Made by a program: the position numbers and the translations under genes | Notes under the pieces: model-generated | Database searches by the model: none | Seen by the model: the letters and a program-made list of their open reading frames with translations, nothing else | What the model was told of the DNA's origin: nothing | Part shown: positions 1-40,869 of the stretch, in pieces | Numbering within the stretch: position 1 is the first letter of the stretch | Layout: every line of letters begins with the position of its first letter | Origin: a bacterium | GTDB taxonomy: Bacteria; Patescibacteriota; Microgenomatia; Daviesbacterales; UBA10151 | Length of the DNA: 40,869 nucleotides | NCBI GenBank assembly: GCA_021786105.1 | Contig: JAJYNW010000013.1 | Span: forward strand, 1 to 40,869 | Direction of reading: 5' to 3'

Positions 1-7
1 ATTTCAC

Positions 8-691
8 TTAGGCAAAACTTAAAGAACCTACCCGTGGTACTGACGAACGGGCTAAAATCAAAGACTTTGCAGAAGGCTCTGACGCCAGCTGCAACTGGGA
101 CAAAGCTTCTTCTAAACTAACACCTTTTTCTATTTGGTCAAAGATTTCACTCGGTATATGATCAGTAAGCTGCTCATAGCTGTAAACTAGTGGCTTAAAA
201 TCAGCAGGATTGCGCCAATAAGTCAAATACGACCAGACAGCTTCTCTGGTTCCCGGTCTTAATCTCAAATCATTCTGCGGCGATGCCACCGCCTCCGTAA
301 ATTGGGTCCACCTTAAACCAGCTACTTCTTGAGATTCTGACCCTGGTATAACATCCGTTGCCGACGACACTTCCAGCAAATACATCGGCACAATAACACC
401 AGGTCTTAATTCACAAGTACAAAGCTTTTGGCTTAACACTTGCTCTGGATTATAGGAAAAATTTCTCAGTTGAATCTCTTCGGTAGTTAATCTGGCTAAA
501 TTCTCGGCTGGAGTTTCTCCTGACTCACGTGATTCCATGGGAATAGTTATACTACCGGCCACTTTGTGAGTTGATCTTTTGCTTCTCAACTCTGTTAAAC
601 TAATAAAACCTCTATCTAAACTATTTTGAGTAACTATTACCAATCCTAATCCGGCTATTCTTCCTTCCAGCTCCTCCGGATTAGCTCTCAT
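8..691 (-). CDS. Hypothetical protein with a degenerate Nudix-like box
   Basis: 227-aa ORF; TIPMESRESGETPAENLARLTTEEI resembles a degenerate Nudix motif; overlaps the 3' end of the IDI-like gene. Confidence 0.5.
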   Translation of the reverse strand: MRANPEELEGRIAGLGLVIVTQNSLDRGFISLTELRSKRSTHKVAGSITIPMESRESGETPAENLARLTTEEIQLRNFSYNPEQVLSQKLCTCELRPGVIVPMYLLEVSSATDVIPGSESQEVAGLRWTQFTEAVASPQNDLRLRPGTREAVWSYLTYWRNPADFKPLVYSYEQLTDHIPSEIFDQIEKGVSLEEALSQLQLASEPSAKSLILARSSVPRVGSLSFA

Positions 692-1232
692 AGCCCAAAA
701 ACCTCTCTTTTTCTAAAAGTTCTGCAGCTTTAATTGCCCAAGGGGAATAGTTTTCCGGACGAGTTTCCATATCCTGCAAAAATTCTTTCTTATCCATCCA
801 TTTATACCCATAGCCCATTTCCGAATTTAATTTAAACTTACCATTATATTCTCCAACAAACTGATAGCAGTGCTCATTTTCGCACAAGCCATCTTTATAT
901 TCAGCAGCATAATTAAAAGCTCCTAAATTTTTCAAAGGGATTGGGTCAATATTGTATTCGGACTTAAGACATCGGAGCGTTGCTTCTTCCAAAGTTTCAT
1001 CAGTGCCGTCTTTTTTGTGGAGAGGGTGAGTGGCTCCAGTCACATCCCAAATATCATCAAAAACTTTGTGTTTCCTTTTTTGCAAAAGCACCTCGCCTTT
1101 ATTGTTATAAAGCAAAACAGCGATTGCCAAATGCCGCCGGCCACTGCCGGTATGTCCCACTTCTTTGGGAATATATTCTCCATTAAATACGCCTGCGTCA
1201 TCGCAGGCTAGAATAGTCTGTCTTTCTGGCAT
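681..1232 (-). CDS. idi: Type 1 isopentenyl-diphosphate delta-isomerase-like Nudix protein
   Basis: H..GRRHLAIAVLLYN, LLQKR, ENEHC and YSPW motifs of IDI-1; WDVTGATHP lacks the usual catalytic Cys. Confidence 0.7.
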   Translation of the reverse strand: MPERQTILACDDAGVFNGEYIPKEVGHTGSGRRHLAIAVLLYNNKGEVLLQKRKHKVFDDIWDVTGATHPLHKKDGTDETLEEATLRCLKSEYNIDPIPLKNLGAFNYAAEYKDGLCENEHCYQFVGEYNGKFKLNSEMGYGYKWMDKKEFLQDMETRPENYSPWAIKAAELLEKERFLGYES

Positions 1233-1345
1233 AAACCTACTCCTGGTCTATATATCAATTAGTCGTTAAAACAACCAAAACCCCACGGCGGATTAATAAG
1301 ATGCCCGGATTATACAAAATTTGCTGCTCAGGCTCAATCTTTATT

Positions 1346-1714
1346 TCAGGGGATAATTTTAAAAGCCTTTTTCAAAGCTCTCAAAGAAAGTAAGGCACAC
1401 TGAGTCCGGGAAAGAGTCAACGAAATCCCCAGCAATTTAAAAACAGTTTCTTCGTTAAACTTCTTAATTTTATTTAAGTTTTTTACCCTCAGTATCTCGC
1501 CAACCAGTAAACTGGCAGCAGCTTGAGAAATCAAACAACCCTCACCGGAAAAGCACGCATCAACCACTTGATCTTTAACTATTCTTATATCAACTCTAAG
1601 GCTATCACCACATAAAGGGTTCTCCAGCTTTACCTTTACTGTCGGATTTTCCAGCTTGCCCTTGTAAGGAGACAACCGTCCGTGCTGCAGAATAATTTCT
1701 TGTGTTAAATCCAT
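1346..1714 (-). CDS. sufU: Fe-S scaffold/sulfur-acceptor protein, SufU/NifU-like
   Basis: NPLCGD, GEGCLISQAAAS, RTQCALL; start reassigned to the ATG at 1714, which has GAGGAGG upstream; the ORF-track extension is translated repeat. Confidence 0.85.
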   Translation of the reverse strand: MDLTQEIILQHGRLSPYKGKLENPTVKVKLENPLCGDSLRVDIRIVKDQVVDACFSGEGCLISQAAASLLVGEILRVKNLNKIKKFNEETVFKLLGISLTLSRTQCALLSLRALKKAFKIIP

Positions 1715-1727
1715 AGTTCCCTCCTCT

Positions 1728-1824
1728 GTCATCCCGACGAATGTCGGGATCCAATTATTTGTCTCGAGCACAGTGAGAGATCTTTAGATTCAATCTTGAG
1801 ATTCCTCACTTCACTCGGAATGAC
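1728..1824. repeat. GTCAT-family palindromic element (inverted pair plus a degenerate middle unit)
   Basis: GTCATCCCGACGAATGTCGGGATCCA at 1728-1753; GAGATTCCTCACTTCACTCGGAATGAC at 1798-1824. Confidence 0.9.
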
Positions 1825-3029
1825 AATTTACGTTTTATTTTTTCCAGACTTTGAACCAGTTTATCTATATCTTCCATGCTGTTATAGATATAAAAGCTTA
1901 CCCTGGTACTGCCATTAATCCCCAATCTTTGATGGACTGGCATGGCGCAGTGGAAACCAGCCCGCACTGCAATCCCGTCCTTATCCAGCAAACTAGCCAC
2001 GTCATGCGGATGAATCCCGGCCAAGTTAAAAGCAATAATGCCTCCTCTTTTTTCTTCTTCTTTTGGGCCATAAATAGTTAAACCATCTATTTTTGAAAGT
2101 TTTTTTAAAGCATATTCTGTTAAAGCTTTTTCGTGTTGCCTGACTTTATCCATTCCCAGCTTTTGTAAATAATCTATTGCCGCCCCCAGTCCAATCACCC
2201 CTTCAATATTGGGCGTGCCGGCTTCAAACTTGTGCGGGGCCTCCGCAAAGCTGGTCTTTTCTAAAGTCACCTCACTCACCATCCCGCCTCCGGTTAAAAA
2301 TGGTGGCAATTTATCAGCAATTTCTTTTTTCACCCACAGCACCCCCACCCCGCTCGGCCCCAGCATTTTGTGCCCGGAAAAGACATAAAAATCACAACCC
2401 AATTTTTTAACATCCACTTTCATATGCGGCACTGCTTGAGCTCCGTCAACTAACACCAAAGCCCCTACCTGGTGCGCTTTTTGGGTAATTTCTTTAACCG
2501 GATTAATCGTTCCTAGAACATTAGAAACATGAGTAATCGCCACCAAAGAAACACCTTTTAACTTATTGTCCAGATCAGATAAATCTAATTCTCCTTTATC
2601 ATTTATATCCAAAACAACCCTCTGTTGCCTGTTGCCTGTCACCTGTTGCCTCATTAATTCCTGCCAAGGCACCAAATTGCTGTGGTGTTCCATCACCGAA
2701 AGTATAATTTTAGAGCCCTTTGTAATATTGGCTTCTCCCCAAACTTTGGCCACCAAGTTAATGGCTTCAGTGGTGTTTTTGGTAAAAATCACCTCATCTG
2801 GGGAAGCATTAATCAATTTGGCCACTTTACCTCGAACGCTTTCATATTCTTGAGTTGATTTTTCTGATAGCTGGTAAATTCCCCTGTGCACATTAGCCAA
2901 ATAGCTGCGGCAGCAATCTGCCACTGCCTCAATCACCTGCTTTGGCTTCAGTGAGGTGGCAGCAGAATCCAAATAAACCAAGTTCTTCCCATTTATCTTC
3001 TGTTTCAATATGGGAAAATCCTTATTCAT
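1806..3029 (-). CDS. sufS: Cysteine desulfurase SufS (group II)
   Basis: YLDSAATS, MEHHSN, SGHKM (PLP lysine), FEAGTP, RAGFHCA. Confidence 0.95.
   Translation of the reverse strand: MNKDFPILKQKINGKNLVYLDSAATSLKPKQVIEAVADCCRSYLANVHRGIYQLSEKSTQEYESVRGKVAKLINASPDEVIFTKNTTEAINLVAKVWGEANITKGSKIILSVMEHHSNLVPWQELMRQQVTGNRQQRVVLDINDKGELDLSDLDNKLKGVSLVAITHVSNVLGTINPVKEITQKAHQVGALVLVDGAQAVPHMKVDVKKLGCDFYVFSGHKMLGPSGVGVLWVKKEIADKLPPFLTGGGMVSEVTLEKTSFAEAPHKFEAGTPNIEGVIGLGAAIDYLQKLGMDKVRQHEKALTEYALKKLSKIDGLTIYGPKEEEKRGGIIAFNLAGIHPHDVASLLDKDGIAVRAGFHCAMPVHQRLGINGSTRVSFYIYNSMEDIDKLVQSLEKIKRKLSFRVK
2622..2651. repeat. 7-bp tandem array (CTGTTGC x4) in-frame in sufS
   Basis: ctgttgc ctgttgc ctgtcac ctgttgc ct; encodes RQQVTGNRQQ. 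Confidence 0.8.
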
Positions 3030-4351
3030 GCTGCCCCCTCCATTTCCAGTCTAATCAGTTGATTCAGCTCAATGGCATATTCCATCGGTAATTCCTTGAC
3101 CAAAGGCTTAATAAAACCATTCACAATCATGGCTTCAGCTTCGCTTTTGTCTATACCCCGGCTTTGCAGATAAAAAATCTGCTCCTCAGAGATTTTTGAC
3201 ACTGTCGCTTCGTGAGCCAGTTCACAATTCGGGCCAATGGCGGCAATAGCCGGATAAGTATTAGACACTGATTTATCATCTAAAATCAAGGCCTGGCAGA
3301 CAGTTTTAGACTTAACATCTTTGACCCTTGGGGCGATTTTGACCAAACCACGGTAGGAAGTGATACCGCCATGATGACTGAGGGATTTAGACCTGATAAT
3401 GGAAGAGGTTTGGGAAGCCAGATGCACAGCTTTACCACCAGTATCCTGTTGCTGACCAGCCCCAGCCATGGCCAATGATAACATCTCCACCTTGGCCCCC
3501 TTGCCCACCAATAAAGCTGAAGGATATTTCATGGTCAGCTTGGAACCATTATTAAAATCCACCCACTCCATGATGCCATTTTCTTCCACTTTAGCCCGTT
3601 TGGTCACCAGGTTATAAACATTTTTGGACCAATTTTGCACTGTAGTGTAGCGGACTCGGGCCCCTTTTTTAACAATAATTTCCACCACTCCGGCATGCAA
3701 ACTATCCGTGGTGTAAACCGGGCTGGTACAACCTTCGATGTAATGGACAAAACTGCCCTCATCGGCAATAATTAAAGTCCGCTCAAACTGGCCGATGTTT
3801 TTGGCATTAATCCGGAAATAGGCCTGAAGCGGCAAACTGATGGACACTTTGGGCGGCACATAAATAAAACAGCCGCCGGACCAGACCGCGCTGTTTAATG
3901 AAACAAATTTGTGCTCATTGATGGGGATGATCGTGCCAAAATACTCTTTGACCAGCTCCGGATATTTTTGCAATCCCTCATCCATGCTTAAAAACACTAC
4001 CCCCTGTTCTTCCAGATCCTTTAACAACGATCCATAGACCATCTCACTGTCCCATTGAGCTTTCACCCCGGCTAAAAACTTTTGCTCCGCTTTAGGAACG
4101 CCTAATTTCTCATAAGTTTTCTTAATTTCTTCCGGCACCTCTTTCCAGGAATTTTTCACTCCAGCAGCCGACTTCACATAATAATGGATCTTATTAAAAT
4201 CCAGGCCGGATAAATCCCCGCCGAAATTGGGCATAGGAGCTTCTTGAAAATATTCCAGAGCCTGCAGGCGGACCTTTTTCATCCATTCAGGCTCATTTTT
4301 ATATGCAGAAATTTCTTCCACTACCTGCCTGCTTAAACCTTTATGATTCAT
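3026..4351 (-). CDS. sufB: Fe-S cluster assembly protein SufB
   Basis: LQAYFRIN, GQFERTLII, YIEGCT, LTMKYPS, HEATVSKI, FYLQSRG, ELPMEYA. Confidence 0.95.
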   Translation of the reverse strand: MNHKGLSRQVVEEISAYKNEPEWMKKVRLQALEYFQEAPMPNFGGDLSGLDFNKIHYYVKSAAGVKNSWKEVPEEIKKTYEKLGVPKAEQKFLAGVKAQWDSEMVYGSLLKDLEEQGVVFLSMDEGLQKYPELVKEYFGTIIPINEHKFVSLNSAVWSGGCFIYVPPKVSISLPLQAYFRINAKNIGQFERTLIIADEGSFVHYIEGCTSPVYTTDSLHAGVVEIIVKKGARVRYTTVQNWSKNVYNLVTKRAKVEENGIMEWVDFNNGSKLTMKYPSALLVGKGAKVEMLSLAMAGAGQQQDTGGKAVHLASQTSSIIRSKSLSHHGGITSYRGLVKIAPRVKDVKSKTVCQALILDDKSVSNTYPAIAAIGPNCELAHEATVSKISEEQIFYLQSRGIDKSEAEAMIVNGFIKPLVKELPMEYAIELNQLIRLEMEGAA

Positions 4352-4365
4352 TTCTATACCTTTCT

Positions 4366-4457
4366 GTCATCCTGAGGCGATTAGCCGAAGGATCTCTAGA
4401 CTGGTTCTAGATACATCTGAAATTAATTCAGAGATTCTTCACTGCGTTCAGAATGAC
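4366..4457. repeat. GTCAT-family palindromic element (inverted pair)
   Basis: GTCATCCTGAGGCGATTAGCCGAAGGATCT at 4366-4395; GAGATTCTTCACTGCGTTCAGAATGAC at 4431-4457; two small hairpins in the spacer. Confidence 0.9.
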
Positions 4458-5212
4458 AAATAACCTTTCTCCTCAATTTCCTTAACTAGCTTTAAACTGC
4501 CGGACTGAACTATTTTCCCTTCTTTCATAATATGTACATACTTTGGCTTAACATATTGCAGGATTTTTTGGTTATGGGTAATCAAAATTATACCTGTACC
4601 ATTTTTTACCAACCCTTTAATCACTTTAGCTGCTATTTTAAGAGTATCAACATCAAGTCCACTGTCGATTTCATCAAGAATCACAAACTTTGGATTTAGA
4701 CTTAAAAGTAATAATAATTCTGCTTTTTTCTTTTCTCCCCCAGAAAAGCCATCATTGATAAATCGTTCCAGCATGTCCTCTTTTAAACCTAAAGATTTAG
4801 CCTGTTTTTTTACCTCGGTATAGAATTCTCTCACATCACGCTTATTGTCATCAGTAATATTTTTAAAAGATGCCCAGATTAGCTGCCCGAAAGTTATCCC
4901 GGGCACTGCTATCGGATTTTGGAAAGATACAAACAAGCCTAATTTGGCTCTTTCATTAGGATTTAAACTGAGTAAATTTTTTCCACCCAGCATGGCTAAG
5001 CCAGAAATTACTTGATAAGCCGGATGTCCCATTAAAGCCAAAGCCAAAGAAGACTTACCAGACCCATTTGGTCCCATTAAAGCATGTACCTCTCCGGGAT
5101 TAATAACTAAATTCACCTCAGAAACCACAGTTTTTCCTTGCCTCGCCGAAGCTTCCTGCAGAGGCGCGCCTTCCACCGCCACTGACAACCCTTGAATCTT
5201 AAGACTCTTCAT
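4448..5212 (-). CDS. sufC: Fe-S cluster assembly ATPase SufC
   Basis: HALMGPNGSGKS, GFSGGEKK, ILDEIDSGLDVD, IILITH. Confidence 0.95.
   Translation of the reverse strand: MKSLKIQGLSVAVEGAPLQEASARQGKTVVSEVNLVINPGEVHALMGPNGSGKSSLALALMGHPAYQVISGLAMLGGKNLLSLNPNERAKLGLFVSFQNPIAVPGITFGQLIWASFKNITDDNKRDVREFYTEVKKQAKSLGLKEDMLERFINDGFSGGEKKKAELLLLLSLNPKFVILDEIDSGLDVDTLKIAAKVIKGLVKNGTGIILITHNQKILQYVKPKYVHIMKEGKIVQSGSLKLVKEIEEKGYLSF
5135..5167. repeat. Short palindromic insert in-frame in sufC
   Basis: GC-rich GCCTCGCCGAAGCTTCCTGCAGAGGC; adds APLQEASARQG between VEG and KTVV. Confidence 0.6.
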
Positions 5213-5238
5213 CCCGCAAATTTTACCAAACTCTTCCT

Positions 5239-5276
5239 GTCATTGCGAGGATCGAGACCTCGACCCGAAGCAATCT
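5239..5276. repeat. GTCAT-family unit upstream of the GIY-YIG gene
   Basis: GTCATTGCGAGG-ATCGAGACCTCGACC-CGAAGCAATCT; its inverted partner ends at 5719. Confidence 0.9.
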
Positions 5277-5299
5277 AACTCGTGTAATATACTTAAGAT

Positions 5300-5587
5300 A
5301 TGAAATATTACTATGTTTATATTCTGACTAATAAGATAAACACTGTTTTGTATATAGGAGTAACTAACGATCTAATTAAGCGCATATATCAACATAAAAA
5401 TAAGCTGGTTAGTGGATTTACAGAAAAATACAACATTAACAAATTAATCTTTTTTGAGGTCTACGAAGATATCAATGAGGCCATTACAAGAGAAAAAAAG
5501 CTAAAAAACTGGCATAGGGAATGGAAAATGAATTTAATAAAGAGCAAGAATCCAAACTTCAATGATCTCTACAATACACTATTTTAA
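5300..5587 (+). CDS. Stand-alone GIY-YIG family nuclease
   Basis: YYVYIL...LYIGVTNDL.KR..QH...GFT.KY...EAITREKKLKNW.REWK; 95 aa; visibly AT-rich. Confidence 0.92.
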   Translation: MKYYYVYILTNKINTVLYIGVTNDLIKRIYQHKNKLVSGFTEKYNINKLIFFEVYEDINEAITREKKLKNWHREWKMNLIKSKNPNFNDLYNTLF

Positions 5588-5599
5588 ATCACCTTCATC

Positions 5600-5719
5600 G
5601 TCATCCTGAACTTGTTTCAGGATCTCTTTTGATAGGGATTCCGAAATAAATTCGGAATGACGCTTGGAAAACATATTGCTTCGTCTCCTTCGGCTACGCT
5701 CAGGACTCCTCGCAATGAC
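5600..5719. repeat. Cluster of GTCAT-family units downstream of the GIY-YIG gene
   Basis: GTCATCCTGAACTTGTTTCAGGATCT (5600-5625), GGATTCCGAAATAAATTCGGAATGAC (5636-5661), ATTGCTTCG...CCTCGCAATGAC (ends at 5719). Confidence 0.92.
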
Positions 5720-5743
5720 AATTTAATTAACCAAACCAATGAA

Positions 5744-5752
5744 TGGTATAAT
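5744..5752 (+). promoter_or_regulatory. Extended -10 element (TGGTATAAT), leaderless-type, for pflB
   Basis: Consensus TGnTATAAT 6 nt before the ATG at 5759; no Shine-Dalgarno. Confidence 0.7.
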
Positions 5753-5758
5753 TCGTAT

Positions 5759-7984
5759 ATGGGAAAAGCGTTCAAGACCGGTGAATGGGAAAAAGTAGTT
5801 GATATTAGGGATTTTTTGTATCACAACCTCTCCCCCTTTGATAAAGGCCCAGGATTTTTAACCGGCCCTTCTGAAAAAACTCAAAAACTCTGGGACCACT
5901 GTAAAACCTTACTCAAAAAAGAAGCTGAAAAAGGCGGAGTGTTAGATATTGACACCAAAACCATTTCCACTGTCATTTCCCATAAACCAGGTTACATCAA
6001 AAAAGATTTGGAAATCATTGTTGGCTTGCAAACTGATGAGCCGCTTAAACGAGCCATCAAACCTTTTGGCGGCATCCGGGTGGTGGAACAAGCCTGCCAG
6101 GATTACGGTTACACTTTAAGTCCGGAAGTTAAAGAAATTTTTATCAAATACCGCAAAAGTCACAACGACGGCATTTTTGATGCCTACACCAACGAAATGC
6201 GGGCTTACCGCTCTTCTGGGGTGATCACCGGTTTGCCGGACAACTACGCCCGCGGCCGGATTATTGGTGATTACCGCCGGGTGGCCCTTTACGGCATCGA
6301 CCGTTTAGTGGAAGAAAAACAAAAAGATTTTGATCAAAAATTAGGCGCTATGACTGATGAAACAATCCGGGAGCGGGAAGAAATCAGCGATCAAATTGAA
6401 GCTTTGCATCTAATCAAGGAAATGGCTGCCTCTTATGGTTTCGATATCAGCAAGCCAGCCCAGGATGCCAAAGAAGCTATCCAGTGGACCTATTTTGCCT
6501 ATTTAGCGGCTTTGAAAGAGCAGGACGGGGCAGCCATCTCTTTGGGTAATGTCAGTGGCTTTTTTGATGTTTACATAGAGAGAGACCTGGCTGAAGGCAA
6601 GTTGACTGAAGAAAAGGCTCAGGAATTAGTCGACCAATTCATTATCAAACTCAGAATGACCAGACAGCTGCGGATGAAAGAATATGATCAAATTTATGCC
6701 GGCGACCCGACCTGGCTAACCGAGGCTTTGGGCGGGATGTTTTTGGACGGCCGCCACAAAGTCACCAAAACCACCTACCGTTTTCTCCAATCACTTTACA
6801 ACTTAGGGCCGGCCCCTGAACCAAACTTAACGGTGCTGTGGTCAGAGAGTCTCCCGGAGCATTTCAAAAAATTCTGCGCCCAAGTCTCCATCGATACCTC
6901 CTCCATCCAGTATGAAAATGATGATTTGATGCGGCCGATTTCCGATTGTGACGATTATGGCATTGCCTGCTGCGTCTCTCAACAAAAATCCGGCAGCCAG
7001 ATGCAGTTTTTTGGGGCTAGGTGCAATTTGGCCAAAGCTTTACTCCTGGCTTTAAATGAAGGCAAAGATGAAAAAAGCGGCATACAGCTGGTAGAAGGAA
7101 TCAAAAGACTGGACAAAGAACCATTAGATTTTAACCAAGTTATGGCCGAGTTTAAAAAAACTTTGGCCCAGGTGGTCAAAACTTATGTCAACAGCATGAA
7201 TGTAATTCATTACATGCATGACAAATATTATTACGAGCGGGTGCAAATGGCTTTATTGGACACTGATTTGGATAGATTAATGGCTTTTGGCATTGCCGGC
7301 TTATCAGTGGTGGCTGATTCTTCATCTGCCATCAAATATGCCAAAGTCACTCCCCTGCGCGACCAAAACGGCATCACGGAAGATTTTAAAATTGAAGGCG
7401 ATTTTCCCAAATTTGGTAATGATGATGACCAGGTGGACTCAATTGCCAAGGAGCTGGTGGATGCTTTCAATGCTGAGCTCCGAAAACACCATATCTACAG
7501 AAATGCCACCCCTACCCTGTCCATTTTAACCATCACTTCCAATGTAATGTATGGTAAAAAAACCGGCGCTACCCCGGATGGTAGAAAGGCAGGAGAACCA
7601 TTTGCTCCCGGGGCCAATCCCATGCATGGCCGTGATACCCGGGGCGCCATTGCTTCATTAAATTCAGTGACCAAACTGGATTATAAAAATGCCCGGGACG
7701 GCATTTCCAATACCTTTTCCATTGTTCCCCGTGCTTTGGGCGGCACCAAAGAAGAACAGGTGGAAAATTTAGTTAATTTACTGGACGGCTATTTTGCCAA
7801 AAAAGCTCATCATTTAAATGTGAATGTTTTAAATAAAGATACTCTCCTTCGCGCCATGGCCCATCCGGAAGAATACCCTCAACTGACCATCAGAGTTTCC
7901 GGCTATGCTGTTAACTTTGTTAAACTCTCCCGGGAACACCAGCAGGAAGTCCTGGCCCGCACCTTCTTTGAGTCAATAAAATAA
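5759..7984 (+). CDS. pflB: Pyruvate formate-lyase (formate C-acetyltransferase)
   Basis: [17 protein letters not shown], catalytic IACCVS, glycyl-radical IRVSGYAV; start moved from 5657 (repeat-derived) to 5759. Confidence 0.96.
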
Positions 7985-7985
7985 T

Positions 7986-8711
7986 ATGCTGCAAGTTCAC
8001 TCCATTGAAACCTTAGGCACTAATGACGGTCCCGGCATCAGAATGGTCGTGTTTATGCAGGGCTGTAATTTCCGCTGTTTGTATTGCCATAATCCGGATA
8101 CCAGACCCACCAAAGGCGGTAAAGAAATGTCTTCTGAAGATATTCTTGAGCTGCTGGAAAAACAGCGGCCCTACTTTAAAAATACCGGCGGTTTAACCAT
8201 TTCCGGCGGCGAAGCCCTCTTGCAAAGAAAAGCCTTAATTGATTTATTTACCAAAGCCAAAAAGGCCGGGTTTAATACCACCCTGGATTCTAATGGTTCA
8301 ATTTTGGATGAGGATGCCAAAAAACTTCTGGAAGTGACTGATTTGGTCCTATTGGATGTTAAACACATTGACCCGGTCTGGCACATGACTGTTACCAAAG
8401 CCTCCAACGAAACCACCCTGCAGTTTGCCAAGTACTTGGAAGAAAAAGGCATTCCCATGTGGCTACGATATGTGTTGGTACCAGGCTATACTAACCAAAA
8501 AGAGTTTTTGGAAAAATGGGGTGCTCATTTCCAAAATTACAAAAACATCAAAAGAGTGGAAATTCTCCCTTTCCATACTTTTGGTTTTTACAAATATAAA
8601 GAATTAGGTATCGAAAACCCGCTGGAAGATTGCCCGGTTCCCACCAAAGAAGAAGTTCAGGAAGCTGTAGATATTTTCAAAAAATACTTCAAATCAGTAT
8701 ATGTCAGGTAA
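7986..8711 (+). CDS. pflA: PFL-activating enzyme (radical SAM)
   Basis: DGPGIR, CNFRCLYCHNPD (CxxxCxxC), SGGE; immediately follows pflB. Confidence 0.95.
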   Translation: MLQVHSIETLGTNDGPGIRMVVFMQGCNFRCLYCHNPDTRPTKGGKEMSSEDILELLEKQRPYFKNTGGLTISGGEALLQRKALIDLFTKAKKAGFNTTLDSNGSILDEDAKKLLEVTDLVLLDVKHIDPVWHMTVTKASNETTLQFAKYLEEKGIPMWLRYVLVPGYTNQKEFLEKWGAHFQNYKNIKRVEILPFHTFGFYKYKELGIENPLEDCPVPTKEEVQEAVDIFKKYFKSVYVR

Positions 8712-8787
8712 AACCTTTATCCCCTCTTCATCCTTATATTAGAGTAGTCTGTAAATATTAATACAAAATCCGTGATAAACTATTATC

Positions 8788-9861
8788 ATGAAAGGCTTTA
8801 TCCATATCCCACTTTTAATTCTCCTTCTGATGGGTATCGGTGTAGGCGTTTATTTGATCCAACAGCAAACTCACTTTTTGCCGCAGGCCTTTTCCGGCAA
8901 GGAAATCCTTGATCTGTTTTCCGATCAACAAACCCCCATAAGCAGTCCCCAAACATTTGCTTATCGGATGACAACACCAAGACCGGCAGCAAAAGGCTCA
9001 GTTTTTTCTGTTTTTCAACTGCTGATGCAGAGAAGAGCTAATCAATCACCAACTCCCGCCCCTATTACCCCAACTCGCCCGTCACCAACTCCTATTGTCA
9101 ATAACCTGACATCTTCTTCCACTCTTCAAACTGCCACTCTCCCCCCTTCTAACACCTCTACTCAAAACACCCAGAATAATTCTACCCAAACTTCCACCTC
9201 CACTACCCAATCCAAACCTATTTGCAGTGTCACCGTGATACCAGCAAGCACTGGTCAGGCTCCTTACGCCGCCAGTGTCTGTGTAGGCAATAACAGCAAT
9301 CCCTACCAAGCCGTCCAACAGGAGTGGGTAGATTACGAAGGCAACGGCAGCTGGGATTATCAGGGCTCCTCTTGGGGTTGTCATTCTTTCACCTTCCAAA
9401 ATCCCGGCACTTATTATCCCAAAGCCAAAATCATTGCAACATCTGGAGCAGAAAGTGATATTTGCCAAACTACAGTGACAATTTCCGGTACAGCTTCAAC
9501 TCCTGCCCCGACCTCCGCCCCTGCTCCGACTCCCACCCCCACCAGCAATCCAACCGCACCAACTGTCAGCAGTGTCTCTACCATGACAGCGACTGCCGGC
9601 AACCGGATCACTATTTATGGAAACAATTTTCTAAGTTCCACTACAACGGATGTCACCACTTTACAAGTCTGGTTAGTACACAGCGACGGCGGAGTCAATA
9701 TTTTAGCCTCAGTTTCACCAAATACCGGCAGTACTTCTTGGGAACAAAATGCGATTTCTTTTACCATCGGCCAAGTGGCTCCCCAATCAGGTCAGCTCAA
9801 AGTATTGGCCGGAAACAGTTATGCAAATGTGTCGGGGGTATTTACCATCACATCACCATAA
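8788..9861 (+). CDS. Membrane-anchored or secreted surface protein with S/T/P-rich linkers and PKD-like and IPT/TIG-like domains
   Basis: MKGF plus a hydrophobic helix; WVDYEGNG..W...TFQNPGTY; PTVSSVS...AGNRITIYGNNF. Confidence 0.7.
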   Translation: MKGFIHIPLLILLLMGIGVGVYLIQQQTHFLPQAFSGKEILDLFSDQQTPISSPQTFAYRMTTPRPAAKGSVFSVFQLLMQRRANQSPTPAPITPTRPSPTPIVNNLTSSSTLQTATLPPSNTSTQNTQNNSTQTSTSTTQSKPICSVTVIPASTGQAPYAASVCVGNNSNPYQAVQQEWVDYEGNGSWDYQGSSWGCHSFTFQNPGTYYPKAKIIATSGAESDICQTTVTISGTASTPAPTSAPAPTPTPTSNPTAPTVSSVSTMTATAGNRITIYGNNFLSSTTTDVTTLQVWLVHSDGGVNILASVSPNTGSTSWEQNAISFTIGQVAPQSGQLKVLAGNSYANVSGVFTITSP

Positions 9862-9877
9862 GAATAAACTAAGCAGA

Positions 9878-10699
9878 TTATATCCCCAAAGCAGTTTTAA
9901 CTGTAGATTCCATGTCTTTGTAGGAATAAGCACCAGCAAATCCTTTATTATTCAGGTAAAAACCCGGAGTGCCGGAGATCCCCAGGGATTGAGCCAGAGC
10001 TACATCCTCGGTAAGCCGGCTATCATATTTCCCGCTATCCAAACAAGTCTTCATGGTAGCTGAATCGAAAACTCCCGACAGAAAATCTGCCATATCACCG
10101 GATTTAGTCTTGTCATTTTTCACCTGATTATTTAACAAATCATATCCCTTTGAGCTCATTAACAAGTCATGTACTTCCCAAAACTTGCCTTTTTCGTTGG
10201 CGCAATATAAAGCTTTGGCGCCCATCTCGCCATTGCCGTGACCCGGCGTATAAATCCAGGCAAAAGCAGCTTTGCCGTCGTCAACCAGTTTTTTCAGCTC
10301 CGGCACCGGCGCCACATAAGTTCCCCCGTCGGCCACCAAAGTAAACCGGGAGCCGATTTGCTTATTCAGCTCGGGATTCTTACCGGCAGCCACATGACAA
10401 AACGGACAACTGGGATCAGCCGCCTCTATCACTACCAATTTACCGTTAACATCACCAAGCTTAACCTGGCTTTTGTTAAACACCTCTTTAACCTGAGCCA
10501 AAGTTACGGTAGGTTGCGGGGATGCTTGCTGAGCAGCTGGTTGGGCAGACGGTGAAACTGTGGCAGTATTTGCTTGGGTACCGGTGGTTCTGGAACCAAT
10601 TTTGATAATTCCCCCGCTGATTAAGATAGAAATAGAAATAATTAGAGAACCAACAATAATGGCGTTGGGGATGCTTAAAAAAGGCTGCGGTTTTTCCAT
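9878..10699 (-). CDS. Membrane-anchored DsbA-family thioredoxin-fold oxidoreductase
   Basis: N-terminal TM helix, DPSCPFC, GISGTPGF; start reassigned to 10699 (TGaTAAAAT 7 nt upstream). Confidence 0.85.
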   Translation of the reverse strand: MEKPQPFLSIPNAIIVGSLIISISILISGGIIKIGSRTTGTQANTATVSPSAQPAAQQASPQPTVTLAQVKEVFNKSQVKLGDVNGKLVVIEAADPSCPFCHVAAGKNPELNKQIGSRFTLVADGGTYVAPVPELKKLVDDGKAAFAWIYTPGHGNGEMGAKALYCANEKGKFWEVHDLLMSSKGYDLLNNQVKNDKTKSGDMADFLSGVFDSATMKTCLDSGKYDSRLTEDVALAQSLGISGTPGFYLNNKGFAGAYSYKDMESTVKTALGI

Positions 10700-10712
10700 T
10701 ATTAAGATTTTA

Positions 10713-11291
10713 TCAGTTAAATTGGTTTTGGGCAATTGGCAGTCCCTGATCAAAAATCACTTCCAGGGCTTTGATCCCCTGTTTAATCATCGCTTTTACC
10801 TCTGACTTTTCTTTAGGAGGAAACTTTTCCAGCACAAACCCTTCCGCATGAAAAGATAATCTCTTGTGCTGCTCAGCATGTGATTTCTCATTACCAATCC
10901 CCAGGCGGACCCGGACAAACTGATCAGTTCCCAATCTGTTGATAACCGACTCCACTCCATGATGCCCTGCTCCGCTCCCCCCTAATCTTACTTTAATTTT
11001 ACCCAAGGGTAAGTCTAAATCATCATGGATAACAATAACATCCTCAGGGGCAATTTTAAAAAAATTGGCTAAGGCGGATACAGCTAAACCGGACTCGTTC
11101 ATAAAAGTTTGCGGCCGGACTAAAATTAAATCATTGCCTAATTTAATTATTTCCGCCTTAAATTTACTCTCATGATTCCAGTCCTCCAAATTATTCTTCC
11201 GCCTGAATTCCTCCAATACCTCAAACCCTAAATTATGCCGGGTATTGTTATATTGCTCCCCGGGATTCCCTAAACCAACTATAATTTTCAT
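10713..11291 (-). CDS. pth: Peptidyl-tRNA hydrolase
   Basis: IVGLGNPG, TRHNLGF, PQTFMNESG, HDDLDL, RVRLGIG; ATG at 11291 preferred over TTG at 11303. Confidence 0.95.
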   Translation of the reverse strand: MKIIVGLGNPGEQYNNTRHNLGFEVLEEFRRKNNLEDWNHESKFKAEIIKLGNDLILVRPQTFMNESGLAVSALANFFKIAPEDVIVIHDDLDLPLGKIKVRLGGSGAGHHGVESVINRLGTDQFVRVRLGIGNEKSHAEQHKRLSFHAEGFVLEKFPPKEKSEVKAMIKQGIKALEVIFDQGLPIAQNQFN

Positions 11292-11324
11292 ATTTTTTGA
11301 CAATATGGTGTACGATCGTACAAG

Positions 11325-12107
11325 TTATTGTCGTAGAGCTGACAAAATTTGTTCATGGATTAAACCATTAGAAACTACAATTTCCATTCTCTTTTTTGTC
11401 CAGTCAATAGCTCCCCCCTTTGTATCAGTTACCTTACCCCCTGCTTCTATAATTATCAGTACACCAGCAATACAATCCCAAATATTATCTTCATTGGCAA
11501 ACCCATCCAGTTTTCCGCCTCCCACCATGGCAAAAACCAAAGCATCGCTACACATCGAAAACGGATAAGCCACCTTTTCGCTTAAAGGAATAACATATTT
11601 CTTAACTTTTGCTGCTCTGCTTGACCGGTGGGCAAAATCAACTCCAATAGCAGCATCTTTTAACTGTTCTGTAGTGCTCACATTGATTTTTTTCCCATTT
11701 AAAAAAGCGCCTTTGCCTTGCTGTGCCCAGTACAAATCTTTTGTCATCACTTGGTATATCACACCTAAAAATGGTTTGTTATTTTTTAAAAGACCAATAG
11801 ACACGGAAAAAGTTGGCCAGCCCACTGTAAAAGCTGTGGTGCCATCTAGAGGATCAATTACCCACGTATAATCACTGTTATTATTTTTTACTCCGCTCTC
11901 TTCAGCAATAAAATTATGATCAAAAAAATTATCTTTAATAATCCCCAATATTAATTTCTCAGCTTCTAAATCTGCAGTAGTGGCAAAATTACTCTCATCA
12001 TTTTTTTTAATTCTTTTCTTTAAATTCTTGCCAAAATAACCCTCAATTATTTTTCCGGCCTCTAAAGCCGCTTCTTTAGCTACTTTTAAAAATTGATCAT
12101 CATTCAT
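11325..12107 (-). CDS. suhB: Inositol monophosphatase family protein (SuhB-like)
   Basis: AEES, WVIDPLDGT, WDCIAG..II.EAGG; start at 12107 after TGgTACAAT. Confidence 0.85.
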   Translation of the reverse strand: MNDDQFLKVAKEAALEAGKIIEGYFGKNLKKRIKKNDESNFATTADLEAEKLILGIIKDNFFDHNFIAEESGVKNNNSDYTWVIDPLDGTTAFTVGWPTFSVSIGLLKNNKPFLGVIYQVMTKDLYWAQQGKGAFLNGKKINVSTTEQLKDAAIGVDFAHRSSRAAKVKKYVIPLSEKVAYPFSMCSDALVFAMVGGGKLDGFANEDNIWDCIAGVLIIIEAGGKVTDTKGGAIDWTKKRMEIVVSNGLIHEQILSALRQ

Positions 12108-12132
12108 ACAGTAATTGTACCACTTCAAACAT

Positions 12133-12217
12133 TTTTCAGTTTTCAGCTTTCAGTTACCAGTTCTCAATTTTTAATGAGTTTTCAATTGATTATTGTTACA
12201 TTGAAAATTGAAAATTT
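12133..12217. repeat. Intergenic inverted 7-bp arrays (TTTTCAR)n...(TTGAAAA)n
   Basis: ttttcag ttttcag ctttcag ttaccag ttctcaa tttttaa ... ttgaaaa ttgaaaa. Confidence 0.8.
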
Positions 12218-12219
12218 AG

Positions 12220-13521
12220 TTAATCAAACAATCCTAATTGCGGCACCTCGGCCTCTTGTTCCTTAACCGCTTTTTGCTCGTGATCCCAAATTTTTACCAC
12301 TCCATACACCCCGTCATACCCCGGATCAATTACCAGATCACCGCGTCTGGCTTTATCCACCCCTTCCGCCACTTTAGGCCCGGATATTTTGGCAATTTCT
12401 CCCGGTTCAACCTTGGTTAAAATCTTTATTTCACTCCCTAAAGCAGCCGTTAACTTTCTATATTCATTTAGCACCTTTTGGGTTGTTGGAGCAGTCCCAA
12501 AAGCCTCCGCAATAATTTGCAAAAGTGGGATTAACATTTTATAGCCGGCTTTTTGTGGAAAGGCTTCGCTTTTAATAAATCCTTCGGAATTCTTCACTTT
12601 TAAATCCTCGTGCGACCGTCCTGCAATCTCCTCTACCCTCTCCATTACTCCCACTGTTAACTCTCTTCCGCAGACCGGGCACTTGGTACCCTTTGCTTTA
12701 GTATCTTCCGGAGCATATTTGACATTACAATTCCGGTGCCCAGTGTAATGATACTTCCCCTCTTCCGGATAAAACTCAATAGTGCCGGCAATCTTTTGCT
12801 CTTTAACAGCCTCAAACATCCCCAGATAACCTGCCTCCAAACTACCATTAAAAACTGTGGCTTCCCGGCCTAAATTAGGCAAAGAATGAGCGTCAGAACA
12901 AGAAATAACTGACCGGTTATCTAACTCTTTAATCCGCCAGTTCATAGCCGGGTCAGAAGAAAGCCCGGTTTCGATGGCGTAAATGTATTCGGTCAGATCC
13001 TCAAAACAATCGTGCAAACTATCATAGCCAGATTGGGAACCAAAAACACCAAACCAGGGTGTCCAGGCGTGCGCCGGAATAAATAAGACATTTTTATCTA
13101 TTTCCAAACACATTCTGAGTAACTCTTTGGAAGAAATCCCCACGATCGGCCGGCCATCTGAGGACAAATTAGCCCGTTTAGAAAGCAGTGTCTGCTGTAA
13201 CCTGGCCGCCGCGTCAAAATTGGGCAAAATTATCACATTATGAATTCTTCTAACTGCTCCTTTATGGGAATAAATTGAGGCTACTTCCACGGTTAAAACA
13301 AATTTAACTGCCGGGTCTTTTTCATAAGTTAAAAAGCCGGTGCCATCCTCTTTTAATTGACTCTTTAGCTCGGCAAACCATAAAGGGTGTAAACAATCCC
13401 CGGTTCCCATCACATCAATTCCTTTTAGCTTGGCCCACATAGCTAAGTTAGGCACATTTAGTTGTTGGGAACACGCCCGGGAGAATCTGGAGTGAATGTG
13501 AAGATCGGCAATGTAGGCCAT
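12220..13521 (-). CDS. Endonuclease Q-like PHP-domain protein
   Basis: ADLHIHSRFS, GTGD, PAHAWTPWF, ETGLSSD, SDAHS, GKYH..GHRNC, CPVCG, PGYDGVYG. Confidence 0.85.
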   Translation of the reverse strand: MAYIADLHIHSRFSRACSQQLNVPNLAMWAKLKGIDVMGTGDCLHPLWFAELKSQLKEDGTGFLTYEKDPAVKFVLTVEVASIYSHKGAVRRIHNVIILPNFDAAARLQQTLLSKRANLSSDGRPIVGISSKELLRMCLEIDKNVLFIPAHAWTPWFGVFGSQSGYDSLHDCFEDLTEYIYAIETGLSSDPAMNWRIKELDNRSVISCSDAHSLPNLGREATVFNGSLEAGYLGMFEAVKEQKIAGTIEFYPEEGKYHYTGHRNCNVKYAPEDTKAKGTKCPVCGRELTVGVMERVEEIAGRSHEDLKVKNSEGFIKSEAFPQKAGYKMLIPLLQIIAEAFGTAPTTQKVLNEYRKLTAALGSEIKILTKVEPGEIAKISGPKVAEGVDKARRGDLVIDPGYDGVYGVVKIWDHEQKAVKEQEAEVPQLGLFD

Positions 13522-13525
13522 GCGG

Positions 13526-14071
13526 CTATTTTAGCATACTCTGTTTCCGATCCATCCTCTTTTTAAAAAGATTCTCCCTAAACCCGCCTTCATTCACAAA
13601 CTTTTCCTCCAGCCATCTTAGTTTTTGATCTAAAAGCCTGTTAGTTTGATTAATTAAACAGATTATAGCATTAGCCGCCGGTTCTCCTCCATGCTCAATA
13701 TAATTTTTATAATCGTTATAACTATTATAATTGTTATAAACTAAACTTCGAACTCTTTTCGCCTCTGCAGAATCCTTATCCCACAATCTAAATCCATGCT
13801 GGCGTAAAAAGTCCTGATAATCATTTAACAGCTCTTCCAAACTTCCCCTAGCTACTCCTAAAAGTTTAATTCTCCCTTCTAAACTTTTCTGGAGATAGCC
13901 TTCAGGTATATTCTGCTTACCGGATCGGGCAGCCTGTTCCATTTGGTCTTTGGTGCGGGATTTATAATCAATGTACTTTTGGCAAAAAGCCACAGTAAAG
14001 TCATAAATAATTTCTGATTGCTTAAAGAAAGGGAGGTTTTTGTAGCCGCCGTTAATCGTTTGCTTTTTCAT
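13526..14071 (-). CDS. Four-helix-bundle protein (23S rRNA IVS-protein-like) with a C-terminal suffix domain
   Basis: GGYKNL, RTKDQMEQAARSGKQNI.EG, VARGSLEELL.DY.DFLRQ, F..EGGFRE. Confidence 0.85.
   Translation of the reverse strand: MKKQTINGGYKNLPFFKQSEIIYDFTVAFCQKYIDYKSRTKDQMEQAARSGKQNIPEGYLQKSLEGRIKLLGVARGSLEELLNDYQDFLRQHGFRLWDKDSAEAKRVRSLVYNNYNSYNDYKNYIEHGGEPAANAIICLINQTNRLLDQKLRWLEEKFVNEGGFRENLFKKRMDRKQSMLK
13699..13740. repeat. 9-bp TATAAYNRT array inside the four-helix-bundle gene
   Basis: tataatttt tataatcgt tataactat tataattgt tataaa; encodes YNNYNSYNDYKNY. Confidence 0.85.
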
Positions 14072-14112
14072 ATAACCATTATAACGATTATAATTATTAT
14101 AACTGTTATATT
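14071..14112. repeat. 9-bp TATAAYNRT array upstream of the four-helix-bundle gene
   Basis: tataaccat tataacgat tataattat tataactgt tata. Confidence 0.88.
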
Positions 14113-15901
14113 ATTTCTTAAACTGAAGCTTATACATTTCCAATAGCTCTTTAACTGTCGTAGCATCTTCCGGTTTTTTGTCAGCCTCTCTAAATTTCAC
14201 TAACCGGGGAAACCTTAATGCATAACCCGGCTCAGAATCAGTTTTTCCGGCTGTATGCACCGGGCTTTTAGTAATCTCATCTGCCAAAACTTCGATCACA
14301 ATCTCCGGCTTAATCCAAACAGAAGGCACCAGAATTGAATTTACCCTGGCCGGTTTGTGATCCACTTTAATTTTGTCTGCTCTTTTATGAATCTCTCTCC
14401 ACTCCTCATCCGTTAACCCTGTGCCAATTTTAGACACCGTCACAAATTCGTCCTTCGACTCATCATAAACACCTACGAGCAGTGACCCGGCCCCAAACTC
14501 TGCCCTCTTTCCCCGGCCAAAAATATAGCCCAAAATTACACAATCAATGGTATCTTTCAGTTCACCGGCCGAATGCCTTTTTAATTTCACCCAGTTAAAA
14601 TTTCGGGCCCCAGCCTCATAGGTGGAATCCGGCTTTTTACAGACCAATCCTTCCAAACCTTTAGTGATAGCATCGTTGAAAAGCTCGTTAATCCGTTCTT
14701 CTGATTTGGTAAATTCCCCTGGCTGAGCAATCAACACTTCATCACCTGTTATTACCTCCTTCAGTCTTCTCATCCTATCCCGCAAAGATAAATCAATCAA
14801 AGATCGCCCATCCAAATACATCACATCAAAAACAAAGGCCTTAAGTGGCAGTTCTATAGCCATTTCTGCCACCTTGTATTTGCGCCGCCTTTTGGTAGTT
14901 TCCTGAAAAGGTAAAAATTCCTCGGATTGCGGATTAAAAGCCAAGGCTTCTGAATCTAAAATGGCAGTTTTTGCCTTAATTTGCTTCCTGACACCCTCGA
15001 TGATTTCCGGCATCATAGCCGTAGTTTCTTCCAAATTCCGGGAAAACAGCCTTACTTGATCCCCGTTTTTGTGAATCTGCACCCTAAATCCATCATATTT
15101 ATATTGGATATGAACTTCCCCGCCAAACTTTTCTAAAATGGTTTTGGCATCAGGCAGTCTTTCAGCCAACTGCGACCTAATTGGCCTGCCGACCGTAACA
15201 TCCAGCTTTTTAACTCCCTCCAAACCCTTTTTCCAAAGCACCTGGCCAATTAAACCTAAATCAGAAGTTTTATTGTAAGCCCCTTCCAACTCTTTCCTCT
15301 TTTTACGGTCACCTAATTTGGCGAGAGCAAAAGCATCTAAAATAGTCGGATCACCAACCCCCAACCTGGAAGTTCCCAGAGGAATCCGGACTAAGTGTTT
15401 GGCGGAAATTGGATTAGCTTTTTGTAAAAGATCTACCAGCAGTGCCTGTTTTTTTTCTACTGTCCCCTCGCCAGTTATTTGAGCAATTTCTTTCAACACC
15501 TCAAAAACCCTTTCCACTGTCATTCCGGCCCCTGAGCCGGAATCTATATTTTTGGATCCCTGCTTTCCCCGCAAGGGGACTAGCTTCTTCGAAGCATCGC
15601 GCAGGGATGACAATTTGTAGGCCACTACCCCCAAATCCCCTACCCGACCATACTCTTTTAAAACTTCCTCCCGGTCTATTCCGTAAGCTTTGGCAATACT
15701 GGCGGCCACTGTCCGTTCTGCCATCCCAATCTCAATCGGCTCATAAAAGGGGGCTACCCGGCCCTGAATCAGATAAACCACTTTAGCAATTTCCTCTGCT
15801 TTCACCTCTTTAAACAGCTCGGAAAGAATATCAATTAGAGCTAGTCTCGAGGAAGTTTGTTCCAATTTTTCAAAATATTCAGCCAGTTGGGAAAATAACA
15901 T
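14111..15901 (-). CDS. lig: ATP-dependent DNA ligase (archaeal/LigI-like architecture)
   Basis: YKYDGFRVQIH (KxDG), FSRNLE, VFDVMY, EGLVCK, WVKLK, ALRFPR; N-terminal DNA-binding domain. Confidence 0.93.
   Translation of the reverse strand: MLFSQLAEYFEKLEQTSSRLALIDILSELFKEVKAEEIAKVVYLIQGRVAPFYEPIEIGMAERTVAASIAKAYGIDREEVLKEYGRVGDLGVVAYKLSSLRDASKKLVPLRGKQGSKNIDSGSGAGMTVERVFEVLKEIAQITGEGTVEKKQALLVDLLQKANPISAKHLVRIPLGTSRLGVGDPTILDAFALAKLGDRKKRKELEGAYNKTSDLGLIGQVLWKKGLEGVKKLDVTVGRPIRSQLAERLPDAKTILEKFGGEVHIQYKYDGFRVQIHKNGDQVRLFSRNLEETTAMMPEIIEGVRKQIKAKTAILDSEALAFNPQSEEFLPFQETTKRRRKYKVAEMAIELPLKAFVFDVMYLDGRSLIDLSLRDRMRRLKEVITGDEVLIAQPGEFTKSEERINELFNDAITKGLEGLVCKKPDSTYEAGARNFNWVKLKRHSAGELKDTIDCVILGYIFGRGKRAEFGAGSLLVGVYDESKDEFVTVSKIGTGLTDEEWREIHKRADKIKVDHKPARVNSILVPSVWIKPEIVIEVLADEITKSPVHTAGKTDSEPGYALRFPRLVKFREADKKPEDATTVKELLEMYKLQFKK
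15519..15611. repeat. GTCAT-family element in-frame in the ligase gene
   Basis: GTCATTCCGGCCCCTGAGCCGGAATCT...GGATCCCTGC[nested hairpins]GCAGGGATGAC; 93 bp. Confidence 0.9.
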
Positions 15902-15952
15902 AAACTCTTTCCGATTGTAATAGATTCAAGGAATATTGTAAAATGTAGGCCT

Positions 15953-16735
15953 ATGATTCGTACCGAAGAAATGGGAGGTGTTGCTGCTGAGATTCAACAC
16001 GGTTCGGCAGAGATATTATCCTTAACTGAAATAAGGAGACGAGCGGCAGATCTTATTGAGGATCCCGAAGCAAGAAAAGCAGTTGATGCCTACTTAGTTA
16101 TGGCCGCCGGACTCGATCAACTAGTGGAAGGGGTGGCTAATAAACGGCTATTCAATCAAAAACTGGAAGAATCAGTTGCCAGAGCGCAAAGAACCGGAAT
16201 CCCCCTTACTCTGCTGCTCTGTGATTTGGATAACTTCAAGCCTTTTAATGATAAACTTGGACATAAAGTTGGTGATGAAGTTTTACAAAAAGTCGGCAAT
16301 AATATCAAGCGGCATACCAGAATAACCGATACTGTCGCAAGACTTGGTGGGGACGAATTTGGCATAATCTTGCCAGACACTTCCCTGGTTCACAGCCTGG
16401 TTGTAGCAGACCGGGTATTAACAAGCATACCAAACATAAGACCAACAGTTACCCAAAACAGCCTGGTTCCCCAACTCGGCGTATCCATAGGAATTGCCCA
16501 GTTTGCTCCTGGAGAAAACGCCCAAACCTTTTTCGAAAGAGCGGACACAGAAGGTTTACTCATAGCAAAACAACAAGAAGGAAAAAATGCAATTGGTTTA
16601 GCACTTCATCCTGGCCAGCACTTATCTTTTGGTAATTTACGGTCTACAATATTGAGCGATACAGGAATTAGCTCCCAGCAGCAAGTTGCCTTAATTAACC
16701 ATATCCTGGATAAAACCTTCTTAACCAGTAAATAA
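15953..16735 (+). CDS. Diguanylate cyclase (GGDEF domain, no recognisable sensor)
   Basis: DLDNFKPFND..GH..GD, RITD I-site, ARLGGDEF, SIGIA. Confidence 0.88.
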   Translation: MIRTEEMGGVAAEIQHGSAEILSLTEIRRRAADLIEDPEARKAVDAYLVMAAGLDQLVEGVANKRLFNQKLEESVARAQRTGIPLTLLLCDLDNFKPFNDKLGHKVGDEVLQKVGNNIKRHTRITDTVARLGGDEFGIILPDTSLVHSLVVADRVLTSIPNIRPTVTQNSLVPQLGVSIGIAQFAPGENAQTFFERADTEGLLIAKQQEGKNAIGLALHPGQHLSFGNLRSTILSDTGISSQQQVALINHILDKTFLTSK

Positions 16736-16753
16736 ATTTTACAGCTGGGAGTT

Positions 16754-17380
16754 TTAGGCAACTTTTTGAGGCTCATCTTTTGCCAATACAACCCATTTTC
16801 TAGGCCAAGTGGAGAATAGTTTTATTACGTCGCTGGGAAGAGAATCATTTATATTAGCCCGACGCATTAAATTTAAGTTCGTTGCCAGCAAGTCAATATC
16901 ATCAAGATCAAAGGGTTTTTGAAGAGCCATTACAAAACCGCTTTCTTTCAAGTAGCTCTTGCCCTGTTCCGTTGTTACATGCTCGCTACCTGATAGCGAA
17001 ACAACAACCGGCAGTAAACGATTTGGGTCTGGATTTTTTCGTTGTAAGGCGAAAGCCTGCGCCATAGCCTGTCTGGCCAGTTTAGCTCCATCAAGATTCT
17101 CTAAAGTCATTTCTTTTGGCTCTCTGCTGATTAAATAACCATCAAACATCAGTAGGTCAAAAGGTCTTTGCAATTTATAACTCTGATTCAACAGCTGCCT
17201 GCCCTCTTTTAATCCTTTACCTAGAACAACCTCGTATTCATAAGCCCCGAGAAATATTCCCATAATCTTACGAACTTGCGGGTCATCATCAACCACTAAA
17301 ATCCTCTTCTGGCCGTCAACGCCATTCTGTAAACTCTGTCCCTCGCTAGTCCGGCTCTCTGGGGATTTGCCTAAACTCAT
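16754..17380 (-). CDS. Single-domain response regulator (receiver)
   Basis: RILVVDDD, FDLLMFDG, SLSG, KPF. Confidence 0.75.
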   Translation of the reverse strand: MSLGKSPESRTSEGQSLQNGVDGQKRILVVDDDPQVRKIMGIFLGAYEYEVVLGKGLKEGRQLLNQSYKLQRPFDLLMFDGYLISREPKEMTLENLDGAKLARQAMAQAFALQRKNPDPNRLLPVVVSLSGSEHVTTEQGKSYLKESGFVMALQKPFDLDDIDLLATNLNLMRRANINDSLPSDVIKLFSTWPRKWVVLAKDEPQKVA

Positions 17381-17450
17381 AGCTAATTATTATATACCAC
17401 TAGTCAAATCTCTTGCACCCAATTTTAGAATATAAGAACCTTGCCTTTTG

Positions 17451-18539
17451 CTAGCGCAAAACGTAAGCTGCTTTTTTAGTGCCGCCGGCTTTTTTAACCA
17501 AGCCTTTTTGGCGGAGGAATTTCAGCTCTCTTAAAACCGTATCATCCGAATAATCCGGGAAAATCTTCCGGAAATCTTTATTGGACAAAGCTTTGTGCCG
17601 GTGGATATATTCCATAATCATCATTTGCCTTTCGTTTAGCATCAACTGCTTGCCTAATTTATCCTTAATCCGGGCATCCACCGAAATCCTTTGCACTTTT
17701 TCCTTAACCCGGTTTAGCTCAATCGCCACCCCTTCGGTAAAATACTCCAGCCAGGGGGTTAAATCCCGCTCATGGGTATCCAACACCAATTGATTAGAAA
17801 CAGCCTGCAAAGTTAAATAATATTGCATCAGATTTTCATCAAAATATTCCTCAAAAGAAAAAAACTTCCTGATATCATAACCGTCTAAAAACAGAATCAG
17901 GGTAGCCACAGCTCTCGCTACCCGGCCATTCCCGTCCACAAAAGGATGAATCCTGGCCAGTTCATAGTGGATAATCCCGGCTTTGATAATCGGGTGGATT
18001 TGTTTAGTCTCATCAGAGTTAATCCAGTTGACCAAATCTTCCACCAAATACGGCACTTCCACAGCGGGCGGCGGAGTGTAGGAAATTTGTCCGGTCTTAG
18101 TATTCCTGATTACTACCTGCCTGATTCTAAACCGACCCGAAGTCTCCGGTGACAGAATTTTTTCAGTGGTGAGTTTATGCATTTCCAAAAGAGTTTCAAG
18201 AGTAAAAATGTAACTGCCCGATCCGGTAGCTGTCGGACCAATTTTGGTATAAATCTCATCAATAAACTTTAAAACATTCCGATAATTAATGATTTCCTGA
18301 ACATCCCGGTCCCGGGCAATCACTTCCTCCCCTTCCAACACATCCCGGACTTCTTCCTCGGATAATTGATTGCCTTCCAAATGTGTCCCATGGTGAATAG
18401 TCCTTTCAATTGCTTCCTTCCTAAACTTAGCTTCCCAAGCCGGCACTAAAGGAGCATTAACAATAATCTCCCTCGAGGCTTCCACGATACCAATATCCTT
18501 CAGTATCTTATTGGTGATGGTGTATTTGGGGATGAACAT
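17451..18539 (-). CDS. Fic family protein with a C-terminal winged HTH
   Basis: HPFVDGNGRVAR Fic motif; HLEGN; LNERQ...TVLRELKFL..KGLV. Confidence 0.92.
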   Translation of the reverse strand: MFIPKYTITNKILKDIGIVEASREIIVNAPLVPAWEAKFRKEAIERTIHHGTHLEGNQLSEEEVRDVLEGEEVIARDRDVQEIINYRNVLKFIDEIYTKIGPTATGSGSYIFTLETLLEMHKLTTEKILSPETSGRFRIRQVVIRNTKTGQISYTPPPAVEVPYLVEDLVNWINSDETKQIHPIIKAGIIHYELARIHPFVDGNGRVARAVATLILFLDGYDIRKFFSFEEYFDENLMQYYLTLQAVSNQLVLDTHERDLTPWLEYFTEGVAIELNRVKEKVQRISVDARIKDKLGKQLMLNERQMMIMEYIHRHKALSNKDFRKIFPDYSDDTVLRELKFLRQKGLVKKAGGTKKAAYVLR

Positions 18540-18595
18540 TGATTCAATTATCGCATTTTTCCCGCAAAAATTCTACGTTTACCAAAGGCCGATAT

Positions 18596-21500
18596 TTAAT
18601 GATGGTCTACATATCCGTCCCAAGCCTTAATCTCCAAATCTTCCTTTTTCTTGGAAGCCAAAGACGACACAAAAAGCTCTGCTGCCTGCAGATTAGTAAT
18701 TAAAGGTATACCTAAATCCACACAATTCCTTCTAATAATATAGCCAGCAGTCTCCCCAGCTTCTGATCTGGGTTTAGAAATGTTAATCACTAAATCTATG
18801 ATGCCCTCTTTTATCGGATCTAAGATGGAAGGGTACTTTTTCTCAGCGATTTTATGAAGTAAGGTATTTTTAATACCATGTTGGCTCAAGAATTTTGAGG
18901 TATGATCAGTAGCATAAATCTTAAAACCAAGTTCTGCCAATATTTTAGCTGATGGCAGTAAATCTAATTTACTTTTCTCCCCGCCAATTGTTAAAAATAC
19001 AGAACTTTTAGGCATTTTAAAACCAACTGCCAGGATGGCCTTAAGATACGCTTCCTGCAAATCTGAACCAAAACAGGCTACCTCTCCAGTCGAAGACATC
19101 TCTACCCTAAGCCGCGGATCTGCTCCTTTAATCCGGTTAAAGGAAAACTGCGGAGCCTTAACCCCCACATAATCTAAATCAATGGTTTTATAAGTGCCAG
19201 ACAACTTCTCCCCCAACATCACCCGAGTAGCCATCTCCACAAAATTAAATCCCGTGACTTTAGAAACAAACGGGAAAGAACGGGAAGCCCGTGAGTTTAA
19301 CTCAATCACCATAATCTCGTTATCCTTGGCCAAAAACTGAATATTAAACGGACCGTTGATATTCAAGGCTTTGATTATCTTTCTGGTAGCGTCTTTGATC
19401 TTCCTAACAGTTTCCAAAAATAACCTCTGCGGCGGTAATACAATGGTAGCATCACCGGAATGCACGCCGGCATTTTCCACATGCTCAGAGATAGCGTAAA
19501 TTAACAGATCTCCTTTTTGTCCAACCCCATCTACTTCAATCTCCTTAGCCCCGTCCACAAACTTGGAAATTACCACCGGATGCTCAGCGGATACATCGGA
19601 AGCATCTTGCAGGTATTTTTTCAAATCACTATCAGAATAAGCCACATTCATGGCCGATCCTGACAACACATAAGAAGGCCTGATCAGAACCGGAAAACCG
19701 ATGGATTTAGCAAATCCTACAGCCTCATTAAGATCTTTCAAGCTTTGCCAGGGTGCTTGTTTAATCTCTAGCTGATCTAATAATTTGGAGAATTTATTTC
19801 TATCTTCTGCCTGATCAATGCTTTCGGGGGAAGTTCCCAAAATCTGATAGCCAGCTTGAAAACACTGCATTGCCAAATTATTCGGCACTTGTCCCCCAAA
19901 TCCTAATACCAGCGAAACATTTCCTGAATTGTCATCCCGAACTCGTTTCGGGATCTTCATATCAGATGCTGAAACAAGTTCAGCATGACATAGTGATTGG
20001 TTTTCGATATCATATATATCACTCACCCTTTCAAAGGTCAGCTCGTCAAAATACAACTTATCTGCTGAGTCGTAATCAGTTGAAACCGTTTCCGGATTGC
20101 AGTTTATGATAATTGTCTCCAAACCTTTATCCCGTAGAGTTTGAGCACAGGTGACAGAACACCAGTCAAATTCCACCGAAGAACCAATCCGGTAGGGTCC
20201 AGAACCTAAAACAATGGCTTTTTTGGCCTTTGATTCTTTTAGTTCTTCTGATTCTTCTCCATGATAAGTCAAATACAAATAGTTGGTCTTGGCTGGATAT
20301 TCGGCTGCTAAGGTATCAATGTGTTTAACTTTAGGCGTAATTCCATGCTTTTTTCTAAACTCTCTAACTTCATCTTCGGTAACCTTAAAGGCTTTAGCCA
20401 ACAACTTATCCGAAAATCCCAGTTTTTTAGCCTGCAGCACTATTTGGGAACTGATGGTTGACAACTGAAGGCTCTTTTCAAACTCAACAATTTCTTTTAT
20501 TTGATATAGAAACCAGGGATCAATACCAGTAGCCTCATAAATGTTTTCTACAGATTCGCCTTTGGCAAATCTTTGCGCAATGGCAAATAACCGTTCAGTA
20601 GTAGGTAACAGCTTGGTATCGTCTACCTCATTACCCAACAAGCCATCTTGGCCGGTTTCCAACATCCGAATGGCTTTTTGTAAGACTTCCGGAAAACTTC
20701 GGCCGATAGCCATAACTTCGCCCACGCTTTTCATCTCCGAACCGATTTGCTCTTTGGCTCCGACAAACTTTTGCAAATCCCACCGCGGAATTTTAACCAC
20801 AATATAATCCAAAGCTGGTTCAAAAAAAGCTGAAGTAGATAAAGTGACGCTGTTTTTTAAATCCGGCAGGTTATAACCCAAACCAATTTTAGCCGCGATA
20901 TAGGCCAACGGGTAGCCGGTGGCTTTAGAAGCCAAAGCTGATGAACGGGACAGCCTGGCGTTTACCTCAATCACCCGGTAATCGTTATTCTCCGGATTTA
21001 AGGCAAACTGAATGTTACACTCCCCCACAATTCCCAGATGCTCGATTACCTGCAAAGAAATTTTCCGGAGATAATGGTACTGATAATTATTCAAAGTTTG
21101 AGACGGAGCCACCACGATACTTTCCCCTGTATGAACCCCCAAAGGATCCAAATTTTCCATATTACAAACAGTGATCTTATTACCGTTGTTATCCCGCACT
21201 ACCTCATATTCGATTTCCTTCCAGTGCTTTAAGTATTCTTCGATGGCAATTTGCGGGGCTTGCTTTAAAGCCGCCGTCACCATTTTGATAAATCCCTCTT
21301 TACTGTTGACCACCCCGGACCCCAAACCACCCAGAGAAAATCCGGATCTGATCAAAAGTGGGTATCCCAAATCATTGGCAATTTTCAAAGCTTCGTCCAA
21401 GGACCGGGCAAATCCCCCTTTCGGAACTTTCACTCCGATTTTGGAAAGCTCCCCGGCAAATAATTCTCTATCCTCTGTCACTTCAACGGCTTTAACCGGT

Positions 21501-21874
21501 GAACCCAAAACTTTCACACCGGCTTTTTTAAACGCTCCCTCGCGTTCCAGAGCTAAACCACAATTTAAAGCAGTTTGACCGCCAAATCCCAAAAATATCC
21601 CGTCCGGCTTCTCCTTCTCAATGACTTTTTTGACAAAATACGGAGTTACCGGCAAAAAGTAGATTTTTTCGGCCAGGTTTTTGGAAGTTTGAATGGTGGC
21701 GATATTGGGATTAATTAACACCGCCTCAACCCCTTCTTCTTTTAAAGCTTTTAAGGCTTGAGAACCGGAGTAATCAAACTCTCCCGCTTCCCCGATTTTT
21801 AATGCTCCGGAGCCTAGCACAAGCACCTTCTTAAGAATATTAGACTTATACGACTTATTTGATCTATCTGACAT
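18596..21874 (-). CDS. carB: Carbamoyl-phosphate synthase large subunit
   Basis: GSGALKIGEAGEFDYSGSQA, EVNARLSRSSALASKATGYP, NCNPETVSTDYD, HSGDAT, MGS domain; start reassigned to 21874. Confidence 0.96.
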   Translation of the reverse strand: MSDRSNKSYKSNILKKVLVLGSGALKIGEAGEFDYSGSQALKALKEEGVEAVLINPNIATIQTSKNLAEKIYFLPVTPYFVKKVIEKEKPDGIFLGFGGQTALNCGLALEREGAFKKAGVKVLGSPVKAVEVTEDRELFAGELSKIGVKVPKGGFARSLDEALKIANDLGYPLLIRSGFSLGGLGSGVVNSKEGFIKMVTAALKQAPQIAIEEYLKHWKEIEYEVVRDNNGNKITVCNMENLDPLGVHTGESIVVAPSQTLNNYQYHYLRKISLQVIEHLGIVGECNIQFALNPENNDYRVIEVNARLSRSSALASKATGYPLAYIAAKIGLGYNLPDLKNSVTLSTSAFFEPALDYIVVKIPRWDLQKFVGAKEQIGSEMKSVGEVMAIGRSFPEVLQKAIRMLETGQDGLLGNEVDDTKLLPTTERLFAIAQRFAKGESVENIYEATGIDPWFLYQIKEIVEFEKSLQLSTISSQIVLQAKKLGFSDKLLAKAFKVTEDEVREFRKKHGITPKVKHIDTLAAEYPAKTNYLYLTYHGEESEELKESKAKKAIVLGSGPYRIGSSVEFDWCSVTCAQTLRDKGLETIIINCNPETVSTDYDSADKLYFDELTFERVSDIYDIENQSLCHAELVSASDMKIPKRVRDDNSGNVSLVLGFGGQVPNNLAMQCFQAGYQILGTSPESIDQAEDRNKFSKLLDQLEIKQAPWQSLKDLNEAVGFAKSIGFPVLIRPSYVLSGSAMNVAYSDSDLKKYLQDASDVSAEHPVVISKFVDGAKEIEVDGVGQKGDLLIYAISEHVENAGVHSGDATIVLPPQRLFLETVRKIKDATRKIIKALNINGPFNIQFLAKDNEIMVIELNSRASRSFPFVSKVTGFNFVEMATRVMLGEKLSGTYKTIDLDYVGVKAPQFSFNRIKGADPRLRVEMSSTGEVACFGSDLQEAYLKAILAVGFKMPKSSVFLTIGGEKSKLDLLPSAKILAELGFKIYATDHTSKFLSQHGIKNTLLHKIAEKKYPSILDPIKEGIIDLVINISKPRSEAGETAGYIIRRNCVDLGIPLITNLQAAELFVSSLASKKKEDLEIKAWDGYVDHH
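19931..19989. repeat. GTCAT-family element in-frame in carB
   Basis: GTCATCCCGAACTCGTTTCGGGATCT tcatatc AGATGCTGAAACAAGTTCAGCATGAC. Confidence 0.92.
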
Positions 21875-22961
21875 ATGATAAAAACTCATCAAACAAATAT
21901 CCGGCATCAACCGGCCCGGGCGAAGCCTCCGGGTGAAACTGCACTGCCATAAATGGCTTCTTCTTGTGCCTGATTCCTTCGTTGGTACCATCGTTTAAAT
22001 TAACAAACCATTCTTCCCAATCAACGCTAAGAGATTTCATATCCACAGCATATCCGTGATTTTGGCTGATAATAATGGCTTTATTGCTGGTTTTATCCAA
22101 CACCGGCTGGTTTTGAGAACGGTGACCGAATTTTAATTTATAAGTTTGCCCCCCGGCCGCCAACCCCATGATCTGGCTACCTAAACAAATCCCAAAAACC
22201 GGCTTGCTCTTGGCCAATAATTGCCTGACTGTTTCTATGGTTTTTTGAGCTTGCGTGGGATCGCCGGGTCCGTTAGAAACCAGCACCCCGTCAAAATCCA
22301 TCTTGGCCTCGATCGGATTAAAATCCCAAGGTACCCTGGTCACCTTCACACCTCTTTTAACCAGGCTTCTGATAATATTTTCCTTAACCCCGCAATCAAT
22401 TAAGACAATATTTTTCTTACCTTCACCATACACCTCAACTTCTTTACAGCTGACATAAGGCAGGACATTCTCCTTATTAGGATCATAGATGAAGTCGTTA
22501 GTCGCCAGAGTCGAGAGTCTAGTATTCTCTTTCTCATTCCTTGACTCTTGACTCTTGACTCTTGACTCTATTCTTCCCAGCATCACGCCGTACTGCCGCA
22601 GTTTGGTAGTCAGAGCCCTGGTATCAATGCCCTGCAAAGCCGGAATCCCTTCTCCCTTTAGCCAGTCACCTAAAGTTTTCTGGCTTTCAAAGTGCGAAGG
22701 ATAGTCTATGTAATTTTGGACAATTAATCCCTTAATCTGGATTTTTTGGGATTCCCAAAAATCCTTTTTCGGTACCCCGTAGTTGCCCTGCAAAGGATAG
22801 GTCAGCACCAGAATCTGGCCATAATACGAAGGATCGGTTAAGGATTCCGGATATCCGACCATACCGGTATTAAAAACTACCTCACCCGAGGTGGGTTGAT
22901 CGGCGCCAAAACTTTGTCCTAAAAAAACTGTCCCATCGGACAGAATCAGTTTCCCTTGCAT
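21864..22961 (-). CDS. carA: Carbamoyl-phosphate synthase small subunit
   Basis: GEVVFNTGM.GY.ESLTDPSY, SNGPGDP, GICLG, QFHPE; start at 22961 with AAGGA SD. Confidence 0.96.
   Translation of the reverse strand: MQGKLILSDGTVFLGQSFGADQPTSGEVVFNTGMVGYPESLTDPSYYGQILVLTYPLQGNYGVPKKDFWESQKIQIKGLIVQNYIDYPSHFESQKTLGDWLKGEGIPALQGIDTRALTTKLRQYGVMLGRIESRVKSQESRNEKENTRLSTLATNDFIYDPNKENVLPYVSCKEVEVYGEGKKNIVLIDCGVKENIIRSLVKRGVKVTRVPWDFNPIEAKMDFDGVLVSNGPGDPTQAQKTIETVRQLLAKSKPVFGICLGSQIMGLAAGGQTYKLKFGHRSQNQPVLDKTSNKAIIISQNHGYAVDMKSLSVDWEEWFVNLNDGTNEGIRHKKKPFMAVQFHPEASPGPVDAGYLFDEFLSYVR
22493..22570. repeat. Inverted 7-bp arrays (AGTCNNN)n...(CTTGACT)4 in-frame in carA
   Basis: agtcgtt agtcgcc ag agtcgag agtctag ... 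cttgact x4. Confidence 0.85.
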
Positions 22962-22977
22962 ATGTTCCTTTCTGCCA

Positions 22978-23910
22978 TTAAATCCTGCCAAGCACTAATG
23001 TCAGTAATGCTTCCCGAATATACAAACCATTTCTGGCTTGTTTAAAATAAATGGCATTTGGGTGGTGGTCCAACACCGGATCGATTTCGTTTACCCTTGG
23101 TAAAGGGTGCATCAACTTAACCCCTTTATCCAAATACTTTTTAAAAGAGGCGTCTAAAATAAATTTATCTTTAACTTTTTTATACTCATCTAAATCTTTA
23201 AATCTTTCTTTCTGGACCCTGGTTTGATAAAGGAAATCCGCCTCTAAGCTTTCAGGTAAACGGTCACATTCTTCAAATGCAACTCCTCTTTCTTTTAAAA
23301 CCTTTAAAAACTCATCCGGCATCTTAAGAGTTGAGTGAGAAATAAAAATTTGTTTGACTTTAAAATGAGACAGAGCCAAAGACAGAGCATGGACAGTCCG
23401 GCCGTATTTTAAATCCCCCATGAAGGCTATCGTAATTCCATCCAGCTTACCTGCTTCTTTCATCATGGTATAAAGATCCAGCAAAGTTTGGGTGGGATGC
23501 TGATTTGGCCCGTCACCGGCATTGATCACCGGAATTTGGGCTACCTCAGCAGCTTTCTTGGCTGATCCGGACTCCGGATGCCTGATAATTAAGACATCAG
23601 CATAAGAATCCATAATTCTGATCGTGTCTGAGAAAGATTCACCTTTGTGAATACTGGTAGCCTTCGGATCATTGAAGCCAATTATACCCATGCCTATTTT
23701 CTGGGCAGCTGAGGAGAATGATTGCTCGGTACGGGTAGAGGGCTCAAAAAACAACAGGGCAGCAATTTTGCCTTGGGCTAAAGTGTAATTGGACCTTTTG
23801 CTTTTGACAAACTCAGGATCAAATTCTTTGGCAGCATTTAACACATAAAGCAGCTCGTCTTTAGAGAAATCGTTAATGTCCAAAATGTCCCGGCCTTTAA
23901 AACTTTGCAT
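22978..23910 (-). CDS. pyrB: Aspartate carbamoyltransferase catalytic subunit
   Basis: FFEPSTRT, INAGDG..QHPTQTLLD, GDLKYGRT, TRVQKER, MHPLPR; start reassigned to the ATG at 23910. Confidence 0.96.
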   Translation of the reverse strand: MQSFKGRDILDINDFSKDELLYVLNAAKEFDPEFVKSKRSNYTLAQGKIAALLFFEPSTRTEQSFSSAAQKIGMGIIGFNDPKATSIHKGESFSDTIRIMDSYADVLIIRHPESGSAKKAAEVAQIPVINAGDGPNQHPTQTLLDLYTMMKEAGKLDGITIAFMGDLKYGRTVHALSLALSHFKVKQIFISHSTLKMPDEFLKVLKERGVAFEECDRLPESLEADFLYQTRVQKERFKDLDEYKKVKDKFILDASFKKYLDKGVKLMHPLPRVNEIDPVLDHHPNAIYFKQARNGLYIREALLTLVLGRI

Positions 23911-23916
23911 TTTTTC

Positions 23917-23941
23917 AAAAAAAACCGCCCCTAAAGGCGGC
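23917..23941 (-). terminator. Intrinsic terminator/attenuator immediately upstream of pyrB
   Basis: Minus strand GCCGCC-TTTAGG-GGCGG followed by T8, ending 6 nt before the pyrB ATG. Confidence 0.8.
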
Positions 23942-23987
23942 AATTAGTTATATTAACTATAAGTGTTTCAAAACAGCGTTTTACCAT
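23931..23987 (-). CDS. Putative pyr leader peptide, 18 aa (MVKRCFETLIVNITNCRL*)
   Basis: ATG at 23987, open to TAG at 23933-23931 in the terminator loop; AGGA and TAGGTT just upstream. Confidence 0.55.
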   Translation of the reverse strand: MVKRCFETLIVNITNCRL

Positions 23988-24014
23988 AAATCCTAACCTA
24001 AATCTTTTGCTAGT

Positions 24015-25100
24015 TTAACCATAAAAGCTCCCTGTGTCAAGTTTTAACACCTGCCCATATGGACCAAATACACTTTGGCCATCATAAGCAATAGCCCCGC
24101 GCAGCACTACTTTTTTTACCTTACCAGTCACTTTCATCCCGGCAAAGGGGGTCCAGCCGGCTTTGGTAAACAAGTGATTAGGGTTTAGGGTATAGGGTTT
24201 AGTGATTTCTGCTTCCACAAAAGTCTCCCGCTGCTCCGGCAAGTTAAAAATCTGGCGGGGATTTTTGGAAGTCAGTTCAATAATTTTATCTACCGTCAAT
24301 TTTCCTTCATTTACCGCTGTCAATAGCAGCGGCAAAGTAGTTTCCAAACCGGGCACGCCATTTGGTACTTTTTCAGAACTCATCTTCTCTTCTTTAGTGT
24401 GCGGGGCATGGTCAGAACCGATCATATCAATTATCCCCTCGGCAATCCCCTGCCACAAAGCTACTTGGTCTTTTTTACTTCGAAGCGGCGGCCGCATCGC
24501 CCCAAATGGCCCTAATCTTTTGGCATCTTCTTCAGTTAAAAACAGGTGGTGACAGGTTGCTTCAGCACTGATTTGTAAACCATTTTGCTTAGCTGCCTTG
24601 ATCATTTCTACTTCTTCTTTTAAAGACACATGGCAAACATGTAATTTATTACCAAATTTGTTGGCCAAACTAAGGGCTTTTTGCAAAGTCTCCCCCTCCG
24701 CATGCACCAAAATTGGTTTTTCTTTGGTCCAAGTTGAAAAGACCTCTTCCAAAATCTGATCATCTTCAATCAACAATTCCCCGGTAGTATGGTTCATATA
24801 CAACTTCAGACCAAAGACTTGATCCTCAACTTCGGCAAAATATTGGATACTTTCCTTGCTGGCCCCGAAATGAAAACCAACATCAGAGTAGATTCGGCCT
24901 TTAGCCAAGTCCATTTTTTGCCGTAAAGCCTCCGCGGTGGTAGTGGGAATCGGATTATTTGGCATATCTAAAACTGTGGTAAATCCGCCGGCAATGGCAG
25001 CTTTAGTACCGGTTTCAAAATCTTCTTTTTGGGTAGCACCGGGTTCCCGAAGATGCACATGAGGATCAACTAAACCAGGTAATTTAACTAAGTTCGGCAT
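24015..25100 (-). CDS. pyrC: Dihydroorotase
   Basis: PGLVDPHVHLREPG, DMPN, HAE, HVCHVS, SDHAPH, WTPF.G. Confidence 0.93.
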   Translation of the reverse strand: MPNLVKLPGLVDPHVHLREPGATQKEDFETGTKAAIAGGFTTVLDMPNNPIPTTTAEALRQKMDLAKGRIYSDVGFHFGASKESIQYFAEVEDQVFGLKLYMNHTTGELLIEDDQILEEVFSTWTKEKPILVHAEGETLQKALSLANKFGNKLHVCHVSLKEEVEMIKAAKQNGLQISAEATCHHLFLTEEDAKRLGPFGAMRPPLRSKKDQVALWQGIAEGIIDMIGSDHAPHTKEEKMSSEKVPNGVPGLETTLPLLLTAVNEGKLTVDKIIELTSKNPRQIFNLPEQRETFVEAEITKPYTLNPNHLFTKAGWTPFAGMKVTGKVKKVVLRGAIAYDGQSVFGPYGQVLKLDTGSFYG

Positions 25101-25119
25101 TTGTTATATGATACAAGAT
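25101..25119. promoter_or_regulatory. Overlapping divergent -10 elements (bidirectional, leaderless-type)
   Basis: TATGAT (+, 25107-25112) 7 nt before ATG 25120; TATCAT (-, 25113-25108) 7 nt before ATG 25100. Confidence 0.55.
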
Positions 25120-25386
25120 ATGGCCAAAAAGAAAAATAACGGCTTATCCTTTTATAAAGAATTTACTACTCAACTAATCACTTTATCTACTTCCGCTTTT
25201 GGTTTTGCTGCTGCTTTAGCTTGGAATGACACCATTCAACAAACAGTCAAAGATTTCATCGAACCAAGTGTACCAGGGGCGGGAATCTTTTCTCGCTTTA
25301 TTTATGCACTACTAGTTACGCTCCTGGGTGTACTAGTCACCTATCAACTATCAAAAATCGCCCGCCGATTAGGTATTAAGAAGTGA
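25120..25386 (+). CDS. Small two-TM membrane protein (DUF5654-like)
   Basis: TSAFGFAAALAWNDTI...FIYALLVT; start at 25120 preferred over 25108. Confidence 0.7.
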   Translation: MAKKKNNGLSFYKEFTTQLITLSTSAFGFAAALAWNDTIQQTVKDFIEPSVPGAGIFSRFIYALLVTLLGVLVTYQLSKIARRLGIKK

Positions 25387-26512
25387 TTTGACCATTCTCT
25401 ACCTTTAAAATCCTGGCTGAGTCTAAAAATGACTGCGGAATATTTTCCAGTTCCACGGTGGCAATCACTGTTTGCTGTTTGGAAACCACCTCCACCACAT
25501 GAGCCCGGTGAGAAGCATCTAGTTCAGAAAATACATCGTCTAGCAATAGTATTGGTCTGGTACCCAAAATTTGAGCCATGTATTCCAACTGGGCCAATTT
25601 AAAAGCCAGAGTGGCAGTTCTATGTTCCCCTCGGGAGCCAAATTTAGCTACATTCCTACCATTGTCATTCTGAGGAGTCTTCGACGAAGAATCTCCCACG
25701 GATGTGGGACTCAAACTAGTTGAGAGATCCTTCACTTCGTTCAGGATGACAATACGGAAATCATCCCGGTGCGGCCCAATTAAAGTCGCTGCCGCTGCTA
25801 TTTCCCGCTCCTGCGTTTGAACCAACTTTTCTTCAGAAACCTTGTTTGGAAGATACTCAAACCGAAATTCTCCTAAGGGTTTTTCCAAAGTATTGATAAA
25901 CTCAAAAAAAGCCAGCCTTTTTGTTGAAATAATTTGCCCGTTTTCCACTAGACCGGCAGTCCAATAATCCAGCTCATCCTTCCTCCCCTGCCCTTCCCTA
26001 ATTCTTTTTAATACCCTGTTTCGAGCGGTTAAAAATTGCTCATAATTTGTCAAAGCTTTTTTATACTCATGATCAACTTGAACCAAAGCCAAATCCAAAT
26101 GCCATCGCCGTAAACTGGGTGATCCGGTCACCATATTAATATCAGAGGGGTAAAAAATAATCGCCGGCAGGTGACCAATAAAATCCACTACCCTACGGGA
26201 AATTCCATTAACCAATACTTTCTTTTTAAACCCCACCTCCTTAGATGGCCTGTTGATAATTACCAGCAACTCAGTTTCCCCTGTGTTTGTCAAAAAACCC
26301 TCAACCCTTGTAAACTCTTCCCCTTTTTTGATCAGTTCATCCTCAGTTTCCACCCGCAGGGATTTGGTGGTAGACAGTAGATAAATTGCCTCCAAAATAT
26401 TGGATTTACCAGCCGCATTGTTGCCGACTAGGATGGTGGGACGGGTATCAAAGTCAAGCTCTAGATTAGAATAGTTGCGAAAATTGGTTAAATTTAGCTT
26501 TTTCAAAAACAT
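25376..26512 (-). CDS. recF: DNA replication/repair protein RecF
   Basis: NFRNY, GNNAAGKSN, GSPSLRR, GPHRDD, GSRGE, LLLDDVFSELD. Confidence 0.95.
   Translation of the reverse strand: MFLKKLNLTNFRNYSNLELDFDTRPTILVGNNAAGKSNILEAIYLLSTTKSLRVETEDELIKKGEEFTRVEGFLTNTGETELLVIINRPSKEVGFKKKVLVNGISRRVVDFIGHLPAIIFYPSDINMVTGSPSLRRWHLDLALVQVDHEYKKALTNYEQFLTARNRVLKRIREGQGRKDELDYWTAGLVENGQIISTKRLAFFEFINTLEKPLGEFRFEYLPNKVSEEKLVQTQEREIAAAATLIGPHRDDFRIVILNEVKDLSTSLSPTSVGDSSSKTPQNDNGRNVAKFGSRGEHRTATLAFKLAQLEYMAQILGTRPILLLDDVFSELDASHRAHVVEVVSKQQTVIATVELENIPQSFLDSARILKVENGQITS
25664..25750. repeat. GTCAT-family element in-frame in recF
   Basis: GTCATTCTGAGGAGTCTTCGACGAAGAATCT...AGATCCTTCACTTCGTTCAGGATGAC; 87 bp. 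Confidence 0.92.
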
Positions 26513-26558
26513 ATCTGGGCAGATATTATCATAAATTTAGCGAAGGGAAGTGGTCTTA

Positions 26559-26711
26559 AGCGAGTAAATAAGCAAAACGCACGTTCTCGACTGTTTGAGC
26601 CAGGCGAGATTAACCAAAACGCACAAGCTTTGACGTGCGTGACGTTAATCGAGCCGGTTCCGAGCGAAGCGAGGAAGGCGAGTTGGAGAACAAGTTTTGC
26701 ATTTGCGAGCT
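26559..26711 (+). other. Intergenic multi-branched palindromic element with repeated tandem GA mismatches
   Basis: Nested stems gcaaaac/gttttgc, gttctc/gagaac, gattaac/gttaatc, acgcac/gtgcgt, ttcc-GA-GCGAAGC-GA-ggaa. Confidence 0.75.
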
Positions 26712-26718
26712 AGTTAAC

Positions 26719-28098
26719 TCATTTCCCTTCCCAATGCCCCAAGCCCAAAAATTCCCGGATCCGATAGGACAAGTGTTCTTTTTTGAAAAACAAACTAGGT
26801 TTTAAACCAAACAAGCCAGCCAATATCACCACTACCCCGATCCCGACAAATATCGGCGCCGTACCGAATATATCAGCCAGGACGCCAGCCACCACAATCG
26901 GTACCAAAGATAATCCGGACATGGCCACCCCCAACACTGAAAAAACCTTACCCCGATCTTTCTCGGATGTGTTTTCCTGTAGCGTGGTTTGTGAGGGCAC
27001 TAAAATGGACACCATGGCAATCCCCAACAAAAATGATCCGACAAAAAGAATCTTTGATAAAGATGGTTGGTAAAAAAACGGCACCGGTCTGGCATGCCGG
27101 AAATATTGGATAGCCGGAGAAACAAACGGTGCAATGCCGACCAAAAACGCCAGTATTCCTCCCAGCAAGATCCCCTTGGCCACCAGCCTTCTTCTGACCA
27201 ACCTATTTCCGAACTTGCCCAAAATTACTCCTCCGGTCACAATCCCCAACCCTAGTGGGATGACTAAAACATAGGAGGCGTCGGTAGCTTTAATCTGTAA
27301 AGATTTTTCCAAAAACCCCGGCATGAGCACTGCCAAAATACCCGCCCCCATTTGCACGCCGGCCAGTATCACAATTGAGGTTAAAACCGGTAATTTTCCT
27401 CTAATCGATCTGATAGTATCCCGAATCTCCGCCGTACCGATTTTCCAAATATTGGCATAATGCTTTTCTTTCAAGGCTAAAATAAATTTTTTGCCCTGCT
27501 CGTCCGGGACAGCAGTGATGGAAGGAAACATCAAAGATAAGAAAAATGCTATTCCCAACACTATTCCGCCTAAGGCAAAGACAAAATCAATACCCAGGTG
27601 ATTAATCAAAGGACCGGCCAAACCAAAACCAATCAAAAAAGCCGAATAAAGGGTGGCAGAAAAGATAGAGTTGGCGGTTAATAATTGGTTTTTCTTAACC
27701 ACAATGGGAATAGCGGAAGCCTCAGCCGGGGCATAAAATTGGGCCAAAGCATTGATCAAAAAAGTCACCAGCAAAATCAACGGCAAACTACCCTTGACAA
27801 AAATCAGGCTTAAAAATAACAGGCTTAAACCAAAATCAATTCCCATGATAATCTTTTTCCGGTCGATCACATCCACCAATACTCCACTAAATAAACCCAA
27901 AATGACTGCCGGCAGGTAAATTGCCAAAATTAAAGCTGATACGGCCGTATTGGAATCAGTTAGTTTAAATACCCACAGGATCAGGGTGAAATTTAAGGAA
28001 TTAAAAGACAGTTGAACTAAGATCTGATTGACCCAAAGATTTAAAAACCCAGGGTTGGCAATCACCGAGGTAAATGTTGGTTTCTCGCTCATAGCCAT
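26719..28098 (-). CDS. MFS transporter
   Basis: About 12 hydrophobic segments; SGVLVDVIDRKK motif A; TTLQENT....RGKVFS. Confidence 0.9.
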   Translation of the reverse strand: MAMSEKPTFTSVIANPGFLNLWVNQILVQLSFNSLNFTLILWVFKLTDSNTAVSALILAIYLPAVILGLFSGVLVDVIDRKKIIMGIDFGLSLLFLSLIFVKGSLPLILLVTFLINALAQFYAPAEASAIPIVVKKNQLLTANSIFSATLYSAFLIGFGLAGPLINHLGIDFVFALGGIVLGIAFFLSLMFPSITAVPDEQGKKFILALKEKHYANIWKIGTAEIRDTIRSIRGKLPVLTSIVILAGVQMGAGILAVLMPGFLEKSLQIKATDASYVLVIPLGLGIVTGGVILGKFGNRLVRRRLVAKGILLGGILAFLVGIAPFVSPAIQYFRHARPVPFFYQPSLSKILFVGSFLLGIAMVSILVPSQTTLQENTSEKDRGKVFSVLGVAMSGLSLVPIVVAGVLADIFGTAPIFVGIGVVVILAGLFGLKPSLFFKKEHLSYRIREFLGLGHWEGK

Positions 28099-28103
28099 TG
28101 GAT

Positions 28104-28195
28104 ATTATAACTCGCCAGAGTTACAAGAGCGAGATGTAATCGAAGCGATTATAACTCGCCAGAGTTACAAGAGCGAGATGTAATCGAAGCGATTA
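28104..28195. repeat. Perfect 44-bp direct tandem duplication
   Basis: ATTATAACTCGCCAGAGTTACAAGAGCGAGATGTAATCGAAGCG at 28104-28147 and 28148-28191, plus ATTA. Confidence 0.95.
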
Positions 28196-28270
28196 ACAAC
28201 TTAAAAAAAGTAAACAGACTAGCTTTTCTCACATAATTGCAGTATATTACGGCTGAAAATAAATAAATCT

Positions 28271-29101
28271 ATGCTCGAATCACTACAAAAATCACCCGGC
28301 GACATATCTAAGATTAGAAGCACACCTGAGGAGGTAATAACGGAACGACTCTATTTGCTGCGAGGATTTGTCAACACAGGAAGAAGGTTAAGTATACTAG
28401 GAGTTGATGAAATAGCTCAGCACCTGAATGAGACACGAACCCGCTTTCCGCGTTTTTGGCCTGATCAGAACTACCAACCATCAGTAGGAACATTAAAAAT
28501 ACTGGCAAGCTCTTTTAAACTTACTGAACGGGAAGGAGAAATACTTGAGTCAGTAGTTTTAGGACAAACCTCAAAAAGAATAGGGACTGGCTTTCACCTA
28601 TCCCCTAAGACTGTTGAAAATTATAGAAACCACATACTTAAAAAATTAGACGTACGGTCGCACTCAGAACTAACAGTGAGAATGATAAACGATGGATGGT
28701 TTAATGCTGGTACATTAGCCCAAAAATTGGAATGTAGCACTGAAGAGGTCCAAGAACCAACCGGAGAAAAGAACGAAACAAGTGTTGAAATATCACAAAT
28801 CCTAACCATCACAGGAAAGCTTCTGAAAACATTTGAAACTATTGGACTTAAGAAAAAATTAGAATACAACGCTGGCGGAGTCCAAAAGTTAACTCCAGGA
28901 GAAGAGAGAGTTTTAAAAGCTATGGCTGAAAAAGGAGGCCGGATTCAAGATGTAGCTAACACTCTTAACCTTTCTAGCAAAACAGTTGAAAATTATTTAT
29001 ATAGAAGCCGCAGAAGATTTGGGGCAAAAAATAGCATCGAATTACTTATTAAGTTTATGGCAGAACAAGAAAGAAATAATGGAGCCCAAGATTATGTTTG
29101 A
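28271..29101 (+). CDS. Transcriptional regulator with two LuxR-type HTH domains
   Basis: LTEREGEIL...LSPKTVENYRNHILKKL and LTPGEERVL...LSSKTVENYL. Confidence 0.8.
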   Translation: MLESLQKSPGDISKIRSTPEEVITERLYLLRGFVNTGRRLSILGVDEIAQHLNETRTRFPRFWPDQNYQPSVGTLKILASSFKLTEREGEILESVVLGQTSKRIGTGFHLSPKTVENYRNHILKKLDVRSHSELTVRMINDGWFNAGTLAQKLECSTEEVQEPTGEKNETSVEISQILTITGKLLKTFETIGLKKKLEYNAGGVQKLTPGEERVLKAMAEKGGRIQDVANTLNLSSKTVENYLYRSRRRFGAKNSIELLIKFMAEQERNNGAQDYV

Positions 29102-29943
29102 CAACTGGGGCAAAAGTATGTACCACGACCAGCGAGTGTAATTTTTTTGACCTTGCCCGGGCAACTCTTACATGGATACCCTTCCTTCCAATAAACATTG
29201 GCATAATCCAAAAAGTAGCCCTTGCGTCCTTCCGCATCGACAAAATGAACTCGGGTGGAGCCGCCGTATTTAAGACCGTCCTGAAGCGCCTTAACGATTC
29301 CTGTATACAGCCTCTTGAATTGATCGTCAGACATATTGCCCACTTTGGTGCGGGGATCCAACCTAGCATTAAAACAAGCCTCGTTGGCATAGATGTTCCC
29401 CACTCCGGCCACCACCGACTGGTCCATGATCGCCACTTTCACCGGCTGAGTTTTATGCTTTAACAAATTCTGTTTTAAAACCTGCCAGGCAAACCCTTTG
29501 TCCAAAGGTTCCGGACCTAAATTCTTAAGTACGCTTTCCCTGGCCATCTGTTGGCTGGCCACCACCCTGACCCAGCCAAAACGGCGCTGGTCATTAAAAT
29601 ATAAATGTGAGCCATCGACAAAGGAAAATATTACCCTGGTATGCGGATTCGGCATCTGACCCAACATATCCTCAGTCGGATGCCCGCCGATAAATTTACT
29701 GTTGCCTTCCCATACCAGCTGGCCGGACATTTTTAGATGGAATAACAGGCTGACATTACCACTTAGATCCATGCCTAAAATCTTGGCTCTTCGCCAAACT
29801 TTGAGCACTTTTTGTCCCTCTGCTTGATTGGGATTTCCGATGAAAGATTTTGGGGAAAGAATCTGGATTTTTTGGATTTTTAACCCGATAATCTTTTTCT
29901 CTAAACCCAGTTTAATTGTTTCAACTTCGGGAAGTTCTGGCAT
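29092..29943 (-). CDS. mutM: Formamidopyrimidine-DNA glycosylase/AP lyase
   Basis: MPELPEVE, HLKMSG, D.RRFG, GVGNIYANE, C-terminal CxxC...CxxC zinc finger. Confidence 0.96.
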   Translation of the reverse strand: MPELPEVETIKLGLEKKIIGLKIQKIQILSPKSFIGNPNQAEGQKVLKVWRRAKILGMDLSGNVSLLFHLKMSGQLVWEGNSKFIGGHPTEDMLGQMPNPHTRVIFSFVDGSHLYFNDQRRFGWVRVVASQQMARESVLKNLGPEPLDKGFAWQVLKQNLLKHKTQPVKVAIMDQSVVAGVGNIYANEACFNARLDPRTKVGNMSDDQFKRLYTGIVKALQDGLKYGGSTRVHFVDAEGRKGYFLDYANVYWKEGYPCKSCPGKVKKITLAGRGTYFCPSCQT

Positions 29944-30235
29944 GAGGATATTTTACTACATCGTGGTAAATAATCGCTGCCCTTTGAAAAAACTCTTCTA
30001 ATCTTGTAACAGCAATACGAAAATTCGGCAAGCTAATTTTGAAAGATTTGGTAGCTTGCTGCGACGCTTCAGGAGCTTCTGGTTTATCAATAGAAACCCT
30101 TAAAGCCTCCCGCCTTCTGTATTGAACTAAACTGAAATTCTTTGTATATCCAGGGGGCAGACCACAACGGTCTTCATTTCTTCTGTACCAACTCCTAACC
30201 TCTTTAACCGCTTCTCGTTGTTCAACCGAAGCCAT
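29921..30235 (-). CDS. Hypothetical protein
   Basis: 104-aa ORF filling the gap; TTGACA-18-TAGATT upstream. Confidence 0.5.
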   Translation of the reverse strand: MASVEQREAVKEVRSWYRRNEDRCGLPPGYTKNFSLVQYRRREALRVSIDKPEAPEASQQATKSFKISLPNFRIAVTRLEEFFQRAAIIYHDVVKYPHARTSRS

Positions 30236-30295
30236 ATTTTAATCTAGACCCTTTCTTGAAATCTTGTCAATACCAACTTCTGCTATACTTTAATC

Positions 30296-30880
30296 ATGCT
30301 CAATGAAAACTTTGTGATCGTCGGGTTTATTATTCAAGCGTTGGGCAGTATAAAATATCTTACTGAAACGCTTCAGGGAAAAGTTAAACCAAATAAAATC
30401 ACTCTCTTCTTGTGGTCACTGGCTCCACTAATTGCTTTTGCTGCCGAAATTAAGCAAGGCGTGGGCATTCAATCATTGCTGACTTTTGGCATAGGTTTTT
30501 TCCCTTTATTGATTTTTGTTGCCTCATTTTTTAATAAGAAAGCTCATTGGAAATTGAGCAGCTTTGATTTCGCGTGCGGAGGCCTATCTCTAATTGGTCT
30601 ACTCCTCTGGTATATAACAAAAACAGGTAACATCGCGATAATCTTTGCCTTGCTTGCCGACGGACTAGCCTCCCTGCCCGCAATTATCAAAACCTACCGT
30701 TATCCGGAAACTGAATACAGCTGGACATATTTTGCCGCCTTTATTAGTGCATTACTAACCATATCTACCATCAAAGTTTGGAATCTGGCCAATTATGGTT
30801 TCCCCTTTTCAACCATAGTTATTAACTTTACTATTTTCTCTTTTGCCCAATTCAAATTCGGCAAAGTTAAATCAGCTTAA
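30296..30880 (+). CDS. Hypothetical polytopic membrane protein (possibly PQ-loop-like)
   Basis: 6-7 hydrophobic helices; GKVKPN and KTYRYPETE; TGcTATACT 6 nt upstream. Confidence 0.75.
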   Translation: MLNENFVIVGFIIQALGSIKYLTETLQGKVKPNKITLFLWSLAPLIAFAAEIKQGVGIQSLLTFGIGFFPLLIFVASFFNKKAHWKLSSFDFACGGLSLIGLLLWYITKTGNIAIIFALLADGLASLPAIIKTYRYPETEYSWTYFAAFISALLTISTIKVWNLANYGFPFSTIVINFTIFSFAQFKFGKVKSA

Positions 30881-31649
30881 CTAACCTGCCGCTTCTTAAA
30901 GCATTCCTGAGAGTATAGCCAAAAAAGGCTAAAGAGGCAGTCAGGTAGATTGCATTCAAAATCAAGGCCGCCCAAAAGTTATTATAGTCAAACTGGCCGG
31001 TTTTAAAAGCAAACCTCATCCCCTCAAAAACATGAGAAATAGGAATCACAAAAGCGATCTTTTGAAAAATAGGCGGCAAAATAGAAATAGGATAAAAAAC
31101 TGCCGCAAAAGGCTGAATAAAGAAGGGTAAAATCCAAGTTAATGGTCCGATTGAATGCCCGTACCTTAAAATCAAGGAGACATTAAAAATTCCAAAAGCT
31201 ACGGCAAAGATAAATAGATTAACCCAAAGAAGAGCTAAACCAAACCCCAGGCTGGTAATTTGGAAATTATAAAAGATCCCGGCCATCAGCCACATCGATG
31301 TTAAGGCAATCATGATTTTGATAAAACTGATCGCCAAAAGCCCAGTGATAAATTCCAAAAATGTGATAGGCGAGGCAAAAAGATTAATAACATTACGGTC
31401 CCAAATTTCAAACATAAAATTTACCCCAATATCTGTCGAGACTTTTTCAAAAACTACCCACAAAATCATTCCTCCCAACAAAAATGCTGCAAAGGTTTGA
31501 GACTGAATGCTTTGTACATATGTGGACAAAAATCCCCACAAAATCAATACCAGCACCGGTGAAATTATCACATCAAAAAACCTCTCCAGTTGATGCATAG
31601 TTGTAAAAATGTGACGTAAAATAATGGCAAAAACTCTATTAAAGTTCAT
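30867..31649 (-). CDS. ABC-2 type transporter permease
   Basis: FYPISILP..FQ.IA..IP.SHVFEGMR; start at 31649 with GAGGGG SD. Confidence 0.88.
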   Translation of the reverse strand: MNFNRVFAIILRHIFTTMHQLERFFDVIISPVLVLILWGFLSTYVQSIQSQTFAAFLLGGMILWVVFEKVSTDIGVNFMFEIWDRNVINLFASPITFLEFITGLLAISFIKIMIALTSMWLMAGIFYNFQITSLGFGLALLWVNLFIFAVAFGIFNVSLILRYGHSIGPLTWILPFFIQPFAAVFYPISILPPIFQKIAFVIPISHVFEGMRFAFKTGQFDYNNFWAALILNAIYLTASLAFFGYTLRNALRSGRLVKLI

Positions 31650-32394
31650 CTGTCCCCCTCGATAAATGAATGAACACATCCCGCAAATTCGGTTCTTCCC
31701 CTTCTAATTTGAGTACATTTTGTGTCAACTCCAAAGGCGTACCCCGGGCAATAATCTTGCCGTGATTGATAAAAATCACCTGGTTGGCAATTTCTTCTAT
31801 TTCCCACATATTGTGGGAGGTATATAAAACAGTAATCCCCTCTTCTTTCTGGATCCGTTTCAGCAAATTAATTCCTTTATCCACCACATCTGGATCCATC
31901 GAAGCCATTGGTTCGTCCAAAAGCAGCAACCGAGGCTTATTTAGCAAAGCTTTACAGAGGCTGGCCCTGGCCCGAAGACCGGTAGAAAGATCGCGCGTGG
32001 CTTTATCTTTCAGATGTGTCATTTCAAAGATATCCAAAAGCTCATTAATCCTTTTTTTAGCCTCAGGTACTTCGTACAACTTGGCGTATACATATAAATT
32101 CTCCCAAACAGACAAATTCCATGGCAAATAAAAATCTGCCGAGGCGTAATTTACTTCTTTAAAAATCTCGCTCCTATTTTTTATTACGTCTTTACCAAAA
32201 ATATTTATTTGGCCTGAATCAGACACAATCAAACCCAAAATACAATAAATCGAAGTAGACTTCCCTGCCCCATTCGGCCCCAAAAACCCCAAAATCTCCC
32301 CTTCCTTTATTTCAAAAGAAATATCATTAATGGCTGTAAAGTCATTGAATTTTTTAACCAGATTTTTAACTTCCAGTATAACTTTTTTATCCAT
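31639..32394 (-). CDS. ABC transporter ATP-binding protein
   Basis: GPNGAGKS, LSTG signature, LLLLDEP, TSH. Confidence 0.92.
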   Translation of the reverse strand: MDKKVILEVKNLVKKFNDFTAINDISFEIKEGEILGFLGPNGAGKSTSIYCILGLIVSDSGQINIFGKDVIKNRSEIFKEVNYASADFYLPWNLSVWENLYVYAKLYEVPEAKKRINELLDIFEMTHLKDKATRDLSTGLRARASLCKALLNKPRLLLLDEPMASMDPDVVDKGINLLKRIQKEEGITVLYTSHNMWEIEEIANQVIFINHGKIIARGTPLELTQNVLKLEGEEPNLRDVFIHLSRGTDEL

Positions 32395-32406
32395 ATACTT
32401 TTCCTA

Positions 32407-32523
32407 GTCATCCCGACGAATGTCGGGATCCAATTAAACACGAGCGGTAAAAGTATTCAAGTGGAAAGTTTAAATTTCCAACCACCCACTTCTAAATTGG
32501 ATTCCTGCCTTCGCAGGAATGAC
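32407..32523. repeat. GTCAT-family element (intergenic inverted pair)
   Basis: GTCATCCCGACGAATGTCGGGATCCAATTA (identical to 1728-1757) ... TGGATTCCTGCCTTCGCAGGAATGAC. Confidence 0.92.
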
Positions 32524-32563
32524 AAATACTATTGTAGATTAGATTAAAACTAATAACTAGAGG

Positions 32564-33556
32564 TTAGACGGATTTTATAGATCTGGCTTGGGAGACTTTT
32601 TGAGCTCTGTCATAAAAAGCTTGTTGGGCAGTGGGAACACTTTCTTCTTTACCAACCCAAGTAGTTAAGGCTTCATCCTGCAGCGCCCGGCCATAGGAAT
32701 AAGACAATTGCCAGGGGCCGCCAATTTTGTTAATTTCAGCCAGGTTTTCCGTAGCCTCATCCGGGCTTTGACCACCTGACAAAAAGACTATTCCGGGTAC
32801 TTCAGCCGGCACCACTTCCTTAAATGTTTCCACGGTGGCTTTGGCAATCTCTGAAGCGATGGCTTTTACAGTAGATTCTTTGCCGGAAATCACCATATTC
32901 GGCTTTAGAATCATTCCCTCTAAAATCGCTTTATGAGCTGTTAATTTAGCAAAAACCGCTTTCAAAGTCTTTTTAGTCACTTCCTGGCACCTAGCCAAGT
33001 CATGCCCCCCATCCATCAAAACTTCCGGCTCCACAATCGGCACAATATCTTGTTCCTGGCAAAGGACAGCATATTGAGCTAAGCTTTCTGCATTAGATTC
33101 AATACAAGTATCAGACGGTATTCCCGCCCCAATGGCAATCACTGCCCGCCATTTGGCAAACTTGGCACCCAATTCCTTATACTCTGCTAATCTATCCCGC
33201 AGTCCGTCTAACCCTTCCGTAATCTTTTCCCCCGGAAAATTAGCCATATCTACAGCCCCTTTATCAACTTTAATACCTGGTAAAATTCCTTTACTTTGCA
33301 AATATTGTGGGACCGGCTGGCCGTCAATGGACTGCCGGATGGTTTCATCATACAAAATTACCCCGGAGATAAACTCCTCTACCCCAAGGGTGGTAAACAA
33401 CATTTGCCGGTAAGCCAGGTTGGTTTCCGGATTGGATTGTACGCCGATCTTTTCCAGCCTCTTTTGAATGGTTTTTGTGGATTCATCAGCCGCCAGAATG
33501 CCTTTACTCGGCGCCACCATTGCTTGAGCTGTTGTTTTTAAAACATTAATATCCAT
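32564..33556 (-). CDS. Fructose-bisphosphate aldolase class I
   Basis: GILAADES, GIKVDKG, FAKWR, VPIVEPEV, LKPNMV (Schiff-base Lys), FLSGGQS, SYGRALQ. Confidence 0.94.
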   Translation of the reverse strand: MDINVLKTTAQAMVAPSKGILAADESTKTIQKRLEKIGVQSNPETNLAYRQMLFTTLGVEEFISGVILYDETIRQSIDGQPVPQYLQSKGILPGIKVDKGAVDMANFPGEKITEGLDGLRDRLAEYKELGAKFAKWRAVIAIGAGIPSDTCIESNAESLAQYAVLCQEQDIVPIVEPEVLMDGGHDLARCQEVTKKTLKAVFAKLTAHKAILEGMILKPNMVISGKESTVKAIASEIAKATVETFKEVVPAEVPGIVFLSGGQSPDEATENLAEINKIGGPWQLSYSYGRALQDEALTTWVGKEESVPTAQQAFYDRAQKVSQARSIKSV

Positions 33557-33635
33557 CTTCTCTTATTATCCCACACTTAATACAGAACCTGTACCAGTAA
33601 TTATTTGTATAGTCCCTGACTTCGCAGGGATGATT

Positions 33636-34616
33636 CTAGTGGTGCGTTTTGGTATTTATATTTGCACCACTGGAATCAACTGTCAAGGTTATAACCTCAT
33701 TCCCACTATCTTTTTCTGTTACTCTTGGCAGATCAAACCATTTATTATCACCGGTGATTGAAGATATTGATACCAAACAATCCTCCTTTTTACCGGCCAC
33801 CAGATCCTCTATGGTCCATCTTTTGGCCTCGATCTGTTTGTCTGGCCGCCAAGCTCTCCCCTCGCCAACCGCGCCCAATGCTTTGGCCGCCACCGCCGCC
33901 AATATTCCTTCTTCAAACCCGCCAATTCCCATGACCAGATGTATTCCTTTTTTATGCTCTTTAGGATCGACACAGGACAGAATTGAGGGTAAAAAGTCTC
34001 CGGCTTTCACTAATATTAAATTAACTCCAAATTTCTGGCAGGCATTAATATAGTGGGCATTCCGGTCCCGGTCCATCATTACAATATTAATTTCTGCCGG
34101 CTTTATCCCAAACACTTCCACCACTGTGGCCAAATTTTCCTCAATCGGTTTATTTAAAGAAATTTTTCCCTTCAGCTGGGGCGGACCAAATAATTTGTCC
34201 ATGTAATCAATATCGGACGGTGTTGGCATTAAACCCTGATGCGAACCCACAGCGATTACTGACATGGCTCCCGAAGTATTTAATTTGGCAGCCTTGGACC
34301 CTTCCACCACATCATTAACCATATCCAGCTTGTAATCACCGGAACCAAAAGTTCCCATCAAAGTCGGCAAGGCTTCCCCGTACTGGTGAATATGCTTCCT
34401 GCCTTCTGAACCCACCACCTCCAGTACAAAGGGGATATCAGTCAAAGCCGCATACATAGCATCCACTCCCGCCTGATCAATCAGTTTTTCCCGGGCTTTG
34501 GATTCTTCCTCAGTTAATAAATCATGTAGTGTAAAACCTTTTTCCTGAATAAGCCTCCACACAGATAAAGCAGTTAATTCTGTAGCACGGTTGATGTGGT
34601 CTTTAACTTTTACCAT
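33636..34616 (-). CDS. glpX: Fructose-1,6-bisphosphatase class II (divergent GlpX)
   Basis: DQAGVDAM, VVGSEG, DVVEG, YMDKL, MDRDRN, MGIGG.EEGILAA; next to the aldolase. Confidence 0.8.
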   Translation of the reverse strand: MVKVKDHINRATELTALSVWRLIQEKGFTLHDLLTEEESKAREKLIDQAGVDAMYAALTDIPFVLEVVGSEGRKHIHQYGEALPTLMGTFGSGDYKLDMVNDVVEGSKAAKLNTSGAMSVIAVGSHQGLMPTPSDIDYMDKLFGPPQLKGKISLNKPIEENLATVVEVFGIKPAEINIVMMDRDRNAHYINACQKFGVNLILVKAGDFLPSILSCVDPKEHKKGIHLVMGIGGFEEGILAAVAAKALGAVGEGRAWRPDKQIEAKRWTIEDLVAGKKEDCLVSISSITGDNKWFDLPRVTEKDSGNEVITLTVDSSGANINTKTHH

Positions 34617-34625
34617 ATTTCAATA

Positions 34626-35153
34626 CTAAGTCTGTGACAACGGAAAACGAACTAACCCCACCGGTTGAACTCCCGGTCTATGCCACCATTCACGATTAAA
34701 CCTAATTCTTGCATCATCTAACCCCTCATCCCTTCTAATATCAAAATCTACCGGCCTGACACCTATCCTCATCCTGCCCAATGCTTCCCATAACTGGGCC
34801 TTATAGTCACCGGATAAATCATAGGCATTAAAACCCTCATCAGTTTCCCTATCCCATCGGTTAAAAACAACTAAACTAAGCTCCGATCGTCTCGGGGAAA
34901 CCAAAAACCCAATACCTTCGACTCCGGAAAGCTCTCTCATTTTTGAAATAAATTCTTCTAAAACTTGACCAGTTCCCTCTTCTTGTGGAGTTAATTTAAC
35001 TGCTTCTAACCTTTTATTAGTTTTTAAACTTGAATCTTCAATAAATTTAAGGCCTCTTCTTTCTGGAAATCCTTGTCGGGTATTACCCATTACAGTACGA
35101 AAATACTCTGCAAGTTGCGCTCCCTTCTTTACAGGGTCATCGTTATCTACCAT
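34626..35153 (-). CDS. Hypothetical protein
   Basis: 175-aa ORF filling the gap between the GT4 gene and glpX; no motif recognised. Confidence 0.6.
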   Translation of the reverse strand: MVDNDDPVKKGAQLAEYFRTVMGNTRQGFPERRGLKFIEDSSLKTNKRLEAVKLTPQEEGTGQVLEEFISKMRELSGVEGIGFLVSPRRSELSLVVFNRWDRETDEGFNAYDLSGDYKAQLWEALGRMRIGVRPVDFDIRRDEGLDDARIRFNREWWHRPGVQPVGLVRFPLSQT

Positions 35154-35188
35154 AATAAGGCCAATAATAAATCTTTACTAAAATCTTA

Positions 35189-36304
35189 TCAAGATTTCTC
35201 TATTAATTTCTTGTCTATTAGCTCTAGTATTTCCTTTTTAAATCTTTCTTTGGAAAACTTTTCGGCATTTTGGCGGCAAGCTGCTGGATCAAATTTGATC
35301 CCTTCAAACTTTTGCAAAGCTTCCACCAAGCTTTCAGTATTCACCATACCTGGACCACCATACAAAAGACCGGTTTTTTCATCTATCACTGTTTCCAGAA
35401 ACCCGCCGGAAGCCGGAGCAATCACCGGCGTACCGGTGGCCTGAGCCTCAATTGAAGTAATACCAAAATCTTCATCTTCGGAAGCTACAATTAAAGCTTT
35501 GGCATTTTGCAGCAGTTTCACCCTTTCTTCATCAGATACCCAGCCTAAAAACTGTACACTCTTCCCGGCTTTTTTCTTCAAGATCGCTGCCTCGGATCCG
35601 GTACCGGCAATCTTAAGCGGAAGACCTAATTTTGTCGCTGCTTCCACAATCACCTCTACCCCTTTTCCTCTAACCAACCTGTTAAGGGCCAGGAAATATT
35701 CCTCTTTGGTCTTTTTGATATGCAGCTCTTTCAAATCCACCGATGGATAAACCACCACCGACTCCCGGCGGTAAAACTTTTTAATCCTTTGGGCAATATT
35801 TTGGGAATTGGCCACTAAAATATCCGGCCGCTGGGACACCTCAAAATCATAAATCCGCATGAAATGATTAATAATCTCTCCGCCGATCCTGGTCCACCAA
35901 TGCTTTTTATAGTTAAAAGAGGTGACATAACCATATAAAAACCTGGGTGGAGTGTGAATGTAGCTAATATGCAGGGTTTCTGGTTTAGTGATAACAGCTT
36001 TAGCCAGGTGAGTTGCCGAAGAAGAAGAAATCACCAAATCATACTCGGACAAATCAAAACTCTCAAACATCATCGGCCCAAAGATCCGGAAGGGCGAGAG
36101 TAATCGGTTGGCAAAGGGAAACTTTTGAAACCAGGAAGGCCTGATATCCCAACTCTTTATCCTTTTACCGTTTTCCCCTAAGCCTTCAGGATTGTAATAG
36201 GCGGTAAAAACCGGCGCCTCAGGAAAAATCTCGTGTAAGACCTCCAGCACCCGCTCTGCTCCGCCATATTCCCTTAGATAATCATGAGCTAAGGCAACTT
36301 TCAT
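35189..36304 (-). CDS. GT4 family glycosyltransferase
   Basis: KVALAHDYL..YGGAERVL, YIHTP.R, EDFGI..IEAQA.GTPVIA. Confidence 0.92.
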   Translation of the reverse strand: MKVALAHDYLREYGGAERVLEVLHEIFPEAPVFTAYYNPEGLGENGKRIKSWDIRPSWFQKFPFANRLLSPFRIFGPMMFESFDLSEYDLVISSSSATHLAKAVITKPETLHISYIHTPPRFLYGYVTSFNYKKHWWTRIGGEIINHFMRIYDFEVSQRPDILVANSQNIAQRIKKFYRRESVVVYPSVDLKELHIKKTKEEYFLALNRLVRGKGVEVIVEAATKLGLPLKIAGTGSEAAILKKKAGKSVQFLGWVSDEERVKLLQNAKALIVASEDEDFGITSIEAQATGTPVIAPASGGFLETVIDEKTGLLYGGPGMVNTESLVEALQKFEGIKFDPAACRQNAEKFSKERFKKEILELIDKKLIEKS

Positions 36305-37110
36305 ACAGATTTGGCAATATCTATCAACTCTTCAAAACTTAATTTGGTCGGTTTGCTATCCGGCGCAGAAGAAGAACCACAAATCACCATGTGATGTGAT
36401 TGATGTAAAAACCAGGAAGCTTCTGGATCTAACTTTTTTGCTTTGTCGTAAATTGGTTTTAGATCAATATCAAAAGAAGGGGTAAAAAATTGGACCCCTT
36501 TATGCTTGGGGCTGTACATTAAAAATAGTTCCCCGCCCTGTTCCCGGCAAAACTCCCGGTCCACAGTTTCGGAAATTACGGCAAATGATTTACCAAATCG
36601 GGTTTGAAATTCCACTCTTTTTTCCCAATCCCTTAAACTTTGCTGCCTTCTTTTTAAAACTATCAAAATTCTGTCCAAAATTTCCCGGCCCAACTCCACT
36701 GATTTTAAGGAATTTTCCGGCAAACCATCTTTAGCCCTGATAAAAGCCTGCACGCTGAATTCATCAAATTGCAAATCGGGCGCTTTACCGGTATCAATTA
36801 ATTGATTCCAATGAGTTAATTCGTCCAAAGCACCTCTTAAAATTTCATCTTTGGGTATATAATTTTTCTTTTTTAAGAATTCATAAACCAAAGTACCGGA
36901 GCAGGTATCCAAACCTTCTTTGTGTTCGTCAAACTGCCCTCCTCCGGTTCCCAGGAAAATTTTATCTGCCGTTTCGTCTTTGGCTGCTTCACGGGAAGCT
37001 GAAATAAATTCAATTTTGGCATCATGAAAACCAGGATGATATCTTTTAAACAGCCAAATGGCCACAATGTCGTCCAAATGGGGGTTAATGTGAGTCACTA
37101 ATGTTTTCAT
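36301..37110 (-). CDS. Putative metal-dependent hydrolase (MYG1-like N-terminus)
   Basis: VTHINPHLDD, GGGQFDEH, WFLH motifs. Confidence 0.55.
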   Translation of the reverse strand: MKTLVTHINPHLDDIVAIWLFKRYHPGFHDAKIEFISASREAAKDETADKIFLGTGGGQFDEHKEGLDTCSGTLVYEFLKKKNYIPKDEILRGALDELTHWNQLIDTGKAPDLQFDEFSVQAFIRAKDGLPENSLKSVELGREILDRILIVLKRRQQSLRDWEKRVEFQTRFGKSFAVISETVDREFCREQGGELFLMYSPKHKGVQFFTPSFDIDLKPIYDKAKKLDPEASWFLHQSHHMVICGSSSAPDSKPTKLSFEELIDIAKSV

Positions 37111-37125
37111 GGTATGATTCTATCA
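37110..37125. promoter_or_regulatory. 14-bp bidirectional leaderless-type promoter
   Basis: TGgTATGAT-6-ATG on + and TGaTAGAAT-6-ATG on -. Confidence 0.7.
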
Positions 37126-38051
37126 TGATTCTGCTCAAAAAACTCATTTTTGCTCCTATTTTTTTAATTGTTTTTTCCGTCTTAATTTTCCAAATTAGCC
37201 CACTGTTAAGCTCCTATGATTTTATTTTCTCTTTATCCATCAATACCTTAATCTCCTTAATTACTCTTTGTGCCCTTATTTCTTTGGCCAGTTTTTTATT
37301 TGTATTATTTGCCGCAATTGCCTCAGATTGGAAAATCAGCTTGCCGGTTGGATTAATTTGCTCTGCTGTGCCTTTTATCTTTATCCCATCAGCTTTGGCA
37401 ATTGTGTTTGCGGTAGTAATTTTAGTAGGTTTACTGATAGTTAATTTAAGTTTAGATAGTACCCTTAAAAGTTACTTAACTTTTAAGCCTACCAGCCTAT
37501 TGGGGCCAGCTGTTAAGAACTTGACTGGACTATTGATTTTGGCTTTTTGTGTGATTTATTTTTTATCAATCAGCAAAATAATCCCCCAAAAAGGTTTTCA
37601 AATTCCTGATTCCTTAATTGATACAGCCTTAAAAATGGCTCCGGCAGACCTTTCTGCTCAATCAAATTCTATGCCTGCTCAGTTACCAACTATTAGCCCT
37701 GAGCAAATTGAACTTTTAAAGAAAAATCCTGATCTTGTAAGGCAATCCGGCTTGGATCCTAAAATTTTAGATACTTTAAGTCAACCCAGATCTACAAAAA
37801 CTACCCAAAATCCGACCAATGACCTAATTAAGCAAACCATTAAAAACCAAGTACAAAGCACTATTAAACCATATTTAAGTTTTATTCCTGCAGGACTAGC
37901 TGTTCTGCTGTTTTTTCTACTGTCATCTTTTGTCTTCATTACCAATCTGTTTATCTCTCCCCTGCTATGGCTCACCTTTTTAATTTTGGAAAAAACCGGA
38001 TTTGCCAAATTTGAAACAGAGATGCGGGAAGTTAAAAAGCTGGTAGTTTAG
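37125..38051 (+). CDS. Hypothetical polytopic membrane protein
   Basis: Several TM helices and one soluble loop; start reassigned from 37101 to 37125. Confidence 0.8.
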   Translation: MILLKKLIFAPIFLIVFSVLIFQISPLLSSYDFIFSLSINTLISLITLCALISLASFLFVLFAAIASDWKISLPVGLICSAVPFIFIPSALAIVFAVVILVGLLIVNLSLDSTLKSYLTFKPTSLLGPAVKNLTGLLILAFCVIYFLSISKIIPQKGFQIPDSLIDTALKMAPADLSAQSNSMPAQLPTISPEQIELLKKNPDLVRQSGLDPKILDTLSQPRSTKTTQNPTNDLIKQTIKNQVQSTIKPYLSFIPAGLAVLLFFLLSSFVFITNLFISPLLWLTFLILEKTGFAKFETEMREVKKLVV

Positions 38052-38422
38052 AAAGAGAAAATAGCAACCAAAACTTGTAGTTTTGTTTTCAAATCTGGGA
38101 ATCGATAAGTTGTATAAGCCTCTGGTATTAACTGATTTCCTTTATATATAGCCAAAGCTCCACCATATAAAGCATAGCTAAGCGGATTTATCCAATGAGG
38201 ATCTGGATTAACCCCTAAAGCCCATTCTTCGTTTCCATAGATGTAAAGTGAGGTTGAACTTTCTGATCCATATCGTAAGACCGAGTCAATTAAATAACGA
38301 CCAAACCCTCTATAAATTAGATTTGGCTCGTATAATTTTCTGTGTTCCAACTCATCTAATACAGCTAATCTAGCCACAACAATTTCTCTTTTGGCAAGAA
38401 ATAATTCTGCTTGTTCAGCCAT
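38048..38422 (-). CDS. Hypothetical protein
   Basis: 124-aa ORF; TGgTAGAAT 8 nt upstream. Confidence 0.55.
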   Translation of the reverse strand: MAEQAELFLAKREIVVARLAVLDELEHRKLYEPNLIYRGFGRYLIDSVLRYGSESSTSLYIYGNEEWALGVNPDPHWINPLSYALYGGALAIYKGNQLIPEAYTTYRFPDLKTKLQVLVAIFSF

Positions 38423-38456
38423 AGGAAATTATTCTACCATATTACTATAAGACTAG

Positions 38457-40706
38457 TCAAAACTTAAACAACTTCATTTCTCCCCAATTAGGGCCGGTTT
38501 TGAGATCAACCAGAACCGGCACTGACAATTTTAAAGCATTTTCCATTTTTTCTTTGACCATCTTAGCAGTTTCTTTCACTGCTTTAGGGCCACATTCAAA
38601 CAACAACTCATCATGAACCTGTAAAATGAGACGGCAGCTTTCAGTATCGGCCTTCGGCCTGTCAGCTTTCAGACTTATCTTGTCTGATGACCGATGACTG
38701 ACGACTGACAGCTCTTTCTCAATTTCCACCATGGCTTTTTTGATCATATCGGCGGCCGTGCCCTGAACCGGGTGGTTAACCGCGGCTCTTTCCCCGGCAG
38801 AACGAATCATCCGGTTACCAACTTGCAGCTCCGGAATATACCTTTTCCGGCCCCACAAAGTCTCTACGTAGCCATTTTCATAGCCAAAAGCCAAAGTCTT
38901 CTCCATCCATTCCCGAACCTTGGGAAATTGGGCAAAATATTCAGCAATATATTGTCTGGCTTCTTCAAAACTGATGCCCAATTGCCGGGATAAAGCATGC
39001 GGACCTTGACCGTAAAGGGTAGCAAAGTTCATGGTTTTCCCCACCATTCTTTGCTGTTTTGAAACTTGTTCCAAAGGTACTTGAAAAATCTTGGAAGCAG
39101 TTAAGGCGTGGATATCTTCATTTTCCTTGAAAGCTTTCTTTAATCCCGGGTCATCTGCCAAATGAGCCATAATCCGCAGTTCAATTTGAGAATAATCCGC
39201 GCCCAACAACGCCTTGCCAAAAGGAGCAATGAAAGCTTTTCTGATTTCCCCACCCTCTTCACCTTTAACCGGAATATTTTGCAAATTCGGATCTTTAGAG
39301 GAAAGCCTGCCGGTCGCTGCTCCTTCTACATTAAAAGTCGAGTGGATCCTGCACTTTTCATCCACGAACTTCGGCAAAGCATCAACGTAGGTAGAAATCA
39401 ATTTAAATAATTGCCGGTATTCCAAGAGTAGCGGTACCGCCGGATGAGCACCATATAATTCATGTAAGGTAGCTTCGTCTGTGGAACGGCCGGTTTTGGT
39501 TTTCCTGACCACCGGCAATTTTAACTCATCAAACAGCACCACCGAGAGCTGCTTGGGGCTGTTTAAGTTAAACTCATGCCCGACTTTTTCATAAATCTCT
39601 GCCTCTATTTTGGTTAACCGGTCTTTCAGCTTCTTACCAAATTTTTCCAAAAACTTCAGGTCCACCAGCACCCCGGTTTCTGACATTTTTTTAAGAATCG
39701 GTTCCACTTCCGCATCTAAGTCCATTGTTTTGTCATTCTGAGGGTCGTTTCGACCCGAAGAATCTCTAGGTTCTTGCTTTTTAATCTTGAGATCCTTCGC
39801 TTCGCTCAGGATGACAGAAAAGGAATTGCCGACTGAAGCATCATCAGGCAATCTGGCAATTAAGCTTTTAAACTCCAGTTCCTCAAAAAGCTTGACCACT
39901 TTTTCCTTATCAAAATCATGCACCACGCATTTATGCAGATCCAGCTTAATGGGGGCATTTAGATCCAAAGTAGCCAGCTTTTTACTCATCATTGCCGATT
40001 CTGCCCCTTCCGATAAAAGCATCTGCGTTCGATCCGGCATGGTTTTTAAATTTTCCGGTTTATATATCTCTTCAATAGTGCCGAATTTATGTATCAGTTT
40101 CGTGGCTGTCACATCCCCAATTCCCGCGACCCCCGGAATATTATCCGAAGCATCCCCGGCCAAACCTTTATAATCCGTCAGCTGCTTGGGAAAAAAACCG
40201 TATTTGGCCACAAACTCCTCTACCCCATACAAACCTACATCCGAAAGAGTTTTTTTGGGCATGAAAACTTTTATCCGCTCATCAATCAGCTGCATAATAT
40301 CCCGATCCCCTGTCACAATCACAATTTCCAAATCCTTTTCTTTTTCTGCCTGGATGGCCAAAGTACCAATCAAGTCATCAGCTTCAAATCCGGCCAACTT
40401 AAATTCCGGAATATTAAATGCCTTAACCACCTCATGCACCCTTTTATACTGGCTGGATAAACCATCGTCAGCAGGGCCGCGGGTGGCTTTATATTGGGTG
40501 TAAGCTTGATGTCTAAAGGTAGGCCCTTTTTCATCCCAGGCAATGGCTAAATATTCCGGACGAAGCTCGGCAATCACCTTTAAAATCATCGAGGAAAAAC
40601 CATAAACAGCGTTAACTAGTTCACCTTTTGAAGTCGTAAATGGCGGAGTGGCATGATAGGCTCGGTGCAGTAAGGCATTACCATCAACTAGGACAAGTCT
40701 TCGCAC
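38457..40706 (-). CDS. polA: DNA polymerase I (5'-3' exonuclease plus polymerase; 3'-5' exonuclease domain absent)
   Basis: LVDGN..LHRAY, EADD, GDASDNIPGV, TGRLSS.DPNLQNIP, ADYSQIELR, QGTAAD, LQVHDEL; GTG start with AAGGAGG SD. Confidence 0.96.
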   Translation of the reverse strand: MRRLVLVDGNALLHRAYHATPPFTTSKGELVNAVYGFSSMILKVIAELRPEYLAIAWDEKGPTFRHQAYTQYKATRGPADDGLSSQYKRVHEVVKAFNIPEFKLAGFEADDLIGTLAIQAEKEKDLEIVIVTGDRDIMQLIDERIKVFMPKKTLSDVGLYGVEEFVAKYGFFPKQLTDYKGLAGDASDNIPGVAGIGDVTATKLIHKFGTIEEIYKPENLKTMPDRTQMLLSEGAESAMMSKKLATLDLNAPIKLDLHKCVVHDFDKEKVVKLFEELEFKSLIARLPDDASVGNSFSVILSEAKDLKIKKQEPRDSSGRNDPQNDKTMDLDAEVEPILKKMSETGVLVDLKFLEKFGKKLKDRLTKIEAEIYEKVGHEFNLNSPKQLSVVLFDELKLPVVRKTKTGRSTDEATLHELYGAHPAVPLLLEYRQLFKLISTYVDALPKFVDEKCRIHSTFNVEGAATGRLSSKDPNLQNIPVKGEEGGEIRKAFIAPFGKALLGADYSQIELRIMAHLADDPGLKKAFKENEDIHALTASKIFQVPLEQVSKQQRMVGKTMNFATLYGQGPHALSRQLGISFEEARQYIAEYFAQFPKVREWMEKTLAFGYENGYVETLWGRKRYIPELQVGNRMIRSAGERAAVNHPVQGTAADMIKKAMVEIEKELSVVSHRSSDKISLKADRPKADTESCRLILQVHDELLFECGPKAVKETAKMVKEKMENALKLSVPVLVDLKTGPNWGEMKLFKF
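38635..38712. repeat. Inverted 7-bp arrays in-frame in polA next to motif C
   Basis: cagcttt cagtat cggcctt cggcctgt cagcttt cag ... ctgatga ccgatga ctgacga ctgacag ct. Confidence 0.8.
39732..39815. repeat. GTCAT-family element in-frame in polA
   Basis: GTCATTCTGAGGGTCGTTTCGACCCGAAGAATCT...AGATCCTTCGCTTCGCTCAGGATGAC; 84 bp. Confidence 0.92.
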
Positions 40707-40732
40707 AACAAACCTCCTTTACAAATAACTTG

Positions 40733-40752
40733 TGGTGAGCATAGTCGAACCA
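40733..40752. repeat. Short tandem-GA hairpin unit in the polA leader
   Basis: TGGTGAGCATAGTCGAACCA; same core as the reverse complement of 5686-5705. Confidence 0.6.
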
Positions 40753-40803
40753 TGAACGAATTGTAGCATTATCAAACCTTGGTGTCATGCCAAGTACCAA
40801 AAC

Positions 40804-40869
40804 TTATTTAAAAAGAGTCTCAGCATAGTTTAAATACTGAGGATAGCCATTTTTTGCCATTAAATACCA
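40804..40869 (-). CDS. Probable 3' end of a gene starting outside the window
   Basis: Open frame WYLMAKNGYPQYLNYAETLFK* from the window edge. Confidence 0.35.
   Translation of the reverse strand, partial: WYLMAKNGYPQYLNYAETLFK

Follow-up and report, generated by a model that had tools for sequence, protein, structure and literature searches.

A nuclease gene framed by inverted hairpins

The window analyzed here, the whole 40,869-nt stretch of DNA, carries between sufC and pflB a short open reading frame enclosed by inverted, hairpin-forming repeats. The encoded 95-aa protein matches the GIY-YIG family in Pfam (PF01541, E = 6.4e-18, residues 3 to 78), no second family being matched by that search, and the gene has a GC content of 27% vs 42% for the window. 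The features of the locus and the dispersed hairpin doublets of the window are as follows.

1728-1824: gene-less doublet, fold z -3.85
4366-4457: gene-less doublet between sufB-like and sufC-like genes, fold z -2.94
5238-5275, + strand: outer left hairpin unit with TGTCAT tag, left end of the cassette, GTCATTGCGAGG...GCAATC at 5239-5275
5300-5587, + strand: ssn-like gene, product a predicted nuclease (95 aa, one GIY-YIG domain, Ssn / cd10448 type)
5600-5661: nested gene-less convergent doublet, units 5600-5624 (+) and 5637-5661 (-), 12-nt spacer, two 8-bp hairpins
5675-5719, - strand: outer right hairpin unit, right end of the cassette, composite 45-nt class
15519-15611: doublet
19931-19989: gene-less doublet, 59 nt
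25664-25750: gene-less doublet, 87 nt, units of the tandem G.A class
32407-32523: doublet with long spacer, 117 nt overall
39732-39815: gene-less doublet, 84 nt, fold z -5.11

This layout agrees with that described in an earlier note on this DNA, which had pointed to an AT-rich GIY-YIG gene between an inverted outer pair, to an inner pair and to at least seven further GTCAT...ATGAC doublets; the seven cited are all present. The 14-nt termini of the outer pair (TGTCATTGCGAGGA and TCCTCGCAATGACA) are 100% complementary, as are the segments CGAAGCAAT and ATTGCTTCG. The left unit consists of a TGTCAT tag and an ATTGC...GCAAT stem, which contains an inner stem-loop as well as tandem G.A mismatches and is followed by C. 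With nearest-neighbour energies both outer units fold weakly, the left at -5.5 kcal/mol (z -1.35) and the right with a z of +0.16. The right unit has an A where C normally follows the palindrome; its class is found intact elsewhere in the genome (G000:C18:18428-18473). The core shared with the published motif (GTC tag, AT stem and trailing C) is seen in the left unit, as it is in the nested doublet, and the outer right unit has no trailing C. The nested doublet folds with a z of -4.21 and its left arm also scores as terminator-like, while a scan of positions 5100 to 5850 for sigma-70-type promoters returned no sites. Comparison of the window with Rfam gave no matches at the gathering threshold.

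Fold z scores of the doublets range from -2.9 to -5.1. Two of them contribute coding sequence: the right unit of the first (1800-1824) encodes the final six codons plus the stop of a sufS-like ORF (1806-3029), and that of the second (4433-4457) the final two codons plus the stop of a sufC-like ORF (4448-5212). One contig from run X5 has lost the left hairpin of the doublet at 15519 (24-nt deletion at 15522).

Hairpin units across the genome

Searching the 1.04-Mb genome with the pattern GTCATYSYGRN{5,35}RSRATC identified 91 units, vs 0 to 5 in each of five shuffles, and the reversed-pattern control yielded 0+1 matches vs 48+44 for the pattern itself. A looser definition (GTCAT, a 5-bp closure and C) gave 111 units in the genome vs 29 in a shuffle. 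The 91-unit pattern fixes GTCAT...ATC and leaves only three stem pairs free; these are all complementary in 87 of the 91 units, compared with a mean of 19.6 and a maximum of 35 in 1000 shuffles, which bears out the earlier description of the stems as variable yet compensated. Two other searches were less informative. The 11-mer GTCATTGCGAG on its own, allowing two mismatches, was not enriched (9 occurrences vs 6.6 expected, with 23 of 100 shuffles reaching 9), and a strict finder that accepted any span but demanded 6 bp or more of perfect stem distinguished genome from shuffles poorly (51 vs 23-33) and was dropped.

The units vary around a common plan. Position -1 of the tag is T in 73 of the 91 units and C in 11, so that TGTC prevails, and the stem is followed by C and then, in 74 units, by T. 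About half of the units carry tandem G.A mismatches (52 at pair 9, 40 at pair 10). Composite loops reaching 35 nt are common, alongside short-stem units such as GTCATCCCGACGAATGTCGGGATC; hairpin classes include ATCCCGAC, ATCCTGAAC, ATTGCGAG and ATYCTGAG with G.A. Altogether, 75 distinct sequences are represented among the 91 units. Pairs lying within 150 nt of each other are exclusively convergent (22 pairs, comprising 44 units, vs 0 divergent and 0 tandem), and these doublets are mosaics, differing among themselves in left unit, right unit and spacer. The spacers of gene-less doublets are lined by TCTAGA, a motif that, in the cassette of contig C9, exactly delimits the gene on both sides. Of the 91 units, 45 are wholly contained in ORFs that measure 120 aa or more; such ORFs make up 88% of the genome and, being crudely defined, indicate only depletion.

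The nuclease probably belongs to the Ssn family

A recent report (Chenal et al. 2025, Nat Commun, PMC11893778) describes Ssn proteins as GIY-YIG proteins of about 94 aa (cd10448) that bind NTS/SRM hairpins as ssDNA and cut a few nt 5' of them, the C after the stem being most critical for binding and the tested homologs showing no activity on dsDNA. The NTS-ssnA-NTS layout, the association with GIY-YIG genes and the analogy to REP/RAYT and IS200/IS605 are all set out in that text. The repeats themselves were catalogued in 2013 as CGTC/TGTC-tagged REPs (dRS3, RPE) "lacking a dedicated transposase", as far as the available text of that survey goes (Di Nocera et al., PMC3733652). The proposal that the locus represents a new kind of system is thus not supported, the repeats having been in print since 2013 and both the nuclease link and the RAYT parallel since 2025.

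Homology searches with the window protein returned 2886 proteins of 52-167 aa (E <= 1e-5), the best 120 of which share 63-100% identity with it, the 100% match being the window protein itself. An alignment of 22 sequences revealed invariant Y5, Y7, Y18, G20, R28, H32 and E65. The window protein is identical at 49 of 93 residues (53%, E 3e-39, 93 of 95 residues covered) to the protein of locus L099, where sequences exactly matching the published NTS consensus lie on either side of the gene, at 1443-1470 (+) and at 1802-1829 (-); with L099 as a stand-in for N. meningitidis SsnA (CAX49033.1), this similarity lies within the homology threshold of the Ssn study (E < 1e-10, >75% of length). It is likewise identical at 47 of 89 positions to a 94-aa, NTS-flanked protein (L100), with which its Y7, Y18 and E65 align at Y6, Y17 and E64, the residues described in the text of the SsnA study as catalytic and mutated there (PMC11893778). 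A sequence search of the PDB for solved structures gave no matches. Two of the three small GIY-YIG genes of the genome are bracketed by hairpins; they score 171 and 121 bits on an Ssn-clade profile, vs 50.6 bits for the third (C14:31034-31273), a YhbQ-like paralog of a separate clade without flanking hairpins.

Nuclease genes and hairpins are associated across genomes

The earlier note had suggested testing the flanks of homologs for hairpin enrichment and correlating gene presence with repeat number, and both expectations were borne out. At 80 homolog loci from many phyla, GTCAT hairpins occur within 250 nt upstream of the gene in 67, downstream in 65 and on both sides in 57, at a density of 4.82/kb near the gene vs 0.114/kb further out (42-fold). 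Within 250 nt, the published SRM motif is found at 19 of the 80 loci (0.81/kb vs 0.012/kb distally), and exact NTS flank none of the 80. Among 41 relatives, the median number of hairpins is 61 in those with an Ssn-clade gene (n = 22) and 1 in those without (n = 19; Mann-Whitney P = 8.6e-7), and hairpin number correlates with ssn copies both overall (Spearman rho = 0.79) and within the genus (rho = 0.71, n = 19), where the gene is patchily distributed (12 of 19 genomes). These results support a link between nuclease and hairpins.

The correspondence is not strict. Repeat-rich genomes lacking the gene, which the earlier note had named as counting against its proposal, were found once (G012, 100% complete, 78 hairpins and no Ssn-clade gene), and smaller numbers of hairpins occur without the gene in G020 (34), G016 (15) and G032 (14). 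Conversely, G004 and G037 carry an Ssn-clade gene and five hairpins each. Two of five NTS-rich genomes likewise have no homolog at E <= 1e-8. The protein tree (83 sequences, 94 columns) mixes phyla, with 35 label changes vs a minimum of 23, yet is poorly resolved (5 of 80 branches starred, 50 of 80 open) and does not establish transfer.

The published degenerate SRM motif has 8 sites in the genome (shuffle mean 1.5) and none in the window. Since so few sites are found, and exact NTS are missing from all 80 related loci, the local hairpins are, as judged from their sequence, variants outside the published search motif, to which the cleavage specificity would have to be extrapolated. They differ from the NTS in their prevailing TGTC tag (CGTC there), in AT-richer stems, about half with tandem G.A mismatches, and in many long composite loops; the host, of the Patescibacteria type with a genome of ~1 Mb, also differs, and the activity of its protein is a prediction. 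The locus resembles the published N. meningitidis system (PMC11893778) in a single-domain nuclease of ~94-95 aa whose catalytic Y, Y and E align, in the inverted hairpins around the gene, which have a GTC tag, an AT-starting stem and, apart from the outer right unit, a C after it, in repeats that number tens to hundreds and are dispersed and for the most part intergenic, and in a genome-level correlation of gene and repeat. The window protein and hairpins therefore very probably form an Ssn-type system, the hairpins being its cognate Ssn-related motifs, that is, CGTC/TGTC-tagged REPs, and the locus is a further example of the published pairing of an Ssn nuclease with NTS-like repeats.

The cassette is a discrete insertion

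Comparative analysis shows that hairpin, ssn and hairpin form a discrete insertion with its ends at the TGTCAT and ATGAC tags. The second ssn cassette of the genome lies between gatC and gatA and ends exactly at TGTCAT and ATGAC. In 7 of 17 assessable congeners the two genes either overlap or are separated by 3-4 nt, whereas the site is filled by a cassette in G000, the genome studied here, and in G005; at the filled site, the start codon of gatA is the terminal ATG of the right tag. Comparison of the two sites thus shows, at sequence level, that the cassette entered this genome at least twice, at sufC/pflB and at gatC/gatA. The ssn copies of congeners occupy non-orthologous loci. In G005 the window's gene and nested doublet have been inherited jointly at another locus, after fusA, and nothing beyond the tags is common to the two cassettes. 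At a further locus (L098), a truncated ssn of 77 aa stands between two units, an apparent deletion intermediate.

No target-site duplication was established at the gatC/gatA or sufC/pflB junctions. AT-rich similarity of the two sequences next to the window cassette may reflect orthology rather than duplication, and a ~28-nt imperfect repeat that flanks the cassette following fusA in G005 and G015 may be a relic half-unit. An empty sufC/pflB allele, for which the contigs of four runs from two studies were examined, was not found in them: the cassette is intact and fixed, no joint skips it, and the outer left unit shows one SNP (5262 G>A, strains X3-X5). No RNA data set was listed for the locus. 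Apparent joints 5625-19964 and 1825-5238 were rejected as rearrangements, their sides of just 22-27 nt deriving from other unit copies.

Mobility and competing explanations

Extrapolating from published homologs, the Ssn protein would bind its hairpin only as ssDNA, for instance during replication or in incoming transforming DNA, recognizing its GTC tag, the AT that opens its stem and the C that follows, and would hydrolyze that strand a few nt 5' of the tag. Because the tags of doublets always face outward, each end would be cut immediately beyond its tag, the two cuts lying on opposite strands, a geometry that would fit excision or homing. We know of no strand-joining step for a hydrolytic GIY-YIG enzyme, and spread of the doublets by Ssn is for that reason plausible but unproven. 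The suggestion that the GIY-YIG protein is the trans-acting nuclease of gene-less derivatives divides: its link to the hairpins stands (57 of 80 loci, rho = 0.79, biochemistry of homologs), while the movement of doublets is placed in doubt by G012 and by the 75 distinct sequences among 91 units. It is conceivable, at the level of a tentative proposal, that the cassette is an autonomous mobile element of a class undemonstrated in prokaryotes, in which a 95-aa ssDNA nuclease and host repair or replication excise or home the segment and gene-less doublets are miniature derivatives. Were this so, the truncated copy at L098 would be an intermediate. The gatC/gatA site, empty in seven of 17 congeners and filled in two, offers a natural test substrate.

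A possible alternative, which we would place short of even chances, is a domesticated host function, in which hairpins mark ssDNA for cleavage by Ssn and so keep incoming DNA from recombining freely, the role known in N. meningitidis, and persist as useful or neutral sequences without transposing. It invokes the sole function experimentally shown for the family, a 5-fold, NTS-dependent rise in transformation rate in an ssnA knockout (PMC11893778). The stability of the cassette across the strains of two studies, the age and diversity of units whose compensated stems fit long-term selection on structure, and the co-option of hairpins as sufS and sufC stops and as the gatA start all accord with it. 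Natural transformation is, however, undemonstrated in this organism, and a host function leaves unexplained the framing of the gene by hairpins across phyla and its patchy distribution within the genus; the mixing of phyla in the protein tree, poorly resolved as it is, also sits uneasily with it.

That Ssn is instead the transposase of an IS-like element, with gene-less doublets as MITE-like (REPIN-like) non-autonomous copies still arising, is possible at a similar strength, again short of even chances. The tag-bounded insertion, the non-orthologous positions of ssn among congeners, the truncated L098 copy, the TCTAGA motifs shared by the C9 gene and gene-less spacers, the uniformly convergent pairs, the correlation of copy number with the gene and the hairpin present or absent among strains at 15519 are what such an element would be expected to leave. 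Recent copying, by contrast, is hard to reconcile with 75 distinct sequences and mosaic doublets, with the divergence of the genome's own two ssn copies (171 vs 121 bits), with 78 hairpins retained in G012 without the gene, or with population contigs devoid of an empty allele and junctions at which no target-site duplication was established. GIY-YIG enzymes are, moreover, hydrolytic, and no joining activity is reported for Ssn in the text available (PMC11893778).

A classical free-standing GIY-YIG homing endonuclease, cutting empty sites in dsDNA, copied in by repair and preferring hairpins as its target, is improbable. NCBIfam gives the window protein a single match (E 3.8e-4), to the group I intron endonuclease model TIGR01453, at 20.5 bits and far under the cut-off of 56.05, and the 95-aa protein has no DNA-binding domain; the tested homologs are inactive on dsDNA (PMC11893778). 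Homing would account for the filling of gatC/gatA in both G000 and G005, whose gatA genes share just 72.7% identity (rank 10 of 11) and whose ssn copies at this site share 81.6%. A recent transfer of this cassette between the two was nevertheless rejected, the excess in third-position identity (51/75 in ssn, vs 117/212 in gatA and 32/61 in gatC) being marginal and confounded by AT-rich codon bias.

The absence of an HUH transposase stated in the earlier note holds for the window and its contig, neither of which has a PF01797 match, but not for the genome, where five matches (one 144-aa IS200-like, four of ~220 aa and RAYT-like) lie on other contigs. Each RAYT-like gene is flanked by another hairpin, CCACC..GGTGG followed by a GTATTGACAC-like sequence, with no GTCAT unit within 1 kb, and this supports the link between nuclease and hairpins; the five matches all have hairpins of other types. 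It is very improbable that such Y1 (HUH) RAYT-like or IS200-like transposases spread the GTCAT hairpins, with the GIY-YIG gene as a bystander: Y1 genes, found in all but five of the 41 relatives (36), correlate weakly with hairpin counts overall (rho = 0.44), but the correlation is absent within the genus (rho = 0.25, P = 0.31), Y1 matches and hairpins number 8 and 4 in G003, 8 and 3 in G010 and 4 and 0 in G026, relatives with no Y1 match have many hairpins (G033, 35; G011, 20), and the 2013 survey, in its available text, did not find CGTC repeats beside any Y1 gene (PMC3733652).

Relation to other repeat systems

As a probable Ssn-type system, the locus shares with the CGTC-tagged REPs of the 2013 survey (dRS3 of Neisseria, RPE-4 and RPE-6 of Rickettsia) the CGTC/TGTC tag, a stem that opens with AT, a prevalence of head-to-head dimers, heterogeneous subfamilies within one genome and the lack of an attached Y1 transposase. 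According to the accessible text, stems there are of 8-9 bp, with loops of 4-5 nt and a CCA tail, whereas just some of the present units, for example GTCATCCCGACGAATGTCGGGATC, have these dimensions, many exceed them, and the tail is reduced to its C; the survey covered five phyla, none of them from the candidate phyla radiation (PMC3733652).

Similarity to REP/RAYT and REPIN systems extends to a small nuclease gene framed by inverted hairpins, dispersed doublets, hairpin recognition as ssDNA, here predicted, and patchiness among relatives. The enzyme, in contrast, is a hydrolytic GIY-YIG rather than an HUH protein with a covalent tyrosine intermediate, the tag is not GTAG, no HUH Y1 gene lies between the repeats, and the RAYT-like genes of the genome stand apart with their own hairpins. 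Subterminal hairpins recognized, by prediction here, as ssDNA, small size and no evident role for long terminal inverted repeats beyond the hairpins recall IS200/IS605, but the cassette contains no DDE, Y1 or TnpB gene, and PF07282 was not found in the genome. The GIY-YIG catalytic fold, assigned from Pfam and the alignment, is common to I-TevI-type homing endonucleases and to small UPF0213/YhbQ proteins; unlike the I-TevI type, the window protein has neither a DNA-binding domain nor an intron context.

The locus extends the pairing of Ssn and hairpins to a ~1-Mb genome of the Patescibacteria type, for a repeat system that had gone without explanation from 2013 to 2025. The SRM search motif under-detects its AT-rich, G.A-mismatched variants (8 sites vs about 90 units), and surveys using that motif will undercount them. 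For the question of a dedicated mobilizing enzyme, raised in both papers, the empty and filled gatC/gatA sites, the truncated intermediate and the within-genus correlation provide comparative material. Insertions also have a direct effect on host coding sequence, rewriting the ends of genes at the sufS-like and sufC-like stops and at the start of gatA.

The nuclease cassette and its hairpins

The earlier note had described a GIY-YIG gene enclosed by inverted GTCAT palindromes, with seven further paired copies elsewhere in the window. In the source genome (G000; 1,037,274 bases in 26 contigs, 40% GC), the window, contig C3, does carry a probable Ssn-family nuclease ORF between two inverted TGTCAT-tagged hairpin units, and the further doublets of two convergent units are all present (7/7).

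The ssn cassette and its flanks (window positions)
4448-5212, minus strand: sufC-like gene, one flank of the ssn ORF
5239-5275: outer left unit, enclosing the ORF and inverted relative to the right unit
5300-5587: ssn-like ORF, 95 aa (Pfam GIY-YIG, E 6.4e-18)
5600-5661: nested gene-less doublet, 62 nt, between the ssn gene and the outer right unit
5675-5719, minus strand: outer right unit, enclosing the ORF
5772: ATG of the pflB-like gene, within listed ORF 5657-7984, other flank of the ssn ORF

The ssn ORF has a GC content of 27% vs 42% in the window. The 14-nt termini of the outer units, TGTCATTGCGAGGA and TCCTCGCAATGACA, are complementary without mismatch, and the right unit has an A in place of the usual C after the palindrome. 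Elsewhere in the window, two ORFs end inside right-hand units: a sufS-like ORF with its last six codons and stop (…LSFRVK*; 1800-1824), and the sufC-like ORF with its final two codons and stop (…SF*; 4433-4457).

Genome-wide, it is the hairpin architecture that is enriched, and not the bare 11-mer. Searches for GTCAT with a 5-bp closing stem and C returned 111 units vs 29 in one shuffle, and the pattern GTCATYSYGRN{5,35}RSRATC matched 91 units vs 0-5 in shuffles (92 vs 1 in the reversed-pattern control). The three stem pairs left free by this pattern are all complementary in 87/91 units, against a mean of 19.6 and a maximum of 35 in 1000 shuffles, which bears out the earlier description of the stems as variable but compensated. 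Tandem G.A mismatches occupy the next two stem positions in about half of the 91 units, the base preceding GTCAT is T in 73/91, and the base following ATC is T in 74/91. Unit pairs are exclusively convergent (22, with 0 divergent and 0 tandem). Doublet spacers are also palindromic, frequently TCTAGA...TCTWGA, and doublets fold far better than shuffles (z -2.9 to -5.1); the outer units alone do not (z -1.35 left, +0.16 right).

A genome titled Bradyrhizobium huanghuaihaiense (G044, source of locus L037) holds 688 pattern matches, many as evenly spaced convergent pairs. These include the source-genome classes GTCATTGCGAGCGAAGCGAAGCAATC and GTCATTGCGAGGAGCGAAGCGACGAAGCAATC, and hairpin classes are therefore common to different phyla.

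Relationship to the published SsnA system

Both components are already described in the literature. Di Nocera et al. 2013 catalogued "CGTC-tagged REPs" with a CGTC or TGTC tag, A-T at the first two stem positions and a predominance of head-to-head dimers, including dRS3 of Neisseria and RPE-4 and RPE-6 of Rickettsia, and concluded that they "apparently lack a dedicated transposase" (PMC3733652). Chenal et al. 2025 defined the 28-nt NTS (CGTCATTCCCGCG...GGGAATCYRG) and a degenerate SRM motif, the latter located near 71% of ssnA homologs and on both sides of 42%. They described SsnA as a 94-aa GIY-YIG protein (cd10448) that binds the hairpin only as ssDNA, cleaves a few nucleotides upstream of it and lowers transformation by NTS-bearing DNA, and noted that the NTS-ssnA-NTS layout "is identical to" an IS and resembles REP/RAYT (PMC11893778). 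The earlier proposal of a new mobile system with a trans-acting GIY-YIG nuclease is, in substance, the discussion of this second paper; the window observation is confirmed and its interpretation is right in outline, but neither the repeats (PMC3733652) nor the GIY-YIG link and the likeness to IS and REP/RAYT (PMC11893778) are new.

At E <= 1e-5, 2886 homologs close in length to the window protein are found, and Y5, Y7, Y18, G20, R28, H32 and E65 are invariant in a 22-sequence alignment. Homologs from NTS-bearing genomes were used as stand-ins for N. meningitidis SsnA. The canonical NTS, at <=1 mismatch, occurs in 86/401 genomes of one order (a tally counting two genomes flagged as unpublished, G339 and G250, which no other result uses); among the five NTS-richest genomes, a homolog reaching E <= 1e-8 is encoded by three, and the other two lack one. 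In one extracted locus (L099), the homolog gene is bracketed by NTS copies without mismatch, one at 1443-1470 (+) and the other at 1802-1829 (-), and the gene product is 53% identical to the window protein over 93/95 residues (E 3e-39). The 94-aa protein of a second locus (L100) is also 53% identical to the window protein, whose Y7, Y18 and E65 align with its Y6, Y17 and E64, the residues reported as mutated in Chenal et al. (PMC11893778).

Counting against membership of the SRM system (PMC11893778) in the strict sense, the published motif misses the window hairpins (0 sites in the window); the genome contains 8 sites vs a shuffle mean of 1.5. Around the 80 closest genome homologs the motif flanks 19/80 (both sides in 10), at a density of 0.81/kb near the gene vs 0.012/kb distally. 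Judged on sequence comparison, the locus is very probably an Ssn system with variant hairpins beyond the published search pattern.

Distribution of hairpins and ssn genes

Hairpin load follows the ssn gene. In the best 80 of 596 confirmed homolog loci, drawn from many phyla, hairpins lie <=250 nt from the gene upstream in 67/80, downstream in 65/80 and on both sides in 57/80, with a density of 4.82/kb near the gene vs 0.114/kb beyond 500 nt, bearing out the flank enrichment anticipated earlier. Of 41 relatives, 22 have an Ssn-clade match scoring at least 90 bits; their median hairpin count is 61, vs 1 in the 19 lacking such a match (Mann-Whitney p 8.6e-7; Spearman ρ = 0.79 across all relatives, 0.71 within the genus; p-values are overstated because relatives are not independent). 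The expected tie between gene and copy number holds in these figures but has exceptions in both directions: hairpins occur without the gene in G012 (78; 100% complete), G020 (34), G016 (15) and G032 (14), and G004 and G037 have the gene with 5 hairpins each.

Insertion of the cassette as a unit

The cassette is inserted whole, with its tags as the ends. A second Ssn-clade gene of the source genome lies on contig C9 between gatC and gatA, a junction assessable in 17 congeners. The two genes overlap or have a gap of 3-4 nt in 7/17 (G004, G008, G009, G011, G015, G016, G018), and in 8/17 the spacers between them, about 40-110 nt long, are unrelated and lack GTCAT units. The remaining two (2/17; G000, G005) carry an ssn cassette with TGTCAT at its left end and ATGAC at its right, and in both the gatA start codon is the ATG of the right tag. 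The C9 cassette gene extends exactly from TCTAGA to TCTAGA, a motif that also lines many gene-less doublets. The ssn gene and nested doublet of the window cassette recur (73% identity) in a G005 cassette after fusA, with no similarity outside the tags; at the orthologous fusA site of G015, ssn is reduced to 77 aa between two units. The gatA identity of G005 to G000 (72.7%, 10th of 11) vs that of their gatC/gatA ssn copies (81.6%), with a marginal third-position identity excess in ssn, suggests a second gain of this cassette.

In the gatC/gatA spacer of G013 (L114), a different palindrome without mismatch, AAGGTCAGACCTTGAG..CTCAAGGTCTGACCTT, stands where G000 has its cassette and may belong to another repeat family.

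The sufC-pflB site, examined for an empty state as a check on the earlier note, is variable among relatives and not cleanly informative. In G015 it spans about 235 nt and lacks both hairpins and the ssn gene. In G001 (L082) the left unit is degenerate and precedes, in the place of ssn, an unrelated hydrophobic ORF of ~105 aa. G017 has a gene-less doublet adjoining sufC together with other genes, and G012 other genes and no units.

Y1 transposase-like genes and cassette mobility

The check for a RAYT or IS sharing the GTCAT ends covered the five PF01797 matches of the source genome.

PF01797 matches in G000
C20:58288-58521: RAYT-like Y1 gene, ~220 aa
C12:12192-12422: RAYT-like Y1 gene, ~220 aa
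C26:9088-9339: RAYT-like Y1 gene, ~220 aa
C14:12447-12701: RAYT-like Y1 gene, ~220 aa
C23:7624-7983: IS200-like gene, 144 aa

Each of the four RAYT-like genes is framed by different hairpins of its own, in which CCACC..GGTGG precedes GTATTGACAC-like sequence, with no GTCAT unit <=1 kb away; this 1-Mb genome therefore houses two independent systems, one Ssn and one REP/RAYT-like. Y1 count does not track hairpin count within the genus (ρ = 0.25), PF07282 and PF01609 have no matches in the genome, and rve matches fall on contigs other than the window's. Just downstream of the C26 RAYT-like gene lies a frameshifted C-terminal Ssn-like fragment (L103; …FEDINAAITREKQIK…), as though an ssn gene had been interrupted by that RAYT-like cassette.

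By analogy with its homologs, the window Ssn protein would bind the hairpin as ssDNA and hydrolyse DNA a few nucleotides 5' of the tag; with the outward-facing tags of a doublet, cuts would fall just outside both ends, on opposite strands. The locus adds modestly to the open question of hairpin and cassette mobility. Several observations speak against transposition continuing today: units are diverse (75 distinct sequences among 91) and doublets mosaic, the two ssn copies of G000 are divergent, no target-site duplication was established at the examined cassette junctions, and the cassette is unchanged but for one SNP in contigs of four runs from two studies. The sole hairpin polymorphism seen in run contigs is a 24-nt deletion (15522-15545): one X5 contig, at depth 6.45, has lost the left hairpin of the doublet at 15519. 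This reflects either hairpin presence/absence between near-identical strains or slippage at the palindrome. The Ssn protein tree mixes phyla and is largely unresolved.

The 5' part of the sufC-like gene contains a strain-variable segment: at 5081-5208, contigs of runs X3, X4 and X5 have 96 different letters in place of 126 nt, between near-identical flanks.

Follow-up and report, generated by a model that had tools for sequence, protein, structure and literature searches.

A conserved mini-ORF and terminator upstream of pyrB in Candidatus Daviesbacteria: a predicted ribosome-gated attenuator

The pyrB-carA-carB genes in the 40,869-nt stretch of DNA analyzed here, which we call the window, are preceded by a compact module consisting of a promoter, a mini-ORF and an intrinsic terminator. 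The interpretation of this module as an attenuator is well supported by comparison of its sequence among relatives, and a ribosome on the mini-ORF is likely to act as a gate at the leader terminator. We lean, somewhat more than evenly, towards a translation-coupled transcription attenuator of the pyrBI/pyrE kind, in which nucleotide supply would be the signal that gates pyrB-carA-carB. Translation of the mini-ORF, function of the terminator and the role of nucleotide supply as the signal are all three predicted. Sensing of pyrimidine nucleotides (UTP) through the speed of the polymerase is, we infer, a plausible form of that signal.

Results

The leader of pyrB in the window

The window belongs to a genome of 1.04 Mb (26 contigs, 92% complete) from Candidatus Daviesbacteria, a lineage of the Microgenomates group within Patescibacteria (candidate phyla radiation). 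The features of the locus are as follows:

24035..24040, minus strand: -35 hexamer TTGACA of the leader promoter, invariant in 25/25 aligned modules
24012..24017, minus strand: -10 hexamer TAAACT (TAAACT in 24/25 modules, TAAAAT in 1)
23931..23987, minus strand: leader mini-ORF of 18 codons plus TAG, MVKRCFETLIVNITNCRL (ATG 23987-23985, TAG 23933-23931)
23969..23975, minus strand: U-rich tract TGTTTTG, 12-18 nt past the leader ATG, from reading of the sequence
23945..23959, minus strand: local AU hairpin TAGTTA-ATA-TAACTA, which has no place in the RNAalifold consensus
23924..23941, minus strand: terminator hairpin of 7 pairs (5 G-C), rich in C on its 5' arm and in G on its 3' arm, from the terminator scan
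23917..23924, minus strand: terminator U8 tract (T8, then GAAAAA; pyrB ATG at 23910, 6 nt on)
22978..23910, minus strand: pyrB, aspartate carbamoyltransferase catalytic chain, 310 aa (TIGR00670, 350.7 bits; cut-off 236.95)
21864..22991 (ORF as listed), minus strand: carA, carbamoyl-phosphate synthase small subunit (TIGR01368, 453 bits)
18596..21991 (ORF as listed), minus strand: carB, carbamoyl-phosphate synthase large subunit (TIGR01369, 1445 bits)
24015..25100, minus strand: short-form dihydroorotase (pyrC), the upstream neighbour (TIGR00857, 300.7 bits)

In the hairpin core, CCGCC (23940-23936) pairs with GGCGG (23929-23925), and the leader TAG is located in the loop. This pyrB-proximal hairpin is the top of 25 terminator-like sites found by the terminator scan of positions 17000-29000. 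The earlier note on this DNA described an 18-codon ORF with its TAG in the hairpin loop, followed by U8 and, 6 nt on, the pyrB ATG; every coordinate is correct. The same note stated that pyrB is reachable only through the terminator. This is borne out by the window sequence, in which the hairpin and U8 end 6 nt before the ATG and no -10-like hexamer fits in between.

The leader promoter was absent from that note. A sequence scan of the window shows a promoter-like site, TTGACA-17 nt-TAAACT, that matches the consensus at 10 of 12 positions. The TAA stop codon of the upstream dihydroorotase gene falls inside its -10 hexamer, and the leader ATG is 24 nt past this hexamer, placing the window in the long-spacing class of modules described below.

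The gene boundaries at the locus were also considered. A pyrB start at TTG 23943, in a frame that runs through the hairpin (321-aa ORF), was rejected, as relatives align from the ATG at 23910. The true start of carA is probably some codons inside the listed ORF, and the profile match of carB begins near residue 51 of the listed ORF. Translation of the dihydroorotase begins just ahead of its DPHVH motif; in most relatives this gene lies outside the module. Elsewhere in the genome we find pyrF adjoining a pyrE-like gene, as well as a pyrD-like gene, and de novo synthesis of UMP is therefore plausible. No comparable leader was found upstream of these pyrF/pyrE-like and pyrD-like genes.

Distribution of the module

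We define the module as TTGACA-17-TAAACT (TAAAAT once) followed by a short frame opened by an ATG and by a GC hairpin with a tail of 6-8 T. Among 61 relatives searched, pyrB was detected in 33, and the module is present upstream of pyrB at each of the 25 family loci whose upstream DNA could be read, regardless of which gene lies further upstream. The question raised earlier, whether relatives keep a short ORF at the hairpin upstream of pyrB, thus has a clear positive answer at 25/25 loci. The module is absent from three pyrB loci in other families of the class and from a divergent, unlinked pyrB in one family genome (G034). The window's genome contains three TTGACA-N17-TAAACT sites, just one of which has the leader, indicating that the module is unique there.

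A covariance model was trained on the 25 family modules. At E <= 0.001 it matches 49 of the 96 genomes in the family, which is the whole order; the order-level search covers the same genomes. Twenty-two further modules lie outside the training set and precede pyrB (18), carA-carB (3) or argG (1), so that among all 47 modules 43 precede pyrB, 3 carA and 1 argG. Nearly all genomes with the module have a single copy, G034 and G016 each having one weak extra match. The three carA-carB modules all occur in one genus (g75), where pyrB is elsewhere and without the module. The argG module is in G093, with argG and an arginine dihydrolase-like gene downstream, and no pyrB was found in that genome.

Beyond the family, the covariance model matches 1 of 143 genomes in the class sample and 1 of 150 in the phylum sample. 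The out-of-family matches, two in G059 and one in G349, were dismissed as generic promoter-terminator pairs; none lies close to pyr genes, and one adjoins a tRNA. Three weak family matches (L116, L118 and L119, E about 0.001-0.005) have different hairpins and were also discarded, the module being absent. The L116 match precedes a cytosine-deaminase-like gene.

The reading frame of the mini-ORF is maintained

In all 25 training modules, the frame set by the leader ATG stays open until no more than 9 nt remain to the stem, compared with 1/25 for frame +1 and 0/25 for frame +2. The 22 independent modules behave in the same manner (20/22 for the ATG frame and 2/22 for each of the other frames). 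Over both sets, 45 of 47 modules keep the ATG frame open as far as 9 nt from the hairpin or closer; the other frames reach this point in 3 and 2. The exceptions, L105 and L114, have ORFs of 6-7 codons with a stop 21 nt before the stem. In 1000 dinucleotide shuffles of the leader body, the frame is open in 6.65 of 25 modules on average (sd 2.2), with a maximum of 13. Furthermore, the leader bodies have diverged (median pairwise identity 0.63), and shared ancestry alone is insufficient to explain the open frame.

The ORF is 12-18 codons long at 23 of 25 loci. The sequence of the leader peptide is weakly kept: M-x-K-K/R is followed by hydrophobic residues. The nucleotide motif TTTAATAG is read as L-I-V at some loci and as F-N-R at others. 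Given the weak conservation of the peptide and the different frames in which TTTAATAG is read, the alignment suggests that translation as such, rather than a peptide, seems to be what is kept.

We asked whether the unit could be a small gene in its own right, with a micropeptide or a small RNA as its product and a terminator of its own, that just happens to precede pyrB. A promoter, a transcript of roughly 75 nt and a strong terminator do form a complete unit, and the peptides share the M-x-K-K/R-hydrophobic start. On the other hand, the peptide is otherwise poorly kept, with common nucleotide motifs read in different frames, and the unit is always found with pyrB, carA or argG and nearly always as one copy per genome. 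The distance from the U tract to the pyrB ATG is 1-13 nt at 15 of 25 loci and 27-182 nt at the other 10. In the window and 14 other loci there is no space for a pyrB promoter, and pyrB must therefore be transcribed through the unit. We regard an independent gene as very improbable.

In 17 of 25 modules, only 11-14 nt separate the leader ATG from the -10 hexamer, implying a 5' UTR of about 5 nt. In 7 of 25, including the window, it is 21-24 nt past the hexamer, and AGGA is found 3 nt before the ATG. No consistent Shine-Dalgarno motif is present in the leader modules. A 5' UTR of about 5 nt would give poor translation in E. coli. We analyzed the starts of long ORFs across the window's genome (n=831). 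The -10-like hexamers peak 6-7 nt before the ATG (103 and 68 ORFs), over a background of roughly 17-36 at distances of at least 13 nt, and Shine-Dalgarno-like motifs are barely enriched (18% vs 11%). With -10-like hexamers so close to ATG starts, leaderless or short-leader starts look ordinary in this organism.

The stop codon is positioned at the terminator

The leader ATG is separated from the start of the stem by 42-47 nt in 25/25 modules. Of the 47 modules, 31 have the first base of their stop codon 1-9 nt ahead of the stem. It falls in the loop in another 10, the window's module being one of them, and past the hairpin in 4; the remaining 2 modules stop early (-21). In 41 of 47, the stop is confined to positions -9 to +8 relative to the stem start. 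The earlier note had proposed looking in relatives for the overlap of ORF and hairpin seen in the window: the short ORF is kept, but the stop is mostly placed just before the hairpin rather than inside it.

If a ribosome waits at the stop codon, its P-site codon is at most 34 nt away from the final U of the terminator in 25/25 modules, and 28-34 nt away in 17. Measured against expressome distances, which are E. coli values and may not fit the smaller ribosomes of Patescibacteria, each ORF in this set is just long enough for the ribosome to meet the polymerase at the release site. The distance between the P site and the polymerase active site in E. coli is reported as 34 nt in the collided and 38 nt in the NusG-coupled expressome (bioRxiv 10.1101/2020.03.01.971028). 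The effect of stop codon position on termination is also described for E. coli: moving the stop from 28 to 5 bp before a terminator drops termination from about 90% to below 10%, and full termination required more than 27 nt (PMC4824070).

The module as a whole is only about 70 nt in length, with 66-73 nt between the leader ATG and the last U. A ribosome on it would need to load at the earliest moment and keep pace, unless the polymerase slows.

The terminator is the only conserved structure

RNAalifold analysis of the 25 modules predicts the terminator as the sole structure, and its consensus contains no antiterminator; compensatory changes are seen at 5 of the 7 terminator pairs. The leader bodies fold no better than shuffled sequences (mean z +0.31). 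A second hairpin, TAGTTA-ATA-TAACTA, had been pointed out in the leader; it is present in the window, but its conservation is not predicted by RNAalifold.

We searched for known regulators of pyrimidine and arginine genes. The Rfam search of the window gave no match at the gathering score; the best sub-threshold match (26.8 bits vs a gathering score of 50) is terminator-driven and at chance level. The PyrR-binding RNA (Rfam RF00515) has no match in the genome, while the positive control was detected in Bacillus and Lactococcus. In this 92% complete genome, the best matches to the PyrR protein (NF003549) score 20.8 bits against a cut-off of 138 bits, and no ArgR was found. The factor-independent design proposed in the earlier note is favoured by these results, in that neither the PyrR protein, its RNA site nor ArgR was found and the terminator is the only conserved structure.

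Two classes of amino-acid control were rejected. For arginine sensing, ArgR was not found and the leader peptides have no runs of Arg codons; by manual count, 7 of 25 contain no Arg. A trp-type attenuator is disfavoured by the lack of residue runs, the lack of an alternative hairpin and the position of the stop codon, 1-9 nt away from the stem or within it; the rule given for the trp type places the stop more than 20 bp from the terminator (PMC4824070).

Another possibility is that a protein or small RNA acting in trans binds the leader or promoter region and controls the terminator, the open frame being secondary. The motif TTTAATAG, which is kept regardless of reading frame, could be a binding site of this kind. 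So could the promoter region, where TAAACT plus the following A-N-C is nearly invariant and the spacer contains a T tract. Yet the transcript has no conserved structure beyond the terminator and no long motif, and the genome lacks detectable PyrR and ArgR. A binding site would also leave unexplained why the frame is open in 45/47 modules and the stop falls within -9 to +8 in 41. We consider such a factor improbable.

Nucleotide composition of the leader

The leaders contain 39% T and 6.1% C, compared with 30% T and 16.7% C at the 5' ends of ORFs in the genome; merely 2.5% of ORF 5' windows are as C-poor. Every module that was read has a hairpin whose 5' arm is rich in C, and the tail is U6-8. 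T is found at ATG+16 and ATG+17 in 22 of 25 modules. The tract past the ATG is moderately enriched (47% T vs 40% in the remaining leader). The UGUUUUG tract noted earlier as a feature of the leader is indeed present at 23975-23969, but among relatives a T run of at least 4 past the leader ATG occurs at just 14 of 25 loci. A polymerase pausing at this tract would do so too early to expose the ATG or help the ribosome load.

UTP-sensitive reiterative transcription at the start site, as in E. coli pyrBI and carAB P1, is a further way in which pyrimidines could act, either as the main control or in addition to another. In the window, GATTT begins about 8 nt past the -10 hexamer, and by manual reading TTT occurs in the predicted initially transcribed region of the window and 14/25 modules. 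Reiterative transcription in E. coli is described as needing a run of at least 3 T shortly past the start (PMC6524683, PMC6245113). In that manual reading, however, the run is limited to TT in 9 of 25 modules and missing from 2. Counted from the predicted start site, it would also first appear at about +4, further into the transcript than in E. coli. Such a mechanism would also leave the ORF and the terminator unexplained, and we give it a slightly smaller chance than a factor acting in trans.

Discussion

A model for ribosome-gated termination

At the pyrBI and pyrE attenuators of E. coli, a shortage of UTP slows the polymerase and the ribosome catches up. We suggest that the Daviesbacteria module may operate by the same logic. 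Transcription would begin at the TTGACA-17-TAAACT promoter, and the polymerase would reach the intrinsic terminator about 70 nt past the leader ATG. The terminator would have no RNA competitor; only a ribosome on the 12-18-codon leader ORF, close behind the polymerase, would block its folding. The ORF would end at the foot of the hairpin, in the loop or, rarely, beyond it, so that the ribosome could run up to the polymerase on the U tract. With a very short 5' UTR, the ribosome would load as the 5' end emerges, making the race almost free of slack. Anything that slows the polymerase on the U-rich, C-poor leader, the C-rich 5' arm or the U8 tract would favour read-through. Low UTP, and perhaps low CTP, would slow the polymerase in this way and allow read-through, and with ample pyrimidine nucleotides the polymerase would outrun the ribosome and terminate.

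A more specific version can be put forward tentatively, as a possibility that we rate clearly below the general model. Here the module would be a minimal attenuator of about 70 nt without slack, in which the ribosome loads on a 5' end that has barely emerged and then moves in contact with the polymerase over just some 12 codons. The stop would be placed such that the ribosome reaches the collision distance (at most 34 nt) exactly when the polymerase is on the U tract. The race would respond to CTP as well as to UTP, owing to a leader poor in C, a 5' arm rich in C and the U8 tract.

The module precedes carAB alone in three cases and argG in one, so that its signal may be broader than pyrimidines. 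The same ribosome-gated terminator could instead report translation capacity or growth state, through ribosome availability or the stringent response; it could provide a fixed low read-through, or feed pyrB by re-initiation. All evidence for ribosome gating, namely the frame, the stop position and the spacing, applies equally to such a gate, which is also consistent with the carAB and argG modules and with the modest conservation of the U tract. Re-initiation in particular would fit a pyrB that has no Shine-Dalgarno motif and whose ATG follows the U tract by 1-13 nt at 15/25 loci, and re-initiation after leader peptides is a proposal found in the literature (PMC4833913). It cannot be general, as the pyrB ATG is 27-182 nt from the U tract at 10/25 loci. 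Against a gate without a sensor, the module is overwhelmingly linked to the first steps of pyrimidine synthesis (43/47 pyrB, 3 carA), and the composition of the leader, high in U and low in C, is unusual: as little C is found in just 2.5% of ORF 5' windows. A gate of this kind is unlikely in our judgement, and the attenuator responding to nucleotide supply is the reading that we prefer.

Bacteria of the candidate phyla radiation have tiny genomes with few recognisable regulators. Our literature search found nothing on transcription attenuation in these bacteria or in Patescibacteria, and the papers on Daviesbacteria and pyrimidine appeared to be ecological. If true, our model would give a direct sign, at the level of sequence, of tight transcription-translation coupling in the candidate phyla radiation, and a self-contained pyrimidine sensor that lets a 1-Mb genome do without a regulator. 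Acting on the first pyrimidine steps, a conserved switch of this kind would show metabolic regulation by kinetics alone. It would also offer a compact, testable case of ribosome-polymerase coupling outside the model bacteria, and the design known from enterobacteria would gain a further, independent origin.

Comparison with known attenuators

The arrangement closest to the window's own is pyrL-pyrBI of E. coli, where a promoter, a dedicated leader ORF, a U-rich leader and a GC hairpin with U8 are likewise followed by pyrB. The same gene would be controlled, and in our model, as in E. coli, the ribosome must trail the polymerase closely to suppress termination. As in pyrL, the ORF enters or crosses the hairpin in 14/47 modules, including the window, with the stop in the loop or beyond. 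The pyrL ORF comprises 44 codons, is preceded by a Shine-Dalgarno motif and starts 88 nt from the hairpin; it crosses the entire terminator, and only 3 nt separate its stop from the pyrB ATG. In contrast, the Daviesbacteria ORF has 12-18 codons (23/25), 42-47 nt from ATG to hairpin and in most cases a 5' UTR of about 5 nt, within about 70 nt in total. Compared by eye, the two sequences have only the general form of the terminator in common.

The position of the stop codon resembles that in rph-pyrE of E. coli, where an intrinsic terminator also lies directly before a pyrimidine gene. In both systems the upstream frame ends a few nucleotides before the hairpin (1-9 nt before the stem in 31/47 Daviesbacteria modules), and neither has an antiterminator RNA; in Daviesbacteria, as in E. 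coli, the ribosome itself would block the hairpin. In the undisrupted rph frame, the TGA is 8 nt before the stem and the last sense codon is 38 nt from the last U; in the truncated frame of K-12, the stop is 37 nt before the stem. The K-12 rph frameshift has an effect on pyrE expression. The two systems differ in that the upstream frame in E. coli is a full-length gene, rph, whereas that in Daviesbacteria is a dedicated mini-ORF with its own promoter, and we see no sequence relationship between them.

Most Daviesbacteria modules thus appear to combine the geometry of pyrE with a dedicated mini-ORF and promoter like those of pyrL, within about 70 nt. The module would work like the pyrBI and pyrE attenuators rather than descend from them. 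The lack of likeness to pyrL in sequence or size, together with a distribution limited to one order, points to an independent origin. The convergence with E. coli pyrL suggested in the earlier note gains support from these differences and from the specificity of the covariance model for one family, which is the whole order.

The PyrR-dependent pyr attenuators of Bacillus, and the variant in Thermus, also place a terminator in a pyr leader, and in the Thermus variant a leader ORF is said to span the terminator. They differ from the module in the window, whose genome has no detected PyrR or PyrR-binding RNA and which has no anti-antiterminator structure.

Leader peptides on leaderless transcripts, with transcripts starting at or 1 nt before the start codon, are predicted for attenuators of Deinococcus deserti in the account given in PMC4007540, and in this respect they are similar to the Daviesbacteria mini-ORFs. 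As described there, those leaders precede genes for amino-acid biosynthesis or tRNA synthetases and contain runs of the cognate residue, following trp-type logic (PMC4007540). The Daviesbacteria module, by comparison, carries no regulatory codons, and its predicted 5' UTR is about 5 or about 17 nt rather than 0-1 nt.

Gene neighbourhood of the probable attenuator module

The attenuator module, which comprises a promoter, a leader mini-ORF and a terminator hairpin, lies within a gene order (recF, the module, a Fic-domain gene) that is retained at L120 in G093, a relative, and at L121 in G098, a member of the Daviesbacteria genus g75. The genes behind the module vary: the window has pyrB-carAB, g75 has carAB, and G093 has argG with an arginine dihydrolase-like gene. 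Five relatives (L007, L013, L022, L023 and L024) carry an inserted palindrome of roughly 22 nt, GATTCTGGACA..CCAGAATGA, downstream of the terminator and ahead of pyrB, which resembles a small dispersed repeat.

In g75, pyrB is located elsewhere. At L129 of G098, this unlinked pyrB is preceded by TTGACT-17-TAAACT followed by ACTTTTTTGAA, and has a TTG start codon 11 nt past the -10 hexamer. A run of six T residues is found at the predicted start site, compared to four in G100 and none in G102.

Translation starts

Judged from the genome sequence, leaderless or very short-leader mRNAs seem to be common in the Daviesbacterium of the window. Across the whole genome (n=831), -10-like TAnnnT hexamers peak 6-7 nt upstream of the ATG codons of long ORFs, with counts of 103 and 68; at distances of at least 13 nt the counts are roughly 17-36. 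Shine-Dalgarno-like motifs are only slightly enriched (18% versus 11%), although the 16S rRNA terminus is the usual anti-SD sequence.

Enzymes and other genes in the window

Beyond Daviesbacteria, the nearest relatives of the window aspartate carbamoyltransferase are mostly archaeal (Bathyarchaeia, Thermoplasmataceae, Nitrosocaldus and Archaeoglobus; L059-L067), with 44-49% identity. This kinship between sequences hints at an old transfer.

The upstream neighbour of the module encodes a short dihydroorotase, which begins just ahead of the DPHVH metal-binding motif and does not contain about 45 N-terminal residues present in profiles. A frameshift is ruled out as the cause by stop codons upstream. 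This gene and others in the window are:

24015-25100, minus strand: dihydroorotase, short form, 361 aa (pyrC)
25108-25386, plus strand: DUF5654 ORF, between recF and pyrC
5657-8708, plus strand: pyruvate formate-lyase-like enzyme and its activase
14111-15901, minus strand: ATP-dependent DNA ligase
15953-16735, plus strand: GGDEF protein
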